Assembly (NCBI GenBank): GCA_022484695.1
Contig: JAKVKU010000006.1
Coordinates: 76,003-140,002 of the forward strand
Length of the DNA stretch: 64,000 nt
Origin: Lactobacillus sp.
GTDB lineage: Bacteria; Bacillota; Bacilli; Lactobacillales; Lactobacillaceae
Direction: 5' to 3'
In this document: piece after piece, positions 1 through 64,000 of the stretch
How positions within the stretch are numbered: the stretch's first letter is position 1
Layout of the letters: the number at the start of each line of letters is the position of its first letter
The notes under the pieces: generated by a model
What the model was told of the DNA's origin: nothing
Database searches by the model: none
Seen by the model: the letters and a program-made list of their open reading frames with translations, nothing else
Translations under genes and position numbers: made by a program

Positions 1-1026
1 GCTATCAAAACGACGGTTGCCAATTATAAAACCGTTCAGACGCAATTGCGACGCAAACCCATGGCCTATGCCACCGGTAAAAAAGATAAAAAAGGTAAAG
101 AAATTTATCTAAAAGTCCCCAGAGACTTGCACTGGCTTTGGAAGCCGATCTATTTCAAGCGCCCGCAAGCTGACTTAGTTCGTAATCGGGATTGGTCTAT
201 TGTTGCAAACGGTGAAAAGTTGTCCATCAATACGCTTCAAGGTCGGGTGAAAGCTCGTTTTGTGTTAAAAACTGGCTTTGAACAATATCTGGATGGCACC
301 TGGGAGTTTGGCGGCGCAAAACTAATTAAGTCTGGGACCAATTGGTTTTTACACATTGCAGTCAATAAAGAATTTTCTGAATTGGCTCGTACTGATATGC
401 AACACGTCGTAGGACTTGACCGGGGGATCCGGCAATTAGTCACCGCTTATGATGACCAGGGAAAAACAACGTTTTTCAATGGTCAAGCCATCAACCGTAA
501 ACGACGCCACTATAAAGCACTGCGGGCTAGTTTGCAAAAACACAATACCAGAAATTCCAAACGACGTATCCGTCAAATAGGCAATAAAGAGAACCGCTGG
601 ATGACTGATATCAACCATCAGCTGTCTAAGACACTTGTTGCGAAGTACGGACCGAATACCTTGTTTGTTTTAGAAGATCTGGTCAACGTTCGTTTTGCCA
701 CAGAAAAGACGGTCAAAGATAAACGCTATGAGCAAGTATCTTGGGCGTTTTATCAGCTGGAACAGCTGTTGACCTACAAGGCTATTCAGGCAGGTGCTGC
801 AGTTATCACGGTTAGTGCGATTTATACCAGTCAGCGCTGTCCTCACTGTGGTGAGATCAAGAAGACGAATCGTAAGCACCAACTGCACGCCTACCTATGT
901 TCAAATTGCGGTTACCAATCCAATGATGATCGTGTCGGTGCCATGAATATTCAATTTCTGGGTACCCAGTACGTCGATGGCGTGAAAAAGCCCAAATTCA
1001 AAAAGAAAAAAAGTGCGAACGGGTAA
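1..1026 (+). CDS. tnpB: IS200/IS605-family RNA-guided endonuclease TnpB (5'-truncated by the window edge)
   Basis: Frame is open from base 1 (AIKTTVANYKTVQTQLRRKP...), so TTG46 is not the true start. RuvC-I VVGLDRG, RuvC-II VLEDL, Zn-finger CPHCG...CSNCG, RuvC-III NDDRVGAMNI. Confidence 0.95.
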   Translation, partial: AIKTTVANYKTVQTQLRRKPMAYATGKKDKKGKEIYLKVPRDLHWLWKPIYFKRPQADLVRNRDWSIVANGEKLSINTLQGRVKARFVLKTGFEQYLDGTWEFGGAKLIKSGTNWFLHIAVNKEFSELARTDMQHVVGLDRGIRQLVTAYDDQGKTTFFNGQAINRKRRHYKALRASLQKHNTRNSKRRIRQIGNKENRWMTDINHQLSKTLVAKYGPNTLFVLEDLVNVRFATEKTVKDKRYEQVSWAFYQLEQLLTYKAIQAGAAVITVSAIYTSQRCPHCGEIKKTNRKHQLHAYLCSNCGYQSNDDRVGAMNIQFLGTQYVDGVKKPKFKKKKSANG

Positions 1027-1263
1027 ACCTGTTCAATTGCCGGTGAAGTCGATCATCGGGCTGTTGGGATCCTTAGATAAGTAAGACCCAGTAGTAAGTA
1101 ACGCCAACACAGCGCGTGCTTATCACACGCAAACTACGTGGGAGACCGGAAGGTTGTTAGACCACATAGCGTTAGGCGTAAGTCTAAAGGCATCTATCCA
1201 AATGCCCTCGCCACTTGGTGGTGAGAGACAAGCTCGGTACTTTAGTGCCGAGAATCATTGACG
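1..1263 (+). mobile_element. Right part of an IS200/IS605 (IS1341-like) element
   Basis: tnpB plus subterminal hairpin CTCGGTAC-TTTA-GTGCCGAG (1234-1253) followed by AATCATTGAC. Right end placed at about 1263 by analogy to family ends. Left end and any tnpA are outside the window. Confidence 0.75.
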
Positions 1264-1283
1264 CTAGTGCCCTCCAAAGATAT
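1027..1283 (+). ncRNA. Candidate TnpB omega/reRNA scaffold (about 1027-1263) plus flank-derived guide (about 1264-1283)
   Basis: Non-coding stretch after tnpB with several stems: GCGTG/CACGC, TTAGAC/GTCTAA, GGCAT/ATGCC, CTCGCCAC/GTGGTGAG (1208-1226), terminal hairpin 1234-1253. Boundaries inferred. Confidence 0.65.
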
Positions 1284-1498
1284 ATTAGCTAATAGGCTCA
1301 ACAGCATAATGCCATCAGGCAGCAGACGACAAGATACAAATTGAATTTAAACTATTAACATCATAACTATAACGGAAACAGGGCAAGGCGTTAGGTACAA
1401 TAATGGCATTTTGTCCCAGCAAATGGGGCTATATGTATGAGAAGATGATAGAAGTAGGTAAAGATAGGAAAGAAAGTTTTAGGCTGATTGCAAATAAA

Positions 1499-1615
1499 CA
1501 ATAATTATTACCATTAGAGATTGATTTTAAAATAATTCCAATAATTATTAAAAGTTAGGCTTGATTAACATCACTATTTTCATTATACTTGAGTAGTAAA
1601 CAATAATTATTATAA
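1499..1615 (+). promoter_or_regulatory. ahpC sigma-A promoter with three PerR/Fur-like boxes
   Basis: TTGATT (1561-66)-17 nt-TATACT (1584-89). CAATAATTATTA occurs at 1499, 1539 and 1601; 1601-1615 matches the PerR consensus TTATAATNATTATAA at 13/15. Confidence 0.65.
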
Positions 1616-1633
1616 ATAAGGGGGATTTATCTC

Positions 1634-2197
1634 ATGAACTACATTAATCAAGAATTACCAGAATTTACTGTGAATGCTTACCAAAAAGGTGACACCCATC
1701 AAGTGACCAAACAAGATGTTTTAGGTAAATGGGCTGTCTTCTTCTTCTACCCAGCTGATTTCTCCTTCGTTTGTCCCACTGAATTAGGGGATCTACAAGA
1801 TCATTACGCTGACTTCCAAAAAGCCAACTGTGAAGTTTACTCCGTTTCAGAAGACTCAGAATTTGTACATAAAGCCTGGGCTGAAGCTACGGATACCATC
1901 GGTAAGGTGCAATATCCAATGTTAGCTGACCCAGCTGGGAAATTAGCCCGCTTCTTCGATGTATTAGATGAAGATGCTGGCCAAGCTTTCCGGGGCGTAT
2001 TCATTATTGACCCTGAAGGCAAGATCAAATCTTACACCATCAACGATATGGGCATTGGCCGTAACGCCGGTGAAATCGTTCGTACTTTGGAAGCTGCCCA
2101 ATTTGTAGCTGAACACGGGGATAAAGTTTGCCCAGCTAACTGGCATCCTGGTGAAGAAACCATCACACCAAGCTTAGATCTTGTTGGCAAGATTTAA
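1634..2197 (+). CDS. ahpC: Alkyl hydroperoxide reductase subunit C (2-Cys peroxiredoxin)
   Basis: FYPADFSFVCPTE peroxidatic motif, VCPANW resolving motif, GGGGA RBS. Confidence 0.97.
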   Translation: MNYINQELPEFTVNAYQKGDTHQVTKQDVLGKWAVFFFYPADFSFVCPTELGDLQDHYADFQKANCEVYSVSEDSEFVHKAWAEATDTIGKVQYPMLADPAGKLARFFDVLDEDAGQAFRGVFIIDPEGKIKSYTINDMGIGRNAGEIVRTLEAAQFVAEHGDKVCPANWHPGEETITPSLDLVGKI

Positions 2198-2215
2198 GTA
2201 AAGGGCGTGGCGTAA

Positions 2216-3904
2216 ATGAGCGATACCAAGCAAATTTTTGACATTATTATTGTGGGGGCTGGCCCCGCAGGCCTGTCCGCTGGTATTTATGCCGGCCGGG
2301 CAACGTTGAACACGTTAGTCCTGGAAGCCGATCAAGTAGGCGGCCAAGTCACCACCACCTCCGTGGTCATGAACTATCCGGCGGCCCCTAAGATCAGTGG
2401 CACCAAGTTGATGCAGCAAATGGCCCAACAGGCTGATGATTTTGGCGTGACCATTACTAACGATACCATCACTGGCCTGGATTTAAATGGAGACGTGAAA
2501 GTACTCCATGGTAAGAAACAAGATTATCGCGCTTATAGTGTGATCTTAGCCACTGGTGCTAAGCCACGGGAGGTTGGTTTCCCTGGGGAAAGCGAATTTC
2601 GAGGCAAGGGCATAGCTTATTGTTCCACCTGTGACGGGGAATTATTCAGTGGTTTACAAGTGTTCGTTGTGGGGGGCGGCTACGCTGCTGCTGAAGAAGC
2701 GGACTATTTGACCCGTTATGCCCGCCATGTAACGGTGTTATGTCGCGCCGATGCGTTGACTTGTGCCCCATTAACGGCCGCCAAGGCTTTGAATAACCCT
2801 AAAGTTGATATCAAATACCACACCGAAGTGGTTGGTGTCAGCGGTAAAGATTACTTGGAGACCGCTACGTTCAAGGACACCCATACTGGGGAACAGACCC
2901 AGTATAAGGTCGCTGATGGGGATATGACCTTTGGCATGTTTATCTACGTGGGCACGAAACCCGCCACAGCCATGTTTAAGGATCAGATCAACTGTAATGC
3001 CCAGGGTTATGTCTTAGTGGATGCTGAACAAAAGACCAATGTCCCTGGGGTTTACGCAGCGGGGGATGTGGTTGCTAAAGATTTACGGCAAATTATCACC
3101 GCTGCCAGTGATGGGGCCACTGCGGCCACTACCGCTGAGCATTATGTGACGGCTTTGAAGCAAAAACTCAATATTCCGTTACATCCCGTTCAACCAAAAC
3201 CAAAAGCAGCGCCTAAAGATATGGGTCAAAGTACGCAAATCTCTGAAGCTAGTGCCCCCGAACCAGCCCATGCCGGGGCGTGGTTCTCCAGTGAAATCAA
3301 GCAACAATTACAACCGATTTTTGCCCGGTTAACTGATAATGTGACGCTACAGCTGTTAGATGATGGCTCCACCAAAACCCAGACCCTATTGGGCTTTGCC
3401 CAGGAATTTGTGACCATGGACAAGCATCTCAGTTTGAAAGTCACCAAGCAGTATCCGGAAAATGTCCGGGTGCCAGCTATTCAATTGTTAAACGCCCAGG
3501 ATCAACCCACTGGCTTACAGTTCAGTGGTATTCCCAGCGGCCATGAATTGAATTCGTTAGTGTTAGCTATCTATAATCTAGCTGGCCCTGGCCAAGCTGT
3601 GGATCCAGAACTGAAGCAACGGATTCAACAATTACCACAACTACAGATTGAAATTGGCGTGGCCTTGACCTGTCATTTCTGCCCAGACGTGGTGGCCGCT
3701 TGTCAGCACATGGCCGTGATTAATCCGAAAATCAGTGCCGAAATGATCGACCTCCAAGAATTTCCAGCTTATCGCAAGGACCATCATATCATGAGCGTCC
3801 CAGCTACCCGCATTAACGATGGGGAGACCATCTTTGGTAGCCAAACCTTGGAACAATTAGTGGCCGCTTGCGAAGCGCAAGCCCAAGTGAAAGCTGAAGT
3901 TTAA
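2216..3904 (+). CDS. Thioredoxin reductase with C-terminal AhpF-type thioredoxin domains (AhpF homolog)
   Basis: GAGPAG FAD motif, CSTCD redox centre, GVYAAGD, Pro/Ala linker, then double thioredoxin fold with CHFC. Directly downstream of ahpC. Confidence 0.9.
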   Translation: MSDTKQIFDIIIVGAGPAGLSAGIYAGRATLNTLVLEADQVGGQVTTTSVVMNYPAAPKISGTKLMQQMAQQADDFGVTITNDTITGLDLNGDVKVLHGKKQDYRAYSVILATGAKPREVGFPGESEFRGKGIAYCSTCDGELFSGLQVFVVGGGYAAAEEADYLTRYARHVTVLCRADALTCAPLTAAKALNNPKVDIKYHTEVVGVSGKDYLETATFKDTHTGEQTQYKVADGDMTFGMFIYVGTKPATAMFKDQINCNAQGYVLVDAEQKTNVPGVYAAGDVVAKDLRQIITAASDGATAATTAEHYVTALKQKLNIPLHPVQPKPKAAPKDMGQSTQISEASAPEPAHAGAWFSSEIKQQLQPIFARLTDNVTLQLLDDGSTKTQTLLGFAQEFVTMDKHLSLKVTKQYPENVRVPAIQLLNAQDQPTGLQFSGIPSGHELNSLVLAIYNLAGPGQAVDPELKQRIQQLPQLQIEIGVALTCHFCPDVVAACQHMAVINPKISAEMIDLQEFPAYRKDHHIMSVPATRINDGETIFGSQTLEQLVAACEAQAQVKAEV

Positions 3905-3928
3905 ACTAAAAATTTCAAAACACATCTG

Positions 3929-3978
3929 AAAAAACATCCATTGAACAGGACAGCCGCTGTTTACTTGGATGTTTTTTT
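3929..3978 (+). terminator. Intrinsic terminator of the ahpC operon
   Basis: AAAAAACATCCA...TGGATGTTTTTTT inverted repeat with inner AACAG/CTGTT stem. Confidence 0.75.
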
Positions 3979-4092
3979 CGACCATGAGGCAGGTGAAAGT
4001 TGCGCTGCAAGGCCTTTCTTTTTTTCAGATATTGCCAATTTACTAAGACTGTGTCTTAATAAAGATACTTCAAAGAACAAGAGGTCAAAAAA

Positions 4093-4425
4093 TTGTTATA
4101 TTACCTATGCGCAATCATCACCACTTTCAGTGCCTTAATGAGTTGCGGTTTTGCCGTGGCTGCCCGTAACACAGCGGGGACCAATGTCAAAGCCCGCCGC
4201 AATGCCAATTATGTATTAGCAAGAAGCTTTAGCCTGCTGTTAGGCGCCATTGGAACCCTATTCCTAGTGAATCGGGGCTATTTATTGACCATCACGGGCC
4301 TGCTAATCTTGATACAGGGACTGGATGGCTATATTGCTCGGCAGGACGGTGGGGTGCGGACCTGGTTGCCCTGGTGGTTAGCTTTAGGGAACGCGCTCAT
4401 TTTATTTATCTACTTAGCGGCATAA
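4093..4425 (+). CDS. Small hypothetical integral membrane protein
   Basis: 110 aa, about 4 hydrophobic segments, GAGG RBS before TTG, terminator 4426-4462 directly after. Confidence 0.7.
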   Translation: MLYYLCAIITTFSALMSCGFAVAARNTAGTNVKARRNANYVLARSFSLLLGAIGTLFLVNRGYLLTITGLLILIQGLDGYIARQDGGVRTWLPWWLALGNALILFIYLAA

Positions 4426-4489
4426 CTTCTGGCAGGATCAACAATCCTCCGGAAGTTTTTTTATTTAAATTTGACTTTACTAGCGGATA

Positions 4490-4507
4490 TAGTTAGTGTA
4501 CAAACTA
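4490..4507. promoter_or_regulatory. Putative MarR operator
   Basis: Imperfect 18-bp palindrome TAGTTAGTG|TACAAACTA 24 nt upstream of the marR start. Confidence 0.5.
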
Positions 4508-4531
4508 GACGATTTTATGGGGAGTTTTTAA

Positions 4532-4945
4532 ATGAATACAGGTTATCTATTAATGAATATTGCCAAACAATTGCGCCATAGTTTAAATCAGGCCTTGGCC
4601 AGTTTTGAGATGACCAGTCAACAGTGGGCCGTTTTGCAGCAACTGGTCATGGGTCAAGGCACCAGCCAGTTGACGGCCAGTCAGTTAGCAGTGCAATTGG
4701 ATATGGATAAACCCACGCTGTCGGGGATTATTGGGCGGTTGACCAAGAAGGGGTTCTTGACCCTGGCCCCTGATCCCAATGACGGCCGGCAAAAGATTTT
4801 GACGTTGACCCCCAATGGTTGGGAGAAAGTCGAAGTTTTCCAAAATATTAGCAATCAAGTTTTAAACCAATATCTGCAACGGTTATCGGCTGCCGAACAA
4901 AACGAGTTGAACCAACTACTGAATCGCTTAAATGGGGGCAATTAA
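4532..4945 (+). CDS. MarR-family transcriptional regulator
   Basis: wHTH signature LAVQLDMDKPTLSGIIGRLTKKG...DPNDGRQKILTLT. Confidence 0.93.
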   Translation: MNTGYLLMNIAKQLRHSLNQALASFEMTSQQWAVLQQLVMGQGTSQLTASQLAVQLDMDKPTLSGIIGRLTKKGFLTLAPDPNDGRQKILTLTPNGWEKVEVFQNISNQVLNQYLQRLSAAEQNELNQLLNRLNGGN

Positions 4946-5858
4946 TATATTGGAACGAATTTTAGTGATTGGCGGCACTGGCAATATCGGCTTGCCTTTG
5001 ATTGCAACTTTAACGCAACAAGCCGATGTGGAAGTTATTGTCGGCGCTCATCATTTGGCTGAAGCTACCACCACGCTTTTGGCGAAATTTGGATATTTGG
5101 ACATTCGCCGCTTTGATTTCTTAGATCCCAGCACTTTTCCCGGAGCTTTAAAGGGGATAGATAAGATTTTCTTCGTGCGCCCACCGCAACTGGGTAAGCC
5201 TAAAACTGATATGTGGCCATTTTTAACCTATGTTAAGACCCAAAACATCCAACAAGTTGTTTTCGTATCTTTATTGGGCGTGGCTAAGAATCCCATGACT
5301 CCCCACCATAAAATTGAAAAGATGATTGAAAAACTAGGGCTGCCTTACACCTTTATCCGCCCTAGTTTCTTTATGCAGAATTTAAGCAGTACCCACCTAG
5401 CCGACATTCAACAACACCATGATTTATTTATTCCCGGCGGTCACGCGCAAACTAGTTTTATTGATACCCGAGATATTAGCGCCGTGGCAGCCAAGGTATT
5501 GACCCGAGCCAAGTATTTGGGGCAAAAGATCGATATCACTGGCCCAGCGGCTTTGACCTATACGCAAGTGGCAGCCATCCTGACCCGGGTCCTAGGCGAA
5601 AAAATCACCTACAGTCAACCCGGCCTATTGAAATTTCGCCGGACCATGATTCACCGGGGAATGCCTAAAGCCTTTGCCAATGTGTTGACCATGCTGTATT
5701 TCATAACGCAAATGGGCAATGCTACGGAAGTCAATGATAACGTGGCGGCAATTTTAGGCCGACCGCCCATTGATTTGGCAACTTTTGTCCAGGATTATCG
5801 GGGGATTTTTTTAGGGGAAAAGGCCAGAGCTGGGGTTGATGCTGATTATAAAAAATGA
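4932..5858 (+). CDS. NmrA-like / atypical SDR NAD(P)-binding oxidoreductase
   Basis: GGTGNIG Rossmann motif, YTFIRPSFFMQN. Overlaps marR by 14 nt. Confidence 0.88.
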   Translation: MGAINILERILVIGGTGNIGLPLIATLTQQADVEVIVGAHHLAEATTTLLAKFGYLDIRRFDFLDPSTFPGALKGIDKIFFVRPPQLGKPKTDMWPFLTYVKTQNIQQVVFVSLLGVAKNPMTPHHKIEKMIEKLGLPYTFIRPSFFMQNLSSTHLADIQQHHDLFIPGGHAQTSFIDTRDISAVAAKVLTRAKYLGQKIDITGPAALTYTQVAAILTRVLGEKITYSQPGLLKFRRTMIHRGMPKAFANVLTMLYFITQMGNATEVNDNVAAILGRPPIDLATFVQDYRGIFLGEKARAGVDADYKK

Positions 5859-5887
5859 TAAGCGTTTTTCGCTTATCGTCCACAAGA

Positions 5888-6622
5888 CTAATTTGAACTA
5901 TCCGTATTTAAATGAATAGCACCTTGCCACCAGAGGATATGTGAGTCGTAACGGTTTAAACGGATGACGGTACCATCGCTATAGACGACCCAAGCATCCC
6001 CTAGGTAAGCTGGGGCCACATTACCACCTAGCATAAATCGAGTTTGAAGGACGTAGTAGTTTGAACCATAGTAATCATTTTCAACCAACTGTCCCGGGTC
6101 TAACTCGATAAAAGCGTCAAAGTTGTCCCCTAAAGCTTTCACGACATCATAGATATATTTTTTGCCCCCAACAATATTATTAACATCTGTCGTGGTCACA
6201 ATATAATCAATATCATGGGTCAAGACGTTCAACTGGGCATCATCCGCACTACTGACGGGGACCTTCACTTGATTAGCTTGAATCCACTGGTCGCCGCCCA
6301 CATCAAAATAATAGCCATCGGCGCGGCGGGTATAGCCATAGATCTGCCATTGGGAATTGACCGGTAGGACCCGATTGAATTGTTTGTCCGAGGTATTTTG
6401 ATCAAAGAGATTGGCACCCCATTGGCCGTTGACTATTGCTACGGATTGGTAGGGGTAATAGGTATCTAATGTGTCATAGGGTGAGGAGAACATCGGGATA
6501 TTAGTGGCAGGGTATGCCTGAACTGTTTCACTTTTATATAACAGTAAGGGTAGTAAGAGTAGGGTTGTCAAAATGGTTATGAATACCTTGGATCGAGTTG
6601 ATTGCATCAAGAGACACCTCAT
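5888..6622 (-). CDS. Secreted protein with SLAP-like cell-wall-binding domain
   Basis: N-terminal signal peptide (...VQA cleavage). LPVNSQWQIYG...GYYFDVGGDQWIQANQV resembles the SLAP domain. Confidence 0.7.
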   Translation of the reverse strand: MRCLLMQSTRSKVFITILTTLLLLPLLLYKSETVQAYPATNIPMFSSPYDTLDTYYPYQSVAIVNGQWGANLFDQNTSDKQFNRVLPVNSQWQIYGYTRRADGYYFDVGGDQWIQANQVKVPVSSADDAQLNVLTHDIDYIVTTTDVNNIVGGKKYIYDVVKALGDNFDAFIELDPGQLVENDYYGSNYYVLQTRFMLGGNVAPAYLGDAWVVYSDGTVIRLNRYDSHILWWQGAIHLNTDSSN

Positions 6623-6764
6623 TTTCTAATTTTAAAATAAGTAATTGCTTACCCTTAGATTAATAACACCAAGTGAATTTTGCAAATAAATTTTCGCTTT
6701 TCAGGTTAAAATCCAGGTATTTTCCCGCCAATCGTGCTATTCTTTTGTTAAATAAGTAACAAAT

Positions 6765-6778
6765 CAGGGCATTCCCTA
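6765..6778. promoter_or_regulatory. Palindromic box CAGGG-CATT-CCCTA (shared with lctP and lutA promoters)
   Basis: See finding; upstream of TTGACT (6795-6800)-16 nt-TATAAT (6817-22). Confidence 0.55.
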
Positions 6779-6794
6779 GGTTTAAGGGAACCTG

Positions 6795-6822
6795 TTGACT
6801 AAATCTGGAAGCGCTTTATAAT
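6795..6822 (+). promoter_or_regulatory. FNT promoter with overlapping cre-like site
   Basis: TTGACT-16-TATAAT, with TGGAAGCGCTTTAT (6806-6819) between and overlapping the elements. Confidence 0.6.
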
Positions 6823-6979
6823 CATAGATATATAAAATGTTTTTTATATAAAAATTTTTATTTAGTAACGCTGATCGGAACTTCTTGCCGACGAATGGCC
6901 ACTTTTGGAGTAAATTTGAGACCTAAAAAAGTTGCTGTTATAAGACAGTACATATTAGGCGCTCAACGAGGAGGACGCA

Positions 6980-7807
6980 ATGCATAGTATTACAACTAGT
7001 GAGACAATTGACGTATTGTCTGAAAAATCTGTGGGAAAGAGTCATTTAGGGCTTGGCAAGCTAATGTTCTTGGGAATCATGGCTGGGGCATATATTGCCA
7101 TTGGCTATTTGGCGTTTATCCGGGTATCAGGTAGTACCCCGAAGGAATGGGGCAGTTTTTCAACTTTCCTAGGCGCTTGTTTATTCCCAATTGGCTTGTT
7201 AGCCATCACATTTTTGGGTGGTGAGTTAGTCACCGGTAACATGATGGTGATGACTTTTGGCTTTATGAAGCGCAAAGTGTCATTATTCGCAGTTATTAAA
7301 AACTGGATCTTGGTATTATTCGCCAACTGTGTTGGTGGGGCTTTAGTCGGTTATTTCTTCGGTCACGTGACTGGCTTGACGGAAGGGGCTTTTGCGGCTA
7401 AGACCATCGCCGTGGCCACGGCCAAGTTATCTGATTCACCGTTAGCCATGGTGGTATCTGGTGTGGGCTGTAACATTTTAGTTTGTATGGCCATTTTCAT
7501 CGGCGCTATGAGTAAAGACTTCTTTGGGAAAATCTTTGGGATCTGGTTCCCAATCATGATCTTCGTTGTCTGCGGTTTTCAGCACGTGGTGGCCAACGCC
7601 TTTATCCTGGCAGCAGGAGTATTTGCTGGCGCTGGCTTCACAGCAGGTCAATTGATTCAAAACATTCTATTAGTCTTCTTAGGCAATGCCATTGGCGGAT
7701 CGTTATTCATGGCAGTACCCGTGTACTTTGCCAATCGTCAAGCCAAACCAGCACCTGCACCAGCGGCAGAAAAAGTTGAAGATGCTAGTCAACACGCGAC
7801 AGCTTAA
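6980..7807 (+). CDS. Formate/nitrite transporter (FNT) family channel
   Basis: GIMAGAYIA, GGELVTGN, NCVGG, GFQHVVAN, GNAIGG family motifs. Confidence 0.93.
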   Translation: MHSITTSETIDVLSEKSVGKSHLGLGKLMFLGIMAGAYIAIGYLAFIRVSGSTPKEWGSFSTFLGACLFPIGLLAITFLGGELVTGNMMVMTFGFMKRKVSLFAVIKNWILVLFANCVGGALVGYFFGHVTGLTEGAFAAKTIAVATAKLSDSPLAMVVSGVGCNILVCMAIFIGAMSKDFFGKIFGIWFPIMIFVVCGFQHVVANAFILAAGVFAGAGFTAGQLIQNILLVFLGNAIGGSLFMAVPVYFANRQAKPAPAPAAEKVEDASQHATA

Positions 7808-7820
7808 CGTTAAAATTTGA

Positions 7821-7863
7821 AAAATAGCAGGTCACCGAATTGTCGATGACCTGCTATTTTTTT
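7821..7863. terminator. Bidirectional terminator between FNT and DUF1440 genes
   Basis: AAAATAGCAGGTCA...TGACCTGCTATTTT perfect 14-bp stem. Confidence 0.85.
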
Positions 7864-7874
7864 ACAAATATTGG

Positions 7875-8402
7875 TTAATCTAATAGGGAACGGGAACGAC
7901 CGTATTTCAATACCCAATTACTTCGGAAGACTTCAATCGTCCACATCCAGACCATATGGCCCAGGGCTTCGGAAATATGCTCTTCAATGGGTTGATTCCA
8001 AATGGCTGGGACGGTACCCATGAGGGGCATGATGATCAAGTGAAAGGCTACCCAAACGGCTAACCCAAACACCATCCCTTGACCAATGGTGATTTTTGCG
8101 TACTTTTGCGCTAACAGACAATAAATAATGGCAAAGGCAATTGAAAAGCCAAAGTGAACGATGAAACTCACCCAAGGCATTTGCGCACCTGAATAAGTAT
8201 ACGTCAGATGGGTGATGTGCTTGGGGATCCCAATTTGTTGCAACAGCATTTGGGGTGGGTTGGTGAGATTTCGCAGTGCGGTCCGGGGTGGTAAAATGTT
8301 TTCCCAACCTAGTTTTACCAGACCGGAAATCAGACCCCCAAAAATCCCAGCCCAAAGCAAGGTGCTAAGTGATACGCTTCTTCTGGTAGATGCCATGATC
8401 AT
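7875..8402 (-). CDS. YagU/DUF1440-family inner-membrane protein
   Basis: GLISGLVKLGWE..LPPRT, VHFGFSI, EHISEALGH motifs. GGAGG RBS favours the ATG at 8402 or 8396. Confidence 0.85.
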   Translation of the reverse strand: MIMASTRRSVSLSTLLWAGIFGGLISGLVKLGWENILPPRTALRNLTNPPQMLLQQIGIPKHITHLTYTYSGAQMPWVSFIVHFGFSIAFAIIYCLLAQKYAKITIGQGMVFGLAVWVAFHLIIMPLMGTVPAIWNQPIEEHISEALGHMVWMWTIEVFRSNWVLKYGRSRSLLD

Positions 8403-8553
8403 AACCTCCATGATAATAATAATTACATCTTCATGATAGTATGCTGGATTATAAAAACCAAGTTTAATTGCGAAAAAGGTAACGAACTTTACTAATTCGT
8501 AAGAAACAAAGGGCTTTCAGAAAAATTGGTCTAATATTTAGGGTATCTGTAGC

Positions 8554-9627
8554 CTAATCATCATTACTAATTTTCAGCACACAAGCCCCTTGAATATCCC
8601 CCTTAGCCACATATTTTAGGGCATCTAAGGCCTTATCCAAAGGGTATTCATGAATTTCGGGATGGATGTGCAACCGGTGAGCTAAAGTCAAGAATTCTTC
8701 ACCGTCCCGCCGCGTGTTGCTTTCCACGCTGGTGAGCATCTTTTCATGAAATAAATCATTTTGATAATTTAGTGGTGGCACATCGGTCATGTGGATCCCG
8801 GCCATGGCCAGGGTGCCGCCCGGTGCTAAGCCTTCTAAGGCTTTGGGCACGATATCTCCCACGGGGGCAAAGATGATGGCTGAATCTAAAGGAACAGGGG
8901 GTAAATCATAGGCACCTTGGGCCGAAGTTGCCCCGAGTTTTAAGGCAAATTTTCTAGCGTCCTTGCCCCGGGTCATCACGTGGACTTCAATACCCTGGGC
9001 CAGCGCAATTTGAGCGGTGATGTGGGCCGAGCCACCAAAGCCATAAAGCCCTAGGCGGCCACCCGCTGGGATATTGGCTCGACGAAAGGCCCGATAGCCG
9101 ATGATACCGGCACATAATAATGGGGCAGCTTCCGTGTTGCTGAATTGGGCGGGGATCCGATAGGCGAAGCCTTCAGGGACGGTTTCGTATTCGGCATAAC
9201 CCCCGTCGTGGTCCCAACCGGTGTATAAAGAATGGGGACAGAGATTTTCCCGACCGGAACGACAGTATTTACAAACGCCACAGGTCCACCGCAGCCAAGG
9301 AATTCCAATACGGTCCCCCAGCTTGAAGCGGCTGGTTTCTGGTCCAAAGGCCACCACGCGGCCAACGATTTCATGGCCAGGAATCACATGGGGCTGATGC
9401 ACAGCTAGGTCGCCTTCAGCCACATGGAGGTCGGTATGACAGACCCCACAGGCTAAAATTTTCACTAAGACTTCTCCCCGTTTAGGTTGGGGCACAGCTC
9501 GAGTGGTAAAGCGCAAGGGCGCCTTTTCCCCATTAATGGGACCGGGTTGCACCACTTCCCAAGCCTTCATAGTTGTTGGTAAATTTGTTGATTGTTGTTC
9601 TTGTTGATTTGTAGTATTCGTAACCAT
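8554..9627 (-). CDS. Zinc-binding alcohol dehydrogenase family protein
   Basis: CGVCHTD, GHEIVG, structural Zn [23 protein letters not shown]. Confidence 0.93.
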
Positions 9628-9871
9628 TTTTTATCCTCCCATAAGCTGATCGTGATAATTGGCAACTGAATATAATCCTAATTTAATAAACTAGACGTCA
9701 CCTTTATTCTAGGCAGTTTGGGAGCATTTGACAATGATTAAGCTATTTTGGCGCCATTTGTTGGCTAAAAATCAGAAATTAGCCGTTCTACTGAACTGGT
9801 TTGAAACCCATACCAATCTACGGTAGACTAAAACGATAGTGTTTCTAGAATATACATAAGGGGATGACACG

Positions 9872-10492
9872 ATGCCAAGTCAAAAAGAACGCATGTTATC
9901 TGGGAAATTATACCGTGCGGCTGATACAGAGATCAGAGCCGTGAATTTTCGCGCCCGGCGCTTGACCCGCCTGTTTAATCAAACCACGGAAGAGCAAATG
10001 GCTTACCGCCAAACCTTGCTGAAAGAACTGTTTTTGAAAACTGGGTCAGAGATTTATATTGAACAACCTTTTCACATTGATTACGGCCAACATACAACGA
10101 TTGGGGAACACTTTTATGCCAATTATGATTGTATCTTTATTGATACAGCGCCCATCACCATTGGGAAGGACGTCTATTTAGCTCCGCGCGTGGGCCTATA
10201 TACTGCAGGACATCCCATTGATGCGGCGATTCGCAATGAGGACTTAGAATATGGCTATCCCATTACCATTGGGGATAGTGTCTGGATCGGGGCCAATGTG
10301 GTGGTCAATCCCGGCGTGACCATTGGCAGTAACGTGGTGATTGGCTCCGGGTCCATCGTCACGAAATCGATCCCGGATAATGTGGTGGCGGCGGGCAATC
10401 CCTGTCGCGTAATTCGGCCTATCACCAAAGAAGATCAGGAATTTTGGGCAAAACAAAAGGCCGACTACATGGCCGACCCAGATGTCCATTAG
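9872..10492 (+). CDS. Maltose/galactoside O-acetyltransferase (hexapeptide repeat)
   Basis: KERMLSGKLY, PFHIDYG, hexapeptide repeats, VAAGNPCRVIR. Confidence 0.93.
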   Translation: MPSQKERMLSGKLYRAADTEIRAVNFRARRLTRLFNQTTEEQMAYRQTLLKELFLKTGSEIYIEQPFHIDYGQHTTIGEHFYANYDCIFIDTAPITIGKDVYLAPRVGLYTAGHPIDAAIRNEDLEYGYPITIGDSVWIGANVVVNPGVTIGSNVVIGSGSIVTKSIPDNVVAAGNPCRVIRPITKEDQEFWAKQKADYMADPDVH

Positions 10493-10818
10493 ATGCCAAT
10501 TTTATAGGTGATGAGGCTCGTGACTACGGTGATGAGCAGGCTGATACCGGCCAGGATGATTAAGCCCGTGCCGACGGTTTTATGGCGTAAATAGCGGCTC
10601 AAGATATTTATCAGGCTAATCAGTAAAATGAGAGCAAAGACCATGGCACTGAGGCCAAAGTAGTCATAGGCAGTCTGCCCGGTGAAAAAGATCGTGCCAA
10701 TGGCCATGACGATCAGTAGCCAAAACCACCATTGTCTTAAAAATGAATTTTCAGGATTATTGAAAAGACTATACTGCCAAACACGTTTGATGGCACGTTT
10801 GTCTTTTTTATTTTGCAT
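10489..10818 (-). CDS. Hypothetical small membrane protein
   Basis: 109 aa, 3 hydrophobic segments, GAGGTGG RBS. Confidence 0.7.
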   Translation of the reverse strand: MQNKKDKRAIKRVWQYSLFNNPENSFLRQWWFWLLIVMAIGTIFFTGQTAYDYFGLSAMVFALILLISLINILSRYLRHKTVGTGLIILAGISLLITVVTSLITYKIGI

Positions 10819-10958
10819 ATAAATACCACCTCAAGAATTATTGAAAAATGCAAGCGTTAACCGGACAAATCTGGCAAATTGACCCAGTGTCAGTTGCGTT
10901 TTAGCGGGTATGATAGAGCTTAGGTTTTAAAATTAATTTCATAACTGGGGTGTTTTCA

Positions 10959-11141
10959 ATGGTTCTAAGTGAAGCCAGAAAAAGAGCAAATAAAAGATGG
11001 GATGAAAAAAACCGGGAACGTAAACGTTATTTAAATAAGCGCTCCACGGCCCGTTGCTTTATTATGAATCATGCAACGGATGAAGATATTGAAACCTTAC
11101 AGGCCCTCATCAATGAACGTAAAAAAAGCCGACTGGAATAG
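10959..11141 (+). CDS. Small basic conserved-type hypothetical protein
   Basis: ARKRANKRWDEKNRERKRYLNKRSTARCFI pattern typical of small Firmicute hypotheticals. GGGGTG RBS favours ATG 10959. Confidence 0.75.
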   Translation: MVLSEARKRANKRWDEKNRERKRYLNKRSTARCFIMNHATDEDIETLQALINERKKSRLE

Positions 11142-11165
11142 CCAGCTTTTTATTTTTGGCTAAAA

Positions 11166-12542
11166 TTATAAGCCCCGTTGTTCTTTAGCTTGGAGTTTGT
11201 TATTCACAAAGGTTAAGGATACCTTACCACTACGGTCGCTGCCTTGTTGCTCGTAGATATAAATGACCCGGGAACTGCCACTTTCAAATGTATTATCCAC
11301 ATCGTTGGGCAGACCCACTTGATTTAAAATAGCATCGGCATCAGCCCCAATTTTAAAATCATCATAAACTGCTAAGGTGATGGGCGCTTGCTGGGTTTGA
11401 TAGCCCGTCAGCTTTTTTTCATAGGCCCGATTTTTAATGAAACTCACAATAATAGCTGCCTTAGGCTGAGCCTTGATATTGCGCCAGGTGATGGTTTTAA
11501 GGCGCTGACCATCTTTGGTGCTGGCTTGTTGTTGGGTAGGTTCGCCAAATTGGTTGCGCAGGGATCGATAGGTTGTGCCTGCTGGGGCCAAGGCGCTCAA
11601 GTCATCAATATTAATGCTGTTAAAGTCTTGGAACGTCAAGGCCTTAGCGCTAGTTGTAGGCGACTTTGTTTTTTTTTTCGAAGTGGTAGCAGATTTATGC
11701 TTGGTACTGGACTTGGCAACTTGTTCTGTTTTAGCATCATTGTCCGTGGAGCTGGTGGTGTTTGAAGTGACGTTAGAGATAAAAAGCTTGACCACAACGA
11801 TAATGATTAAAACGATTAAAACGATCAAAGTCCAAAACCACCATTTTTTATAAAAGGGCGCTGGCTCTTCAGCGTCAAAACGACTAGCGGCCCCGGGTTG
11901 ATAGCCTGGGGTTTCTTGCGTGCGTCTTGAGGTGGTTTCATTGGCGGTTTCTGGGGTTGTATCCCCAGGCAAGGTAGCGGTGCCTAATTGTTGAATTTCT
12001 TCGGGTTGGGGTGCTTTACTTGGGTCAACTTCAGAACTAGTCGCTTCTTCAGTGGCATCAATTGACTTTTGAATCAGGTGGCTTAAGGCATGCTCCGGAT
12101 CCATATACCGGGGCAGTGTGTTAGGCACGGCCAGATTATTGATGACTGTGGTGATGAAACCGTCCAATTGTTCATAAGTTGTTTGCGCTTGTTGTAAGGT
12201 GAGGCGTAATTGTTTCAAAATTGGATCAGTTTGGGCGGTCATCAAAGGGGTATTGTAATAACGGCAAAAAGTCAGATATAGCCAAGAAATTTCCGCAATT
12301 ATCGTGTCATCTAGTTTATCAGCTTGTTGGCTGACATGAACCATGGCCTGGAGTAAGGCAAGGTTATGATCCCAGTCTTGTTGGGCCGCGTAAGTCTCGA
12401 TTTGTTCGTTAAAAATAGCTTGAATTAAGGCATAATCAGCCATTGGCTCCGTGGTAGTCAATTGAACCTGTTGGGGATCAATTAAATCAGTCAATTGATA
12501 TTTCTTTAAAATTGCTGCAATTTCATTTTCCAAACCTGACAC
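11166..12542 (-). CDS. Single-pass membrane protein with C-terminal DUF3862/BLIP-like tandem domain
   Basis: Cytoplasmic N-domain, low-complexity linker, FYKKWWFWTLIV TM, S/T/K linker, two repeats ending ...VSLTFVNNKLQAKEQRGL. Confidence 0.7.
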   Translation of the reverse strand: MSGLENEIAAILKKYQLTDLIDPQQVQLTTTEPMADYALIQAIFNEQIETYAAQQDWDHNLALLQAMVHVSQQADKLDDTIIAEISWLYLTFCRYYNTPLMTAQTDPILKQLRLTLQQAQTTYEQLDGFITTVINNLAVPNTLPRYMDPEHALSHLIQKSIDATEEATSSEVDPSKAPQPEEIQQLGTATLPGDTTPETANETTSRRTQETPGYQPGAASRFDAEEPAPFYKKWWFWTLIVLIVLIIIVVVKLFISNVTSNTTSSTDNDAKTEQVAKSSTKHKSATTSKKKTKSPTTSAKALTFQDFNSINIDDLSALAPAGTTYRSLRNQFGEPTQQQASTKDGQRLKTITWRNIKAQPKAAIIVSFIKNRAYEKKLTGYQTQQAPITLAVYDDFKIGADADAILNQVGLPNDVDNTFESGSSRVIYIYEQQGSDRSGKVSLTFVNNKLQAKEQRGL

Positions 12543-12666
12543 CCCTTAAACAATATTGATAATTTAACACATATGAAAACTCTTACCTTAAGTATAACTG
12601 ATTTGTATGGGAATGGTGAATCATTTTTAACCCCCATGGCAGTAGTTCAATTGGAATTATTAAAAT

Positions 12667-12747
12667 TAGGGAATACCCCAGACGTCTTCAAGTGCAAATC
12701 CTAAATTAAAATAGTACAATTAATTGGTAACGTGAAAACGCTTTACA
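12667..12747 (+). promoter_or_regulatory. lctP promoter region: TAGGG-AATA-CCCCA box, promoter and cre-like site
   Basis: Box 12667-80; GTGCAA (12692-97)-17-TACAAT (12715-20); TGAAAACGCTTTACA (12733-47). Confidence 0.6.
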
Positions 12748-12769
12748 AATTAAGGAGGGATTTAACACT

Positions 12770-14296
12770 ATGTGGCTTAATTTTATTTTTGCACTTATTC
12801 CCATCGTATGGCTCATTGTATCTTTAGGGGTCATCAAAATGGCTGCCGATCGGGCTTGTACCATCGGCTTGATCATTGCAATCTTTTTAGCAGTCGTTGC
12901 ATTCAAAATGCCAGTTGTAGATAGCTTGTCCGGTGCCCTGGAAGGTATTGTCATGGGGATCTGGCCAATTGTCTATGTCATTTTAGCAGCGTTGTTTACG
13001 TATAATTTAACAACGAAGTCTGGCAGCATGAAGGTTATTCAAGACATGCTCTCAGCCATCACCACGGACAAACGGATTTTGACGTTGATTATTGCCTGGG
13101 GTTTTGGGGGCTTTCTTGAAGCCATTGCTGGTTTTGGGACCGCCGTTGCCATTCCAGCCGGGATTTTAATTGCCTTTGGTGTTGATCCGATTCGGGCATC
13201 AGTGATTTGTTTGATTGCCAATACCACGCCAACTGCCTTTGGGGCCATTGGTTTGCCAGTTATCACCTTGGCCAACGTCACGCATTTAAATACCATGCAT
13301 CTATCATTTATCGTAACCATGCAATTATTGCCACTGATTATTTTAATTCCATTCGTACTAGTGGCCTTGGTAGATGGGGGTGTTAAAGCCATTAAAGGTG
13401 TGGGCTTAACGACTTTCCTTTCAGGTTTAGCGTTTGCTTTACCGCAAGTTTTCGTGGCTAAATATGTGGGCGCTGAATTGCCTGCTATTGTGGGGTCAAT
13501 CGTTTGTATTATCGTCACGGTCTTAATGGCCCGAGTGCAAGGGCAAAAGGATGAAGAGGCTTTAAAACACATTCCCCGGCATACCACCAGCGAATTGTTG
13601 AAAGCTTGGGCACCTTTTATCCTTGTTTTCGTGATCGTCTTGCTGGCTTCACCATTGGATAAACCAGTGAATACCATGCTAGGAAAGGCTGTCACTGCCA
13701 TTCAAATCTATACCGGACCAAAAGCGGTCCCTTATACGATCAACTGGCTATCTTCCCCAGGGACTTTGATCATTGTCGCCAGCGTATTGGGGGGCTTGAT
13801 TCAAGGTATGTCCTTGGGTAAGATTTTCGGGGTCCTAGGCAACACGGCCAAACAAATTTGGCGGACGTTAATTACCGTCTGTGCCATTGTGGCTTTGGCC
13901 AAGGTCATGGGCTATTCTGGCATGACCCAAAGCTTAGCCGTGACTTTAGTGGCAATCATGGGTCCAGTTTATCCATTGATTGCGCCAGTTATTGGGGCTT
14001 TAGGGACCTTTATCACTGGGTCGGACACCTCTTCAAACGTCTTGTTTGGGAACTTACAACTGCAAGCAGCCACAACTTTAAAAGCCGATACCTATTGGGT
14101 CGTTAGTGCCAACATGGTGGGGGCCACAGCCGGTAAGATGATTTCACCACAAAGTATCGCTGTCGCTTCCGCAGCCACGCACCAAGAGGGTCAAGAAGGA
14201 AATATCTTGAAGGAATCTCTCAAATGGTGTGGCGCTTATCTGGTAGTTATTTGTGCTTACATTTATGTGACCGGCTTGTTGCTTCATTTCTTATAA
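12770..14296 (+). CDS. lctP: L-lactate permease (LctP/LutP family)
   Basis: FGGFLEAIAGFG, ANTTPTAFGAIG, TGSDTSSNVLFG, GKMISPQSIAVA motifs; AGGAGG RBS; terminator 14309-14339. Confidence 0.95.
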   Translation: MWLNFIFALIPIVWLIVSLGVIKMAADRACTIGLIIAIFLAVVAFKMPVVDSLSGALEGIVMGIWPIVYVILAALFTYNLTTKSGSMKVIQDMLSAITTDKRILTLIIAWGFGGFLEAIAGFGTAVAIPAGILIAFGVDPIRASVICLIANTTPTAFGAIGLPVITLANVTHLNTMHLSFIVTMQLLPLIILIPFVLVALVDGGVKAIKGVGLTTFLSGLAFALPQVFVAKYVGAELPAIVGSIVCIIVTVLMARVQGQKDEEALKHIPRHTTSELLKAWAPFILVFVIVLLASPLDKPVNTMLGKAVTAIQIYTGPKAVPYTINWLSSPGTLIIVASVLGGLIQGMSLGKIFGVLGNTAKQIWRTLITVCAIVALAKVMGYSGMTQSLAVTLVAIMGPVYPLIAPVIGALGTFITGSDTSSNVLFGNLQLQAATTLKADTYWVVSANMVGATAGKMISPQSIAVASAATHQEGQEGNILKESLKWCGAYLVVICAYIYVTGLLLHFL

Positions 14297-14346
14297 ATTT
14301 CAACCAAGAAAAGATTGGGCCAAGGCTCAGTCTTTTTTTCGTGCCG

Positions 14347-15267
14347 TCAATTAAAAACTATTTCCCGGGAAATATGTTCGTAGTCTACTAGGGACAAATG
14401 CTGCCAGCGATCGGAGTTTAAATCATGAAAGGTATAGGTCCGAGTCGTGGTATTTAAACACATTTCGTAATGGGTATAATCGTGATTCCTCAAATGGGCG
14501 CCATCGGTTTTCGGAATAATGACCTGGTCTAAAATATGGAACAGGTCGGTGGTGCTGAAAGTTCTCGGTAATTGGGCTTTCAGGATAGCGGCCTTTAAAA
14601 AGCGCGTGGTGGGAATGGTGCCAGTTGGTAATGGCCCTTTAAAAGCTTGTGCGGCTTGTTGTAACGCCGTGATGGGACTGGTTTTGGCCAGGCCCAGTAA
14701 AACGGCCAGATTCGCCGCATGGCGCGGCAGGTTCGGGGTATTGGTGAGCACGCCCAGGGGACTAGGCTGTAAGCGCAAGGTTAAGCTCCGGAGCTCCAAA
14801 ACGGCCGTTGCGCCAGTGGGGTCGGTGAAGACCCAATGATAGGGATAAAGCTTATTCAGCTGGTGCCAAGTAGCCGAAACCAAGGCAATATTGGGTAAGT
14901 CTGCTGCAACTGCCGCAATGCTGGCATGTTCCCCTAAGACCCAAGTAATGAAGTCTTGAGGACTGAGATTTAAGCGCTGGGGCTGATTTTTAGGGTGATA
15001 GGTGGCTTCAAAGGGGAAATAAAGCTCGGCACAGGCTAAGCCAGCTTCATTGACCCCGTCGGCCATCAAGTAAGTATTAGCAGCTACTTGGCGGCCACCA
15101 CCTAAAAAAGCATAGCGAATCTGGCGGCTAACCGTTTCGGTGGCCGGGGTATAACGCCGCTTTTTTGGCAAATAAATGGGCAGCCAGGGGGAAGTGGTGG
15201 GGAAATCCATGGTTCGGGCCAAAAGTGGCTGTTGTTGGGCATTTGCAATGGTTATACTGGTACACAT
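14347..15267 (-). CDS. Linear amide C-N hydrolase (choloylglycine hydrolase/penicillin V acylase family, Ntn hydrolase)
   Basis: N-terminal nucleophile Cys (MCTS), ARTMDF, DGVNEAGL, VLTNTP. Confidence 0.88.
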   Translation of the reverse strand: MCTSITIANAQQQPLLARTMDFPTTSPWLPIYLPKKRRYTPATETVSRQIRYAFLGGGRQVAANTYLMADGVNEAGLACAELYFPFEATYHPKNQPQRLNLSPQDFITWVLGEHASIAAVAADLPNIALVSATWHQLNKLYPYHWVFTDPTGATAVLELRSLTLRLQPSPLGVLTNTPNLPRHAANLAVLLGLAKTSPITALQQAAQAFKGPLPTGTIPTTRFLKAAILKAQLPRTFSTTDLFHILDQVIIPKTDGAHLRNHDYTHYEMCLNTTTRTYTFHDLNSDRWQHLSLVDYEHISREIVFN

Positions 15268-15425
15268 AATGGGCCTCCTGGGGTGAATATAGCATTTTTT
15301 TATAAATTTTAAGGCGAATCTGTACTTACTTTGTATGAATTTGGATTAAACTATAACTGTTACATATTTTCAATGCAAACAATAAGACGGTTGATTGATC
15401 GTTATGGAAAGGAGCGATTCCTGTC

Positions 15426-16745
15426 ATGGATGGTAAATGGCAAACATCGCTTAGAGAAAGAATCAGTTATGGCTTAAGTGACGGGGCGGATAACTTGGTC
15501 TTCCAAGTTATGACCACCTATCTTTTATATTTTTATACCGATATTTATGGCTTGTCTGCTGCGGAAGTGGGGATGTTATTTTTGATTGCCCGCTTTGCGG
15601 ATGTGATTGAAAGTGTCTTAATTGGAGTGATGATCGACCATACCCATTCCAAATATGGCCACAGCCGGCCCTTCTTTTTATGGTATGCGGTGCCTTATGT
15701 GACCGTGGCCATTTTGACCTTCGTAGTGCCACCTTTCAACCACACTGGCAAGTTAGTTTGGGCTTACGGCACCTATTTACTATTAGGTTTCTTCTACAGC
15801 ACAGTGAATTTACCCATCACCTCTATTTTACCAAGCTTGACGGATAATTCCCGGGAAATTACCTTGCTAGGGGTGATTCGTCAGTTCTTTGGGCAAACCA
15901 GTCAAATTATCGTGGCTATTTTCACCTTGCCTCTGATCGCCTTTTTTGGGGGTAACGATCAGCAACGGGGCTTTTTGATCACCATCATTGTGTTTGCGGC
16001 AATTTCTTTAATTCTTATCCTGAATACCTTTGTCCACGTTCGAGAACGCATCCCCATGCCACCGGCCACCAGTTTTAAAAAGACCTTTGATATGATTTTG
16101 CATAATAAACCTTGGCTGACGCTATCCGCAGTGATTTTCTTATACTGGGTCACGACGTCCATGAAGAATCAGACCACGATTTATTATTTTAAATATAATT
16201 TGAATAAGGAAAATTTAGTCCCAGTGGTCAATACCTTTACGGCAGCGGCCTTGATTGGGATCATCGCCATTCCTTTTGTGACCCGCAAGTTTAGTAACAA
16301 GGCCACGATGATGACGGGTTTGAGCATTGCCGTGGGGGGACAATTGCTGATTATTGCCGGTTCAGAACTATGGCCAAATTTGACCCTGATTTTCACTGGC
16401 ACATTTATTAATACCGTGGGTAGCGGGATGGTCATCGCTTTAGTATCTGTGATGATTTCGGATACCATCAAATACGCCCAACGAAAATTCAAAGTTGAGG
16501 CCAGTGGGCTGATGGCCTCAACCGATGATTTTGGGGTGAACCTCGGCTTAGGTTTAGGGGGCATGGTATCAGCGGCCTTACTGGCTAAAACCGGTTATGT
16601 GGCCAACCAGAGCCAAAATCAAGCAACCCTGCACATGATTACCTTGAACTATGCTTGGTTGCCCCTGGTGGCTTATATTTTAATGATGTTGATTTTGAGC
16701 CTGTACGATCAAAAGACCGTTCACGCGGTGACAAATGACAAGTGA
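15426..16745 (+). CDS. GPH-family (glycoside-pentoside-hexuronide:cation) MFS symporter
   Basis: ERISYGLSD, YLLYFYTD, DHTHSKYGHSRPF motifs; about 12 TM; terminator 16754-16782. Confidence 0.92.
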   Translation: MDGKWQTSLRERISYGLSDGADNLVFQVMTTYLLYFYTDIYGLSAAEVGMLFLIARFADVIESVLIGVMIDHTHSKYGHSRPFFLWYAVPYVTVAILTFVVPPFNHTGKLVWAYGTYLLLGFFYSTVNLPITSILPSLTDNSREITLLGVIRQFFGQTSQIIVAIFTLPLIAFFGGNDQQRGFLITIIVFAAISLILILNTFVHVRERIPMPPATSFKKTFDMILHNKPWLTLSAVIFLYWVTTSMKNQTTIYYFKYNLNKENLVPVVNTFTAAALIGIIAIPFVTRKFSNKATMMTGLSIAVGGQLLIIAGSELWPNLTLIFTGTFINTVGSGMVIALVSVMISDTIKYAQRKFKVEASGLMASTDDFGVNLGLGLGGMVSAALLAKTGYVANQSQNQATLHMITLNYAWLPLVAYILMMLILSLYDQKTVHAVTNDK

Positions 16746-16875
16746 GTTATGCTAAAAAAAGCCTGTTTTAAGGGCTTTTTTTACTTGGAAGGCAGTTGTG
16801 GCATCAAACAATTTTGAATTTTGCGGGCAATGGTTCCTATAATGGAGTTAGTGTTGCAATAAAGGGGACATCAGG

Positions 16876-17562
16876 ATGCGCTTTTTTTGGTTATTTCAGT
16901 TAGAATGGTGTTTGCGTTTGATTGTCGCCGCCATCTGTGGCGGGTTGGTTGGTTTTGAACGCAAAGCCCGCTTAAAAACGGCAGGGACGCGGACTCATAT
17001 GTTAGTGGCGGTGGGGTCAGCGTTATTTATGCTGGTTTCAAAATATGGTTTTTTTGATGTGTTAGGTCGGACCAACATGGCCTTAGACCCCTCAAGAATT
17101 GCGGCCCAAGTGGTCAGTGGCATCGGCTTTATCGGCGCTGGGACCATCTTGACCCGGCACCATCAAATTGACGGTCTCACCACAGCAGCTGGCTTATGGG
17201 CCACGGCGGCTATTGGTTTGGCCATCGGCGCTGACATGTACGTGATTGGGATCGCTGGGACGTTGTGCATCTTAACCACCCAAACCATGGTGCGCCACAT
17301 CAAAGCCCTTAAGAACTCTTCGCGATATTTGTTGCAATTGCAAGTTACGATGACTGGTCAGCTGCAGGAAATGGACAAATTACCCCAGCAATTGGCTGAT
17401 CTGGGTTGTGCCACCACGAAAATGGCCATTTTATCCTACAATCCTAAGAATTATACCTTGAGTTTGATGATTAAATTAAAAAAACACACTGATCCTACGA
17501 CTTTTATTCGTAAGATGAGTGCGTTGGCGCATGTTAAATCCATTGATGTGATCGATCTTTAA
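16876..17562 (+). CDS. MgtC/SapB-family membrane protein
   Basis: GFERK..AGTRTH, DPSRIAAQVVSGIGFIGAG, GLTTAAGLW; C-terminal ACT-like domain. Confidence 0.93.
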   Translation: MRFFWLFQLEWCLRLIVAAICGGLVGFERKARLKTAGTRTHMLVAVGSALFMLVSKYGFFDVLGRTNMALDPSRIAAQVVSGIGFIGAGTILTRHHQIDGLTTAAGLWATAAIGLAIGADMYVIGIAGTLCILTTQTMVRHIKALKNSSRYLLQLQVTMTGQLQEMDKLPQQLADLGCATTKMAILSYNPKNYTLSLMIKLKKHTDPTTFIRKMSALAHVKSIDVIDL

Positions 17563-17614
17563 CTAAAAAGCGGCGGGCTTTCAAACTAATGAAGGCACGC
17601 CGCTTGTTTCATGT

Positions 17615-18577
17615 TTACTTATTGACGATGTATTTGGGTTCTTTGCCGGCAACGATGGCAATTGTGTTCTCAGCAACAATTTGGGCCATGGCATCCCGGG
17701 CTTCAATGGTGGCATTGCCAATATGGGGTTCCAAAATAACGTTGTTCAAGTTTTTCAGTTCTGGGTTCACATTGGGTTCATTTTCATAAACATCTAAAGC
17801 TGCCCCAGCAATATCTTCATTTTTAATGGCTTTAGCTAAAGCAGATTCATCCACGATTGGACCCCGGGCCGCATTGACCAAGAAAGCGGTCTTTTTCATC
17901 TTCTTGAAAACGTCGGCGTTGATCAAGTGGGTGGTGCTGGCGCTCAATGGCAGGTGCAGGGTCAAGTAGTCAGCTTTGGCCACAACTTCATCAAAACTGA
18001 CGAATTTAGCATTGAGCTCTTTTTCGACCTTAGGATCCAGGCGGTGGTGCTGGGTATAAAGAATTTCCATATCAAAGCCCTTCAGGCGTTTAGCTACACC
18101 TTGGCCAATTTGGCCCATGCCGATGATACCCAGGGTTTTATGGCTCACTTGATGGCCTAGGAAAAATAGGGGTGCCCAGCCGTTAAAGCCTTTGGTCTGC
18201 ATGAGGCGATCGCCTTCAACCACCCGTCTGGAGATGGCTAAAATCAAGGCCACGGCCAGTTCAGCGGTGGAGTCGGTGGAAACCAGTGGGGTATTGGTGA
18301 CGGGGATGCCTTTTTCTTTGGCGTAGTCCACGTCAATATTGTTGAAACCGGCACCATAATTTGCGATGAGTTTTAAGTTTTTACCAGCATCGATCACATC
18401 TTTATCCACTTGGGTGGACAGGGCAGTGATCAATACGTCGGCGTCAGGTACGGCAGCGATTAATTGTTGTTTTGAAATGAGTAAATTTCCGGTGTGTTCT
18501 TGAACCTCAATCTTGGCATTTGTCAGTAACGATTCAGCTTCTTGGGGAATTTTTGCGGCAATAAATACTTTTGCCAT
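17615..18577 (-). CDS. D-isomer-specific 2-hydroxyacid dehydrogenase (glyoxylate reductase-like)
   Basis: GAGFNNID, GIIGMGQIG, LVNAARG, ALDVYENEP, EPHIG. ATG 18577 chosen from RBS spacing. Confidence 0.92.
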   Translation of the reverse strand: MAKVFIAAKIPQEAESLLTNAKIEVQEHTGNLLISKQQLIAAVPDADVLITALSTQVDKDVIDAGKNLKLIANYGAGFNNIDVDYAKEKGIPVTNTPLVSTDSTAELAVALILAISRRVVEGDRLMQTKGFNGWAPLFFLGHQVSHKTLGIIGMGQIGQGVAKRLKGFDMEILYTQHHRLDPKVEKELNAKFVSFDEVVAKADYLTLHLPLSASTTHLINADVFKKMKKTAFLVNAARGPIVDESALAKAIKNEDIAGAALDVYENEPNVNPELKNLNNVILEPHIGNATIEARDAMAQIVAENTIAIVAGKEPKYIVNK

Positions 18578-18737
18578 TCTACTCACGCTCCTTTTCTTCT
18601 AATTTAAAGTTAAAACAATCCATGTGAATATGCAATCAAAAGCGTTTACTAAATTTTTTTTATTCAAAGATTTCTCTGAAAATTGCGGGGAATCTGGATG
18701 GCAGTGTTATCATGGAATTAAGTCATAATTGTAATGA

Positions 18738-19844
18738 ATGGAGGGCTTTGCCATGGATTTTTGTCCAAACTGTGGGGTTAGCATAGAAGCTGATCAAAAC
18801 TTTTGTAAGAATTGCGGTTATCCGTTAACCGCCAAAGCGCGGCAAATGGTGATGGGGGTAGCGCAGCAAATGCGCTTCATCGCCCCAGACGCGTCTAACA
18901 CCACAGTGTCTGCAACAACCCAAGATCCAAACACAATGCCAAAAAACCGAGCCAATCAGCGCCCGGCGCTTGCAACAACCCCAAGATCTACGCCAAATGA
19001 AGCGCCCACTAAACGGGCTTATGATCCTTATGAACCACCACAGCGGCCAACGACCGTGGCTAAAGCCAGCCCGGCCACAACCCCGAAAAGTACCTATGAT
19101 CCTTATGGCATTCCCACGGACCCAACGCCGGCCAAAGACCCAAGTCAAGCACCTGGGGCCAGTCCAGCGGTGTCAAGTACCAGGACCAGCAGCGCGGGTG
19201 TAACTGGGCGCCGCCAGGCAATGGTATCTAGACGCCAAGCTAAAGTAACGCCAAGTCAGGTGCAAGCTACAAAAGAAGAGCCAGTGGGCTATCAAACCCA
19301 GCCCCAGGGCTATGGCACCCCGCAATCAGCGGCCCTTTCCCGGGAATCAGGTTTTGAACATAGTCATGTGCGGGGCCAGCAACGGGGTAGAAATAGCGCA
19401 GCGACTGGGCGCTCACGCTTGCTAGATGGCCTAAATGGGATTTTTGCCATTATTTTAGGACTCACCAGCTTTTGGGGCGGGTTTATCAGCAATGGCCATT
19501 TTCTCGAACCCGGCGCCACCACCTTGTCGTTAGCTAAGACCATGGCCCTGGGCGGCAGCAACTTTCGCGGCACGATGATCTTGTTGTTGAGTTTATTGTT
19601 AATTGGACCGATTGTCTTATTGATTTTTAGTGTTTGGCAAACCCACTTCGCAGCTAGCTTTAAATTGGCGGCCAGTGTTTTTTCCGTCTTAGCTTATATT
19701 GTGGTTTTTGGGCTGTTGATTGCCCAGGGCATTGTGTCCGCCAGCGCCATTTCGAATTTTCAATTCGGCTGGGCTGCCATTGTGGCCATTGTGGCGTTAG
19801 TGGTGAATTTCATCGTCAGTGTACTAGATTTTATCAATCATTAG
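18738..19844 (+). CDS. Zinc-ribbon domain membrane protein
   Basis: CPNCG...CKNCG at N-terminus, about 200-aa P/T/A/Q-rich linker, about 4 C-terminal TM. Confidence 0.8.
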   Translation: MEGFAMDFCPNCGVSIEADQNFCKNCGYPLTAKARQMVMGVAQQMRFIAPDASNTTVSATTQDPNTMPKNRANQRPALATTPRSTPNEAPTKRAYDPYEPPQRPTTVAKASPATTPKSTYDPYGIPTDPTPAKDPSQAPGASPAVSSTRTSSAGVTGRRQAMVSRRQAKVTPSQVQATKEEPVGYQTQPQGYGTPQSAALSRESGFEHSHVRGQQRGRNSAATGRSRLLDGLNGIFAIILGLTSFWGGFISNGHFLEPGATTLSLAKTMALGGSNFRGTMILLLSLLLIGPIVLLIFSVWQTHFAASFKLAASVFSVLAYIVVFGLLIAQGIVSASAISNFQFGWAAIVAIVALVVNFIVSVLDFINH

Positions 19845-19870
19845 GGTAAATTAATTTGGAGGCAAAATGC

Positions 19871-21094
19871 ATGGAAGACAAAAGAAAACTGTTGATTCTT
19901 AAAGACTTGGTTGCTATCAAAACCGAGAATAACAACGAAATCATGGTGGCGCGCTATCTCAAGAAACTATGTGATTTGGCGGGCATCTTCAATGAAATTT
20001 TGCCGATCAATGATGACCGGGCGAATTTTGTAGCTGAAATTGGCGATGGTCAACCCGTGGTGGTGCTCTCAGGTCATATGGACACGGTGGTTGCGGACCC
20101 TAAAGACTGGCAGACCAATCCCTTTGAACTGACTACCAAGGGCGATCGGCTTTATGGTCGGGGTGCCACGGATATGAAAAGTGGACTGGCGGCGTTAGTG
20201 ATTGCCATGATCGAATTAAAAGAAGCCAAGTTGCCAATTAAGGGCACCATTCGCCTGTTGGCCACCGCCGGCGAAGAAGTGGGGCAACGGGGTGCTGAAA
20301 TCTTGGCCAAAGAAGGCTACATGAAAAATGTGGCCGCTTTGATCATTGGTGAACCCTCTGGCTATCGAATTGCCTATGCCAATAAGGGCGAATTAGATAT
20401 TACTTTGACGTCTAAGGGTAAAGCCGCCCACAGTTCCATGCCGAAGTTGGGAAATAATGCGGTAGCCCATTTATTAGCGATTTTAAATCGGCTGCAAGCC
20501 CAGATTCAACAAGCCACGGCTAACCTGACCAGCCCAGATTTAGGTGAGACTATCTTTAACGTTGATGTGATCCATGGCGGCGATCAAGTCAATGCCATCC
20601 CCGCCTTGGCCACGGCTAAAATCAACATTCGGACGATTCCCGAATTTGCCAATACTAAAATATTGCAGATTTTTAAGGACACCATTGCCGCCTATAATGA
20701 AAATACCAATGGTCACATCGAAATGAACCTGGAAATGCAAACCAGCCCCATTTTGGGCGACCCTGAAGCTGACCTGGTGAAAATTGCCCAAAAAGTGGGC
20801 CGGCCTTACTTACAGGCGACCAACTATTCGGCGGAAACCTTGAATGACATGCAGGCAGCGGCTAAAGCCACCGGGATTGCCTTTTCTCCGACGGAAATTG
20901 TGACCGTCGGTGTTTCTGGGGCCACCGATGCGGGGAAGTTGCTGGCAGATCAGCCCCAAGGTGCCACTTATTTGGTCTTTGGGCCAGGGAATGAAACGGC
21001 TCACCAAGATAATGAGTATGTTTCCCAGCAAATGTATTTGAATTTTATTGAGATCTATCAAAAAATGTTACTGACGTATTTTAATCATTCTTGA
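19871..21094 (+). CDS. ArgE/DapE-family M20 metallopeptidase/deacylase
   Basis: SGHMDTV, GRGATDMKSG, GEEVG, IGEPS, AHQDNE. GGAGG RBS favours ATG 19871. Confidence 0.92.
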   Translation: MEDKRKLLILKDLVAIKTENNNEIMVARYLKKLCDLAGIFNEILPINDDRANFVAEIGDGQPVVVLSGHMDTVVADPKDWQTNPFELTTKGDRLYGRGATDMKSGLAALVIAMIELKEAKLPIKGTIRLLATAGEEVGQRGAEILAKEGYMKNVAALIIGEPSGYRIAYANKGELDITLTSKGKAAHSSMPKLGNNAVAHLLAILNRLQAQIQQATANLTSPDLGETIFNVDVIHGGDQVNAIPALATAKINIRTIPEFANTKILQIFKDTIAAYNENTNGHIEMNLEMQTSPILGDPEADLVKIAQKVGRPYLQATNYSAETLNDMQAAAKATGIAFSPTEIVTVGVSGATDAGKLLADQPQGATYLVFGPGNETAHQDNEYVSQQMYLNFIEIYQKMLLTYFNHS

Positions 21095-21117
21095 ATCCAC
21101 AAGGTAGATGACACAGT

Positions 21118-21879
21118 ATGGGACACTATCCAGGCCGGCAACCCAGCCCCTTGACGCCAGCCAGGCGCCAAGCGCTGTTAGCAAGTGTTTTGGCGGCTTT
21201 ACCGGCGGATATGCAACTCAAAGGGGTGAATTTTGCCCGGGGCAGTGCTAGTTCTTATTGGCTGTTGCAACAAAGTGTTGGCAACAAGCCCTACTGGCTG
21301 ACACTGCGTCTGGCCACCCATCCTTTGTGGTTGGCCCACGCTCAGCAATTAGAACTAACCTGGCCGGATTTTCGTGATTTTCAAGGACTGACCGGCCGCT
21401 TACACTGGTACCTACGCCCTCAAAACGTAGTTCAATGGCGCTATGAATTGTCGCCGTTAGATCGGGCGCTGCTGCAATTTTTATTATATTTAGCGAAGCA
21501 GCAATTGGTATTTTTTGTGCGGTTACCTGCGGTTTTAGCCGCCCAGCACAAGGGAGCAGTCTTTGACCTGACCCAGAATTTAAAGAGCACCCAATTGCTG
21601 TTGGGTGATCGCAATAACGTCAATCGGTTATTGCTACCCGTTAAATCAGCCCCGGTTCAACAAAAATTAATGACTCTTTATGGGATGAATTTATTATTTT
21701 CCCAGTTCACCGCCCATCAATTATTGCGATTGATGCCCACGAGTCAGTGGTTGCAAGCTATTTTACAGGTGGCACCAGCCCCCAGCAATTGGCCGGCGTT
21801 ATTGCGCCAGACCTATGGGCCTCAATTTTGGCAGCTGGGGGTGCGGGCTCTGGCCAAGCAGAAACAGCGCCGAGGCTAA
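21118..21879 (+). CDS. Hypothetical protein (no family recognised)
   Basis: 253-aa ORF filling the gap between the M20 gene and nox, same strand; no motif recognised. Confidence 0.6.
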   Translation: MGHYPGRQPSPLTPARRQALLASVLAALPADMQLKGVNFARGSASSYWLLQQSVGNKPYWLTLRLATHPLWLAHAQQLELTWPDFRDFQGLTGRLHWYLRPQNVVQWRYELSPLDRALLQFLLYLAKQQLVFFVRLPAVLAAQHKGAVFDLTQNLKSTQLLLGDRNNVNRLLLPVKSAPVQQKLMTLYGMNLLFSQFTAHQLLRLMPTSQWLQAILQVAPAPSNWPALLRQTYGPQFWQLGVRALAKQKQRRG

Positions 21880-21981
21880 AAAATTCAAAGTTCCTAGGCC
21901 TTTTAATTTCATTTTTATCTAAAAGTACGTTATGATTTTAATTGTAATGGTTATTAATAATCTTAATGGAGGTAATTATAG

Positions 21982-23334
21982 ATGAAAGTTATCGTAGTAG
22001 GTTCTTCTCATGGTGGTTATGAAGCAGTTCGGCAATTACTGATGGATCATCCCGATGCGGAGATTCAATGGTATGAAAAGGGCGACTTTATTTCTTTCCT
22101 ATCCTGCGGGATGCAACTCTATCTTGAAGGTACCGTCAAAGATGTGAATACTGTTCGTTATGCCACTGCTGAGGGGATGCGGGCTGAAGGCGTCCATGTC
22201 TTTGTGCAACAAGAAATTACCAGCATTGATGCCAAAGCCCACAAGGTTAGTGTGACCAACCATGCTGATGGCAGTACTAGAGAAGAAACATATGATAAAT
22301 TGATTTTAAGTGCCGGGGCTATTCCAGCACAAATCCCAGTACCAGGCCGCGACTTGGAAAACATCTATGCTATGCGGGGCCGGGATTGGGCCATTAAATT
22401 AAAGGCTAAAACGGTGGACCCAACTGTTAAAAATGTCGTGGTCATCGGTTCAGGCTACATAGGCATTGAAGCCGCCGAAGTTTTTGCCAAAGCTGGCATG
22501 AAAGTGACTGTGATTGACTTATTGCCACGCTTATTGAGTCTATATTTGGATGAAGAATTCACCGATATCTTGACCAAAGACATGGGTGAGCATGGTATTT
22601 ATGCGGCCACTGGCCAAACACTGCAATCCTTTGAAGGCAAAGACGGTAAAGTGACCAAGGTCATTACCGACCAAGGTGAATACCCAGCTGATTTAGTGGT
22701 GGAAGCCGCTGGCATTCGGCCAAACACAGCTTGGCTCAAGGATACGTTAGACTTGGATCAAACTGGCCGCATCAAAGTTGACGACTACATGCAAACCAGC
22801 CAACCGGATATCTTCGCCGTTGGGGATTCAGTCATGGCTAAATTTGCGGCCACGGGCAAAGAAGCCCCAATTGCCTTGGCAACCGTTGCTCGGCGCCAGG
22901 GCCGCTTTGCCGCTTTAAATATTGAAAAACCAACGCACAAATTCCCTGGGGTCAGTGGCTCCTCGGCTTTGTCCGTGTTTGATTATAAATTTGCTTCTAC
23001 CGGGGTTAAACAAGGTACTGCTGGTAAATATGGGGTCGACGTGAAATCTGTTTTAATTAAAGATACTCAAAGACCAGCCTTTGTCCCTGAAACCCAAAAT
23101 CCAGAAGTTTACTTCAAATTAAGCTATGATCCTAAGACGCGCCGGGTCATGGGGGCTCAGATCATGTCTAAAGCCGACGTAACCGCTAATATCAATGCCA
23201 TTGCCCTAGCTATTCAAGGGAAGATGACGATTGACGATTTGGCTTACGCTGACTTCTTCTTCCAACCTGGTTTTGACCGGCCTTGGAATATTATGAACGT
23301 AGCTGCCCAACAAGCAGTTAGAAATGAACAATAA
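21982..23334 (+). CDS. nox: H2O-forming NADH oxidase (FAD-dependent)
   Basis: [14 protein letters not shown] redox Cys, IGSGYIG, FAVGD, DFFFQP; terminator 23366-23402. Confidence 0.93.
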
Positions 23335-23631
23335 GCTTGTTTAAGACAAGTTGATAAATGATTGTAAAACCAAGGCGCTGTGTCGGCGCGCTTGGTTTTT
23401 TTGGTCATAGGGCATATTTTTAAGGCGGGCCGTAAATTTTGTTTTGCTGGGGATTAGAATGTGCTAAAATTTATAGTGTATGTATTTGTTTCTCCCTGAC
23501 GAGAAATAGATATTTCATGTTATCATTAGATTATTATCCAATCACTGTTTCAATGCCAACTTAAGTGCGTTTGCACCCACGCAGCATTGACTGATAAAGA
23601 ATACGAATATTATTTTGCTGGAGGGAATCAA

Positions 23632-25653
23632 ATGGCACTTTTTAATCGTAAGAGTAAGGACGAACCAACCATTGCTAAAGCAATGGTTAGCGGCAGCAGC
23701 CCTGATAATGACCAAGATCAAGGGGCAACACAAAATGCTGCTGCGACACCAAAACAAACTGAAGCAACGACACCGGCAGCACAACCTACAGTACAATCCA
23801 CCCAACCGGCTAGCAGTAATACGACGGAACCAGCAGCACAACATCGGATCGCTTCTCAAACCGGGGGCGGGACGGTGGATGATACCGCCGAGCAAATTGC
23901 CCATATCGAATCACAAATGCAAGATCTATCCGTTCAATATAGCCACTTGCGGGATGGCTTAAAGTTACGAATGTTCCAATTGAAAGCTTTCTTTTCCGAT
24001 GGCTTGAATCAGCAACAGGGCACATTAGATCGGTTAAATAAGCAAATTGATGATTTGAAAACGCAAATCCGGGATATCAATAATGAAGATGACGGCAAGT
24101 TCTTAGCGGAAAAACAAGAAATCGACGCCTTGTTACCCGACTTGCAAGCAGCAGTTGACCAACAAGTGGCCCAATTAAAGGCCGTCAACGAGCAAATGGC
24201 CAAGTTACAAGACCATGGCACGGAACTGGACGACAAAATTGCTGCCAGCCAAGCTCAAGAAGACCAACTTTCTGAAGCCATCAAGGGTGAAACTGACTTG
24301 GCTAAGATTTTGGAATCCGTTGAAGCCAATAAACAACAAGCATTAACTTTAGTTGAAGAGCGGCGACAATTGGCTGCTCAAAAAGCAGAAATTGATAGTC
24401 AAATTGCGGATTTAGGTGAAGACCTAGAAGCTGCGCAAACCAACTTGAACATCAAAGAAAGTGATTTGCATAAGCATCAAGATCAAACTGAAGCCATCGA
24501 TAATCAAATTCAACGAGCCCAAAAACAACGGGCCCATAAGCTGGAAATACTCAACCAGTCTAAGGCTAAACTAGACGCCCAGGCTGCCCAAGTTTCCAAG
24601 CGGGTGGCCGGGTTTGCCGCTGACTTGAACAAGGTCAACAATCAAATCCAAGATCGCTTTGGTACGGGTTATTTGATTCAAAATGTGCAATTCTCCAATG
24701 CCTTGAACTACATGGTATTGATGAATACCAATGACACCAATGATGCGGATCAAGCCAGTGAAATTCGCTTGTTTAAATTCTTGAACCAAAATGTTTCCCA
24801 ACCAGTTACCGTGATTTCCTTGAAGTTTGATCTGCAACTCAAGGACCATTTGATCAATTGGGCTCAGGAACATCAATTTGATGTGCCTAAGATGGTCAAT
24901 ATTTTTAATGAATTACAAGCTAATGCTGAAAGCACTGCGCCAGTGGTCACGATTCATGAAAATGAAAGTATCAAAGGCGCTTGGGATGCCGATAAGACCC
25001 ACCGGGAGTTCCGCGATGCCGATGGCAATTTGTTAATGGTGGCCCAATATCAAAATAATGATCAAATCAAAGACATTTATTATTACGATGATAGTCGCCT
25101 CAGCCGCATCAGTACGTTAAATGATCAGGGACAATTATCAAGGACCCGGACGTTCCAAACTGAGAATAGTGTTGTAGACGAATTCTTCCGAGTTGACGGC
25201 ACTTTATGCTTGAAATTCACTTCTGAAGACCAAACGGTTAATAAAGTTGAAGTCTTTGATAACAACAATTTGCGGATCACCAGCTTTGCCAATACCGAAG
25301 ATTTCTATTACTGGTGGTTGGAACAATATCTTAAGACCCAAGCCGATGTGGTTTTCATTGGCATGGACAATGATCCAATTTACCGTAAGATCACTTCAAA
25401 CACGAATGTTCAGGCAATTCCGTACCTGATCAATGTTTCTAAGAATATTGGCAAGATCAAAGCGACTATGCACAGTGACCATCCTTGGCATAATGTCTTA
25501 GTAACTAGTCGCCATGATAAGTTGTTATTGGAGAGCATTGCGGATCGGGACATGAATGTGTCATCGGTCAGTCCGGATAGCGATATTGCTGATTTACCAG
25601 CTGCCTTACAAACAGATGAGACCAGTTCTTTGAATGCTGGACAAAATGCTTAA
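23632..25653 (+). CDS. Coiled-coil protein fused to a GT4 (TagE/GtfA-like) N-lobe/beta-sheet region, lacking the C-terminal GT-B lobe
   Basis: GGAGGG RBS before ATG 23632. Low-complexity N-terminus, about 270-aa heptad-rich region, then EIRLFKFL...MVNIFNELQ, YYDD..L...EFFRVDG, F.NTEDFYYWWLEQ (resemblance by eye). Confidence 0.65.
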   Translation: MALFNRKSKDEPTIAKAMVSGSSPDNDQDQGATQNAAATPKQTEATTPAAQPTVQSTQPASSNTTEPAAQHRIASQTGGGTVDDTAEQIAHIESQMQDLSVQYSHLRDGLKLRMFQLKAFFSDGLNQQQGTLDRLNKQIDDLKTQIRDINNEDDGKFLAEKQEIDALLPDLQAAVDQQVAQLKAVNEQMAKLQDHGTELDDKIAASQAQEDQLSEAIKGETDLAKILESVEANKQQALTLVEERRQLAAQKAEIDSQIADLGEDLEAAQTNLNIKESDLHKHQDQTEAIDNQIQRAQKQRAHKLEILNQSKAKLDAQAAQVSKRVAGFAADLNKVNNQIQDRFGTGYLIQNVQFSNALNYMVLMNTNDTNDADQASEIRLFKFLNQNVSQPVTVISLKFDLQLKDHLINWAQEHQFDVPKMVNIFNELQANAESTAPVVTIHENESIKGAWDADKTHREFRDADGNLLMVAQYQNNDQIKDIYYYDDSRLSRISTLNDQGQLSRTRTFQTENSVVDEFFRVDGTLCLKFTSEDQTVNKVEVFDNNNLRITSFANTEDFYYWWLEQYLKTQADVVFIGMDNDPIYRKITSNTNVQAIPYLINVSKNIGKIKATMHSDHPWHNVLVTSRHDKLLLESIADRDMNVSSVSPDSDIADLPAALQTDETSSLNAGQNA

Positions 25654-26900
25654 TGTTGATTTTATTTAAAATTGTGATCGGCATTTCCTGGATCGCGGTG
25701 GTATTTTGCTTACTCTTGCCAGCCGTCTTATTGCGGTTACGGGTGCCAGCTGTTAAGCGCTCAAACACGGATTTAAAGGCTTACCAGCTGTATTTATTGG
25801 TGCCCATGCACAATGAGGCTAACATTGCCCAGGACGCTTTGGATCACTTTTTAGAGCGCCAGCTGGATACTGATTTCCAGTACAATATTCACTGGGTGGT
25901 GATTGAAGACGGCAGTACGGATTTAACCGAAGATCAATTACGCCCCTTTGATAAACGCTATCCTAACTTGACGGTGATTTACCGTAAATTTCAAGCAGCT
26001 ACTGGCAAAGGCATGGCCTTGAATGCCGGGTTAGACTATGTTCGCCACAAAGTTCCCAGTACCCAATGGTCGAAAACCATCGTGGGGGTTTTAGATGCCG
26101 ATGGTCAAATTACTTCAGCGGCGTTATTAAAGGTCTTAAAGACCTTTGCCGCCGATACCCAACTGGATATGTTACAAACCGCCGTGGCCATGTCCAATAC
26201 CAAGCGTTGGTTAGCCTTAGTTCAGGATTTTGAATTTCAAGTTTTCAATACACTTTTACAAAATCTCCGGGGCCATTTAAAGAATGTGGCGGGGTCGGGG
26301 AACGGGCAATTTTTCAGATTGGGTAGTTTACCTAACAAGTTTGCCTGGGGTCAGACCTTACTGGAGGATTTTGAAATCAGCACTAAGTTGTTGTTGCAGG
26401 CTAAAAAGACGGCTTATGCTTATGACTTGAAGGTGTACCAAGAGGCCACCGTATCTTGGGGAGCTTATTTGCGCCAGCGGACCCGCTGGGTGATTGGTGG
26501 CTTACAATGTTTGCGGCAATTTCGCAAACCCTTGGGGCAGAATCAGGCCTTGGGATTAAGTGCGAAAGTCGAGATGTTTGCCTTTATGTTGGCGGCGTAT
26601 AGTACTATCGGGCTGGCGTTTACCAATATTGTGGCTTTGGGGATGCAGCTGTATTTCCTGATTGTGTATGGCCGCATCAGCCTGATTGTCGTGGGGATCA
26701 TTGTGTTGGGATTGATCATGAATAGCGTTTTGGCCTATATCTACCGAATCATGGCCCAGGCTAGTGTGGTTCAAGCAATCGTGATCGTTTTGACCTTGCC
26801 TTTTTATGCGGTGTTGACCCTGCCCATTGCCATTTCCGGGATATTGGGGTATGTGCAACATCATCACAATTGGGACAAAACAGACCACGGGATTCTGTGA
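25653..26900 (+). CDS. Membrane GT2 glycosyltransferase (processive, cellulose-synthase-like motifs)
   Basis: VPMHNE, EDGSTD, GKGMALN, LDADG, LEDF, QRTRW; N- and C-terminal TM; TAATG overlap with upstream gene. Confidence 0.92.
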   Translation: MLILFKIVIGISWIAVVFCLLLPAVLLRLRVPAVKRSNTDLKAYQLYLLVPMHNEANIAQDALDHFLERQLDTDFQYNIHWVVIEDGSTDLTEDQLRPFDKRYPNLTVIYRKFQAATGKGMALNAGLDYVRHKVPSTQWSKTIVGVLDADGQITSAALLKVLKTFAADTQLDMLQTAVAMSNTKRWLALVQDFEFQVFNTLLQNLRGHLKNVAGSGNGQFFRLGSLPNKFAWGQTLLEDFEISTKLLLQAKKTAYAYDLKVYQEATVSWGAYLRQRTRWVIGGLQCLRQFRKPLGQNQALGLSAKVEMFAFMLAAYSTIGLAFTNIVALGMQLYFLIVYGRISLIVVGIIVLGLIMNSVLAYIYRIMAQASVVQAIVIVLTLPFYAVLTLPIAISGILGYVQHHHNWDKTDHGIL

Positions 26901-26938
26901 AATTCTAAGAAACACTGCGAATATATTATCAGAAATTG

Positions 26939-26970
26939 ATATCCGTCAATTTATTGACGGGTATTTTTTT
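26939..26970 (+). terminator. Intrinsic terminator after GT2
   Basis: ATATCCGTCAAT-TT-ATTGACGGGTAT followed by T-run. Confidence 0.8.
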
Positions 26971-27196
26971 GTCTTCTAAGAAAAATATCCGAGTATTTTG
27001 GGGTTGTGAAAAAATATTCTAAGTTTTTAATTAAACTGAAATTTTTATGAAAACGTTATTATATCAAGGTATCAATTACCAATAAAAACATTTTATCATT
27101 TCCGGAATAGCTTTTATGAGGGAACAACAAGCTGGCTTGAGAAAAATTTATTAGATATTAATGCAAAAATATTATCAGTGTGCTACTATTTAGATG

Positions 27197-27214
27197 TTGA
27201 TAAATTATTATTAA
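27197..27214. promoter_or_regulatory. Palindrome TTGATAA-N4-TTATTAA (copy 1)
   Basis: 17/18 identical to 30070-30087. Confidence 0.55.
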
Positions 27215-27284
27215 TCCAGTAAGTGATAATAGTCACAAAACATGTGCCGGCCTGTTAGGTGACTAGAAAATGGAGGAAAAAACA

Positions 27285-28346
27285 ATGCAAATCGTTATTG
27301 GTGTCTTAGTGTTACTCGCCGTCATTGCCTGTTTAACATTATTCACATTTAAAGCGCCAAACGGCAAAAAGGCCATCAGTGCTTTATCTGGTGCTGCTTG
27401 TGCCACATTCTTACCTCAAGCTTTTCTAAGTTACGCCGTCGGAGATGTTTTCCACATTGAATTCATCAAACAAATCGGGGATACAATGGGGTCTCTTGGC
27501 GGACTTGCGGCCGGCACATTGGTTCCATTAGCATTCGGGATCAGCCCAGTATTTGCAGTTTTGGTGGGGGTTTCCTTGTTAAAAGTCAAACTACTGCCGG
27601 CATTTATTGCCGCTTACGCCATCTCATTTGTCATTAAACAAATTCAAAAACGGGTACCAGAAGGTATTGATTTGATTGCGGTTGTCTTGATTGGCCCAGC
27701 CTTAGCAAATGTAGTGGCTGCCTTGATTTCACCAGCCGTGCTCCAGGTGTTACACATTATCGGCGGTGCCATAACTTCTGCGCAACAGTCCAATCCAATG
27801 GTCATGGCGGCCGTCCTTGGCTCTATTATTCCACTAGTGGGGATGACGCCACTGTCTTCCATGGTCTTGACCAGCTTGATTGGATTGACCGGGATACCGA
27901 TGGCTATCGGGGCTTTAGGTTGTACCGGGAATTCATTCTTAAACTTCAGCTTCTTTAGAAAAATGAAGTTTGGTCCTAAATCAACCACAGTTGCTGTTAC
28001 CATTGAACCTTTAACGCAGATCGATATCATCTCTTCTAACCCAGTGCCAATATTTGCCACCAACGCGGTGGCCGGGGCCATCAATGGGATTATCGTCGCT
28101 TCATTTGGCTTAGTGATCAATGTCACCGGGATGGCCACACCTTGGGCTGGTTTGATTGTTGCCTTTGGGTTTAACCCAGCTATCAAAGTTGCCTTGGCTG
28201 TCTTGTTGATTTTAGTTAACAGTACAATTTGGGCTTACATCGGCGCTTATGTCTTCAGAAACTTCAAGATTCATACCGTTGATGAAATTCGTGGGACAAA
28301 TTCTAACACAACAACCGATGCGCAAGCTGTTCAAGCTAACGCTTAA
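27285..28346 (+). CDS. PfoR-like PTS EIIC-fold transporter (stand-alone), probable serine-related transporter
   Basis: KAPNGKKAISALSGAACATFLP, GMTPLSSM, EPLTQIDII; GGAGG RBS favours ATG 27285; first gene of the sda operon. Confidence 0.82.
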   Translation: MQIVIGVLVLLAVIACLTLFTFKAPNGKKAISALSGAACATFLPQAFLSYAVGDVFHIEFIKQIGDTMGSLGGLAAGTLVPLAFGISPVFAVLVGVSLLKVKLLPAFIAAYAISFVIKQIQKRVPEGIDLIAVVLIGPALANVVAALISPAVLQVLHIIGGAITSAQQSNPMVMAAVLGSIIPLVGMTPLSSMVLTSLIGLTGIPMAIGALGCTGNSFLNFSFFRKMKFGPKSTTVAVTIEPLTQIDIISSNPVPIFATNAVAGAINGIIVASFGLVINVTGMATPWAGLIVAFGFNPAIKVALAVLLILVNSTIWAYIGAYVFRNFKIHTVDEIRGTNSNTTTDAQAVQANA

Positions 28347-28383
28347 TTGATATAATGAAATCAAATCTATGAGGTGAATAAAT

Positions 28384-29043
28384 ATGTCAGGAAATTATAA
28401 AAGTGTTTTTGATATAATCGGACCGATTATGATTGGCCCTTCAAGTTCACATACCGCAGGTGCCGTAGCGATAGGTCGTGCAGCAAACCGGATTTTTGGT
28501 GGTATTCCTGAAGACATTACCATTCATTATTACGAATCTTTTGCCCAAACCCATAAGGGCCATGGGACAGATTATGCCATCATCAGTGGTATCTTAGGCT
28601 TTGAACCCGATGACAAACGGGTGCCCGACGCTTTAGATATTGCCCATGAACAAGGTATCAAGATAAAATTCATTGAAGAAGCAGGCGACAGCCCAATCGA
28701 CCATCCCAATACCGCTGTTTGTGAATTACGCAAGGGCGACCGGGAAATTATCGTGTCAGGTTGTTCCATCGGTGGGGGAACCATCGAAATCCGGGACATT
28801 AAGATGGATGGCTTCCACATCAAACCTAAGGGACCATTACCAATTTTGTTAGTCCAAAGCGAAAATGGTGGCAATTCTGAAAACCTTAGTGATAAATTGC
28901 AAAAGATCAACACCATTAACCATCATGCCCAATACGACGCCCCTGGCAAAGGCATTATGTATGAATATGACCTGGAAAATCGCTTGAAACAAAAAGATCT
29001 TAGTCAATTAGCTTCCAAAGACACTAAGATGGTTTATCTCTAA
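28384..29043 (+). CDS. sdaAB: L-serine dehydratase, Fe-S dependent, beta subunit
   Basis: SVFDIIGPIMIGPSSSHTAGA, GHGTDYA, SIGGG. Confidence 0.96.
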   Translation: MSGNYKSVFDIIGPIMIGPSSSHTAGAVAIGRAANRIFGGIPEDITIHYYESFAQTHKGHGTDYAIISGILGFEPDDKRVPDALDIAHEQGIKIKFIEEAGDSPIDHPNTAVCELRKGDREIIVSGCSIGGGTIEIRDIKMDGFHIKPKGPLPILLVQSENGGNSENLSDKLQKINTINHHAQYDAPGKGIMYEYDLENRLKQKDLSQLASKDTKMVYL

Positions 29044-29056
29044 GGGGGAAACTAGC

Positions 29057-29947
29057 ATGTATGATACAATTCAAGAACTTGTTGCTGCATCTATGAGTCA
29101 AAATAAACCCATTTCCGAAATCATGATCGAACAAGAAATGGCTAAAAATAGTGCCACTAGAGATGAAGTTTGGTCGCAAATGTCCAAGAACTTAGATGTC
29201 ATGGCTGCTGCCGTTAAGCGCGGGGTTGAAGGCGACGGCGTCTTCTCTAAAACGGGTTTGACCGGTGGGGAAGCTGTGTTATTGAAGAAGTACCGGGAAA
29301 AGGGTCATACCTTATCCGGTGACAGCATGGTCGAAGCCGTGCAAAATGCCATTGCTACCAACGAAGTGAATGCAGCTATGGGTGTAGTTTGTGCCACGCC
29401 AACTGCTGGCTCCACAGGGACGTTACCAGGTGTCTTGTTCGTCATTCAAGATCGCTTGAACTTAGATCGGGATCAAATGATCCGCTTCTTATTCACCGCT
29501 GGGGCTTTTGGGATGGTCATTGCCAATAACGCCTCCATCGCCGGAGCTACCGGGGGTTGCCAAGCCGAAGTAGGCAGTGCCTCTGCAATGGCTGCCGCTG
29601 CTGCCGTAGAAGTGGCGGGTGGCACTGCAGAACAGAGCTCTGAAGCTTTGGCAATGGCGTTAAGCAATTTGCTGGGCTTAGTCTGTGATCCAGTTGCCGG
29701 CTTAGTGGAATTACCTTGTGTGAAACGGAATGCTATCGGGGCTGGGAATGCCTTGATTGCCGCTGATATGGCCTTAGCTGGTTGTACCAATAAGATTCCT
29801 GCCGATGAAGTCGTGACGGCCATGGATAAAATTGGTCGAGGTCTTCCTCGGGCACTCCGGGAAACCGGGATTGGCGGCCTAGCAGGCACACCAACTGGTG
29901 TCAAAATGAAGATGACCATCTTTGGTCAATCTGTCGATGTGTCCTAA
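29057..29947 (+). CDS. sdaAA: L-serine dehydratase, Fe-S dependent, alpha subunit
   Basis: CATPTAGS, GGCQAEVG, GLVCDPVAGLVELPCVKRNA, LRETGIGGLAGT. Confidence 0.96.
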   Translation: MYDTIQELVAASMSQNKPISEIMIEQEMAKNSATRDEVWSQMSKNLDVMAAAVKRGVEGDGVFSKTGLTGGEAVLLKKYREKGHTLSGDSMVEAVQNAIATNEVNAAMGVVCATPTAGSTGTLPGVLFVIQDRLNLDRDQMIRFLFTAGAFGMVIANNASIAGATGGCQAEVGSASAMAAAAAVEVAGGTAEQSSEALAMALSNLLGLVCDPVAGLVELPCVKRNAIGAGNALIAADMALAGCTNKIPADEVVTAMDKIGRGLPRALRETGIGGLAGTPTGVKMKMTIFGQSVDVS

Positions 29948-29967
29948 TCACTTATAAAAACAAACCT

Positions 29968-30035
29968 GGTGCTGATTGCTGGGATCCTTGAAGGAAATTG
30001 AAAACCCTTTAAGGACCTGCTTTCAGCACCTTTTT
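29968..30035 (+). terminator. Long hairpin terminator after sdaAA
   Basis: GGTGCTGA...CCTTGAAGG/CCTTTAAGG...TCAGCACC followed by TTTTT. Confidence 0.7.
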
Positions 30036-30069
30036 ATTAATTTATTTGTTAAGACTTGCACTAAATTAA

Positions 30070-30087
30070 TTGATAAATAATTATTAA
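30070..30087. promoter_or_regulatory. Palindrome TTGATAA-N4-TTATTAA (copy 2)
   Basis: Upstream of the PAS-HTH regulator; matches 27197-27214. Confidence 0.55.
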
Positions 30088-30122
30088 CGTGATATTATCA
30101 TAACAACGAGGAGGCGACAGAT

Positions 30123-30878
30123 ATGGGCGTTAATGAATTCATTCGCAGCTATATTCCCATGGTGGATTTTATTGCGGATATCTTAGGTAAAAACAGTGAA
30201 GTAGTCTTGAACGATTTGACAGATTTAGACCATTCTATTATTGCAATTCGGAATAACAGCATTTCACATCGGAAAATAGGCGACCCCGCTTCAGATCTGG
30301 CCTTGCGGACAGTACAAGCGGGTAACAAAGAACACCGGGATTTTATTGCCAATTACCGGGGCGTGACTTTTAACAATGCCACGTTATGTTCGTCCACTTA
30401 TTTCCTGCGCTATGAGGGTAAAGTTGTGGCCATGATTTGTATTAACACCGATGAATCCTGCCTCAATGAATTACAGGCTAGCCTGAATAAGGTCTTACAT
30501 GCCTACAAGCCTACACCGGATGAAATGCGGGATTTGGAAACCACCCCTGAGAACCAAATCACTGCAGCAGCACCAGCTGCCGATCCAGCGCCAGAATTGG
30601 AAAAACAACAAGAGTATGAACACTTAACAGTTTCTTCCAAACAATATGCCAAGCGGGTGGTGGCTGAATATTTGGCCGAAATTGGCATTCAAAAAGAGTA
30701 TATGAAACGCATCGACAAACTCAACTGTGTGAAGCGGCTGTATGAACAAGGTTTCTTCCAGTTGAAGGATAGTGTGGTGGACGCCGCCGAAGCATTAGGG
30801 GCCTCTGAACCCAGTGTTTACCGGTATTTACAAAATGTGCGCCAAGCTAATCCCAATGATGTCCAAAAAGAAGCGTAA
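30123..30878 (+). CDS. YheO-like PAS domain + HTH regulator (DauR/HeuR family)
   Basis: LGKNSEVVLNDL...SIIAIRN..ISHRKIGDPASDL, CINTD, C-terminal LYEQGFFQLKDSVVDAAEALGASEPSVYRYL. Confidence 0.92.
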   Translation: MGVNEFIRSYIPMVDFIADILGKNSEVVLNDLTDLDHSIIAIRNNSISHRKIGDPASDLALRTVQAGNKEHRDFIANYRGVTFNNATLCSSTYFLRYEGKVVAMICINTDESCLNELQASLNKVLHAYKPTPDEMRDLETTPENQITAAAPAADPAPELEKQQEYEHLTVSSKQYAKRVVAEYLAEIGIQKEYMKRIDKLNCVKRLYEQGFFQLKDSVVDAAEALGASEPSVYRYLQNVRQANPNDVQKEA

Positions 30879-30916
30879 AAAAATACCAGCGAAGATTGTT
30901 TCGCTGGTATTTTTTT
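30877..30916. terminator. Bidirectional terminator
   Basis: AAAAAAATACCAGCGAA...TTCGCTGGTATTTTTTT. Confidence 0.85.
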
Positions 30917-31568
30917 ACCCTAAGCCACTGAACACAACGGCTTGTAGGCCCCCTAACGCCACTAAGGCCAGGGCCCAATTCCAGAGGGGCATGGGATAGG
31001 TGTCAAAGTGACTGCGTTTTTGTTGTTCCCAAAAACCGTGGGATTGCATGGATTGGGCCAGGTCATCAGACCAGCGCAAAGAAATCAATACGGCTTTAAA
31101 AAAGATCTGGGGCGACCAGGCGTGGAGGACTTCCCCCCGCATCAGGGCCGCACTTTGAATTTGTTTCACCGTTTGGGTGACTCTGGGGATAAAGTTAAAA
31201 GCCCCTAAAGTACCATAAACGAATTTGGAGGGAATATGGCAATTTTGCTCCAGCGAACCCAATAAATTGTTGATGGGCATGGTAAAGGTCACGATAGCCC
31301 CTAAGAAAATATAAGCATAGATCCGGGTGGATAGCAGCCAAGACGTATGCCACACATCCCCGGTGCCGTGGAAATAAAAGGACATCCAAGTCCCTAAGAT
31401 GGGAATCACCGGCATAAATAATAGCCAAGCGATGCGTTTGGGGGTCAAGGTGGGGATGAGGTAGACCAAACACAGGGCTACCAAATACACATTGGCCCAA
31501 ATGGATTGGGTGAAGGCAATTTCGAAACTGGCAAAAATCACGAAACCCAGTTTAATTGATGGATTGAT
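30915..31568 (-). CDS. ECF transporter transmembrane T component (YkoC-like); probable ATC start at 31568
   Basis: QSAALMRG and AQSMQSHGF XRX-type motifs. AGGAGGTG is 7 nt before ATC-AAT-CCA-TCA (I/M-NPSIKLG); first canonical start is GTG 31541. Confidence 0.88.
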   Translation of the reverse strand: MNPSIKLGFVIFASFEIAFTQSIWANVYLVALCLVYLIPTLTPKRIAWLLFMPVIPILGTWMSFYFHGTGDVWHTSWLLSTRIYAYIFLGAIVTFTMPINNLLGSLEQNCHIPSKFVYGTLGAFNFIPRVTQTVKQIQSAALMRGEVLHAWSPQIFFKAVLISLRWSDDLAQSMQSHGFWEQQKRSHFDTYPMPLWNWALALVALGGLQAVVFSGLG

Positions 31569-32991
31569 AGGCCAACACCTCCTGATAACTTAGGGTTTTA
31601 TCCGCCAACGCCAAATGGTAGTCGAAGAAATTCAATACACCGGTGAGCTGGTGGCTGATCATGATAATAGTTTGCTGCTGCTTGGCCGCCATGGTGGCAA
31701 TCATGGGCAAGACCACTTGAATTGAGGCCATGTCTAGCCCGGCCAGGGGTTCATCCAGCAATAATACCGGCGTGCCCACGATCAACATTTCTAAAATCTG
31801 TAATTTCTTTTGCTGACCCCCGGACAGTTGGTAAACAATGTGGTCTTCCAAGCCCTTTAAATGCAAGGCTTGCAATTGGGCACTAATGACCGCCGGGGTC
31901 CAGATTTCGGGATGGTGGGCATGGGCCAGGCTGAGATCCAGCTCCTCTTGTAAGGTCAGGCGCAAATATTGCATCTGGGCATTTTGAAACACCAAAGCCA
32001 CCTTTTGGGCATATTGTTTGGGACGAATTTTACGGATTTCCGCTTGTTGGTAATAAATTGCTCCGGAAAAGGGATGCAAGCGGGTCAACGTTTTAAATAA
32101 GGTGGATTTCCCACTGCCATTGGCCCCCGTGAGTAGGACCATTTTGCCCTGAAGTAAGGGCAGGTTGGCGTTTTGCACTAAGGGACTTTCGCCGGTGCCA
32201 TAGCTCAAATCCTTGAAATTCAGCACACAATCGTCGGCGCTGATGGGTAGCGGGAAAGTGCGATGTTGGTCAAAATGTTGAAACTTCGCGAATACCGTCC
32301 CGAAATCAGCTATTTCTTGAACTTTCCCCTGATCAAATTGGTATAAATGGTCCGCCAAATCAGCGTAACCGCTGAGGTCATGGTCCGCCAGTAGGATAGT
32401 CTTCCCGTGGTTGACCTGTAAGTCTTTTAACAAAACCAACAGCTGTTGGCGCGATGCGAGATCCACGCTGGCAAAGGGTTCATCCAAGATGATAAATTGG
32501 CTGTCCATGGCTAAAGTGATGGCCAACGCCACCTTTTGCAACTCCCCACCGGATAAGGTATCGATTTTACGATACCGCAGGTCGCTGATGTGCAATTGGC
32601 CTAAGGCTGCTTCGATCCGTTGGGCCATGTCGGCTTTAGGAATAGCCAAATTTTCCAAGGTGAATTTAAATTCTAAATCCACCGTGGTCATGGCAAACTG
32701 ATTCAAGGGATTCTGGAATAAAAAGGCAATTTTTTTCACGATGGCCCCAGGCTGCAGGTCCGCTAAGTCCTGGGCATCAATTAAGACCTGGCCGCTTTGA
32801 ATCGTGCCGGCAAATTCGGGATAAAGGCCACATAAGACTTTCATCAAAGTGGACTTACCACTGCCCGAGGGACCGTACAAAATATTGAAGGTGTTGGCTT
32901 GAAGGACCAGGTTCACCTGATCTAGAATTTTGGGACTGTCAGTTTCATAGCTGAAAGTTAAGTTTTTGACGGTAAGCTGCTTGCTCATCAT
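31552..32991 (-). CDS. ECF transporter duplicated ATPase (YkoD-like)
   Basis: Two Walker A (GPSGSGKS, GANGSGKS), two LSGG signatures, ILDEP/LLDEP. Confidence 0.93.
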   Translation of the reverse strand: MMSKQLTVKNLTFSYETDSPKILDQVNLVLQANTFNILYGPSGSGKSTLMKVLCGLYPEFAGTIQSGQVLIDAQDLADLQPGAIVKKIAFLFQNPLNQFAMTTVDLEFKFTLENLAIPKADMAQRIEAALGQLHISDLRYRKIDTLSGGELQKVALAITLAMDSQFIILDEPFASVDLASRQQLLVLLKDLQVNHGKTILLADHDLSGYADLADHLYQFDQGKVQEIADFGTVFAKFQHFDQHRTFPLPISADDCVLNFKDLSYGTGESPLVQNANLPLLQGKMVLLTGANGSGKSTLFKTLTRLHPFSGAIYYQQAEIRKIRPKQYAQKVALVFQNAQMQYLRLTLQEELDLSLAHAHHPEIWTPAVISAQLQALHLKGLEDHIVYQLSGGQQKKLQILEMLIVGTPVLLLDEPLAGLDMASIQVVLPMIATMAAKQQQTIIMISHQLTGVLNFFDYHLALADKTLSYQEVLAYQSIN

Positions 32992-32997
32992 GGTAGC

Positions 32998-33573
32998 CTA
33001 ACCGTGGGAGTGGGCGCGGGTGGCGATGCCAGATTTTAAGACCAGTTTTTGGATCCAGTAAACCAAAACGCCACTGAAGAAGCCAATGGAAATGAAGCGA
33101 ACCACAAATAATAGCAATAAGAATGCCGGGGTATATTTGGCGTAACCGGCTTGGAATAGGGACCAGATGAAGGTCACGATGGTGCTGGTGATGGTGGAGA
33201 TGAATAGGCCAAACTTGTCAAAGCGCTTGTAACCGGTGAAGGTGAACCCTAATTCGTTCCCAACCCCTTGGACAAATCCGGCTAAAATGGCACTGGCGCC
33301 AAATTGGCCCCCTAAAAGCATTTCCACAAAGCCCCCTAGGGTTTCGGCAAAAATGCTGGCGCCAATTTTTTGGGTGAGGATGGCAGCCAAAGGGCCGGCA
33401 ATCATCCACAGGCCCAACATTAAATCATTGGCCACTGGGCCCAGGCCAATGGCAGCTAAGGCAGCACTGACAAAATTGTAGACAAGATCGGTTAAAAAGA
33501 AAATCGCACCGCAAAAGATCCCAATTAAGGCGATGAAAATAATATCTCGGAGCTTATAACTTCTTGAATTCAT
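32998..33573 (-). CDS. ECF S component, thiamine/HMP-type (YkoE-like)
   Basis: LRDIIFIALIGIFCG, GFVEMLLGGQFG, QGVGNELGF; downstream of a TPP riboswitch. Confidence 0.9.
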   Translation of the reverse strand: MNSRSYKLRDIIFIALIGIFCGAIFFLTDLVYNFVSAALAAIGLGPVANDLMLGLWMIAGPLAAILTQKIGASIFAETLGGFVEMLLGGQFGASAILAGFVQGVGNELGFTFTGYKRFDKFGLFISTITSTIVTFIWSLFQAGYAKYTPAFLLLLFVVRFISIGFFSGVLVYWIQKLVLKSGIATRAHSHG

Positions 33574-33635
33574 AGCAAAATACTTCCTCTCAAAATGTGT
33601 TTACAAGACCGGCAACTAGTTTTGAGATGGACAGC

Positions 33636-33689
33636 AAAAAAGCCATTTTCTTGCCAACTCAAATTCTCGAGTACGCAAAAAAATGGCTT
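33636..33689 (-). terminator. Expression-platform terminator of TPP riboswitch 1
   Basis: Minus strand AAGCCATTTT...AAAATGGCTT followed by U-run, between aptamer and ykoE start. Confidence 0.7.
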
Positions 33690-33717
33690 GTAGAAGTCAA
33701 ATTTATACAAATATCCA

Positions 33718-33792
33718 ATATTCCCTACGCTAATATTACTTAGATCAGGTTCAATGGGTATAATCTCAGCCGTATGTGGCACCCCAGAAAGT
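33718..33792 (-). ncRNA. TPP riboswitch (controls ECF operon)
   Basis: Minus strand GGGGTGCC...GGCTGAGATTATACCCATTGAACCTGATCTAAGTAATATTAGCGTAGGGAA (CUGAGA, ACCUGA, GCGUAGG cores). Confidence 0.95.
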
Positions 33793-33944
33793 TTATTTAA
33801 TTGTGTGGTCTTGTAACAAGAGCATCTTACCATGGCTTAGTAACTTCTGTAAAGTGGATTGGTTCAAATTATTTTATCAGCAAGTTTTAAAAAAAGGATT
33901 TGCAATTTTAAAAATATGTGATACATTTAGGTCATTCAAATATG

Positions 33945-34020
33945 AATCACTAGGGGTGCCTTGAGCTGAGATTATACCCGTAGAACCTGATTTGGTTAAG
34001 ACCAACGTAGGAAAGTGATT
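33945..34020 (+). ncRNA. TPP riboswitch (controls tenA)
   Basis: AATCACT/AGTGATT P1; GGGGTGCC..GCTGAGATTATACCCGTAGAACCTGAT..GTTAAGACCAACGTAGGAA. Confidence 0.96.
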
Positions 34021-34093
34021 GTACCATAAACTTTTTTTCGGACGTCTTCCTTTGATTCGATTTGAAACTACAAATCAAAAGGGAGCTTTTTTT

Positions 34094-34813
34094 ATGTTAT
34101 TTTCTGAAGAATTAAAACAAAATGCGGCACCAATTTTAAGTGCCATTCAAGATCACCCGTTTGTCCAGGGGATCGCCACTGGCTCACTGCCAAAAGAGGC
34201 CTTGACCTTTTATGTGGGGCAGGACTTTAATTATTTAAATGCCTTCATCAAGGTTTATGCGGCTGCTGTGGAAAAATGTCGGGATCGTTCAGACATGGCT
34301 ATTTTTAACGAACAAATTAACTTTATTTTAAACAGTGAAATTCATCCTCACCATGTCTTTTGTAACGTGGCCGGCGTGCCTTACGAAAGTCTGCAGCATG
34401 AAGTGCAAGCACCTATGACTTATCTGTATAACGAGCATATGTATAACGCTGCCCGTACAGGAGATTTGATCGATATCGTGGCCGCGATGCTGCCGTGCCC
34501 TTGGACTTATTTTGAAATCGCCAATAAATTAATTGCTGAAGGTAAAAACAACGAAGCCAATGTCTTCAAAGATTGGATCGATTTCTACGGATCCATGGCT
34601 GATGACACTGACGCCAATTTATCGGATCGGTTCTTTGCTTTGATCGACCGGGAAGCTGAGAACTATAACGCTGAGCGTTTGGCCGTTATAGAACGGCGTT
34701 TCATGCGCAGCTGTGAGTTGGAATGGGATTTCTGGGAACAAGCTTACCGCCAACAAGACTGGCAATTTGCCCCCGCTAAGAATCTGCGCCAAGCCCAAAG
34801 CGTCCAGCACTAA
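34094..34813 (+). CDS. tenA: Thiaminase II / aminopyrimidine aminohydrolase
   Basis: HPFVQGI, YVGQDFNYL, LPCPWTY catalytic Cys, WIDFY, ELEWDFW. True start is ATG 34094 (ORF-track start lies inside the riboswitch). Confidence 0.95.
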   Translation: MLFSEELKQNAAPILSAIQDHPFVQGIATGSLPKEALTFYVGQDFNYLNAFIKVYAAAVEKCRDRSDMAIFNEQINFILNSEIHPHHVFCNVAGVPYESLQHEVQAPMTYLYNEHMYNAARTGDLIDIVAAMLPCPWTYFEIANKLIAEGKNNEANVFKDWIDFYGSMADDTDANLSDRFFALIDREAENYNAERLAVIERRFMRSCELEWDFWEQAYRQQDWQFAPAKNLRQAQSVQH

Positions 34814-34950
34814 AGCCCTAGGCTAGTTAGGCCAACCTAGCTAGCCCAGTGGGTGAGGTCGATCTACTGGGATGCCTAGGTTCACGCCGACATCAAAATC
34901 CATTGCACCAGATTATCAACTTCATATTTTGCCATGCAATTCCCTATACG

Positions 34951-34986
34951 AATAACTCCGTCCATGACCAGCGGGGTTATTTTTTT
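34951..34986 (+). terminator. Intrinsic terminator about 140 nt after tenA
   Basis: AATAACTCCG...CGGGGTTATT followed by T-run. Confidence 0.75.
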
Positions 34987-35114
34987 GTTGCCTAGTCTAC
35001 CTAAAAACTAATGTAAGACTTAAATTCGTCCGGTAAAACAACAGCAAGTTTTGGAGCAGTCCGCTATTTTGATACAAAAAAAGAGGTCCAACTAGACCTC
35101 TGATAATTTCGTTT

Positions 35115-35423
35115 CTAATTTTTGCTTAAATCGCCTATTTTTTGGATACTTTTACCTTTAGCAAATTCATAAATGAAATAAAAGAAATAGCTGACTAACC
35201 ATTGAGATCCTAAAAATAACCAGTGATTTGTGGTCCAAGGCAGGTTAGCCAAGGTGAAGAAGGTGAGCAACAAACCATAAATAACAGGCACGACTTTAGC
35301 AGTGCGGGAGGAGACTTGTTTGTACCCTAAAATGTATTGTAAAAGCAAAATCGTTGGAATGCCAAGTAGAACCGCGACTATTAATAAATCTTGTCCAAGC
35401 ATCGCCATTTGTGCCACCTCCAT
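35115..35423 (-). CDS. Hypothetical small membrane protein
   Basis: About 100 aa, 3 hydrophobic segments; the ORF-track start overlaps a GGAGG, so the true ATG is likely a few codons in. Confidence 0.7.
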   Translation of the reverse strand: MEVAQMAMLGQDLLIVAVLLGIPTILLLQYILGYKQVSSRTAKVVPVIYGLLLTFFTLANLPWTTNHWLFLGSQWLVSYFFYFIYEFAKGKSIQKIGDLSKN

Positions 35424-35752
35424 TAGAATATTTTTAATTTAATATCATATTAATGGATTTATGAATGGTTGTCAAACTCCTGATACGAAGGCAATACAGC
35501 ATTTTTAAAATGATTATTAATTATCAGAGTGATTATTTTCTATTAAAATATGAGAATTAGTCTCATAAAGGGTTATGTAAATGAGGAAATATGGGATATT
35601 ACCGGACTTTTCTTAGGATTGAAAAGTTATCTTAAAACAAATAAAGGCCCGAATGCATGAGGTACGCATTCAGGCTTTTAGGAACCAGATTTCATTGACT
35701 GTGAAGCTGAGTCAGATGAGGACATGGTTTTTTCACTCCTATTCAATTGTTT

Positions 35753-35944
35753 TTAGGCGCCAATGGCTAAAATCTTGTTCATTTGTTCGTAATCCATCCC
35801 CATTTCATTGAGGGTCAGTAGTGTGCGCTTTAAATCTTGATATTGGTCTTCGGTATACTGCCGGTCGTCAATTTCAATATCAAAGTGATCACATATGGTG
35901 TAAAGCTCTTGGCTTAAACGGTGCTCAATATCTTGCTTTGTCAT
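35753..35944 (-). CDS. Small acidic hypothetical protein (63 aa)
   Basis: Perfect AGGAGGTG RBS; downstream hairpin 35643-35679. Confidence 0.7.
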   Translation of the reverse strand: MTKQDIEHRLSQELYTICDHFDIEIDDRQYTEDQYQDLKRTLLTLNEMGMDYEQMNKILAIGA

Positions 35945-36049
35945 AGCAATGTCACCTCCTTATGTAGGTACATTCTAACATGAATCTCTCATAAATCACA
36001 ACATTTTTATAATATTTGCCGAAATTTTTGAGAATCATGGAATGTTAGC

Positions 36050-37036
36050 TTAGTTCACAGAGGTTTCATTTAATAACGGTGCTTCGCTGACAGCTTCGGA
36101 CACCACAGCATCATTGAATAAAAAGTTATTGATGATAAATAGGACTTTCGGGTTGTCATGCATAACGGAGTGTTCGCCATCCATACCATGGACTTCGATC
36201 TCATGATAGACGGCAGCCGTGCCCCGCAATAGGTAATTGACCGATTTGGCGGAGTTGACGGTGATGTATTTGTCGCTGTTAAAACCCGTATCGGTATTGC
36301 CATAAATATTTAATACTTTGGCATTTTTAGGAAAATCTTTTTTATGGAAAAACCAATATAAATAATGGGGATTCATCAATAAGGGCCGACCGGAAACCGT
36401 CAGGGGATTTAAATTAGGGATATCCCCTAGGGCAATGACCCCATTAAAGGGACCAGCCACTAAAATGACTTTATTCAAAGTAGGGAACTTGGGGTCGTCA
36501 TGATTTTCCAACAGACAGTTCAAAAGGGCAGTGGCCCCCACGGAATGACCCACGGCATTAAATTTCACAAAGCCAAAGCGTTTTTTCAAGGTTGGCAACA
36601 CTAATTCCAGCCAGCGGGAGTGCATGCGCATGCTGGCGATATTTTCTTCAAAAATAATTTGGACGATGGGATTGTCGTTATTAGTCCAAGTCCCTTGATA
36701 AGTAATGCGGCCCCGCCAATCCACGATGACCCGTAAAAAGTCCGCCTGGTGGGTAAATTCGATGGCCGATTCCACCATTTTTTCCGTGGTGGTCAAACCA
36801 CCCCGAAAACCGTGGACAAAAATAGTGGGGATTTGTTGGGCGTGATTGGGCAAAGTATGGGGGGTGACTTTAGATAGGTCTAAGCCCTGAACAAGTTTTT
36901 TAGGCAGCAGACTGTACGTCAAAGCAGCCGCAATGTAAAAGAGGGCCTTGAGCTTCCCCTTAAAACCATGCATGGCGGTTGTTTGAATGATTGAATCCGG
37001 TTTTGCTTTCAAAAATCTGCACCTCTTCTTCGTCAA
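36050..37036 (-). CDS. Alpha/beta hydrolase (DUF915-like)
   Basis: FVHGFRGG oxyanion, VGHSVG nucleophile elbow, SDKYI, EHSVMH. Start codon uncertain. Confidence 0.88.
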   Translation of the reverse strand: MTKKRCRFLKAKPDSIIQTTAMHGFKGKLKALFYIAAALTYSLLPKKLVQGLDLSKVTPHTLPNHAQQIPTIFVHGFRGGLTTTEKMVESAIEFTHQADFLRVIVDWRGRITYQGTWTNNDNPIVQIIFEENIASMRMHSRWLELVLPTLKKRFGFVKFNAVGHSVGATALLNCLLENHDDPKFPTLNKVILVAGPFNGVIALGDIPNLNPLTVSGRPLLMNPHYLYWFFHKKDFPKNAKVLNIYGNTDTGFNSDKYITVNSAKSVNYLLRGTAAVYHEIEVHGMDGEHSVMHDNPKVLFIINNFLFNDAVVSEAVSEAPLLNETSVN

Positions 37037-37165
37037 TAAAGCTATTTATCTACTATAACATATTAACCCGCGTGTATTTAACAAATTATCTGGGGAATTA
37101 TTAAGAATAATTCTTATTTACATCTTTGGGGTTAGGGGTATCATAGAATTGGTTACATAATTATT

Positions 37166-37257
37166 GACAGCCCATGTTACATCAAACAACGCTGAGGTAT
37201 GCCTCAGCTTGTTCGACATTGAACAGCTGCTTGATGTGCCATGGCCTGTTTGGGAGG
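37166..37257 (+). promoter_or_regulatory. Structured 5' leader (candidate cis-regulatory RNA) of DHA2 MFS operon
   Basis: Nested stems GACAG/CTGTT, CCATG/CATGG, ACATCAA/TTGATGT, ACAA/TTGT, GCTGAGG/CCTCAGC ending at the GGGAGG RBS. Promoter-like TTTACA-16-TATCAT at 37117-37144. Confidence 0.6.
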
Positions 37258-37264
37258 CATTTTT

Positions 37265-38674
37265 TTGAACACACAAAGCACCACCGCTAAAAGCACTGAG
37301 AAACGCAATTTATTCATCTTTACCTTGTTACTGGGGACCTTTAGCATGTCCATCAGCCAATCCTCACTGTCCACGGCTTACCCCACGTTAATGCGCACCT
37401 TTAACGTCACCGCCGATACGGTCCAGTGGCTCACCACCGGGTTCATGCTGGTGATGAGTATTTTAATTCCCGTCAGTCCCTGGTTGTTGCATAATATTCC
37501 CTTTAAGCGGTTATTTCAAGGCATCATCGCCATTTTTTTCATTGGGACGTTATTTTGCATTTTGGCGCCCAACTTTCCCATGTTGCTCATTGGCCGGATT
37601 TTAGAAGCCATCGCTGTGGGGATCATCTTTCCCAGCTATCAAACTGTGTTATTGACCATCACCCCCAAAGCACAACGGGGGGCCACCATGGGCTTAGCTG
37701 GTCTGGTCATGGGGAGCGCCTTGGCGGTGGGCCCGATCATTTCTGGGGTCTTATTGCAATTCTTCAGCTGGCAAGGCCTGTTCGTTTTGTTTTTGATCAT
37801 GATGGTCATCACCTTTAGCCTGTCCCTGGGGGCCATCAAAGATGTGATGACCTTAGAAAAAAGCAGCATTGACGGCTTATCCGTGGTATTAGCTGCCGGT
37901 TTTCCCGGGGTCTTATGGGTCTTGACGGAATTTGTCCACGGCGGCTTTGGCAATTGGATGGTCTGGGTGATCCTCCTAGCCAGCATCATCGGCATGGTTT
38001 GGTTTGTCCGGCGCCAATTACATGCCACGAAACCCTTATTACAATTAAAAGTCTTTACGTCCAAAATTTATACCATGTCCGTATTCTTAACCGGCATATC
38101 CTACATTGCTTTGATCGTGACCACCATTATCATGCCGCTTTACTTCCAACAAGTTTTACATATCTCGCCGTTAATGTCTGGGCTTTCCCTAGTACCAGCA
38201 GCGGTGGTCTTAAGTCTGTTAAATCCGATTTCTGGCCGTCTGTTGGATAAGGTTGGGGGAACTTTTGTCATTCGTATCGGCATGGGCCTGATCATTGTGG
38301 GTATGGGGTTAATGGCCATATTCGCCAACGCCCAACTTTTAGGGATCGCCATTTTAGCGGCCATCATTACCGAAAGTGGCAATGCCTTTGTGATGATGCC
38401 AGCGGTCACTTGGGGGGCCAACGCCTTGTCTAAGGAGCTATTGGCGGATGCCACGGCGGTGACCACCACGGTGCGGCAAATTTTAGGCTCCTTAGGGGTC
38501 ATGGTGGCCACGGAAATTTTGACCCTAGTGACGCAGCTCAATCTAACGAGCCGGGGGGCAGCCAGCGCCCAATTATTAGGTTTTAGAGTCACTTTCATTG
38601 TCTTTATGTTCATCGGCATTTTAGGCTTCTTATTGACCTTAAGCATGGGCCATTTAGCTAAAAGCCAAGCATAA
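37265..38674 (+). CDS. DHA2/EmrB-QacA family MFS efflux transporter
   Basis: VQWLTTGFML, LIGRILEA, GPIISG, 14-TM pattern. TTG 37265 follows GGGAGG. Confidence 0.92.
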   Translation: MNTQSTTAKSTEKRNLFIFTLLLGTFSMSISQSSLSTAYPTLMRTFNVTADTVQWLTTGFMLVMSILIPVSPWLLHNIPFKRLFQGIIAIFFIGTLFCILAPNFPMLLIGRILEAIAVGIIFPSYQTVLLTITPKAQRGATMGLAGLVMGSALAVGPIISGVLLQFFSWQGLFVLFLIMMVITFSLSLGAIKDVMTLEKSSIDGLSVVLAAGFPGVLWVLTEFVHGGFGNWMVWVILLASIIGMVWFVRRQLHATKPLLQLKVFTSKIYTMSVFLTGISYIALIVTTIIMPLYFQQVLHISPLMSGLSLVPAAVVLSLLNPISGRLLDKVGGTFVIRIGMGLIIVGMGLMAIFANAQLLGIAILAAIITESGNAFVMMPAVTWGANALSKELLADATAVTTTVRQILGSLGVMVATEILTLVTQLNLTSRGAASAQLLGFRVTFIVFMFIGILGFLLTLSMGHLAKSQA

Positions 38675-38717
38675 ATGTTATAATTTGGGCAAATAAACGT
38701 CATTTGAGGAGGTTTTT

Positions 38718-39749
38718 GTGATGACACTACCAACCACAACCAAAGCCATTGGTTTTTACGAAGGTTTTGAATTAAAGGGGGATAAACCAGGGTTTCAAGA
38801 TTTGGTTTTACCCCTGCCGGTCCTACGGGCACAAGATCTGTTGGTCCAAGTCCAAGCCGTGTCCGTGAATCCCGTGGACACCAAACAACGCCAGACCCAG
38901 GCTAAAACATCAAAACCTCGCATTTTGGGTTTTGACGGCGTGGGCCAAGTGGTGGCTAAAGGCGAAGCCGTGACTGACTTTGACCTGGGGGATATGGTTT
39001 ATTACGCCGGCACTACCAAACGGCCGGGCTCTAACATGGCTTATCAAGCCATTGACAGTCGCCTAGTGGCTAAAAAGCCTACCACGTTAGATGTCAGTGC
39101 CAGTGCCGCTTTGCCCTTGACCAGTTTGACGGCGTGGGAGTTACTATTTGAAAAATTAGGCTTTACCCCAGCCGCAAATGCCAACCGGGGCCAAAAGATC
39201 TTAGTGGTCAATGGGGCCGGGGGCGTGGGATCCATGTTGATGCAACTGGCTAAATGGAGTGGCCTGCGGGTTTATGCCACCGCCAGCAATCAAAATTTTG
39301 ATTGGCTGATGCAATACGGGGCCGATGTGACCTTAGATTATCACCAAAACATTGCCGAACAATTACGGGCGGTGGATATTGTCAATGTGGATGGCATTGC
39401 CATTTTGTATAATCCCACCAACTACTTCCAAATGGCCGCTGATTTGATCAAACCCTTTGGCCATATTGCCTCATTAGTAGATGTCAAAACCTTGCCCATT
39501 GGCCTGTTAAAGCCTAAATCCGCCAGTTTTGATTGGGAGTTCATGTTCACCAAGTCCGATTACAATGTGAATATGGCTAGTCAAGGGCAAATTCTGCAGC
39601 AAGTAGCCCAATTGGTAGATCAAGGCGTGGTGAAGACCACCTTGCGGGAAGTTATCACGGGCATCAACGCTCAGACCTTGACCCGAGCCCATGGCCAAAT
39701 TGAAGCGGGACACACGAAAGGTAAGATTGTCCTCTCCGGTGAATTTTAG
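38718..39749 (+). CDS. Zinc-binding ADH-family quinone oxidoreductase-like protein
   Basis: VSVNPVDTK, LGFDGVG, ALPLTSLTAWE, NGAGGVGS, FDWEFMF; no catalytic Zn Cys set. Confidence 0.9.
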   Translation: MMTLPTTTKAIGFYEGFELKGDKPGFQDLVLPLPVLRAQDLLVQVQAVSVNPVDTKQRQTQAKTSKPRILGFDGVGQVVAKGEAVTDFDLGDMVYYAGTTKRPGSNMAYQAIDSRLVAKKPTTLDVSASAALPLTSLTAWELLFEKLGFTPAANANRGQKILVVNGAGGVGSMLMQLAKWSGLRVYATASNQNFDWLMQYGADVTLDYHQNIAEQLRAVDIVNVDGIAILYNPTNYFQMAADLIKPFGHIASLVDVKTLPIGLLKPKSASFDWEFMFTKSDYNVNMASQGQILQQVAQLVDQGVVKTTLREVITGINAQTLTRAHGQIEAGHTKGKIVLSGEF

Positions 39750-39762
39750 GGAAAACTATTAG

Positions 39763-39790
39763 TGAATACGCTACCAATTACTGTTATAAT
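39763..39790 (+). promoter_or_regulatory. ackA promoter with cre-like site
   Basis: TGAATACGCTACCA (39763-76); extended -10 TGTTATAAT (39782-90). Confidence 0.55.
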
Positions 39791-39832
39791 AGAATTCGAT
39801 ACTTTTTTGATACTTGATTTGGAGGAATTATT

Positions 39833-41044
39833 ATGGTAAAAGTAATGGCTGTCAACGCCGGCAGTTCCACATTAAAATGGCAATTGTTCGATATGCCATC
39901 TGAAACAAAAATCGCCGGAGGGATGATTGACCGTTTGGGTCATGAAAATGCCAGATTTATCGCAGAATATGGCGATGGGCAGAAATTTGAAAAACAAGAA
40001 GCCATTACCACCAATGAATTGGCAGCGGCTAAAATTTTGACCCGGTTAAAGGAATTAGGCATCGTTCAACACTTAGAGGAAATCGAAGGTGTGGGCCACC
40101 GGGTCGTAGCTGGTGGGGAACTCTTTAAAGGCTCAACACGGGTGACCCCCCAGGTAATTGATCAAATCAATCAATTGACGGAATATGCGCCTTTGCATAA
40201 TCCGATTCAAGCCTATTATATTAACGTATTCACCGAATTATTGCCCCATGCTACCCAAGTCGCCGTTTTTGACACGTCCTTTTTCAGTACACTGGAACCA
40301 GAAGATTACTTGTATAGTGTCGATTTAAGCTATTACAAGAAATTTAGAGCCCGTAAATATGGGGCCCATGGGACCAGTCACCGTTATGTGGCGGCTAGAG
40401 CGGCTGAATTAATGGGTAAACCCTTAGAAGACTTGAAATTGATCACCCTGCATTTAGGCAGTGGCGCTTCAATCTCAGCCATTGACGGTGGCAAAGCCAT
40501 TGATACCTCCATGGGGTTCACCCCACTGGCTGGTATCACCATGGGGACTCGTTCTGGGGATATCGATCCTTCGTTGATCCCATTTTTGATGAAGAAGTTA
40601 GGTTTGACCGATGTCAATGAGTTCATTGATATCTTAAACAGCAAATCTGGTCTGCTGGGTATTTCCGGTTTGTCCGCGGACATGCGGGACTTAGAAGACA
40701 CCGAAGCTACCAATGACCGTTCAGCGTTAGCTTTGAAGATTTTTGTCAACCGGGTCGTGAAATATGTTGGCGCCTATGTAGCTCGCTTAGGGGGCGTGGA
40801 CGGGATCGTCTTCACCGCCGGCAGTGGTGAAAATGGGATTGATCTACGCCAACGCATTGGCGACCAACTCAGTGCCTTTGGCGTGCAAATTGACCCAGAA
40901 CGTAATCATGTCCGGGGCAAAGAACGCCAAATTAGCCCAGACGGCGCTGCCGTCCAAGCTTTTGTGATCCCAACCAACGAAGAATTAATGATCAGTCGGG
41001 ACACGTATCACTTACACCAAGAAGATTTGGAAAAACAACGTTAA
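39833..41044 (+). CDS. ackA: Acetate kinase
   Basis: NAGSSTLK, GHRVVAGG, APLHNP, VAVFDT, YGAHGTSH, HLGSGAS, GTRSGDID, PTNEELMI. Confidence 0.97.
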   Translation: MVKVMAVNAGSSTLKWQLFDMPSETKIAGGMIDRLGHENARFIAEYGDGQKFEKQEAITTNELAAAKILTRLKELGIVQHLEEIEGVGHRVVAGGELFKGSTRVTPQVIDQINQLTEYAPLHNPIQAYYINVFTELLPHATQVAVFDTSFFSTLEPEDYLYSVDLSYYKKFRARKYGAHGTSHRYVAARAAELMGKPLEDLKLITLHLGSGASISAIDGGKAIDTSMGFTPLAGITMGTRSGDIDPSLIPFLMKKLGLTDVNEFIDILNSKSGLLGISGLSADMRDLEDTEATNDRSALALKIFVNRVVKYVGAYVARLGGVDGIVFTAGSGENGIDLRQRIGDQLSAFGVQIDPERNHVRGKERQISPDGAAVQAFVIPTNEELMISRDTYHLHQEDLEKQR

Positions 41045-41197
41045 TATTTCATCCAGTTGTCCGGTGCGTAAACGACAATTGGCTAAAAATAAGGCTAATA
41101 CCCCAGAAAATTTGTGGTGTTAGTCTTATTTTGGTATATTGCATGGTAAAATAGCAATATATTTCAGGTCCAAACAATTGCTTATGGAGGGTTCATT

Positions 41198-42853
41198 TTG
41201 GCAAGACATTGGTGGCAAAAAGCCGTCGTATATCAGATATATCCCCGGAGTTTTCAAGATTCTAATAATGATGGGATTGGGGATTTGCAAGGCATTATTA
41301 GGCGGTTAGACTATTTGAAGAATTTAGGGGTGGATGTTTTATGGTTAAATCCAATCTATGCTTCACCTAATGATGACAATGGCTATGATATCCGTAATTA
41401 TCAAGAAATTATGAGCGATTTTGGCACCATGGCCGACTTCGACGAATTGCTCAAACAGGCCCATGGTCGGGGGTTGAAGATCATGATGGATTTAGTGGTG
41501 AACCACACCTCTGATGAACATCACTGGTTTGTGGAAAGCCGCAAATCTGTCGATAACCCTTATCGGGACTATTATATTTGGCAAGACCCCGTGGCCGGCC
41601 ACGCCCCTAATGACTGGCAGTCGGCTTTTTCTGGACCTGCCTGGCAGTTGGATCGCCAATCCGGGCAATATTACCTGCATATTTTTTCTAAAAAACAGGT
41701 GGACTTGAATTGGCGCAATACTGAGGTGCGCCAAAGTATCTTCAAGATGATGAATTGGTGGGTGGACAAGGGCATCGATGGCTTTCGCATGGATGTCATC
41801 AACTTGATCGCCAAACCCCAAGATTTCACCAGTACGGCGACCAATGCCATTAACGCGGTGGCTAATGGGGAACATGTCCATGAATATCTGCGGGAAATGA
41901 ATGATGCGGTTTTATCCAAGGCCGATTTAATGACCGTGGGGGAGACGCCGGACGTGACACCACTGGATGGTATCAAGTATGCGGGCTTTGACCGCCATGA
42001 ATTAAATATGATTTTCCAATTTGAACATATGGGTGTGGATTTAGACCCTAAATTAGGTCGCTTTAAAACCCATCCCTTCAAATTGTCCACCCTTAAGGCC
42101 ATCATGAGCAAGTGGCAGACCCAATTGGCCAACAAGGCTTGGAATGCCTTATATTGGAATAACCACGATCAGGCCCGGGTGGTTTCTAGATTTGGGGATG
42201 ACCGCCCCGCTTATCGGGTGCTGTCCGCCAAGATGTTAGGGCTGGTCCTCCATTACCAACAGGGCACGCCTTATATTTACCAAGGGGAAGAAATTGGCAT
42301 GACCAATGCCTATAATTTTAAAACTATCAGTGATTATCAAGATATTGAAGCTGTGAATGGCTACCAGGACTTGGTGACCGACAAGCATGTGTTAACCCCA
42401 GCACAAGCCATCGCTGCCTTGCAGGCCCAAAGTCGAGATAACGCCCGGACGCCGATGCAATGGGATACATCGGCCAATGCCGGCTTCACGGCAACCGGTG
42501 TGACCCCCTGGTTGGGGTTAAATGCCAACTATCCAACTATCAATGTGGCCCAGGCAATAGCTGACAAGCAATCGATTTTTTATTGTTATCAACGCATGAA
42601 TCAATTACGGCGCCAGTATCCGATCATTATTGAGGGGGATTATCAGCTTTTAGAACCAGCGGATGAACAGGTTTGGGCTTATCAGCGTCATTTGGCAGGC
42701 CAAACATTATTGGTTGTGGCTAATTTCACGGCGCACACCTTGACCCGTTCTTTTGCTGGTGGGGAGACTGGGGCCAAATTATTGCAAAGTAACTATGAAG
42801 ATGACGCTAAAAATACCCTGCGGCCCTATGAAGCCAAGGTTTATCTGGTGTAA
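41198..42853 (+). CDS. Oligo-1,6-glucosidase / alpha-glucosidase (GH13_31)
   Basis: YQIYPRSF, DLVVNH, GFRMDVI, VGE, NNHD, SRDNARTPMQW. Confidence 0.94.
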   Translation: MARHWWQKAVVYQIYPRSFQDSNNDGIGDLQGIIRRLDYLKNLGVDVLWLNPIYASPNDDNGYDIRNYQEIMSDFGTMADFDELLKQAHGRGLKIMMDLVVNHTSDEHHWFVESRKSVDNPYRDYYIWQDPVAGHAPNDWQSAFSGPAWQLDRQSGQYYLHIFSKKQVDLNWRNTEVRQSIFKMMNWWVDKGIDGFRMDVINLIAKPQDFTSTATNAINAVANGEHVHEYLREMNDAVLSKADLMTVGETPDVTPLDGIKYAGFDRHELNMIFQFEHMGVDLDPKLGRFKTHPFKLSTLKAIMSKWQTQLANKAWNALYWNNHDQARVVSRFGDDRPAYRVLSAKMLGLVLHYQQGTPYIYQGEEIGMTNAYNFKTISDYQDIEAVNGYQDLVTDKHVLTPAQAIAALQAQSRDNARTPMQWDTSANAGFTATGVTPWLGLNANYPTINVAQAIADKQSIFYCYQRMNQLRRQYPIIIEGDYQLLEPADEQVWAYQRHLAGQTLLVVANFTAHTLTRSFAGGETGAKLLQSNYEDDAKNTLRPYEAKVYLV

Positions 42854-42975
42854 GGTGCATCCTTGAAAACAGTAACGCACAAGAAAATTTTTAAAATTGT
42901 GCCGAACTGTTTTTTCATTTTAGGAAATAATAGGTATAATACTAGTTAAAAGTAAAACTTGGAGGTTTAAAAATT

Positions 42976-43602
42976 ATGTCTGGGATCAAACAAAATCAAT
43001 TAGCCCGCTACCAACAAATCGCATTGGACATTGCCAGCCGGATCATTAACCAGGAGTACCCTATTGGCACCAAGATACATGCCCGCTCCACCATTGCCAA
43101 TACATACCAGGTATCGCCTGAAACCGCCCGTAAAGCCATCAAGATGTTGGGGGATCTAAAAATTGTTGAAGCCAAACGGGGCAGTGGTTTTTACGTGTCC
43201 TCCATTGAAAACGCCGGGAATTTCCTGGATCAATTTAGTAATGTTAAAACTTTAAAAGATTTAAAAAATGATATTCAAAACATCATGGCCCGCCAAGCTG
43301 AAGATTACCGACAATTAGCGGAGTTGATGAATCAATTTGTGGACCAGACCCAACGGTTTAATTCTGTCAGCCCCCTGGTGCCTTTCCAATATGAAATTGG
43401 TGCCAAGAGTCCCCATTTGAATAAATCCATTGGGGAGTTGCAATTATGGCAGAATACCACGGCAACAATCGTGGCGGTGCGCCAAGGTGGCCAATTAAAA
43501 GTTTCCCCAGGCCCTTATGCCATTTTAAACGCCGGGGATACCATTTTCTTCGTGGGGGCGGAAACGTCTTTACAACAAGTCCAAAGCTTCTTCGCTGGGT
43601 AA
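42976..43602 (+). CDS. busR: GntR-wHTH + TrkA-C (RCK_C) repressor of busAB
   Basis: RYQQIALDIA...VSPETARKA N-terminal wHTH; C-terminal SIGELQLWQNTTATIVAV...SPGPYA; adjacent to busAA. Confidence 0.9.
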   Translation: MSGIKQNQLARYQQIALDIASRIINQEYPIGTKIHARSTIANTYQVSPETARKAIKMLGDLKIVEAKRGSGFYVSSIENAGNFLDQFSNVKTLKDLKNDIQNIMARQAEDYRQLAELMNQFVDQTQRFNSVSPLVPFQYEIGAKSPHLNKSIGELQLWQNTTATIVAVRQGGQLKVSPGPYAILNAGDTIFFVGAETSLQQVQSFFAG

Positions 43603-43768
43603 GCCACTTTTTTAGTAAAAAGCCGCAAACAAAATTAATCTTAAAAAATTATTTTTGTTTCGCGAAAGTGACCACATGATTTTTAAATAGTGTTGGTATA
43701 ACGGGGATTCGGCGCTTTAATTTCATGAAAGTGCCCGGGCATTAGTCTGAAAATAGACTGAATTGGAT

Positions 43769-43811
43769 TTGACAAAGTGCCAATACACATATACTATGAT
43801 TAAGTCACTTT
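43769..43811 (+). promoter_or_regulatory. busAA promoter overlapped by a bipartite BusR-type operator
   Basis: TTGACA (43769-74)-17-TACTAT (43792-97); AAAGTGCC (43774-81)-N22-GTCACTTT (43804-11). Confidence 0.8.
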
Positions 43812-43852
43812 CACACGAATGTTTTTTATCCAAAGAAAGGGAGGCTATTAAT

Positions 43853-45058
43853 TTGCCAATCGTAAACGTAGAACATTTATCCAAGATATTCGGCAAGCGG
43901 GTCAAACCTGCTTTAAGCATGATTCGGGCTAAAAAGTCCAAAACTGATATTTTAAAAGCAACTGGGGCAACTGTTGGGGTCTATGATGCCAATTTCACCG
44001 TGGAAAAGGGTGAAATATTCGTCATCATGGGCTTGTCCGGCAGTGGGAAGTCCACCTTGATTCGGCTGATCAATCGTTTAATTACCCCTACCACCGGTTC
44101 CATTTATATTGATGGGGATGACATCGCCAAGATGGATAAGGAAGCTTTGATCAAAGCGCGCCGGGATAAAATGAGCATGGTGTTTCAAAACTTTGCCCTG
44201 TTTCCCAACCGCACGATTTTAGACAACACCGCTTACGGCTTGGAAATTAAAAAGGTTCCTAAAGAAGAACGGGAAGAAAAAGCCAAGGCTGTTTTAGAAG
44301 ATATGGGCTTGACGGCCTTTATCGACCAGTATCCCGACCAACTTTCCGGGGGGATGCAACAGCGTGTCGGCTTAGCCCGGGCGCTGACCAATGACCCAGA
44401 AGTGCTGCTCATGGACGAAGCTTTCTCAGCCCTGGATCCCTTGATTCGTCATGAAATGCAAGACGAATTATTGGACCTACAAGGCCGTTTGAAAAAAACC
44501 ATTATCTTTATTACCCATGATTTGAATGAAGCTTTACGGATCGGGGATCGTATTTTGATCATGAAAGACGGTCAAGTCATGCAAGTGGGCACCGGGGAAG
44601 AAATCCTGACCCATCCTAGTAATGACTATGTCCGCACCTTTACCAGAGATGTGGATTATTCCAAAGTCCTCACCGCCCAAAATATCATGATTCCGGCCTT
44701 GACCATTAATTTGGATAAGGAAGGCCCAAATATTGCCCTTAGACGGATGCGCCATGAAGAAGTCAGTATGTTAGTGGCCGTGGACAGTCAAAGACACCTT
44801 AAGGGCGTTATCAACGCGGAAGATGCCGTTGAAGCCAGAAAGCAAAACAAACCCTTGACCGACTTCATCGATATGAAGATCCCAACCATTTCAAAAGACA
44901 CCTTGGTTAATGACATTTTCAAAGTTATCAACAATTCCCCAACACCAGTTGTCGTTACCGAAAACCAACGGGTGGTGGGCGTTGTGATTCGGGGTAGTGT
45001 GATTGATGCCTTGACCGAAGACGAAGAACAAAAGGAGGCGAGCGCTGATAATGAATAG
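43853..45058 (+). CDS. busAA: Glycine betaine ABC transporter ATPase with CBS domains
   Basis: [23 protein letters not shown]-terminal CBS pair. TTG 43853 after AGGGAGG. Confidence 0.95.
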
Positions 45059-46796
45059 TTTATGGTTAACTGCTAAATTACCGGTGGCTGATTGGGTTGA
45101 AAAAATAACCGATTGGCTCACCAACAACTGGGCTGGCCTCTTCAACGTTTTGCAAGCCATTGGTCAAAAGTTGATGAATGGCATTACCAATGGCTTAGTG
45201 GCCGTACCGCCCTTTGTGTTTATTATTATTTTGACCCTAGCTGCGTTTGTGATTTCTAAAAAGCGCTGGGGCTTGACGTTATTTACCCTGATTGGGCTGT
45301 TATATATCTATAACCAAGGCCTATGGACGGACTTGATGAACACCTTAACGTTGGTGTTGTTATCTAGTGTGTTATCCATCATCATCGGGGTGCCCACGGG
45401 GATCTGGATGGCCAAAAGCAACAAGGCCAAGGCCATCATTACCCCAATTTTAGACTTCATGCAGACCATGCCTGGTTTTGTTTACCTGATTCCTGCCGTT
45501 GCCTTCTTTGGTATCGGGATCGTGCCCGGGCTGTTCGCATCGATTATCTTTGCCCTGCCCCCAACGGTGCGGATGACCAACTTAGGGATCCGCGATGTGC
45601 CTAAGGATTTAACCGAAGCCGCTGATTCCTTTGGGAGTACTGGTTGGCAGAAATTGATCAAGGTGGAATTACCCTTGGCTAAAAGTACCATCATGGCCGG
45701 GATCAACCAAACCACCATGTTAGCCTTATCCATGGTGGTCATCGCCTCCATGATTGGGGCGCCTGGTCTGGGGCGGGGCGTGTTACAAGCCTTGCAACGG
45801 GCCCAAGTCGGTGTGGGCTTTGTCAACGGTTTGGCCCTAGTGGTCTTAGCCATCATTATCGATCGCTTTACCCAATATTTGAATCAACCTAAAACTAACC
45901 GGAAGCCCATGACGGCTAAGGAAAAGAAAAAGCATCGTCAAAAATGGTTCGCGGGTATTGTAGCTGCGGTAGTTGTGTTAGTGGGTAGTGGGCTGATCAA
46001 TACCCGCACCAATCAAGCCGCCCAAACGAAGGGGACCGTGAACTTAGCTTATATTAACTGGGATAGTGAAGTTGCCTCCACCAATGTGATTGCCCAAGCC
46101 TTGAAACAAAAGGGCTATACCGTGGACTTGACCCCACTGGACAACGCGGTGGCCTGGGAATCCGTGGCCAAGGGTCAATCTGATGCCATGGTCAGTGCCT
46201 GGTTACCCAATACCCATAAAGCCCAATATAATAAATACAAAAAAGATTTGGTGAATTTAGGTCCAAATCTTTCCGGGGCCAGAGTTGGGTTCGTGGTACC
46301 TAAATACATGACCAATGTGAACTCAATTGCCGATTTAAGCGACCAAGCCAATAAAACTATCACCGGGATCGAACCCGGTGCCGGGGAAATGGCAGCTGCT
46401 GAGACGACTTTAAAGACCTATCCAAACTTAAAGGGCTGGAAACTCTCCGCGTCTTCTTCTGGCGCCATGACAGCCGCCTTAAGTAAGGCCTATGCCGCTA
46501 AACAACCTATTGTGGTCACCGGCTGGTCACCCCATTGGATGTTTAGCAAGTACGATTTAAAATATCTTCAGGATCCAAAGGGGACTATGGGCAAGAGCGA
46601 AAATATCAATACCATGGCCCGCAAAGGCTTGAAACAAGATCAACCAGAAGCCTATAAGATCTTGGACAACTTTCATTGGACCACCAAAGATATGGAATCT
46701 GTCATGTTAAAAATCAACAAAGGTGAAAAACCAGAACAAGCGGCCAAAGATTGGATCAAAGCCAATCAAAGTCGTGTGAATGCCTGGTTTAAATAA
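45051..46796 (+). CDS. busAB: Glycine betaine ABC permease fused to substrate-binding domain
   Basis: DFMQTMP.FVYLIP, EAADSFG, C-terminal OpuAC-like domain (YINWDSE, AWLP, WSPHWMF); terminator 46811-46849. Confidence 0.95.
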
Positions 46797-46953
46797 CCTT
46801 GCTTTTTAAGAAATGGTCAATTGCCTAGCCGGTGATTGACCATTTTTTTGACGTCTTTTAATAATCGATAGATATTAAAACCAATAAAGTAGTTTCAAAA
46901 ACTATGTTATGTGTTACAATGTCTATGTTATATATTTGAAAGGCGGCTTGACC

Positions 46954-47817
46954 ATGACCGAAAAGATTGCATTGTTGGTGGATTCAGCATCTGACGTGCC
47001 TAAAGAAATTCTTGAAAAAAACAAAAATATTGCCATCGTGCCGGAAACGATCACTTTTGGTGAGACGGTTTATCGCGATAGTGTGGATATCACCCCAGAT
47101 CAGTTTTATCGTAAGTTACAAACGACGCCGGAACTGCCTAAATCAGCCTGTCCGGCTTTAGGGGCCGTGCAAACAGCCCTTGAGGATTTGGTAGCCCATG
47201 GCTATACTAATGTGATAGGGATCACCATTTCCAGTGGCTTATCGGCGGCCTATGACGTTTTTTGCCAAGCCGCTGATAATGTGCCCAGTATCCAAAGCAC
47301 CATTATCGATACGAAAAATATTGGTATCGGCAGTGGCCTCTTTGCCGTCTACGCCCAAGAATTGCTGGATCAGCATTTGCCTTATGCCACCATCGTTGCC
47401 CGCCTGCAAGCTGGGGTAGCCGACAGTCGCATCTACTTTTACATCCCCACGTTGAAGTACCTACAAGCCGGGGGCCGTATTGGCAAAGTGGCCGGTTTAT
47501 TAGGGTCGATTTTACGGATCAAGCCGGTGATTTCTTGTAATCCCGATGGCATTTATTACCCGTTATTTAAAGCCCGTTCTGAACCTAAAGCCATTGCGAA
47601 GATGATCGATTTAGCCGTGGCGCAAGTTAAGGCTTATCCCAACACCCGGATCGCCGTGGCTGAAGGAGATAATAAGCCTTTGCTGCAAAAAATCGTGGCT
47701 AGTTTAAAACAACGCTTACCCCAAATGACCAAAATATACACCGGCAGTATTTCACCGGTGCTTGGGGTGCACACTGGCCCGGGCTTAGTGGGGTTAGCGA
47801 TTCAAGTAGGACAATAA
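46954..47817 (+). CDS. DegV-family fatty-acid-binding protein
   Basis: LLVDSASD, PKSACP, ISSGLS, GGRIGK, HTGPG. Confidence 0.93.
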   Translation: MTEKIALLVDSASDVPKEILEKNKNIAIVPETITFGETVYRDSVDITPDQFYRKLQTTPELPKSACPALGAVQTALEDLVAHGYTNVIGITISSGLSAAYDVFCQAADNVPSIQSTIIDTKNIGIGSGLFAVYAQELLDQHLPYATIVARLQAGVADSRIYFYIPTLKYLQAGGRIGKVAGLLGSILRIKPVISCNPDGIYYPLFKARSEPKAIAKMIDLAVAQVKAYPNTRIAVAEGDNKPLLQKIVASLKQRLPQMTKIYTGSISPVLGVHTGPGLVGLAIQVGQ

Positions 47818-47827
47818 CAATAAGGAC

Positions 47828-48367
47828 GTGATATGGTTGAAACAACAGGCTTTACGATTACCATTATGGGCGGACTTACCAACGTTTGACTTACATTTAG
47901 ATCAGCTGTTACTGCTGGTCAATGAATATGTAGAGCCGATTACCGGTGAGGTTGTGACGAAGACCATGTTGCATAATTATTTCAAGCTTAAGATTATCGT
48001 GCCCCCGGTGAAAAAACGCTATGGTCGGGTGCAATTAGCTGGGGCTATCGTGGTGGCGTTATTAAAAAGTGTCTTTGCCTTAGGTGAGATCAAACAAGGC
48101 TTTGACGTGGTGGCTAAAGGCCATGCGCCGCAAAAGGCCTATGATAATTTTGCGGTTATTTTTAACCAAGAGACCATGGCTAAAACGCCACAAGCTGTGC
48201 CGCACATTACAGCCACTTCAAAAGACGCGGTGGATCAGTTGATCCAAGTCCAATACGCGGCGGTACAGGCCGTGTTATATTGGCTAGCTGCTAAGTCCCA
48301 GCTACAGGATTTAGTGGTGCCGGCCAAAACTGAGTTAGCTAAAAACGACCAACGGCCTGATGCCTAA
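47828..48367 (+). CDS. DUF1836-domain protein
   Basis: LPLWADLP.FDLHLDQ, TKTMLHNY.K...PPVKKRY; usual neighbour of degV. Confidence 0.85.
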   Translation: MIWLKQQALRLPLWADLPTFDLHLDQLLLLVNEYVEPITGEVVTKTMLHNYFKLKIIVPPVKKRYGRVQLAGAIVVALLKSVFALGEIKQGFDVVAKGHAPQKAYDNFAVIFNQETMAKTPQAVPHITATSKDAVDQLIQVQYAAVQAVLYWLAAKSQLQDLVVPAKTELAKNDQRPDA

Positions 48368-48415
48368 GGTCGTTTTTTATTGGTGAAAATTTTAAAATAA
48401 TTCTAATTAACAACT

Positions 48416-48510
48416 TAGGGGAATCCCTACATTTTGAGCAGCATAAACTGAGATTAGCGGTCAAGCCTTGGTATGATTGGGTTTTAATCGTTTTCATGAA
48501 AACCCTTATC
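48416..48510 (+). promoter_or_regulatory. lutA upstream region: TAGGG-GAAT-CCCTA box, extended -10 and cre-like sites
   Basis: Box 48416-29; TGGTATGAT (48469-77); TGAAAACCCTTATC (48497-510) and its mirror TTAATCGTTTTCA. Confidence 0.6.
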
Positions 48511-48614
48511 GGTTTTTAAAAGGCTGTGGTCTGCGCTACAATTGAAGTTATAAATATTGCACTCATTCTTAGAATGTTTTTATAAATTGTCGTAGGTGAC
48601 TAGGAGGTATTCGG

Positions 48615-49379
48615 ATGAAAGTTGTTATTTTTTCAACCTGTGTGGTTGATTTAGAATTCCCAAATGTTGGGATTGCAATGACCGAAGTTTTAGAACGCTT
48701 TGGCTGTGATTGCTATTTGCCAAAGGATCAAATTTGCTGTGGCCAACCCACTTTTAATAGTGGTTATGCCAAAGGGACTCAGCGGGCATTCCGTAATCAA
48801 ATCGACGCGTTGTTAAGCGTGGATGCGGATTATATCGTGGGGCCGGCCGGTTCTTGTGTGGCCATGATTCGGGAATTTCCTGAATTTATGAAAGATGATC
48901 CCCAATATGCGGACAAAGCTAGAGAAGTTGCGGCTAAAACTTTCGAATTCTCCCAATTTTTATGGCGGGTCTTAGGGGTTGAAAATGCCGGGGCCGAGCT
49001 TGATGGCCGGGCAACTTACCACCGGTCTTGTCATATGACCCGGCTGTTAGGTGAATCTGAATCACCTTATGCCTTATTAGCTCATGTGAAGGGCTTGGAA
49101 ATGATTCCTCTAGAAAATGCCCATGATTGCTGTGGTTTCGGGGGGACTTTCTCAGCAAAGGAACCTGAAATCTCCAGACAAATGGTAGATGCTAAAGTGG
49201 GCCATATTGTGGATACTGGCGCGGAAATTTTGATCAGTTGCGATCCTGGGTGTTTGATGAATATTGGGGGCCGGTTTAACCGCTTAGGCAAACCCATTAA
49301 AATCATGCACATCGCCGAAGTCCTCAACAGCAACGTGGATGAAAGCCGGATCAGTTACTTAAAACAAATGCCAGTCTAG
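48615..49379 (+). CDS. lutA: L-lactate utilization protein A (CCG domains)
   Basis: FSTCVVD, CCGQP, AGSC, YHRSCH, CCGFGGTFS, SCDPGC. Confidence 0.94.
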   Translation: MKVVIFSTCVVDLEFPNVGIAMTEVLERFGCDCYLPKDQICCGQPTFNSGYAKGTQRAFRNQIDALLSVDADYIVGPAGSCVAMIREFPEFMKDDPQYADKAREVAAKTFEFSQFLWRVLGVENAGAELDGRATYHRSCHMTRLLGESESPYALLAHVKGLEMIPLENAHDCCGFGGTFSAKEPEISRQMVDAKVGHIVDTGAEILISCDPGCLMNIGGRFNRLGKPIKIMHIAEVLNSNVDESRISYLKQMPV

Positions 49380-49402
49380 CAACAAAGGAGGAAAACTGAA
49401 TT

Positions 49403-50896
49403 ATGGGAATTCAAACGAGTGATAAACCCTTATTAGAACGGGTCAAAGAATCTGAACAAGATAAATTCATGCAAGCCTCTGTTGCGAAGGCCCAAGATGC
49501 CCAACACATTAAACGTGAAGACTCACGGGCACTTTTAGGCAATTGGGAACAATGGCGGGAATTGGGTGAACAGATCCGCCAACGGGCTTTAAAATATTTA
49601 CCAGATTATCTGGAACAGTTTAGTGATAATGTGGAAAAAAATGGTGGAGATGTCTTCTTTGCGGCCACCGAAAAAGATGCTGTGGACTATATTGAAAAAA
49701 TCGTTAAAGAAACTGGTGCCAAACGCATCGTGAAGTCTAAGTCCATGGTGACCACGGAAATTGACTTAGATAAACGGCTGTTGGCCATGAATAAAGGCTT
49801 GCAGTTAATGGAAACCGATTTGGCCGAGTTTATCTTACAAGAAGATGACTGGGATGAACCTACGCATATCGTGTTCCCCACGTTGCATAAAAACCGGGAT
49901 CAAGTCCGGGAAATCTTTATGAAGTTAGGCTATGAAGGGGACAATGACCCCATGCACTTAGCCAGATTTGCCCGGAAATTCCTGCGGGAATACTTCTTAC
50001 AAGCTGACTTAGGCATCACCGGCTGTAACTTTGCCGTGGCTGATAATGGCATGATTAACTTGGTCACCAATGAAGGGAACGCTGATTTGACCATGGCTAT
50101 TCCGAAGACGCAAATCGTGGTCATGGGCATGGAGCGGATCGTGCCAACCATGAATGATGCCGAAATCCTAGACAATATGCTGTGCCGCAGTGCCGTTGGG
50201 CAAAAACTAACCAGTTATGTGACCTTTGAAAAAGGGCAAGTCGCCGGTGAAACCGATGGCCCAGAACATTTTCATGTGGTGATCGTGGATAATAATCGCT
50301 CCCGGGCGTTGGGTTCTGAGTTTCAGTCTATTTTACAATGTATCCGGTGTGGGGCTTGTATGAACGTATGCCCAGTCTATCGGCACATTGGTGGCCACGG
50401 CTATGGGTCGATTTACCCAGGCCCATTGGGGGCTGTATTGTCGCCAATTCTAGGGGGCTACCAAGCCTTTCAAGAATTGCCTTATGCCTCTAGCTTGTGT
50501 GGGGCTTGTACAGAAGTTTGTCCAGTTAAGATTCCATTGCACAAATTATTGATTGAACATCGGCGCATCATCACCGATCAGCGCCATATGCAACATGGCC
50601 TGAACAACTTGATGATGGAGGCTATTGGGATTGGGACTGGCTTCCCATGGCTGTTTAGAACGGCAGTGCGTTTTGGCCACTTAGGCTTGAAACCATTGGC
50701 CAGCAAAGGCGAAGTCCACGCTGAGAACTTTATTAAACCCGAAGGCTCTGTTAAGGGCGGCCCTGGTTTAGTCGGTGGTTGGGCAGATGTCCGGGACTTG
50801 CCATTGCCACCTAAGAACAAGGACAGCTTTAGACAGTGGTTTGCCAAACATAAGGCAAACCAACCTCAACCCGGCGACCAAAAGGCCAATCAATAA
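49403..50896 (+). CDS. lutB: L-lactate utilization protein B (Fe-S)
   Basis: VKSKSMVTTEI, TNEGN, CIRCGACMNVCPVY, SLCGACTEVCPV. Confidence 0.96.
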   Translation: MGIQTSDKPLLERVKESEQDKFMQASVAKAQDAQHIKREDSRALLGNWEQWRELGEQIRQRALKYLPDYLEQFSDNVEKNGGDVFFAATEKDAVDYIEKIVKETGAKRIVKSKSMVTTEIDLDKRLLAMNKGLQLMETDLAEFILQEDDWDEPTHIVFPTLHKNRDQVREIFMKLGYEGDNDPMHLARFARKFLREYFLQADLGITGCNFAVADNGMINLVTNEGNADLTMAIPKTQIVVMGMERIVPTMNDAEILDNMLCRSAVGQKLTSYVTFEKGQVAGETDGPEHFHVVIVDNNRSRALGSEFQSILQCIRCGACMNVCPVYRHIGGHGYGSIYPGPLGAVLSPILGGYQAFQELPYASSLCGACTEVCPVKIPLHKLLIEHRRIITDQRHMQHGLNNLMMEAIGIGTGFPWLFRTAVRFGHLGLKPLASKGEVHAENFIKPEGSVKGGPGLVGGWADVRDLPLPPKNKDSFRQWFAKHKANQPQPGDQKANQ

Positions 50897-50910
50897 GGAG
50901 GACCGCAGCC

Positions 50911-51624
50911 ATGACGATTTATAATCGAGAAGCGTTTTTAGACCGCTTATCAGAACGTTTAGGCACACCTAGACATCAAATGGATAAAGAACCATTTATT
51001 CACCGTAATCAGTTGCCTGAAGAAACCTTGGCAGATTTATCCAGCGATGAATTATTAGACTTAGCCAAGAATACTAGTGAAGCGTTACATGTTACTTTTC
51101 AAGTGACTGACCAAACCGGCTTACCGGCCATCCTAGATGAATATTTGAAACGGATCGGGGCCGGACAGTTGATTTTACCCACGGAACCAGACCAAGTGGC
51201 TGACTATCAGTTACAAGACTGGATCGACACGGTGGCCAAAGAACGAACGGTCAAATATTGGGATCCCAAAGCTGACCGAGCAACGAATCTAGCTACTTCC
51301 CAAGATTCCATGGTGGCCATTGGCTTTGGGGATTATCTGCTGGCTGAATCGGGGACGATTACGGTGCCAACGACCCCAGGGCAGGGGCGGGCTTTTAATT
51401 TCTTGCCAACCCATTACTTGAGTATTGTGAAACGCAGCCATATTTTACCTAGATCCACCCAAGTGACTAAGATCTATGATGACAAGATCAAATCCGGGGA
51501 GTTAGTCACTTCTAATATTAACTATATTTCTGGACCATCTAACTCCGGGGATATCGAAATGGTTTTGATCGTCGGTGTCCATGGTCCTTTAGATATGACT
51601 TATGTGGTGGTTAACGACCGTTAG
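50911..51624 (+). CDS. lutC: L-lactate utilization protein C (LUD domain)
   Basis: LAESGT, LPTHY, ISGPSNSGDIEM.LIVGVHGP. Confidence 0.94.
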   Translation: MTIYNREAFLDRLSERLGTPRHQMDKEPFIHRNQLPEETLADLSSDELLDLAKNTSEALHVTFQVTDQTGLPAILDEYLKRIGAGQLILPTEPDQVADYQLQDWIDTVAKERTVKYWDPKADRATNLATSQDSMVAIGFGDYLLAESGTITVPTTPGQGRAFNFLPTHYLSIVKRSHILPRSTQVTKIYDDKIKSGELVTSNINYISGPSNSGDIEMVLIVGVHGPLDMTYVVVNDR

Positions 51625-51756
51625 CAAATATACAAATGAGACTTGTGGCGCATTTTCAGCTGCAGGTCTTTTTTGATGGTCAGGGACAGGTTATTTTGTG
51701 ATATTCGGCTTTTTCGGTATAATTAGTTTATTGTATAGATGCAGGAGGCAGTTTTT

Positions 51757-52734
51757 TTGAAGAAATCTGGGGTACTTTTGATTAATTTGGGCACACCAAA
51801 AAGCGCGGCACCAAAAGATGTCCGCCAATTTTTAAGCCATTTTTTAAGTGATCCACGGGTGATCGATATGCCCCGAGCTTTTTGGTGGTTGATATTACAT
51901 GGGATGATTTTACCTTTTCGCCCCAAACACTCGGCTAAAATGTATGGGCAAATTTGGGACCCTGAACTGGGGGGCTCGCCCTTGTTGTATTACACCCAGC
52001 AAGTGACCCAAAAGCTCCAGGCCAGCTTATCCGGCTACGACGTGCGCTTTGCCATGAGCTATTCTCAGCCGACGATTGCCCAGGTCTTGCAAGACTTTAA
52101 TGACCAGGGGATTGAAGATTTGACCATTGTACCCATGTATCCGCAGTTTTCCACCACCACGGTGGGGTCGGTGTATGATGCGGTGGCTAATTTTTATTTA
52201 AAAAAAGCCCGCATCCCCCATCTGCATATCATTACAGATTTTTACCAGGATGCGCGCTATATTCAAGTTTTAGCCAATACGATTCAACAAGCGTTAGATG
52301 CCCATCCTAACGCCGATGAGTTATTATTTTCTTATCATGGGATTCCCCAACGTTATGTGGCCGAGAAAAAAGATCCCTATTTTGAACAATGTCATATCAC
52401 CACGGAAATGACCATGGAGCGCTTAGATCATGCGATTCCCTATGAAATGACCTTCCAGTCCAAATTTGGACCGGGCCAGTGGTTAACGCCAGCCACCCAC
52501 GAAACGGTGGTCAAGCTGGCCCAAAATGGGGCCAAAGAGCTGTTAGTGGTGACCCCAAGCTTCACGGCGGATTGCCTAGAGACTTTGTATGAAATCAATA
52601 CGGAAAACCGCCGTTATTTCTTAGAAGCCGGGGGCAGTGAATTTCATTTTATTTCACCCTTAAATGATAACACTGAATTTGTTGATTTTTTGACCCAGTT
52701 GATCACTGAAAACTCAGCGACCCAAAGGCAATAA
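51757..52734 (+). CDS. hemH: Ferrochelatase
   Basis: GVLLINLGTP, FLSDPRV, FSYHGIP, FQSKFG..WL.P, FTADCLETLYEI. TTG 51757 after AGGAGG (ATG 51739 is the alternative). Confidence 0.95.
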   Translation: MKKSGVLLINLGTPKSAAPKDVRQFLSHFLSDPRVIDMPRAFWWLILHGMILPFRPKHSAKMYGQIWDPELGGSPLLYYTQQVTQKLQASLSGYDVRFAMSYSQPTIAQVLQDFNDQGIEDLTIVPMYPQFSTTTVGSVYDAVANFYLKKARIPHLHIITDFYQDARYIQVLANTIQQALDAHPNADELLFSYHGIPQRYVAEKKDPYFEQCHITTEMTMERLDHAIPYEMTFQSKFGPGQWLTPATHETVVKLAQNGAKELLVVTPSFTADCLETLYEINTENRRYFLEAGGSEFHFISPLNDNTEFVDFLTQLITENSATQRQ

Positions 52735-53628
52735 CAAGCCCAGGCCAAAGGTAACCACTAAGGCCAAGGTAGAGACGAATAGATTTTTCACGGCAAAAAT
52801 AAAGGTTTCTTTCTTGACTTGTTTGGCCAATAGTTTTTGGGTATTTTTAACAATAATTGGGATGGTCAACAGGGTCAACAAGCTTAAAAGTGGGAGGACG
52901 TTTAAAATGACGGCCACCACTAGGCTGGCATACCCCAGGATCTCCAAGGTCACATAAAACTTCAAGCTATTGGGTACGCCGATGTAGTAGACAATGGTTT
53001 TGCGGCCCAATTGAATGTCTTCTTGGGCGTCACAGAAGTTATTGGCCAATAGTAAGCTGGCAATCATGGTCATGGCTAAGCCCGAGGCTAAAAGAACGGG
53101 CCAGACAAAGGCCCAGTTAAAGGTGATTTGATCATACACGTTAATATATACGGCAATCAAGGTAATCATAAAGCCCATGGTGAAACCGGAGAAAAATTCC
53201 CCAAAAGGTGTGCCGGAGATGGGCCGGGGACCAGCGGCATAAAACCAGCCTACTAGAAAACACCAGGCGCCCATGACCAACAGGGGCCAACCAACGTTGG
53301 CCACAATGATCAGGCCAATTAAACCGGCACTGACCATCATTAAAATGGTCATCCAAGCAATTTTTTTAGGATTTAAGTGATTGACGCCAATGATATTGGT
53401 TTTACGGCGAAAATCTTGGGCGTGGGTGGCCCGGGTATAGTCTTGATAATTATCATGGGCATCGACAGCCATATTAAAGACAAACATGGCAATGAAAAAT
53501 AAGATCAAGAAAACGGGATGGATGCTGCGATAATGGTACCAAGCAAAAAAGGTACCCAGCAGAAATGGGAAAATACTCGCAGTTTTAGCTTTTATTTCGA
53601 CTAATTCTAAAAAGACGCTTAAAGTCAC
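52714..53628 (-). CDS. menA: 1,4-dihydroxy-2-naphthoate polyprenyltransferase (UbiA family)
   Basis: LELVEIKAK, DNYQDY, YAAGPRPIS.TPFGE, LANNFCD..ED...GRKT. Confidence 0.9.
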   Translation of the reverse strand: MTLSVFLELVEIKAKTASIFPFLLGTFFAWYHYRSIHPVFLILFFIAMFVFNMAVDAHDNYQDYTRATHAQDFRRKTNIIGVNHLNPKKIAWMTILMMVSAGLIGLIIVANVGWPLLVMGAWCFLVGWFYAAGPRPISGTPFGEFFSGFTMGFMITLIAVYINVYDQITFNWAFVWPVLLASGLAMTMIASLLLANNFCDAQEDIQLGRKTIVYYIGVPNSLKFYVTLEILGYASLVVAVILNVLPLLSLLTLLTIPIIVKNTQKLLAKQVKKETFIFAVKNLFVSTLALVVTFGLGLLLPLGR

Positions 53629-53717
53629 GAAAAAACATTTCCTTTCTTTGACGATATTGGTTAATATAAAACTAACATACTTGCGCTAAAAAAACAGTTG
53701 TAAAGAGGTAGAACACG

Positions 53718-54689
53718 GTGATTTCAATTAATCCAATGTGGACAGCTTTTCCAGGCTTGCACGATCAACTGATGCAAGTGGAGCAAGTTATCCAAGCTAA
53801 TATAAAGCTACGCAATAAAGCGATTCAAAATACGTTAGAGGCCTTGACCATCAATGGGGGGAAATTGGTGCGGCCGGCGTTTTTATTATTGTTTGCCACC
53901 TTTGGCCCCCAACAAGATCCCACGAAGTTTAGTAGGAGTGCTGCGGCCATGGAGATCTTACACCTGGCCACCTTGATCCATGATGATGTCATCGATGATT
54001 CCCCACTGCGGCGGGGGGTCACCACCATGCATACCCATTATGGCAAGCGCAATGCCATTTATGCCGGGGATTATTTATTCACGGTTTATTTTGAATTGAT
54101 CAACGAAACCGCCCGCAATGCCCAGGATACCCATTTGAATGCCATCAGCATGCGACAGATCCTGTTAGGGGAACTGGACCAGATGCGTTTTGATTTTAAC
54201 ACGGGGATGACGGTCAAGGACTACCTCCGGGAGATCGACGGCAAAACCGCCGCGTTATTTCAATTGAGCTGTGAAATGGGGACGCGGCTAAGTGGGGCTA
54301 GTTTGACCATCCAGCGCCGGGCCCGGCGGATCGGCCATGATATTGGGATGGCTTTTCAAGTTTTAGATGACATTTTAGATTATACCCAATCTGAAGCGAC
54401 ATTGGCCAAGCCCAATGGGGAGGATTTACGTTCGGAAACCTATTCGATTCCGCTATTATTCGCCGTTCAAAATTATCCTGAACTTAAAACCCTGCTCCGG
54501 CAAGAAATGACCCCGGCCCATGTGGCTTATTTGGTTCATTTAGTCCAAACTTATGGTGTACCGGATGCCAAGGACTTAGCCAGTCGTTACACCCAAAAAG
54601 CGCTGAGGGAAATTGCCCAGCTACCCAATGGGGATGCGGCTGAAATTTTGAAACAAATTACCCAGGCTTTATTGCTCCGGACCAACTAA
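53718..54689 (+). CDS. Polyprenyl diphosphate synthase (HepT-like)
   Basis: GGKLVRP, LIHDDVIDDS..RRG, GKTA, FQVLDDILD. Confidence 0.93.
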   Translation: MISINPMWTAFPGLHDQLMQVEQVIQANIKLRNKAIQNTLEALTINGGKLVRPAFLLLFATFGPQQDPTKFSRSAAAMEILHLATLIHDDVIDDSPLRRGVTTMHTHYGKRNAIYAGDYLFTVYFELINETARNAQDTHLNAISMRQILLGELDQMRFDFNTGMTVKDYLREIDGKTAALFQLSCEMGTRLSGASLTIQRRARRIGHDIGMAFQVLDDILDYTQSEATLAKPNGEDLRSETYSIPLLFAVQNYPELKTLLRQEMTPAHVAYLVHLVQTYGVPDAKDLASRYTQKALREIAQLPNGDAAEILKQITQALLLRTN

Positions 54690-54843
54690 TAGGGCCAGCA
54701 CAGCCATAATAATACTTGAAGTTAAGACAAGCTCGCTGGTTTTTCAGGGGCTTGTTTTTTGTTGGGGATTTCAAGTCGAATTAATTGCTTCTAAAGCCCA
54801 TTCTCGGTAGGATTACAGTGAATTGAGAAAGGGATGTTTTGTG

Positions 54844-55482
54844 ATGGCAAAATTTGATTATCGTACCATAGAAGCCCAAGAGTATTCCCACGTTGATAAG
54901 CCCTCAGTGGTCATTTTAAATGAACGTAATTATATCACCCTCAAGTCAAAGGGGCGCTTTGATTTACAAGATGCCCAATTCATGCAACAAGTCGCCAGTA
55001 TGTACGCCTTAGCTGACGGTATTCGGCAACAGGCGGCCACCAGTAACAAATTGCCTTGGTATAAAGATTATGTGCCCTACCCCTTAAACAGTTATTGGTA
55101 TGACGACGGTAGTTACTTATTGCTGATCAAGCAGCCTAATTTTACCATTCCTGAACTCCTGGATAATGCCAAGGCTGACCTGGCTGGAAAATTTCCAGCA
55201 GCATTATTAGCGGATATCCACTTTGAACGGCATGCCGAAGGGGTTGAGGCCCAATTGATCAATCACGGGCCCGTGCATGTTGATAATGCCACCTTTCAGG
55301 CCTTGGCTAAATTTATGGCGGACAATCAATTCCAGCGCCATTTCAGCGGGCACCGGGAAGTTTATTTGACCTCTTTAACCCCTGATCTAGACCCGGCCAA
55401 ACTTGAAGTATTGGTCCGCATCCCCATTGAACGTAATGAGAGCAGTTTAGATTCCGGCCGGTTTCCCGTGGCTGAAAATTAA
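54844..55482 (+). CDS. GyrI-like small-molecule-binding domain protein
   Basis: DYVPYPL..YW, LLIKQP, EGVEAQL..HGP, HREVYL. Confidence 0.8.
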   Translation: MAKFDYRTIEAQEYSHVDKPSVVILNERNYITLKSKGRFDLQDAQFMQQVASMYALADGIRQQAATSNKLPWYKDYVPYPLNSYWYDDGSYLLLIKQPNFTIPELLDNAKADLAGKFPAALLADIHFERHAEGVEAQLINHGPVHVDNATFQALAKFMADNQFQRHFSGHREVYLTSLTPDLDPAKLEVLVRIPIERNESSLDSGRFPVAEN

Positions 55483-55498
55483 GATGAAGTTCCCATTT

Positions 55499-55546
55499 AA
55501 AAAGCCGCCAATCATGCCCCGTACTGGGAGATGATGGTGGCTTTTT
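55499..55546. terminator. Bidirectional terminator between GyrI-like gene and cydC
   Basis: AAAAAGCCGCCA...TGGTGGCTTTTT. Confidence 0.75.
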
Positions 55547-55554
55547 GCGTGGTG

Positions 55555-57297
55555 TTAAAAACCCCGATCCATATCATAAAGTTGCTTGAAATGGGCGTTG
55601 GTTTGTAATAATTCATGGGGATTACCCTGCATCTCAATGGCCCCCTCAGCTAAGAAGACCACTTGATCCACCAACTCCACCCCCTGGAGATGGTGGGTGA
55701 TCCAAATAACGGTTTTGCCCTTTAGCAGGCTAAAGAAGGTTTCCAAGAGTTCTTGCTCGGTAATGGGGTCCAACCCCACGGTAGGTTCGTCCAACAAGAC
55801 CACTGGGGTATCTTGTAATAAGATCCGGGCTAAGGCGATCCGTTGGCGTTCGCCTCCGGAAAAGCGGCTGCCGGCTTCTTGAACCACGGTGTCGTATTGA
55901 TCCGGTAGGGATTCGATTTTTTGTTTCATCTGAACTTTTTCTAAAACAGCTTTCACATCGGCATCGCTGGCTTGTTCATTGCCCAAGCGCACGTTGTTCA
56001 TGATGGTGGTGTCAAACAAGAAAGGACTTTGGTTTAAGACGGCAAAGAATTTGGACCGTTCTTGCTGCAAACTTAAGACGTTCATATCGTTGACTTTCAC
56101 GGCCCCTTGTTGAGGGGTCAGATCTCCTAAAATCAGTTGCAGCAAGGTGGTTTTCCCGGTACCACTGGGGCCCAGGACCGCCATTTTCTCACCTTTTTGC
56201 AGGGTCTGGGAGAAATGGTTGATCAATACTGGGGAGTCAGCATCATATTCAAATTGCAGATTAGCCAAGGTTAGTTGTTTAAAGGCTTGGGGATCTAAAT
56301 CCTGTTGGGCCGGCAGCTGTTGGGGCGTTGGTTGCAAGTCATTTAACCGCTGCACCGAATCTGCATACAAGGGTAACTCGTCAAAGCCGGTACTGATGGG
56401 GATAAAGGCATCGGATAAAGGAAAAATCGCCAAGACAAAGGCACTGACAAAATTAGCTTGAGCTTGATTGCCCGTGAGGTGCTGGTTGGTAAAGACGATC
56501 AGCACTAAAACCATCACTAAGAAGATAATTTGTAAGATGAAATCCCGCCGCCAACCAAAGTGCTTGCTTTTCAGTTCTGAAGCTCTTAAGGCTTTTAAAG
56601 CAGGTTTGGGCCGTTGGGTGAAATCTTGATGGCGCCCAGAAATCACCCAATCCGAAGCCCCCATGATATTGTCGGTGAGGTCCACATATAAGCTGTTGTT
56701 AATGGCCTTTTGCCGGTAGCGTCTAGCCCCTTCGATACTTTGAGAAATCAGGGGGACTAAAAAGATCTCCACAAAGAATAGTAACAGGAGTAATAGGCCA
56801 TAGAACCAATTTAAAGCCCCGATCAAGACGATCACGATGAAACCGATGAGATAACCCACGATTGTTGGGAAAACGGTTCTTAAGTAGAGATTTTGCAAAT
56901 GACCTAAGTCATCGGCCAATATCCCTAAGATATCCCCAGTCCGATGGTGTTCTTCAAAAAAGGCTGCATCTTTTTCCAAAACATGGTAGAGGCGCCGTCT
57001 TAAATCAGAAGTGACCCGCAGCACCCAATTATGGCTGCGCAGGCGTTCTAAATATTTAAAGACGGGACGGCCGATCCCAAAGGCCCGGGTCAAAACTACT
57101 GCCGCATAAATCATCAAAATATTGTAGGGATGGGTGGCGGAGCGGTCGATGATATACCCGGAGGTAAACATCAAGGCCGAGGCACAAATGGCGGTTAAAA
57201 CCCCAAAGAGCAGGGAGTAGAACAAAAGGGAACGGTACCGTTTTAAATAGGGTTTCACCCAAGTATCATGTTGCATCAATTCGCGAATTTTTTTCAT
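55555..57297 (-). CDS. cydC: Thiol/heme ABC exporter subunit CydC
   Basis: LMFTSGY, TRAFGIGRP, GPSGTGKT, FSGGERQR, LLDEPT. ATG 57297 overlaps the cydD stop. Confidence 0.94.
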   Translation of the reverse strand: MKKIRELMQHDTWVKPYLKRYRSLLFYSLLFGVLTAICASALMFTSGYIIDRSATHPYNILMIYAAVVLTRAFGIGRPVFKYLERLRSHNWVLRVTSDLRRRLYHVLEKDAAFFEEHHRTGDILGILADDLGHLQNLYLRTVFPTIVGYLIGFIVIVLIGALNWFYGLLLLLLFFVEIFLVPLISQSIEGARRYRQKAINNSLYVDLTDNIMGASDWVISGRHQDFTQRPKPALKALRASELKSKHFGWRRDFILQIIFLVMVLVLIVFTNQHLTGNQAQANFVSAFVLAIFPLSDAFIPISTGFDELPLYADSVQRLNDLQPTPQQLPAQQDLDPQAFKQLTLANLQFEYDADSPVLINHFSQTLQKGEKMAVLGPSGTGKTTLLQLILGDLTPQQGAVKVNDMNVLSLQQERSKFFAVLNQSPFLFDTTIMNNVRLGNEQASDADVKAVLEKVQMKQKIESLPDQYDTVVQEAGSRFSGGERQRIALARILLQDTPVVLLDEPTVGLDPITEQELLETFFSLLKGKTVIWITHHLQGVELVDQVVFLAEGAIEMQGNPHELLQTNAHFKQLYDMDRGF

Positions 57298-59054
57298 GAA
57301 AGGCTCACCCGCTTTTGCATATGTTGTGTTAACGCTGTAAATTCTCCTGGTGTAGCTTGAAGCTGTGCTAAAGTGCCCTGTTGCACCAAGTGGCCATCTT
57401 TCATGACTAAAATATAATCCATTTCTTTGAGCCAATGGAGCCGATGGGTGGCAAATAACACCAGGTGATTCTTGAATAAGGGCATCATGGTTTCTTTTAA
57501 AGCATATTCGGTTTCAATATCCAAATGGGCCGTGGGTTCGTCAAACATGAGCACGTGGCGATCCTGGTCTAAAAAGGCCCGGGCCAAGGCAATCCGCTGG
57601 GCCTGGCCGCCACTAATGCCCCGACCACCTTCGCCGACTAATGTATTTAAACCGTCTTTTAAGGTGGCTAAAAAGTCGTCTAAGCCGGCTTTAGAAGCTG
57701 CCGCCGCCACTTGGGCAGCGCTGGCCTTGGGCTGGTAGAAGGCAATGTTGGCGGCAATGGTATCGGCGAATAAATAAGGAAACTGGGGGATAAAGGCAAA
57801 CTGTTGCTGCCAATTGGCTTGGCTTAAGTGGGGCAGCGGTTGCCCATTTAAGGTGAAGTTGGCGACTTTAGGGTCCTCAGATTTTAACGGGGTCAAAAAG
57901 CCTCCCAAGGCATTGAGCAAGGTGGTCTTCCCGGACCCACTCATGCCAATGATCCCCACTTTTTGATAACCCTTTAAGGTGAAGGCGATGTCCGTGAGGT
58001 CAATGGCCTCATTTTCATCAGGGCTATATTGGAGATTAAAGTGATTGGCAACTAACGTGCTATTTTCGTCCCACTTAAAGGTAGCCGGCACCAGTTGTCG
58101 ATTGCTAACACTGGGCTGGGCGACGATATCTAAAATATCGGTCAAGGCGTTCTTGCCATCCAAGGTGGCATGGTAGTCATTACCGAAGTCTCTGATGGGT
58201 AAAAAGAATTCCGGTGCCAGGATCAAAGAAACTAAGGCTGGGAACAAAGGAATGCTGCCATTGATCAGGCCTAAGCCTAGGAATAAAGCCAAGAGGGCAA
58301 TGGATAAGGTGGTAAACCAGTCTAAGGCAAAGGTGGATAAAATGGCGATTTTTAAGACGTCCATGGTACTGCGGCGATAGTCTTCACTGACGTTGTAAAC
58401 ATTGGTTTCATATTTTTCCGAGAGACCCAGAAATTTTAACGTGGACAAGCCCCGCAGGGAATCCACAAAGTGGTTAGACAGCCGTAGGAAACCGGCATAT
58501 TGTTTATCGGCTTTGTCTTGGGCGGCGAAGCCTAAAATGATCATGAAGATGATCACAATGGGGAAGACTAGGGTTAAAATCAAACCACTGCGGCCACTGT
58601 TGAAATAGATATAAATGAGGATCAGCCAGGGAATGATGGCCATGTCGATAATTTTGGCGAAAATCAAATTGAAATAATTATAAACATTATTGATCCCATC
58701 TAAAGCCACGGTGACCAATTTCCCAGTACCGCTTTGGGCAACTTGGCTGGCACCGGTGACATAGACCTTGTCTAAGAGCTGATCCCGCAAAGCGCCGCTG
58801 GTTTTGTCCGCATATTTATCCAGGACAACATTTTTGATCCAGACACATAACTGCCGAATCAAAAAGGCACAGGCAAAAAGAATGGTGCCGGTGGTTAAAC
58901 TATTTAGGGGCTGCATCCGCCAAGATAAAACCAGAACTTTGGTCAAGAAGTGAGCTTGGGCAATGATGGCTCCAGCTTGAATCAGGGTCAACAGCGCAGA
59001 TATTATTAAGATGACGCGGACGCCAGGTAATTTAAACAGGCGTTGATCAATCAT
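57294..59054 (-). CDS. cydD: Thiol/heme ABC exporter subunit CydD
   Basis: MIDQRLF, LAPEFF.P.RDFG.DYHA.LDG, GMSGSGKT, ISGGQAQR. Confidence 0.94.
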   Translation of the reverse strand: MIDQRLFKLPGVRVILIISALLTLIQAGAIIAQAHFLTKVLVLSWRMQPLNSLTTGTILFACAFLIRQLCVWIKNVVLDKYADKTSGALRDQLLDKVYVTGASQVAQSGTGKLVTVALDGINNVYNYFNLIFAKIIDMAIIPWLILIYIYFNSGRSGLILTLVFPIVIIFMIILGFAAQDKADKQYAGFLRLSNHFVDSLRGLSTLKFLGLSEKYETNVYNVSEDYRRSTMDVLKIAILSTFALDWFTTLSIALLALFLGLGLINGSIPLFPALVSLILAPEFFLPIRDFGNDYHATLDGKNALTDILDIVAQPSVSNRQLVPATFKWDENSTLVANHFNLQYSPDENEAIDLTDIAFTLKGYQKVGIIGMSGSGKTTLLNALGGFLTPLKSEDPKVANFTLNGQPLPHLSQANWQQQFAFIPQFPYLFADTIAANIAFYQPKASAAQVAAAASKAGLDDFLATLKDGLNTLVGEGGRGISGGQAQRIALARAFLDQDRHVLMFDEPTAHLDIETEYALKETMMPLFKNHLVLFATHRLHWLKEMDYILVMKDGHLVQQGTLAQLQATPGEFTALTQHMQKRVSLS

Positions 59055-59173
59055 AAAATCACCAATTTTCAAGAAAGATAGTTGCTAAAAGGTTAAGAAC
59101 ATAAGCAGAGAGGCCGGGGCAAAAGTAAGTTTTGCCGTCGACCTCTCTAAAAGTTATTGGATTAATAAAGCGT

Positions 59174-60175
59174 TTATGCGCTGGCTTTGACCCGCCGTTT
59201 GAAGATGAAGAAGCTCCAAATGAAGTAAGCCAACATGATCGGTAGTAAGATACAAGCCACAATGGTCATGATCTTCAAAGTATAAGGGGATGCCGAAGCG
59301 TCTTTGATCAACAGGCTGTGGGCTGGATTGTCAGCAATCAAGACCCGTGGGAACAAGCCGTTGAACAATAAGATCACGATGGAACCTAAGGTCAAACCGC
59401 TGGTGATGAAGCCCCAGCCTTCGTGGTCGGCGTATGCACAGTACATGGAGATAGCTGACAAGGCCACGATCAAGACCAAAAGCAATAGGGTAGAAATTGG
59501 ACGTTCTTTGAAGAAGTCTGTGAAGATGAACAAAAGAATTGCAAAGACAACTTCACCGGCAAACAAGACCCAATATAACTTTTCAACGAGGTTTCTAGCC
59601 CGATCTCTTAAGTTGCCGTCAATTTTCAAACGAATGAAGTTCAGGCCGTGGATCAAGCAAAGTAAGGTAACGGCAACGCCACCCACAATGGATAACAAGT
59701 TCACGTTATCCCAGAGGCCAGCGAAGATGTCGCCATTTTTGTCCATTGGTAAACCCTGGATCAAGCTGGTAAACATCATCCCTAATAAGAATGGGGCAAC
59801 GGTACTGCCAATGCACAAAGCCCAATACCAGAAACGGCGGCCCCCAGCAGTTTCAGCGTTGGCGGAGAATTCAAAGGAAACGCCCCGGAAAATCAACGCA
59901 CACAAGGTTAAGAACAAGAGAATGTAGTAACCGGAAAATAGGCTGGCGTACCATAGTGGGAATGAGGCGAACATGGCCCCGCCGGCGGTGATCAACCAGA
60001 CTTCATTGCCATCCCAGTGGGGACCAATGGTGGCGATCAAGGATTCCCGGTCGTCGTCATTTTTAGCTAAAACCCGGGTGGCCATGCCAACACCAAAGTC
60101 AAAGCCCTCTAAGAAGAAGAATCCGATAAATAAAACTGCGATTAAAATGAACCATAATAGTTGTAAGGCACTCAT
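59174..60175 (-). CDS. cydB: Cytochrome bd ubiquinol/menaquinol oxidase subunit II
   Basis: FFLEGFDFG, GPHWDGNEVWL, FRGVSFE, SPYTL. Confidence 0.96.
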   Translation of the reverse strand: MSALQLLWFILIAVLFIGFFFLEGFDFGVGMATRVLAKNDDDRESLIATIGPHWDGNEVWLITAGGAMFASFPLWYASLFSGYYILLFLTLCALIFRGVSFEFSANAETAGGRRFWYWALCIGSTVAPFLLGMMFTSLIQGLPMDKNGDIFAGLWDNVNLLSIVGGVAVTLLCLIHGLNFIRLKIDGNLRDRARNLVEKLYWVLFAGEVVFAILLFIFTDFFKERPISTLLLLVLIVALSAISMYCAYADHEGWGFITSGLTLGSIVILLFNGLFPRVLIADNPAHSLLIKDASASPYTLKIMTIVACILLPIMLAYFIWSFFIFKRRVKASA

Positions 60176-61614
60176 CTTCCAAACGCCTCCTTGCTGAATG
60201 GATCGTTGTTTGCTGTTGCACCATAACCTGCGCCATCATCATCGGGACCTTTGATCATGATCTTTCTAGAATAGAAGACCATCACAGCGCCCATTAAGGA
60301 GAACATCAGGAAGTAAACAATATTTGTAAACCACAATTGACCAGCTGTCGTTGTTGGGGATACCCCATCAGCGATGGTTTGTAAGCCGTAAACCAACCAA
60401 GGGTAACGGCCTAATTCGGTGATTAACCAACCGGCTGAGTTGAAGACAAATGGGGTATAAGTGCAAATCCCTAAGACCCAAAGCAACCAGCGTTTGTTTT
60501 CAATCGTGTTCTTGTTCTTGCGGGTGAAGATCAGACCCAAGATAGACGTGAGCAGTAATAAAGCTGCCCCGCCGGCCATGACTCTGAAGCTCCAGAAGAC
60601 GGTCTTGACAGGGACATAGTAATTCATGTCAGCGCCGAACTTCTTATCATATTTAGCGTGTAACTCTTGATTCAAGGAATTCATCCCTTGAACACTCCCA
60701 GTGGTCTTGTGATAAGCTAACAGGCTCAAAACCTTAGGAATTTCAATCGAACTTTTAGTTTCGTGCTTATCGGTATCAAAACTAGCAATGACTGTCCATG
60801 GGGCTGACTTACCAGTGTCTTTGTAGACCCCTTCAGTAGCGGCAAACTTCATGGGTTGGTCCTTGATAATTTGTTGGGTTTGAAAATCCCCAGCGACGAT
60901 AACAGCAACTGCCGCAAATAAGCTGACCCAAAGGCCGATCCGCATGGATTTCTTGAAGAAATCATGGTTATGCTTGCGCAATAAACCAAAGGCCGCGATC
61001 CCCACGACAACGGTGGCAGCGGTTAAGATTGCCCCGGTAATGACATGGGGGAACACTTTCCAAAGTTGTGGATTGGCGATGATCGCACCAAAACTGGTCA
61101 TTTTAACCCGACCAGTGGCTTGGTTGATTGCAAAGCCAGTTGGATGTTGCATGAAACTGTTGGCTGCTAAGATCCAAATTGCGGAACACATGGAACCGAT
61201 CATGGTCAACCAGATAAACCAAACGTGGACCGCTGGTTTAAACCGATTCCAAGTGAACATCCAGACCCCAATGAAGACTGATTCCATAAAGAATGCTAAC
61301 AGTGCTTCAATGGCTAGTGGGGCGCCAAAGATATCGCCCATGAAACGTGAATAATTAGACCAGTTCATCCCGAACTGGAACTCTTGAATAATACCAGTGA
61401 CAACCCCAACGGCAAAACTCAGTAAGAAAATCTTCCCCCAGAATTGTGCCATCTTCTTATAGGTCTCATCTTTCTTAACCACGTACATGGTTTCCATAAT
61501 AGCGACGACAAATGCCATCCCAATGGAAAATGGTACGAAGAAGAAGTGAAAGACCGTTGTCATTGCGAATTGCCATCGAGCTAATGACAAAACACCAATA
61601 CTCATCAGTGCCAT
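60172..61614 (-). CDS. cydA: Cytochrome bd oxidase subunit I
   Basis: ARWQFAMTTVFHFFFVP, QEFQFGMNW, QPMKFAA.EG, GW..TELGR.PW. GGGAGG RBS favours ATG 61614. Confidence 0.97.
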   Translation of the reverse strand: MALMSIGVLSLARWQFAMTTVFHFFFVPFSIGMAFVVAIMETMYVVKKDETYKKMAQFWGKIFLLSFAVGVVTGIIQEFQFGMNWSNYSRFMGDIFGAPLAIEALLAFFMESVFIGVWMFTWNRFKPAVHVWFIWLTMIGSMCSAIWILAANSFMQHPTGFAINQATGRVKMTSFGAIIANPQLWKVFPHVITGAILTAATVVVGIAAFGLLRKHNHDFFKKSMRIGLWVSLFAAVAVIVAGDFQTQQIIKDQPMKFAATEGVYKDTGKSAPWTVIASFDTDKHETKSSIEIPKVLSLLAYHKTTGSVQGMNSLNQELHAKYDKKFGADMNYYVPVKTVFWSFRVMAGGAALLLLTSILGLIFTRKNKNTIENKRWLLWVLGICTYTPFVFNSAGWLITELGRYPWLVYGLQTIADGVSPTTTAGQLWFTNIVYFLMFSLMGAVMVFYSRKIMIKGPDDDGAGYGATANNDPFSKEAFGR

Positions 61615-61880
61615 ACTAACAACCTCCCTAAAAAACATACAAAAAATCAAATAAAAACTAAGTAGAAAAATTATAATTTATAACTATTATTATTGTAGTT
61701 TGAAAAGCGACAGATAGCAACTAGAAACTGTTTTATATCGGGAATTCTTTGTTAATTTAGCCTAATTCTTATTGAAGAAATTAACCAAATTATTGCCAGT
61801 GTAGCCGATTACATTTGCTTTCAGGGATTTTCAACCAAATATTGGGGAATATGCTAAAATTGAAACTAGAGGTGAGTAAT

Positions 61881-62243
61881 TTGGTGGATGAGACACAATT
61901 GGATTTGGACCAACAGCATCAGATCAAGCGCCGCTATCGGCAACAAAAGCGCCGCTTAACGCCCTTGATTTGGTTGTGGTTATTGGCTGGCCTGTTAGGG
62001 GGCCAGCGCTACTATTTAAAACAGTACCGCTCGGCGGTGGCTATGACCCTGCTTTTACTTTTTGCCCTTAGTGTGGGTTGGTTCACCTGGTACTTATTAG
62101 TGGTTATCAATTTAGGCTGGTGGCTGTATGATGGCTTTCATTTGAAACGCTGGCTGAACCTGGTCAATGCCCAAATTCGCCAACAGCTTGTTCAACAAGT
62201 TGGCCCACCAAGGATGCACCTAACAAATGAGGAGGTAAATTGA
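61881..62243 (+). CDS. TM2/NINE-domain small membrane protein
   Basis: WLWLLAGLLGGQRYYL motif; GAGGTG RBS before TTG 61881/GTG 61884. Confidence 0.75.
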   Translation: MVDETQLDLDQQHQIKRRYRQQKRRLTPLIWLWLLAGLLGGQRYYLKQYRSAVAMTLLLLFALSVGWFTWYLLVVINLGWWLYDGFHLKRWLNLVNAQIRQQLVQQVGPPRMHLTNEEVN

Positions 62244-63094
62244 TGGTTAAGATTCCGAATGTTCTTTTAGCAAATGGGGTACCCATGCCCCAATTGGGTT
62301 TAGGTGTCTTTAAAGTTGACAATGATCAAAATGTTAAAAGCGCGATTAAATGGGCCCTGGATGCCGGTTATCGCATGATCGACACGGCGATGATCTACCA
62401 TAATGAAGAAGCTGTGGGGGAGGCTATCGCTGAAAGTGGCTTGGCCCGTGAAGACCTATTCATCACCTCCAAATTGTGGAATGCGGATCGGGGCTACGAT
62501 CGCACCAAGGCGGCTTTTGAAGCGAGCCTACAGCGGCTGCAGTTGGATTACCTCGATTTGTATCTGATTCATTGGCCCGCCAGTGGTTATATCGAAAGCT
62601 GGCAAGCTATGGAAGAACTCTACGGTGAAAATAAAATCCGAGCCATTGGGGTATCTAACTTTGAAGTCAATCACTTAAATGATTTGATGTCCAAAACGGC
62701 CATTGTACCCATGGTGGATCAATTGGAGACCCATCCTTATTTCCAACAAAAAGCCCTGCATGACTTCCTAGGGCAACATAACATTGTTCATGAAGCCTGG
62801 GGACCCCTGGGCCAAGGCAAGGGCAATTTAATGGCCGATCCAGTCTTGACAGAAATTGCCCAGGCCCATAACAAGTCCGTGGCCCAAGTTATTTTGCGTT
62901 GGCATATTCAACGCCATATTATTGTGATTCCCAAGTCGATTCACCGGGATCGTATCGAAGAAAATGCCGACGTCTTTGATTTTAATCTCACCGAAGCTGA
63001 GATGGCGCAAATCGCAGGCATCGATCAAGGGGCTCGGGGTAGTCGTGACCCTAACGATACAGAATGGTTAGCCTCTACCCAAAATATGGCTTAA
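62240..63094 (+). CDS. Aldo/keto reductase (AKR5/2,5-DKG reductase-like)
   Basis: LGLGVF, GYRMIDTA..Y.NE, ITSKLW, DLYLIHWP, AIGVSNF, IPKS; terminator 63110-63137. Confidence 0.94.
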   Translation: MMVKIPNVLLANGVPMPQLGLGVFKVDNDQNVKSAIKWALDAGYRMIDTAMIYHNEEAVGEAIAESGLAREDLFITSKLWNADRGYDRTKAAFEASLQRLQLDYLDLYLIHWPASGYIESWQAMEELYGENKIRAIGVSNFEVNHLNDLMSKTAIVPMVDQLETHPYFQQKALHDFLGQHNIVHEAWGPLGQGKGNLMADPVLTEIAQAHNKSVAQVILRWHIQRHIIVIPKSIHRDRIEENADVFDFNLTEAEMAQIAGIDQGARGSRDPNDTEWLASTQNMA

Positions 63095-63142
63095 GTGGCC
63101 AAAAAATAGCCCGAGACGATTTTCGTCTCGGGTTTTTACCGT

Positions 63143-63688
63143 TTAAACGGCTTGAATATCATGGATCATGGTCACCAAGCGGTCAATATTCTCGGCCTTG
63201 GTATGACCTTCCGTGTAGAAGATGTATTTCGTAATATGATGACTCAAGTAATGGGTCAAGAATTTCTCAGTGATTTCGGTGTAAATGCCTTGTTTCAATA
63301 GAACTTGCTTGTTAGTTTCTAAATCCGTAGATGGCAGCATCAAAATCATCCGGGTATTGGTGTCCCTAGCTAGGTCTTGAATGTCAGACACTTCATCATC
63401 CGTGGGATCAATGAGAATGCCTGAGCCTAAATCAAACAAGGTACTGTCTTTGGCCGGTAAGATCTCTTTCATCGTGGCGATGGCATAGGGTTTCCAGTAG
63501 CGAAACAAAGCCACTGTGTCATTTTGGCGGATGTATTGTTCGGCTTGTCGGGGATCGTAGCCATATTTGATAAAGTATTGACTGCGGGCTTCATCAATGG
63601 AAAAGTAATTCAGGTTGGTAAGCTTGGCGGCGGCTTTACCCAAGATAGTCTTGCCAACGCCGTGGGGACCAATTAATGCGATATTCAA
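63143..63688 (-). CDS. Shikimate-kinase-like P-loop protein
   Basis: IALIGPHGVGKT Walker A, DLGSG. TTG 63688 after GAGG. Confidence 0.75.
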   Translation of the reverse strand: MNIALIGPHGVGKTILGKAAAKLTNLNYFSIDEARSQYFIKYGYDPRQAEQYIRQNDTVALFRYWKPYAIATMKEILPAKDSTLFDLGSGILIDPTDDEVSDIQDLARDTNTRMILMLPSTDLETNKQVLLKQGIYTEITEKFLTHYLSHHITKYIFYTEGHTKAENIDRLVTMIHDIQAV

Positions 63689-63781
63689 TTTAGAAAACCT
63701 CCACTGTTTTCGTTGTGTTAGCGCACGATATGAACTATTCGATAAGTATATGTTACAAATAATCATTATAAATTACAATTA

Positions 63782-63807
63782 AAAAGCCACCGGAAAGGGT
63801 GACTTTT
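63782..63807 (-). terminator. Terminator after the CDF gene
   Basis: Minus strand AAAAGTCACC-CTTTCC-GGTGGCTTTT. Confidence 0.7.
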
Positions 63808-63838
63808 ACAAGTTTTTTTGAAAGCAATGGTAGTGCGG

Positions 63839-64000
63839 TTAAATGCAGTGGTCGGTGGACTCATCAGAGATTTTGCCCAGTTCAACTTGAATTGTAGTGT
63901 GATTGAGGTCAAAATTATGGGTGAGTTCATGATCCAAGCGGCGGATAAAGTCATTATTATGGTTTAAGGTGGTCCGGATAACGTGGGCGGTCAAGGCATT
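63839..64000 (-). CDS. 3' end of a cation diffusion facilitator (CzcD-like) transporter, not in the ORF track
   Basis: Manual translation from 64000: NALTAHVIRTTLNHNNDFIRRLDHELTHNFDLNHTTIQVELGKISDESTDHCI*; ALTAHV...HTTIQVE is the CDF C-terminal signature. Confidence 0.85.
   Translation of the reverse strand, partial: NALTAHVIRTTLNHNNDFIRRLDHELTHNFDLNHTTIQVELGKISDESTDHCI

Follow-up and report, generated by a model that had tools for sequence, protein, structure and literature searches.

Three GC-armed palindromes of the form TAGGG-N4-CCCTA stand upstream of a formate/nitrite transporter (FNT) family channel gene, the lactate permease gene lctP and the lactate oxidation operon lutABC in a stretch of 64,000 nucleotides of Lactobacillus sp. 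DNA (hereafter the window), and they raise the question of which regulator reads them and to what signal these genes are thereby tied. The sequences and positions given for the palindromes by a first-pass annotation could all be reproduced, and the three boxes are listed below with their scores and ranks under the NreC operator matrix that is introduced later.

6765-6778, no strand assigned: NreC-type box 1, CAGGGCATTCCCTA (reverse complement TAGGGAATGCCCTG), upstream of the FNT gene; 15.1 bits, rank 2
12667-12680, no strand assigned: NreC-type box 2, TAGGGAATACCCCA, upstream of lctP; 14.2 bits, rank 3
48416-48429, no strand assigned: NreC-type box 3, TAGGGGAATCCCTA, with perfect arms, upstream of lutA; 18.4 bits, rank 1

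A scan of the 64-kb window for TAGGG-N4-CCCTA with at most one mismatch returned these three boxes as the sole matches, all of them within the 7,450 intergenic bases of the window. Shuffling the whole window yielded a mean of 1.62 matches and at least three in 20 of 100 trials, so that the count is unremarkable taken alone; under a first-order Markov null for intergenic DNA, the mean was 0.12 matches and the simulated probability of three or more about 3e-4. The boxes are confirmed as a real, non-random and shared cis-element linking the FNT gene, lctP and lutABC. Elsewhere in the window, a weaker candidate at 39760, upstream of ackA, has two mismatches and is more cre-like, and a perfect 15-mer at 36415 lies within a coding region; neither is claimed here as a box.

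The genes downstream of the boxes are the following.

6980-7807, plus strand: formate/nitrite transporter family channel, 275 aa (NCBIfam TIGR00790, fnt; 1.8e-54)
12770-14296, plus strand: L-lactate permease LctP, 508 aa (NCBIfam TIGR00795, 429 bits, over the curated cut-off)
48615-51624, plus strand: lutABC L-lactate oxidation operon (lutA 48615-49379, lutB 49403-50896, lutC 50911-51624)

LutB matches TIGR00273 with 522 bits (over the cut-off), LutA is of the CCG type and matches LdhH C-terminal and GlcF-type models, and LutC carries a LUD domain (Pfam/NCBIfam). The operon is flanked by DegV, DUF1836 and hemH, with cydABCD and menA also beside it, and lctP by genes for a DUF3862 protein and an Ntn hydrolase. 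The FNT channel had been taken for a lactate channel, a name that is unsupported on present evidence and calls for an annotation correction: the family models give the generic fnt first, followed by FocA and then NirC, the gene context offers no pointer to lactate, and the closest orthologues (67-73% identity) reside in mobA-FNT-nuoE/nuoF-fdhA formate dehydrogenase operons. Structural relatives in the PDB are the HSC, FocA and NirC channels. A natural reading of these similarities is that the protein is a formate or nitrite channel within the putative NreC regulon. The FNT gene is split in the A. composti type strain.

Footprinting of the three promoters in related species bears out the first-pass proposal of one box common to them for lctP and lutA, where the boxes are kept across species while their flanks diverge, and does so for the FNT gene only among A. 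composti strains. When the lutA promoters of three Agrilactobacillus species are aligned, the longest invariant block is AGGGGAATCCCTACATTTTG, which contains box 3, and TAGGGCAATCCCTA is found upstream of lutA at the Loigolactobacillus loci. The lctP promoters of three Agrilactobacillus species share conserved islands that comprise the box, a -35-like GTGCAA, TAGTACAAT and the cre site, with TAGGGAATTCCCTA as the counterpart of the box in A. fermenti and TAGGGATTTCCCCA in the third Agrilactobacillus. The FNT box is identical in A. composti DSM 18527 and absent from the promoters of FNT orthologues of other species, i.e., it is limited to the A. composti lineage.

The NreABC oxygen/nitrate system of staphylococci works through NreC, a response regulator that belongs to the NarL/FixJ family, and reviews describe phosphorylated NreC as binding a GC-rich palindrome and raising the transcription of nar, nir and narT. 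Its operator consensus is TAGGG...CCCTA, its listed S. carnosus operators are TAGGGAATACCCCTA (nar OP1), TAGGAGAATCCCTA, TAGGGAATCCCCTC, AAGGGGATTCCCTA, TAGGGAAAAGCCGA and AAGGGAAAGCCCTT, and the B. licheniformis operator verified by EMSA is TAGGGGAGTTCCCTA (supplement, PMC9918477). The three boxes fit the consensus TAGGG-N4/5-CCCTA with the AAT spacer included, and thus share both the GC-rich arms and the A/T-rich (AAT) spacer of the TAGGG-N4(5)-CCCTA operators of narGHJI, nir and narT in S. carnosus and S. aureus; the lctP box TAGGGAATACCCCA is almost identical to nar OP1 TAGGGAATACCCCTA. Using a matrix built solely from five published S. carnosus 14-mer operators, the boxes rank first to third in the whole 64-kb window (18.4, 15.1 and 14.2 bits), and the next match, with 13.0 bits, falls in a coding region. 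The first-pass annotation had attributed the boxes to a factor that it could not name; the boxes fit the published NreC operator, and the species encodes nreABC beside narGH. The motif itself is not new, and the three loci would instead be new targets of a known regulator.

Comparison with the characterized systems reveals both likenesses and differences. As in staphylococci, where NreC acts as an activator and most of its targets lie apart from its own gene, the regulator is distant from the boxes. In staphylococci, NreC serves the genes of nitrate and nitrite reductase and of nitrate transport, whereas here a lactate permease gene, lutABC and an FNT gene follow the best boxes. The published list gives two operators, OP1 and OP2, for each staphylococcal promoter (PMC9918477), while the promoters of the lactate genes have one strong box each. 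In the NreBC/sqr-pdo system of B. licheniformis (PMC9918477, PMC13478379), the same palindrome TAGGGGAGTTCCCTA stands before a non-nitrate target, and the B. licheniformis NreC, which is 40% identical to the staphylococcal protein, binds the same motif (PMC9918477). This case shows an operator that stays the same as regulon and signal shift, and the present boxes would extend the series, with an operator constant across Bacillota and targets shifting from nitrate to sulfide to lactate genes.

The nreABC genes lie outside the 64-kb window and were found beside narGH on another contig of the A. composti type strain. A. composti is the source organism or a near-identical strain; nreABC was seen in the type strain and the window comes from a metagenomic strain, and the sequencing runs found to contain the window sequence were DNA metagenomes only, with no RNA runs among them. 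NreC orthologues with a receiver domain and a GerE/LuxR helix-turn-helix are present in A. composti DSM 18527, A. yilanensis and A. fermenti, and the DSM 18527 orthologue shares 62% identity with a nar-linked regulator of L. fermentum. A staphylococcal NreC-like probe served only to retrieve the latter, and no conclusion depends on it. NCBIfam holds no NreC-specific model, and NreC was named by orthology, gene context and the source names of the homologous clusters. NreA matches the NCBIfam NreA model NF038250 at 2e-30, which is below the curated cut-off, and PDB identifier 4IUH at 6.8e-19. The cluster combines nitrate reductase and molybdenum-cofactor genes with nre genes in the order narH-narG and, across an intergenic region, moeB-moaB-moeA-mobB/moaC-x-nreA-nreB-nreC; the same nar/moe/nre cluster is also found in L. 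fermentum and Loigolactobacillus iwatensis. The gene set is that of the staphylococcal system, i.e., nreA (GAF), nreB (HisKA_3 kinase) and nreC (GerE-type), beside narG. The narG-moeB intergenic region contains TAGGGAATGACCTA (one mismatch) and TAGCCTTTTCCCTA (two mismatches), a pair that is weaker than the boxes of the lactate genes and is also kept in A. fermenti, L. iwatensis and L. fermentum. Unlike the staphylococcal nar promoter, nar has only half-degenerate boxes here, which is unexpected for the canonical target.

Based on these similarities, we consider it likely that the three palindromes are NreC-type operators through which NreC activates lctP, lutABC and the FNT gene, together with sugar repression by CcpA at cre sites. 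The competing explanation that survives best, although we regard it as unlikely, invokes a different factor, either a NarL/FixJ paralogue or an unrelated lactate-responsive regulator with an NreC-like site, with a regulon that answers lactate or carbon status. Lactate genes are not among the known staphylococcal NreC targets, our literature search found no link between NreC and lactate genes in lactobacilli, and the degenerate boxes at the nar promoters of the same genomes point in the same direction. However, the match to the NreC operator extends to the AAT spacer and the boxes take the top three matrix scores, the same motif is still bound by an NreC of only 40% identity in B. licheniformis (PMC9918477), and, as the first-pass annotation had observed, none of the boxes has a cognate regulator gene next to it, which extends to every species examined.

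LutR and LldR, the lactate-responsive GntR-FadR repressors of lutABC-lutP and lldPRD, have the same kind of targets, namely lactate permease and oxidation genes. No LutR/LldR-type or other GntR/FadR gene was found beside lutABC or lctP, and the only GntR-domain protein of the window is a GntR-TrkA_C protein adjoining an opu transporter. GntR-type sites (TNGT-N-ACNA) also appear unlike the box, which sits upstream of the -35 region rather than over the promoter. NCBIfam and Pfam annotation of almost all open reading frames of the window did not find a box-linked regulator: the MarR, YheO-type PAS-HTH, GntR-TrkA_C and DUF1836 proteins, which are the DNA-binding proteins found, are not box-linked in other species, and the divergent 244-aa gene beside the FNT gene encodes a secreted protein of no known family. 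A Crp/Fnr regulator of the PrfA group such as LarR found no support in the sequence and was displaced by the NreC operator list.

Activation by NreC can be further considered in the light of the promoters and cre sites around the boxes, which are listed below with cre mismatches counted against the B. subtilis consensus TGWAANCGNTNWCA.

6795-6822, plus strand: FNT promoter TTGACT-16-TATAAT, 11/12 consensus matches; box centre at about -57.5 (predicted start)
6806-6819, plus strand: cre-like TGGAAGCGCTTTAT in the spacer and -10 of the FNT promoter; three mismatches
12693-12719, plus strand: lctP promoter with -35-like TGCAAA, 15-nt spacer and -10 TACAAT; box centre at about -52.5 (predicted start)
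12733-12746, plus strand: cre-like TGAAAACGCTTTAC downstream of the lctP -10; two mismatches
48448-48477, plus strand: distal lutA promoter with weak -35 CTGAGA and TG-extended -10 TATGAT; box centre at about -61.5 (predicted start)
48483-48496, minus strand: cre TGAAAACGATTAAA at the predicted start of the distal lutA promoter; one mismatch
48515-48542, plus strand: proximal lutA promoter TTTAAA-16-TACAAT; TGCGCTACAAT invariant across species

The -35/cre/-10 block of the FNT promoter is common to the mobA-FNT-fdh promoter of L. jiayinensis. In the lctP promoter, three species agree fully in GTGCAA and TAGTACAAT, and a strict consensus scan made no call there; the distal lutA promoter has a -10-like hexamer at the same alignment position in all three species, with varying letters. 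The boxes had been placed 34-42 nt upstream of a -10 hexamer, which is roughly right, the measured distances from box end to -10 start being 38, 33 and 42 nt. Likewise, the proposed activator-like position is borne out, as each box precedes the -35 region without covering the core promoter. Of the cre-like sites that had been noted after each box, that at 12733 stands and is conserved, with TGTAAGCGCT as its counterpart in the other two Agrilactobacillus species; that at 6806 has three mismatches yet is conserved, its counterpart in the homologous L. jiayinensis (Loigolactobacillus) promoter being TGCAAGCGCTTTAT; and that at 48497 is poor, with three mismatches, and is bettered by the minus-strand site at 48483-48496. 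Cre-like sites within or just downstream of core promoters at all three loci, conserved between species, are in keeping with CcpA-cre control, from which they differ in being imperfect matches with one to three mismatches to the B. subtilis consensus.

Placement upstream of the -35 region is consistent with an activator, and the poor -35 hexamers of the lctP and distal lutA promoters are typical of activator-dependent promoters. It could nonetheless be argued that NreC binds the boxes and represses or merely modulates, for instance by turning lactate oxidation off when NreB is active, a scenario to which we assign a slightly lower probability than to a different factor. The predicted box centres at -52.5, -57.5 and -61.5 are mutually out of helical phase, the start sites being themselves predictions; the second lutA promoter, with its invariant -10, is distant from the box; and oxidation of the LutABC type is usually considered aerobic, with lutABC here beside cydABCD, hemH and menA. 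Nevertheless, the published action of NreC is activation, and both the placement of the boxes outside the core promoters and the poor -35 hexamers speak against this scenario.

Activation by NreC would also have to give way if the palindrome were a relic of a mobile element, such as an IS200/IS605-type TnpB right end or guide-RNA hairpin, and hence non-regulatory or a mark of insertion history, which we find very improbable. The idea derives from five Loigolactobacillus loci, where the box follows the stop codon of a TnpB-like gene (506 aa) by 9-15 nt and precedes a terminator, and from the presence of a TnpB gene at 46-1026 of the window. However, no TnpB gene or remnant adjoins any Agrilactobacillus box, the Loigolactobacillus TnpB-like gene was found at one syntenic locus only, and the TnpB of the window is 27% identical to the Loigolactobacillus TnpB-like protein and lacks a box. 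The boxes are, moreover, conserved jointly with promoter elements, their hairpins are weak (-2 to -3.2 kcal/mol, with stems of just 3-5 bp), and the arm substitutions between species are uncompensated, which argues against a structural hairpin. No Rfam family matches at the boxes, the Rfam matches of the window being two TPP riboswitches only. In Loigolactobacillus, the terminator lies between the box and lutA, an awkward position for an activator site.

The least credible proposal, that of functionless chance palindromes or weak minus-strand terminator-like hairpins, can point to the 20 of 100 whole-window shuffles with at least three matches and to a terminator scan that calls each of the boxes on the minus strand, but the intergenic placement of all three (P = 3e-4) together with conservation amid diverging flanks effectively refutes chance, and no minus-strand gene ends upstream of any box, where stems of 3-5 bp are too weak for terminators.

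Since the boxes match the NreC site, uptake and oxidation of lactate are probably coupled to the nitrate-respiration switch in this bacterium, and from the sequence we infer NreC binding at the boxes, the sign of regulation, the signal and the electron route as follows. The active cytoplasmic kinase NreB would phosphorylate NreC; the staphylococcal kinase is active when oxygen is absent, and nitrate modulates it via NreA. A dimer of phosphorylated NreC would bind TAGGG-N4-CCCTA, centred about 52-62 nt upstream of the predicted start, and help RNA polymerase to start at the otherwise weak lctP, lutABC and FNT promoters, which CcpA on overlapping cre sites would shut while sugar lasts. LctP would import lactate, the quinone-linked LutABC would oxidise it to pyruvate, and the electrons could pass via menaquinone to nitrate reductase, with lactate serving as the donor for anaerobic nitrate-linked respiration; the FNT channel would move formate in or nitrite out. 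Lactate re-uptake had been thought to be switched on by sugar exhaustion. If the box is an NreC operator, the implied trigger is instead the NreABC signal (anoxia and nitrate in staphylococci), not lactate sensing, and sugar exhaustion would act only via the cre/CcpA layer. A named regulator, NreC, would thus replace an anonymous one, and lactate re-uptake and oxidation are predicted to be coupled to nitrate respiration under catabolite repression. This would explain the electron source of nitrate reductase in respiring lactobacilli, and may be relevant to nitrate and nitrite chemistry in fermented foods, silage, compost and sludge.

The sensor kinase differs from its characterized counterparts. 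S. carnosus NreB uses four cysteines, and that of B. licheniformis has a CX2CX11C motif, holds a [2Fe-2S] cluster and senses sulfide (PMC9918477, PMC13478379). The four-cysteine PAS domain with its O2-labile [4Fe-4S] cluster is absent from NreB in the four species examined, i.e., A. composti, A. fermenti, L. fermentum and L. iwatensis, where only a CxxC pair (C66-x-x-C69) is found and is invariant, two cysteines as against the four of S. carnosus. The system is also distinct from that of B. licheniformis, which is without NreA and has CX2CX11C, in possessing NreA, a nar-linked cluster and CxxC only. An NreB with two cysteines cannot hold the classical four-cysteine cluster within one subunit, and its signal may be other than oxygen. 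It might, for instance, respond to the redox state of thiol/disulfide pairs or of quinones, or work through a cluster that bridges the two subunits of the dimer. The CxxC pair weakens the claim of oxygen sensing, leaves that of the NreC site unaffected, and reopens the question of what this sensor family detects outside staphylococci.

A further and more tentative hypothesis, to which we give well under even chances, is that NreABC has been rewired in Agrilactobacillus, and perhaps for lutABC in Loigolactobacillus, so that its strongest operators drive lactate import and oxidation for nitrate respiration, with the CxxC NreB as an undescribed variant. If true, lactate, the end-product of the bacterium's own fermentation, would be oxidised again to supply electrons for an anaerobic nitrate respiration that depends on menaquinone. 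In the NreB-like kinases of Loigolactobacillus, the CxxC pair is likewise the only set of cysteines that is kept.

Upstream of three metabolic loci in the window lie GC-armed palindromes (boxes) of the form TAGGG-N4-CCCTA. On re-inspection of the window, their sequences and positions agree exactly with those of the first-pass annotation, as do the identities of the downstream genes:

6765-6778, box 1, CAGGGCATTCCCTA, upstream of the FNT gene
6980-7807, FNT-family channel gene, downstream of box 1
12667-12680, box 2, TAGGGAATACCCCA, upstream of lctP
12770-14296, lactate permease gene lctP, downstream of box 2
48416-48429, box 3, TAGGGGAATCCCTA, upstream of lutA
48615-51624, lutABC, downstream of box 3

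These are the only matches with at most one mismatch in the 64 kb window. By itself, this count is not unusual across the whole window: the mean over 100 shuffles was 1.62 matches, and 20 of them had three or more. Yet every box falls inside the 7,450 intergenic bases, where a first-order Markov null predicts 0.12 matches on average and three or more arose in 0.03% of 3,000 simulations. A perfect 15-nt variant (TAGGGATATCCCCTA, 36415-36429) inside a DUF915 hydrolase coding sequence (36050-37036, minus strand) is probably due to chance.

The boxes had been ascribed to an unidentified transcription factor, but they correspond to the already published operator motif of NreC. According to reviews, this response regulator is phosphorylated by the kinase NreB and binds a GC-rich palindrome, thereby enhancing transcription of nitrate-respiration operons. 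Operators of Staphylococcus carnosus and Bacillus licheniformis are tabulated in the supplement of PMC9918477:

Published NreC operators (PMC9918477)
S. carnosus nar OP1: TAGGGAATACCCCTA
S. carnosus nar OP2: TAGGAGAATCCCTA
S. carnosus nir OP1: TAGGGAATCCCCTC
S. carnosus nir OP2: AAGGGGATTCCCTA
S. carnosus narT OP1: TAGGGAAAAGCCGA
S. carnosus narT OP2: AAGGGAAAGCCCTT
B. licheniformis, EMSA-verified: TAGGGGAGTTCCCTA
Consensus: TAGGG...CCCTA

A weight matrix built from five published 14-mers alone, and hence independent of the window, ranks the three boxes first to third (18.4, 15.1 and 14.2 bits), the fourth-best match (13.0 bits) being within a coding region. Judged by motif, the operator type and regulator family are known ones, and what appears new are the targets (lctP, lutABC and FNT) and the host family. 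A literature search found no paper tying NreC to lactate genes in lactobacilli, and NreC goes unmentioned in the main text of a published regulon reconstruction for lactic acid bacteria.

The first-pass annotation had called for footprinting in related species, and here the boxes at lctP and lutA are kept in three Agrilactobacillus species while that at FNT is absent at the orthologues of other species. Among 80 lutA loci retrieved, a box within 500 nt upstream is present in 3 of 3 species of Agrilactobacillus and in four of Loigolactobacillus, and is missing from the remaining 73 loci. The lutA upstream alignment of the three Agrilactobacillus species has a mean column identity of 67%, with AGGGGAATCCCTACATTTTG as its longest invariant block and TGCGCTACAAT, the proximal -10, as its second-longest. 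The lctP box is a perfect palindrome in A. fermenti (TAGGGAATTCCCTA) and reads TAGGGATTTCCCCA in the third species; besides it, the only conserved islands of this promoter are GTGCAA (-35-like), TAGTACAAT (-10) and the cre-like TGTAAGCGCT. The FNT box is identical in the A. composti type strain DSM 18527. It is lacking at the orthologous genes in an A. yilanensis-like strain and Loigolactobacillus jiayinensis, while the syntenic position in A. fermenti is without an FNT gene. Arm changes in the lctP box are uncompensated (T/A/G at position 1, T/C at position 13), the box hairpins are weak (-2 to -3.2 kcal/mol) and an Rfam scan found no family matching the boxes, which together argue for a double-stranded protein-binding site rather than a structured element.

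As noted in the first pass, no transcription factor gene adjoins any of the boxes in the window annotation; the divergent gene beside FNT (244 aa), considered as a candidate regulator, was rejected because it encodes a secreted protein of no recognised family. LutA matches its A. composti DSM 18527 counterpart at 100% identity with slightly different DNA, and the sequence is present in full in a bioreactor-sludge metagenome run, which places the window in a near-identical strain. A nar-linked response regulator from a Limosilactobacillus fermentum record (context narGHJ, Moco genes, GAF protein, kinase, regulator, narK) was the query for orthologues. These occur in A. composti DSM 18527 (62% identity), A. 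yilanensis, A. fermenti and Loigolactobacillus backii, iwatensis and bifermentans; source annotations use the name NreC for several homologous clusters. In A. composti, where nreABC was located in the type strain and not within the window, and in A. fermenti, the cluster comprises narH-narG, divergent moeB-moaB-moeA-mobB/moaC, a small ORF, nreA, nreB and, last, nreC. The NreA-like protein hits NCBIfam's model for NreA at 2e-30, short of the curated threshold, and, at 6.8e-19, the solved structure of NreA from S. carnosus (4IUH).

Between narG and moeB lie TAGGGAATGACCTA and TAGCCTTTTCCCTA, spaced by 49 nt, a pair kept in A. fermenti and L. iwatensis, with TAGGGAAAGTCCTA at the corresponding place in L. 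fermentum. This architecture of two half-degenerate boxes (TTCCCTAAT ... ATACTTCGATTAGGGAA, ~49 nt spacing) is common to three Lactobacillaceae genera; thus the canonical target also seems to have the motif, in a weaker form than at the lactate genes.

Box pairs and NreB-like kinase genes in nar-nreABC loci
L093, Agrilactobacillus: pair 4337-4399; kinase 8947-9999
L095, Agrilactobacillus: pair 3463-3525; kinase 8952-9998
L098, L. iwatensis: pair about 3210-3275; kinase 8746-9774
L091, L. fermentum: site at 13860; kinase about 18920-19990

In their N-terminal sensor domain, the Agrilactobacillus, Loigolactobacillus and L. fermentum kinases have just an invariant CxxC pair of cysteines, unlike the staphylococcal NreB oxygen sensor with four or the sulfide sensor of B. 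licheniformis with three (CX2CX11C), so the signal they read may not be oxygen. The L. fermentum record (CP033372.1, strain DR9) is labelled 'plasmid unnamed1', yet at 760 kb resembles a chromosome in its content (narGHJ, Moco biosynthesis, nreABC, suf genes and narK); its NreB frame is interrupted by a stop codon and is missing from the listed annotation.

The predicted promoters are as follows:

FNT: TTGACT-16-TATAAT, box centre about -57.5
lctP: TGCAAA-15-TACAAT, box centre about -52.5
lutA, distal: weak -35, TG-extended -10, box centre about -61.5

Three features favour activation by phospho-NreC, namely the location of the boxes upstream of -35, the weakness of the -35 hexamers and the activator role in the literature, in keeping with the activator suggested earlier from box position. 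Cre-like sites at 6806, 12733 and 48483 overlie core promoters or start sites; the first two had been recognised previously, while the third replaces one placed at 48497. Those of the FNT and lctP promoters are kept across species. Given NreC-type boxes combined with cre-like sites, the promoter logic is most likely an AND gate, requiring the NreB signal on and sugar absent. Phospho-NreC would activate all three promoters, lactate would be taken up and oxidised by LutABC, and this oxidation would supply menaquinol to nitrate reductase. What the box implies as trigger is the NreABC signal and not lactate itself. A more novel reading is possible, in which lactate fuels nitrate respiration under the control of an NreB variant with two cysteines.

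That the FNT protein is a lactate channel, as previously proposed, is unlikely, since its closest orthologues (67-73% identity) lie within mobA-FNT-nuoE-nuoF-fdhA formate dehydrogenase operons and its promoter core (-35, cre, -10; GTTGACTAAATCTGGAAGCGCTTTATAAT; window 6793-6822) is near-identical to that of the L. jiayinensis mobA-FNT-formate dehydrogenase operon (L083, about 455-485). The latter suggests that the lone A. composti gene comes from such an operon. Formate uptake or nitrite export would fit an NreC regulon. The gene is intact in the window (275 aa), whereas in two independent assemblies of DSM 18527 (L096 2808-3639; L097 151-982) it is broken into two overlapping ORFs (87 aa and 212 aa) and may be a pseudogene.

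Placement of the Loigolactobacillus lutA box is odd for an activator site, as it lies 9-15 nt past the stop codon of a 506-aa TnpB-like gene and is followed by an intrinsic terminator. This gene is directly upstream of lutA, in the same syntenic place, in five loci, one a metagenome contig (L059 6107-7650; L045 5970-7790; L054 2989-4660; L068 1023-2620; L090 41-880). Its products share 70-88% identity and have a Cas12f-like TNB domain, seemingly intact RuvC D/E/D motifs and a low-complexity linker. Conceivably, the gene is an old, immobile element with a guide region extending over the box; no copies were found beyond this one lutA locus, so the box is not carried by a multi-copy element.

Genes for respiration and redox metabolism are well represented in the window (ahpCF, an NADH oxidase/peroxidase-type flavoprotein, ackA, hemH, menA, polyprenyl diphosphate synthase and cydABCD). 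From 48615 to 61650, lutABC stands among hemH, menA, a heptaprenyl-type diphosphate synthase, cydDC and cydBA. The cyd, hemH and menA promoters of the window yielded no NreC-type box, and a cre-like TGTAGCCGATTACA lies at 61800, upstream of cydA. An IS605-type TnpB (OrfB) ORF at 46-1026, possibly cut by the window start, is followed by a GC-rich stretch of ~250 nt (1027-1300) that could be its guide (omega) RNA and has no relation to the boxes. Two divergent TPP riboswitches (33704-33796, minus strand; 33942-34030, plus strand) lie between ECF transporter genes and tenA.

Follow-up and report, generated by a model that had tools for sequence, protein, structure and literature searches.

The interval 48615–61614 of the 64-kb window (the whole stretch of DNA analysed, 64,000 nucleotides) carries lutABC, hemH, menA, a gene for a probable long-chain prenyl-diphosphate synthase (isp), one extra open reading frame (orf219) and cydABDC, all of them intact. 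We read it as an unusually complete neighbourhood for the cofactor-dependent respiration of lactic acid bacteria (LAB), with lactate as one entry branch by way of LutABC, a reading to which we would give about an even chance of being correct. Lactate is plausible as one electron donor, and its branch most likely complements, and does not replace, an NADH dehydrogenase whose gene lies elsewhere. The cluster is a variant of the known LAB respiration cluster type, the additions being lutABC and a lone hemH. Profile searches recovered every respiration gene named in a first-pass annotation of this DNA, intact and where it had placed them, and its overall reading stands in gene content and in the logic of cofactor salvage, but not in its single regulon, its choice of an FNT-family channel as lactate supplier or its linkage to ackA.

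The source organism belongs to Agrilactobacillus, a genus on which our literature search found nothing, and is a near relative of A. composti. An assembly artefact is excluded, as the A. composti isolate genome has the same arrangement.

Gene content and cofactor supply

The cluster genes are divided between the two strands and form at least five transcription units (Table 1), a layout that rules out a single operon for the whole cluster. An ORF scan of the 64-kb window, which took in every ORF of at least 110 aa not nested in a larger gene, together with tblastn upheld the claim that the window contains no type II NADH dehydrogenase (NDH-2) and no hem or men genes beyond hemH and menA; such further hem and men genes were also absent from the flanks examined in relatives. 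The extra reading frame, orf219, occurs in A. composti as well as A. fermenti, is missing from A. yilanensis and an uncultured lineage, and does not belong to the core of the cluster.

Table 1. Features of the respiratory cluster and of the loci that share its palindromic box (coordinates in the 64-kb window).
Feature	Position	Strand	Evidence and remarks
Box + FNT-family channel	box 6765-6778; FNT 6980-7807	+	PF01226, 228 bits
Box + lctP (lactate permease)	box 12667-12680; lctP 12770-14296	+	PF02652, 445 bits; TIGR00795, 429 bits (cut-off 341)
Palindrome TAGGGGAATCCCTA	48416-48429	+	exact TAGGG-N4-CCCTA; ~200 bp upstream of lutA, ~-126 from inferred transcription start
cre-like element TTTAATCGTTTTCA	48483-48496	+	one mismatch to TGWAANCGNTNWCA; just upstream of lutA -35
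Probable lutABC promoter	48515-48542	+	TTTAAA, 16 nt spacer, TACAAT (promoter scan)
lutA, Fe-S subunit	48615-49379	+	PF02754 twice (two CCG domains), 114.5 bits; no transmembrane segments
lutB, LUD domain + 4Fe-4S dicluster	49403-50896	+	TIGR00273, 522 bits (cut-off 444.8); PF02589 and PF13183
lutC, LUD-domain subunit	50911-51624	+	PF02589, 91.9 bits
Promoter-like site for hemH	51696-51723	+	TTGTGA, 16 nt spacer, TATAAT; in lutC-hemH gap
hemH, orphan ferrochelatase	51739-52734	+	TIGR00109, 319 bits (cut-off 124.6)
menA, 1,4-dihydroxy-2-naphthoate polyprenyltransferase	52714-53628	-	NF004752, 365 bits (cut-off 289)
isp, probable long-chain trans-prenyl-diphosphate synthase	53718-54689	+	PF00348, 204 bits; divergent from menA
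orf219	54823-55482	+	soluble; role unassigned; weak GyrI-like match, E=0.014
cydC, ABC exporter subunit for cytochrome bd assembly	55555-57297	-	TIGR02868, 476 bits (cut-off 329)
cydD	57294-59072	-	TIGR02857, 530 bits (cut-off 435)
cydB, cytochrome bd subunit II	59174-60175	-	PF02322, 324 bits; TIGR00203, 306 bits
cydA, cytochrome bd subunit I	60172-61614	-	PF01654 positions 1-418 of 418, 528 bits

The cytochrome bd quinol oxidase and its CydDC assembly transporter, encoded in the order cydA-B-D-C, are intact and full length; CydA is 98% identical to its A. composti counterpart, and the start of cydC was set at Met47 of the longest ORF, where it overlaps the cydD stop codon. MenA and the prenyl synthase would be the two enzymes that convert DHNA to membrane (demethyl)menaquinone. 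MenA has eight transmembrane-like hydrophobic segments, which fits a UbiA fold, and the 3' end of its gene overlaps hemH convergently by 21 nt. The isp product carries two DDxxD motifs, DDVID (residue 89) and DDILD (residue 217), the first preceded by the small residues Ala84 and Thr85 (-5 and -4), and scores under the equivalog cut-offs for hepta-, hexa- and octaprenyl synthases. A similar restriction to the terminal steps (menA/dmkA plus prenyl synthase) is found in L. plantarum, which converts exogenous DHNA via menA to menaquinone, MK-6 and MK-7 (PMC8303990, PMC10746273); its men genes, in contrast, are located within or close to the FLEET locus for extracellular electron transfer, which includes ndh2, and linkage to lutABC or hemH is not described there. 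In S. agalactiae menA is the sole men gene (PMC6030563).

HemH aligns over its full length with human FECH (125 bits) and partially with the coproporphyrin ferrochelatases of Listeria and Bacillus (about 50–58 bits), and judging from its sequence we predict an enzyme of the protoporphyrin type (PpfC), not of the coproporphyrin type (CpfC). Its PpfC-type N-terminal motif NLGTP and the catalytic residues His200 (SYHG) and Glu281 (DCLETL) show no variation across the family alignment. The protein belongs to an orphan LAB family together with Lactococcus HemH (the Lactococcus homologs are 44–45% identical), and its closest relatives outside LAB are gammaproteobacterial. Many members of this family bear the rule-based UniRef label "coproporphyrin III ferrochelatase".

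Salvage of protoporphyrin by hemH is proven for L. lactis (Duwat 2001, cited in PMC4696147), so that, with the DHNA users S. agalactiae and L. plantarum, the scavenging of cofactors proposed in the first-pass annotation has direct precedent. The parallel with heme-dependent respiration in L. lactis, where protoporphyrin IX or heme activates cydAB-dependent respiration (Duwat 2001, cited in PMC4696147; PMC3821033), extends to an orphan ferrochelatase of one family and to a lutABC cluster in the genome. The two differ in that L. lactis makes its own menaquinone while the Agrilactobacillus island has menA as its only men gene, and in that the L. lactis hemH, judging from loci of related LAB, is unlinked to cyd or men genes, whereas here hemH adjoins menA.

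LutABC, its promoter and the shared box

Profile searches show LutABC to have the complete domain set of the LldEFG/YkgEFG type (two CCG domains; LUD plus dicluster; LUD), and its genes follow one another on one strand (48615–51624, +) with gaps of 23 and 14 nt. LutB has a CxxCxxCxxxC motif at residue 313. In the NCBIfam model named "L-lactate dehydrogenase (quinone) LdhH", one half is matched by LutB and the other, C-terminal half by LutA. LutB and LutC are 97% and 96% identical to the A. composti proteins, and LutB is about 47–53% identical to proteins of Bacillaceae, Staphylococcus and Paenibacillus. By homology with this model, LutABC may oxidise L-lactate to pyruvate and deliver the electrons to the quinone pool. 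The identical three-subunit architecture occurs in the LutABC/LldEFG of Bacillus subtilis, Shewanella, Campylobacter and Bacteroides fragilis (PMC3821033; PMC13185528), but these organisms have their own heme and quinone synthesis and full respiratory chains where the Agrilactobacillus island has a salvage-type gene set, and their lutABC genes are not adjacent to cyd, men or hemH. In B. fragilis, LutABC supports lactate-dependent microaerobic growth in combination with CydAB (PMC13185528).

The -10 block of the probable lutABC promoter, GCGCTACAAT, is invariant in 4 of 4 Agrilactobacillus sequences, and the cre-like element is statistically weak (7 matches against 3.95 expected) and partly conserved in relatives. 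The promoter-like site downstream of lutC would serve hemH, which is not tied to the lut operon since in A. fermenti two unrelated genes lie between lutC and hemH.

The palindrome TAGGG-N4-CCCTA occurs at only three sites in the 64-kb window (6765, 12667 and 48416), upstream of FNT, lctP and lutA, a number that is not above chance by count (at least three copies in 20 of 100 shuffles). The lutA copy is kept in six species, namely A. composti, A. fermenti and A. yilanensis (with 3' flank) and three Loigolactobacillus; the remaining LAB loci compared, L. murinus/animalis included, have no copy ahead of lutA. The first-pass annotation was correct that lutA, lctP and FNT have this box in common, and profile searches confirmed the latter two genes, lctP sharing the box although it is 34 kb from the island; none of the cydA, menA, isp and hemH promoters carries the box, however, which leaves a single regulon unsupported. 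The FNT channel scores higher against FocA (117 bits) than against NirC (78 bits), both under the cut-offs, and formate is a likelier substrate than the lactate first suggested, since in A. yilanensis the ortholog, 70% identical, is the first gene of an operon that continues with NuoE-like, NuoF-like and formate-dehydrogenase genes. The proposed link to ackA was likewise not sustained: the gene is present at 39833, but 7.5 kb off behind unrelated genes.

The box also bears on a different function for these genes, in which an oxygen-sensing regulator of NreBC or similar type would control lut, lctP and FNT as a regulon for anaerobic electron donors, and lactate (in A. yilanensis also formate) would be oxidised to reduce menaquinone that serves nitrate or some other acceptor under anoxia and not primarily cytochrome bd. 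Anaerobic respiration classically draws on lactate and formate as donors, and the box matches the NreC operator consensus, which would imply anaerobic and not aerobic induction of lut and to that extent counts against our reading of the lactate branch. The cyd promoter is without the box, and in A. yilanensis a copy lies about 850 nt upstream of the FNT/formate-dehydrogenase/MoeA operon; under anoxia, phosphorylated NreC binds palindromes rich in GC at the promoters of nar, nir and narT (PMC8139620). Yet neither nreABC nor narGHJI was found in the 64-kb window or in the Agrilactobacillus loci examined, other regulator families can bind 5-4-5 palindromes, and the A. yilanensis formate dehydrogenase, with its NuoE/NuoF-like partners, looks NAD-linked and soluble, not quinone-linked. 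We consider an anaerobic regulon of this kind improbable.

Gene order in relatives

The core cydABDC-isp-menA-hemH recurs in four Agrilactobacillus lineages, one of them uncultured, and lutABC adjoins it in all three Agrilactobacillus species with data; the arrangement in A. composti is identical, while A. fermenti and A. yilanensis have lineage-specific insertions. The order cydABDC, isp (reversed), menA and then lutABC is also found in Ligilactobacillus murinus/animalis and in Lacticaseibacillus nasuensis, where nine unrelated genes intervene before lutABC, so that the synteny survey places LutABC beside the menA/cyd island in three genera. In most LAB genera, about six besides these three, the neighbours of lutABC are unrelated.

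The L. murinus/animalis island resembles that of Agrilactobacillus in the order and orientation of its core, with lutABC beyond menA and proteins 42–69% identical. It differs in having an NDH-2 gene between menA and lutABC, in lacking both hemH and the TAGGG-N4-CCCTA box, and in the orientation of lutABC, which is that of menA there (behind a strong terminator that follows menA-ndh in L. murinus) and opposite to menA in Agrilactobacillus. The intervening protein scores 297 bits against S. aureus NDH-2 (5NA1) and 290 bits against 4NWZ, and since lutABC follows this genuine NDH-2, it stands in the position of a second quinone reductase.

An order common to three genera with variable content between its parts looks like old synteny, and the linkage of lut to the cyd and men genes may be that only, in which case the bd chain would be fed by NADH via an NDH-2 encoded elsewhere, and LutABC would be inactive, use another acceptor or have another role such as stress protection. 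The unrelated neighbours of lutABC in other genera and its own terminator and promoter are in keeping with this, as are the nine-gene gap in L. nasuensis and the cyd, men and hem genes without the lut box; the unrelated neighbours, the gap, the box missing from the cyd/menA/hemH promoters and the L. murinus terminator also count against the lactate branch as we read it. In L. lactis, the only LAB with lutABC examined, extracts of respiring cells were almost devoid of NAD-independent L-lactate dehydrogenase activity, and lutABC was judged by the authors to be inactive in lactate oxidation, with lactate oxidised by the NAD-dependent LDH in reverse (PMC3821033); this too speaks against our reading. 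Gene order decays fast, and yet the lut-menA proximity has persisted over deep Lactobacillaceae divergences and in Agrilactobacillus has outlasted an inversion as well as the lineage-specific insertions. Inheritance alone also sits poorly with lutABC directly following ndh in L. murinus, with the Agrilactobacillus lut genes being intact and 77–100% identical across species with promoter and operator conserved, and with the lactate permease having the same operator as lutA. Taking both sides together, we regard synteny without function as a serious but rather unlikely explanation.

NADH and lactate as possible electron donors

At about -190 mV, the lactate/pyruvate couple can reduce menaquinone (-74 mV) or demethylmenaquinone, and not NAD+ (-320 mV). 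[quoted passage not shown] Its respiratory operon is like the present cluster in linking a bd oxidase to menA, in relying on scavenged cofactors and in the absence of other men and heme genes (here within the window), but ndh lies inside its operon, with cydAB(CD) and menA (PMC6030563), whereas the Agrilactobacillus cluster has no ndh, includes lutABC, hemH and the prenyl synthase and comprises at least five transcription units.

Within the 64-kb window, tblastn with bona fide Lactobacillaceae NDH-2 matched only a Nox/Npr-type flavoprotein (22% identity, E=0.001), and no NDH-2 was found in about 10 kb beyond cydA of A. composti, A. yilanensis and the uncultured lineage, the search for ndh covering the whole window and, in relatives, some 20 kb surrounding the cluster. 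In its strongest form, the case for lactate would be that Agrilactobacillus is without any NADH:quinone oxidoreductase, that soluble Nox and AhpF handle NADH, and that LutABC is the main entry, the cell respiring its own lactate. Besides these absences, it can draw on the Nox-like flavoprotein and AhpCF encoded within the window and on the slot next to menA, which is taken by ndh in L. murinus and S. agalactiae (PMC6030563) and by hemH and lutABC here. No Agrilactobacillus-labelled protein is among the best 120 relatives of L. murinus NDH-2, but all of these are at least 55% identical to it, and an ortholog would escape such a listing since between the two genera the cyd and men proteins share just 42–57% identity. 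Moreover, most cyd-bearing Lactobacillaceae encode NDH-2, and the seemingly NAD-linked formate-dehydrogenase operon beside cydABDC in A. yilanensis suggests that NADH needs a respiratory sink. We find it very doubtful that lactate is the main entry.

In the reading that we prefer, with lactate as one branch, CydAB would obtain heme b and d either from heme taken up as such or from protoporphyrin IX that is imported and then metallated by HemH, and MenA would prenylate DHNA, itself imported if the genome is without the upstream men genes as in most Lactobacillaceae. LctP would take up L-lactate, which the peripheral Fe-S complex LutABC would oxidise to pyruvate with transfer of electrons to the naphthoquinone pool, and CydAB would re-oxidise the quinol with O2 and build proton-motive force. 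A regulator of its own, acting at the TAGGG-N4-CCCTA box, would turn on the lactate branch, perhaps after sugar exhaustion. If this is true, it suggests that Agrilactobacillus could respire its own lactate with scavenged cofactors.

Gene content of the cluster and its surroundings

The 13-kb stretch at 48615-61614, in an Agrilactobacillus close to A. composti, carries eleven intact genes as judged by profile matches (see table). The coordinates agree exactly with those of the first-pass annotation, which had read these genes as a lactate-respiration cluster drawing electrons from the cell's own lactate; the observation is confirmed, while the interpretation is supported in part. CydD and CydC both score above their equivalog cut-offs, and transmembrane segments are present in MenA, CydA, CydB, CydD and CydC, with none in LutABC, HemH or the prenyl-diphosphate synthase (isp product). 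The genes are not an operon: they belong to five or more transcription units, distributed over the two strands.

Features of the window, with positions and strands where available
Feature	Position	Strand	Description
TnpB/Cas12f-like transposon nuclease gene	1-1026		cut by window start
ORF divergent from FNT gene	5888-6622	-	244 aa; box in shared intergenic region
Box, FNT	6765
FNT channel gene	6980
Box, lctP	12667
lctP	12770
Nox/Npr-type flavoprotein gene	21982		22% identity to Lactobacillaceae NDH-2, E=0.001
TPP riboswitch	33704-33796	-	65.7 bits
TPP riboswitch	33942-34030	+	70.8 bits
ackA	39833
Box, lutA	48416
lutA -35/-10	48515-48542		conserved
lutA		+	two CCG domains
lutB		+	TIGR00273, 522 bits (cut-off 444.8)
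lutC		+	same strand as lutA and lutB
hemH		+	TIGR00109, 319 bits; 114-nt gap before it holds its own promoter-like site
menA		-	NF004752, 365 bits (cut-off 289); 3' end overlaps hemH by 21 nt
isp			divergent from menA; followed by orf219
orf219	54823-55482		219 aa; weak GyrI-like match, no other
cydA-B-D-C		-	convergent with orf219
cydC	57297 (most likely start)	-	overlaps cydD stop codon
cydA	61614 (likely true start)	-	PF01654 matched at full length, 528 bits
cre-like palindrome	61800-61813		TGTAGCCGATTACA; near-perfect; cydA/orf142 intergenic region, ~190 nt upstream of cydA

In the prenyl synthase both DDxxD motifs are present, the first preceded by Ala at -5 and Thr at -4. A role for the neighboring orf219 as small subunit in a heterodimeric prenyl synthase was considered and ruled out, since the protein has no such domain and is missing from two lineages. 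A MenA and a long-chain prenyl-diphosphate synthase without upstream men genes are usual in Lactobacillaceae and in S. agalactiae. L. plantarum, with menA and menG as its only men genes (PMC8303990), makes MK-6 and MK-7 from exogenous DHNA (PMC10746273), and in S. agalactiae a single operon holds ndh, menA and cydAB, the other men genes being missing (PMC6030563).

HemH aligns over its full length to protoporphyrin ferrochelatases (human FECH, 125 bits), whereas Firmicutes coproporphyrin ferrochelatases give ~50-58 bits over part of the protein only. Its relatives are scattered orphan genes in Liquorilactobacillus, Carnobacterium, Enterococcus, Latilactobacillus and Lactococcus (44-57% identical), followed by gammaproteobacterial proteins. 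Across the family the NLGTP motif, which is of E. coli type, is invariant, and the catalytic His (SYHG) and Glu (DCLETL) are kept. Salvage of protoporphyrin by an orphan HemH is established biology, since in L. lactis, according to a secondary account of Duwat 2001, growth of the wild type responds to heme or protoporphyrin IX and that of a hemH mutant to heme alone (PMC4696147). As hemH lies among unrelated genes in three other LAB, its position inside a respiratory cluster appears to be specific to Agrilactobacillus.

A scan of all ORFs of at least 110 aa not nested within a larger gene found no type-II NADH dehydrogenase (NDH-2) and no further hem or men genes anywhere in the window, and tblastn with a genuine Lactobacillaceae NDH-2 gave the Nox/Npr-type flavoprotein as sole match, which bears out what had been claimed from the sequence alone. 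The window further encodes ahpC, ahpF, a D-2-hydroxyacid dehydrogenase and a serine dehydratase. The ackA gene, earlier proposed as the acetate outlet of the cluster, is not tied to it: 7.5 kb separate it from lutA, with a glucosidase gene, a GntR regulator, an osmoprotectant ABC transporter, degV and a DUF1836 gene between. Elsewhere, the two TPP riboswitches are divergent, one facing an ECF-type transporter operon and the other a TenA-family gene; Rfam finds no RNA element in the cluster, and no RNA-seq runs are on record for this organism. A relative of the window's TnpB gene stands directly upstream of lutA in Loigolactobacillus jiayinensis (comparison locus L009:7167-8936).

Conservation of the neighborhood

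The cluster is real and stable in Agrilactobacillus, since its arrangement recurs in A. composti and, with insertions, in A. fermenti and A. yilanensis, and its core in an uncultured relative. LutB is 97% identical to that of A. composti DSM 18527 (in which the arrangement is identical), 87% to that of A. fermenti and 84% to that of A. yilanensis. In A. fermenti two genes, one glutamate-cysteine-ligase-like and one for a C26 peptidase, are inserted between lutC and hemH; A. yilanensis retains cydABDC and has ~12 kb inserted between cydC and isp, comprising a large KxYKxGKxW surface protein and an FNT/formate-dehydrogenase operon. The uncultured relative (CydA 82% identical) has cydABDC-isp-menA-hemH on a 14-kb contig that stops after hemH, and every sampled word of window 48400-53700 was found in a bioreactor-sludge metagenome run.

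The A. fermenti insert (L001:12604-14849; 507-aa ligase-like protein, C26 gamma-glutamyl peptidase) may link thiol or glutathione metabolism to the CydDC exporter. The A. yilanensis operon (L089:2734-9950, RHOY01000001.1) is tightly packed between the surface-protein gene and cydC and encodes an FNT channel, orf193, NuoE-like and NuoF-like proteins, a molybdopterin-type formate-dehydrogenase alpha subunit (906 aa) and MoeA; an NAD-linked formate dehydrogenase beside the respiratory cluster is unusual for a lactobacillus. Beyond the cluster lie genes for an aldo-keto reductase, a cation efflux protein, carbonic anhydrase and a FecCD-type importer in A. composti, and parB and gidB in A. yilanensis, with no ndh or men genes in these flanks of either. 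The importer (L087:72-3806, ~5-9 kb past cydA) is a FecCD/Peripla_BP_2 ABC system of generic Fe-siderophore/dicitrate type that shows no sign of a heme-specific role; being generic, and missing from the same spot in A. yilanensis and the uncultured lineage, it was dropped as evidence of porphyrin uptake.

A synteny survey of 31 LAB loci with lutABC found unrelated neighbors in most (PTS components, permeases, TnpB, a GGDEF/EAL protein, a GH1 glycosidase). L. salivarius, with ackA directly downstream, 185 nt past lutC (L013:12427-13620), is the sole LAB locus with a direct gene linkage for the lactate-to-acetate idea. The Agrilactobacillus type of neighborhood also recurs in two other lineages. 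Ligilactobacillus murinus/animalis has cydABDC, isp (reverse), menA, a 402-aa flavoprotein and lutABC in this order; the flavoprotein, with 297 bits to S. aureus NDH-2 (structure 5NA1) and 290 bits to structure 4NWZ, qualifies as a genuine NDH-2. A strong terminator after ndh, between menA-ndh and lutABC, rules out a single menA-ndh-lutABC operon. Lacticaseibacillus nasuensis has the same order and orientation with nine unrelated genes (~9 kb) between menA and lutA, and for this reason independent convergence of the L. murinus and Agrilactobacillus linkages was dropped. Because relative order is the same in the three genera, the linkage is more likely an old synteny block, or a block moved as a unit. 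Three features set Agrilactobacillus apart: the inversion of lutABC, the place of hemH between lutABC and menA, and the lack of ndh at the locus.

More distant loci show partial resemblances. Streptomyces sp. (L065) has lutABC at most 10 kb from an ndh-like gene and cydAB, and Boudabousia liubingyangii (Actinomycetaceae, L051) has lctP-lutABC less than 2 kb from a hemH homolog (41% identical). Lactobacillaceae-like proteins also occur in Bifidobacterium aemilianum and several other bifidobacteria (L018; proteins P0294, P0304, P0318 and P0352), namely LutA (72% identical) and LutB (65%) in B. aemilianum and CydA (61-68%) across the bifidobacteria, which suggests that respiratory genes have passed between this group and lactobacilli.

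A palindrome shared by lactate and FNT genes

The box TAGGG-N4-CCCTA, allowing at most one mismatch, occurs in the window upstream of FNT, lctP and lutA and nowhere else. At lutA it lies ~126 bp ahead of the probable start of transcription, and box and flank recur in three species of Loigolactobacillus as well as in all three of Agrilactobacillus; it was not found at the lut loci of the other LAB compared. The shared box proposed earlier stands for these three genes. It is absent from the cydA, menA, isp and hemH promoters, and the lactate genes appear to form a regulon of their own, not co-regulated with the oxidase through the box. A cre-like element lies between the lutA box and the -35/-10; control by CcpA was rejected except as a weak indication, as sites with at most one mismatch at the relevant promoters number only two and the overall cre count in the window does not exceed chance. 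The ORF divergent from FNT was tried as a Crp/Fnr-type regulator for the box and dropped, no Pfam, NCBIfam or PDB relative being detectable.

The FNT/formate-dehydrogenase operon of A. yilanensis also has the box, ~850 nt upstream. The non-coding DNA from this TAGGGAATCCCCTC box to the FNT start (L002:19910-20758) has no credible Rfam match or riboswitch (best 24.5 bits against a gathering score of 44). Because FNT heads a box-preceded formate-dehydrogenase operon there, formate seems its likelier substrate, which speaks against the earlier suggestion that FNT supplies lactate to the cluster, and the arrangement hints at a "respiratory donor" regulon spanning lactate and formate. According to a review (PMC8139620), the sites that NreC-P occupies at nar, nir and narT promoters under anoxia are GC-rich palindromes. 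That the lut, lctP and FNT genes belong to an anaerobic donor regulon of this NreC type seems to us improbable.

Lactate as a possible donor to the respiratory island

In LAB, respiration is understood to carry electrons from NADH via NDH-2 and menaquinone to cytochrome bd, and to start once heme and quinone are scavenged. The genes found intact and stably adjacent here cover the bd oxidase and its assembly, the last two (demethyl)menaquinone steps, a protoporphyrin ferrochelatase and a LutABC-type enzyme. In the likeliest scheme, CydAB would be supplied with heme by import, or by HemH acting on protoporphyrin IX; MenA would prenylate DHNA; LutABC would oxidize L-lactate and reduce the naphthoquinone; and CydAB would oxidize the quinol with O2, generating proton-motive force.

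The quinone step of LutABC is supported by redox potentials, by which lactate/pyruvate is able to reduce menaquinone and not NAD+, by the match of LutB and LutA to the two halves of the fused model "L-lactate dehydrogenase (quinone) LdhH", by the position of lutABC directly after ndh in L. murinus, and by B. fragilis, in which lactate-driven microaerobic growth needs LutABC or other lactate dehydrogenases, plus CydAB (PMC13185528). Against it count L. lactis, whose extracts had almost no NAD-independent L-lactate dehydrogenase activity, so that lutABC was concluded to be inactive and lactate to be oxidized by NAD-dependent LDH in reverse (PMC3821033, apparently the only LAB study), and the L. 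nasuensis arrangement, which shows that the linkage can be loose. With this evidence on both sides, we consider it an even chance that lactate is one of the donors to a bd chain dependent on salvage. That the genes are neighbors through synteny alone, and that the chain is really fed by NADH, we regard as rather unlikely.

A stronger version would have lactate replace NADH: NDH-2 would have been lost, LutABC would be the main quinone reductase, and a chain from L-lactate through LutABC and (demethyl)menaquinone to cytochrome bd and O2 would be built wholly on scavenged protoporphyrin or heme and DHNA. A protein-database search with the L. murinus NDH-2 gave no Agrilactobacillus protein so labeled among the 120 matches listed, all of which were at least 55% identical, an ortholog in this genus being expected at ~50%. 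A literature search on respiration, ndh or menaquinone in Agrilactobacillus or L. composti found nothing, and the species is missing from the supplements of an eLife survey of extracellular-electron-transfer genes. Replacement of NADH by lactate is, in our judgment, quite improbable. If true, respiration of its own end product would yield energy to a "homofermentative" lactobacillus and make its surroundings less acid, provided that neighbors in compost or sludge furnish the precursors of its cofactors.

None of the components or salvage ideas is new in itself. The novelty lies in the makeup of the neighborhood, in which lutABC and an orphan protoporphyrin ferrochelatase are joined, the latter in Agrilactobacillus, to the LAB cyd-isp-menA island without ndh, and in a lut/respiratory linkage that appears, from gene order, to be an old feature common to three Lactobacillaceae genera. 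If lutABC is uncoupled, the cluster amounts to no more than the familiar LAB respiratory island in a well-preserved form. It offers a clean, cheaply testable case for the role of LutABC in LAB, of relevance to the ecology of compost, silage and bioreactors, to cross-feeding of DHNA and porphyrin, and to the production of starter-culture biomass. The conserved neighborhood suggests that a lactate:quinone-type dehydrogenase is a second entry point to the respiratory island, and if this is true, lactobacilli would be able to oxidize their own end product, with a return in both energy and acid relief.
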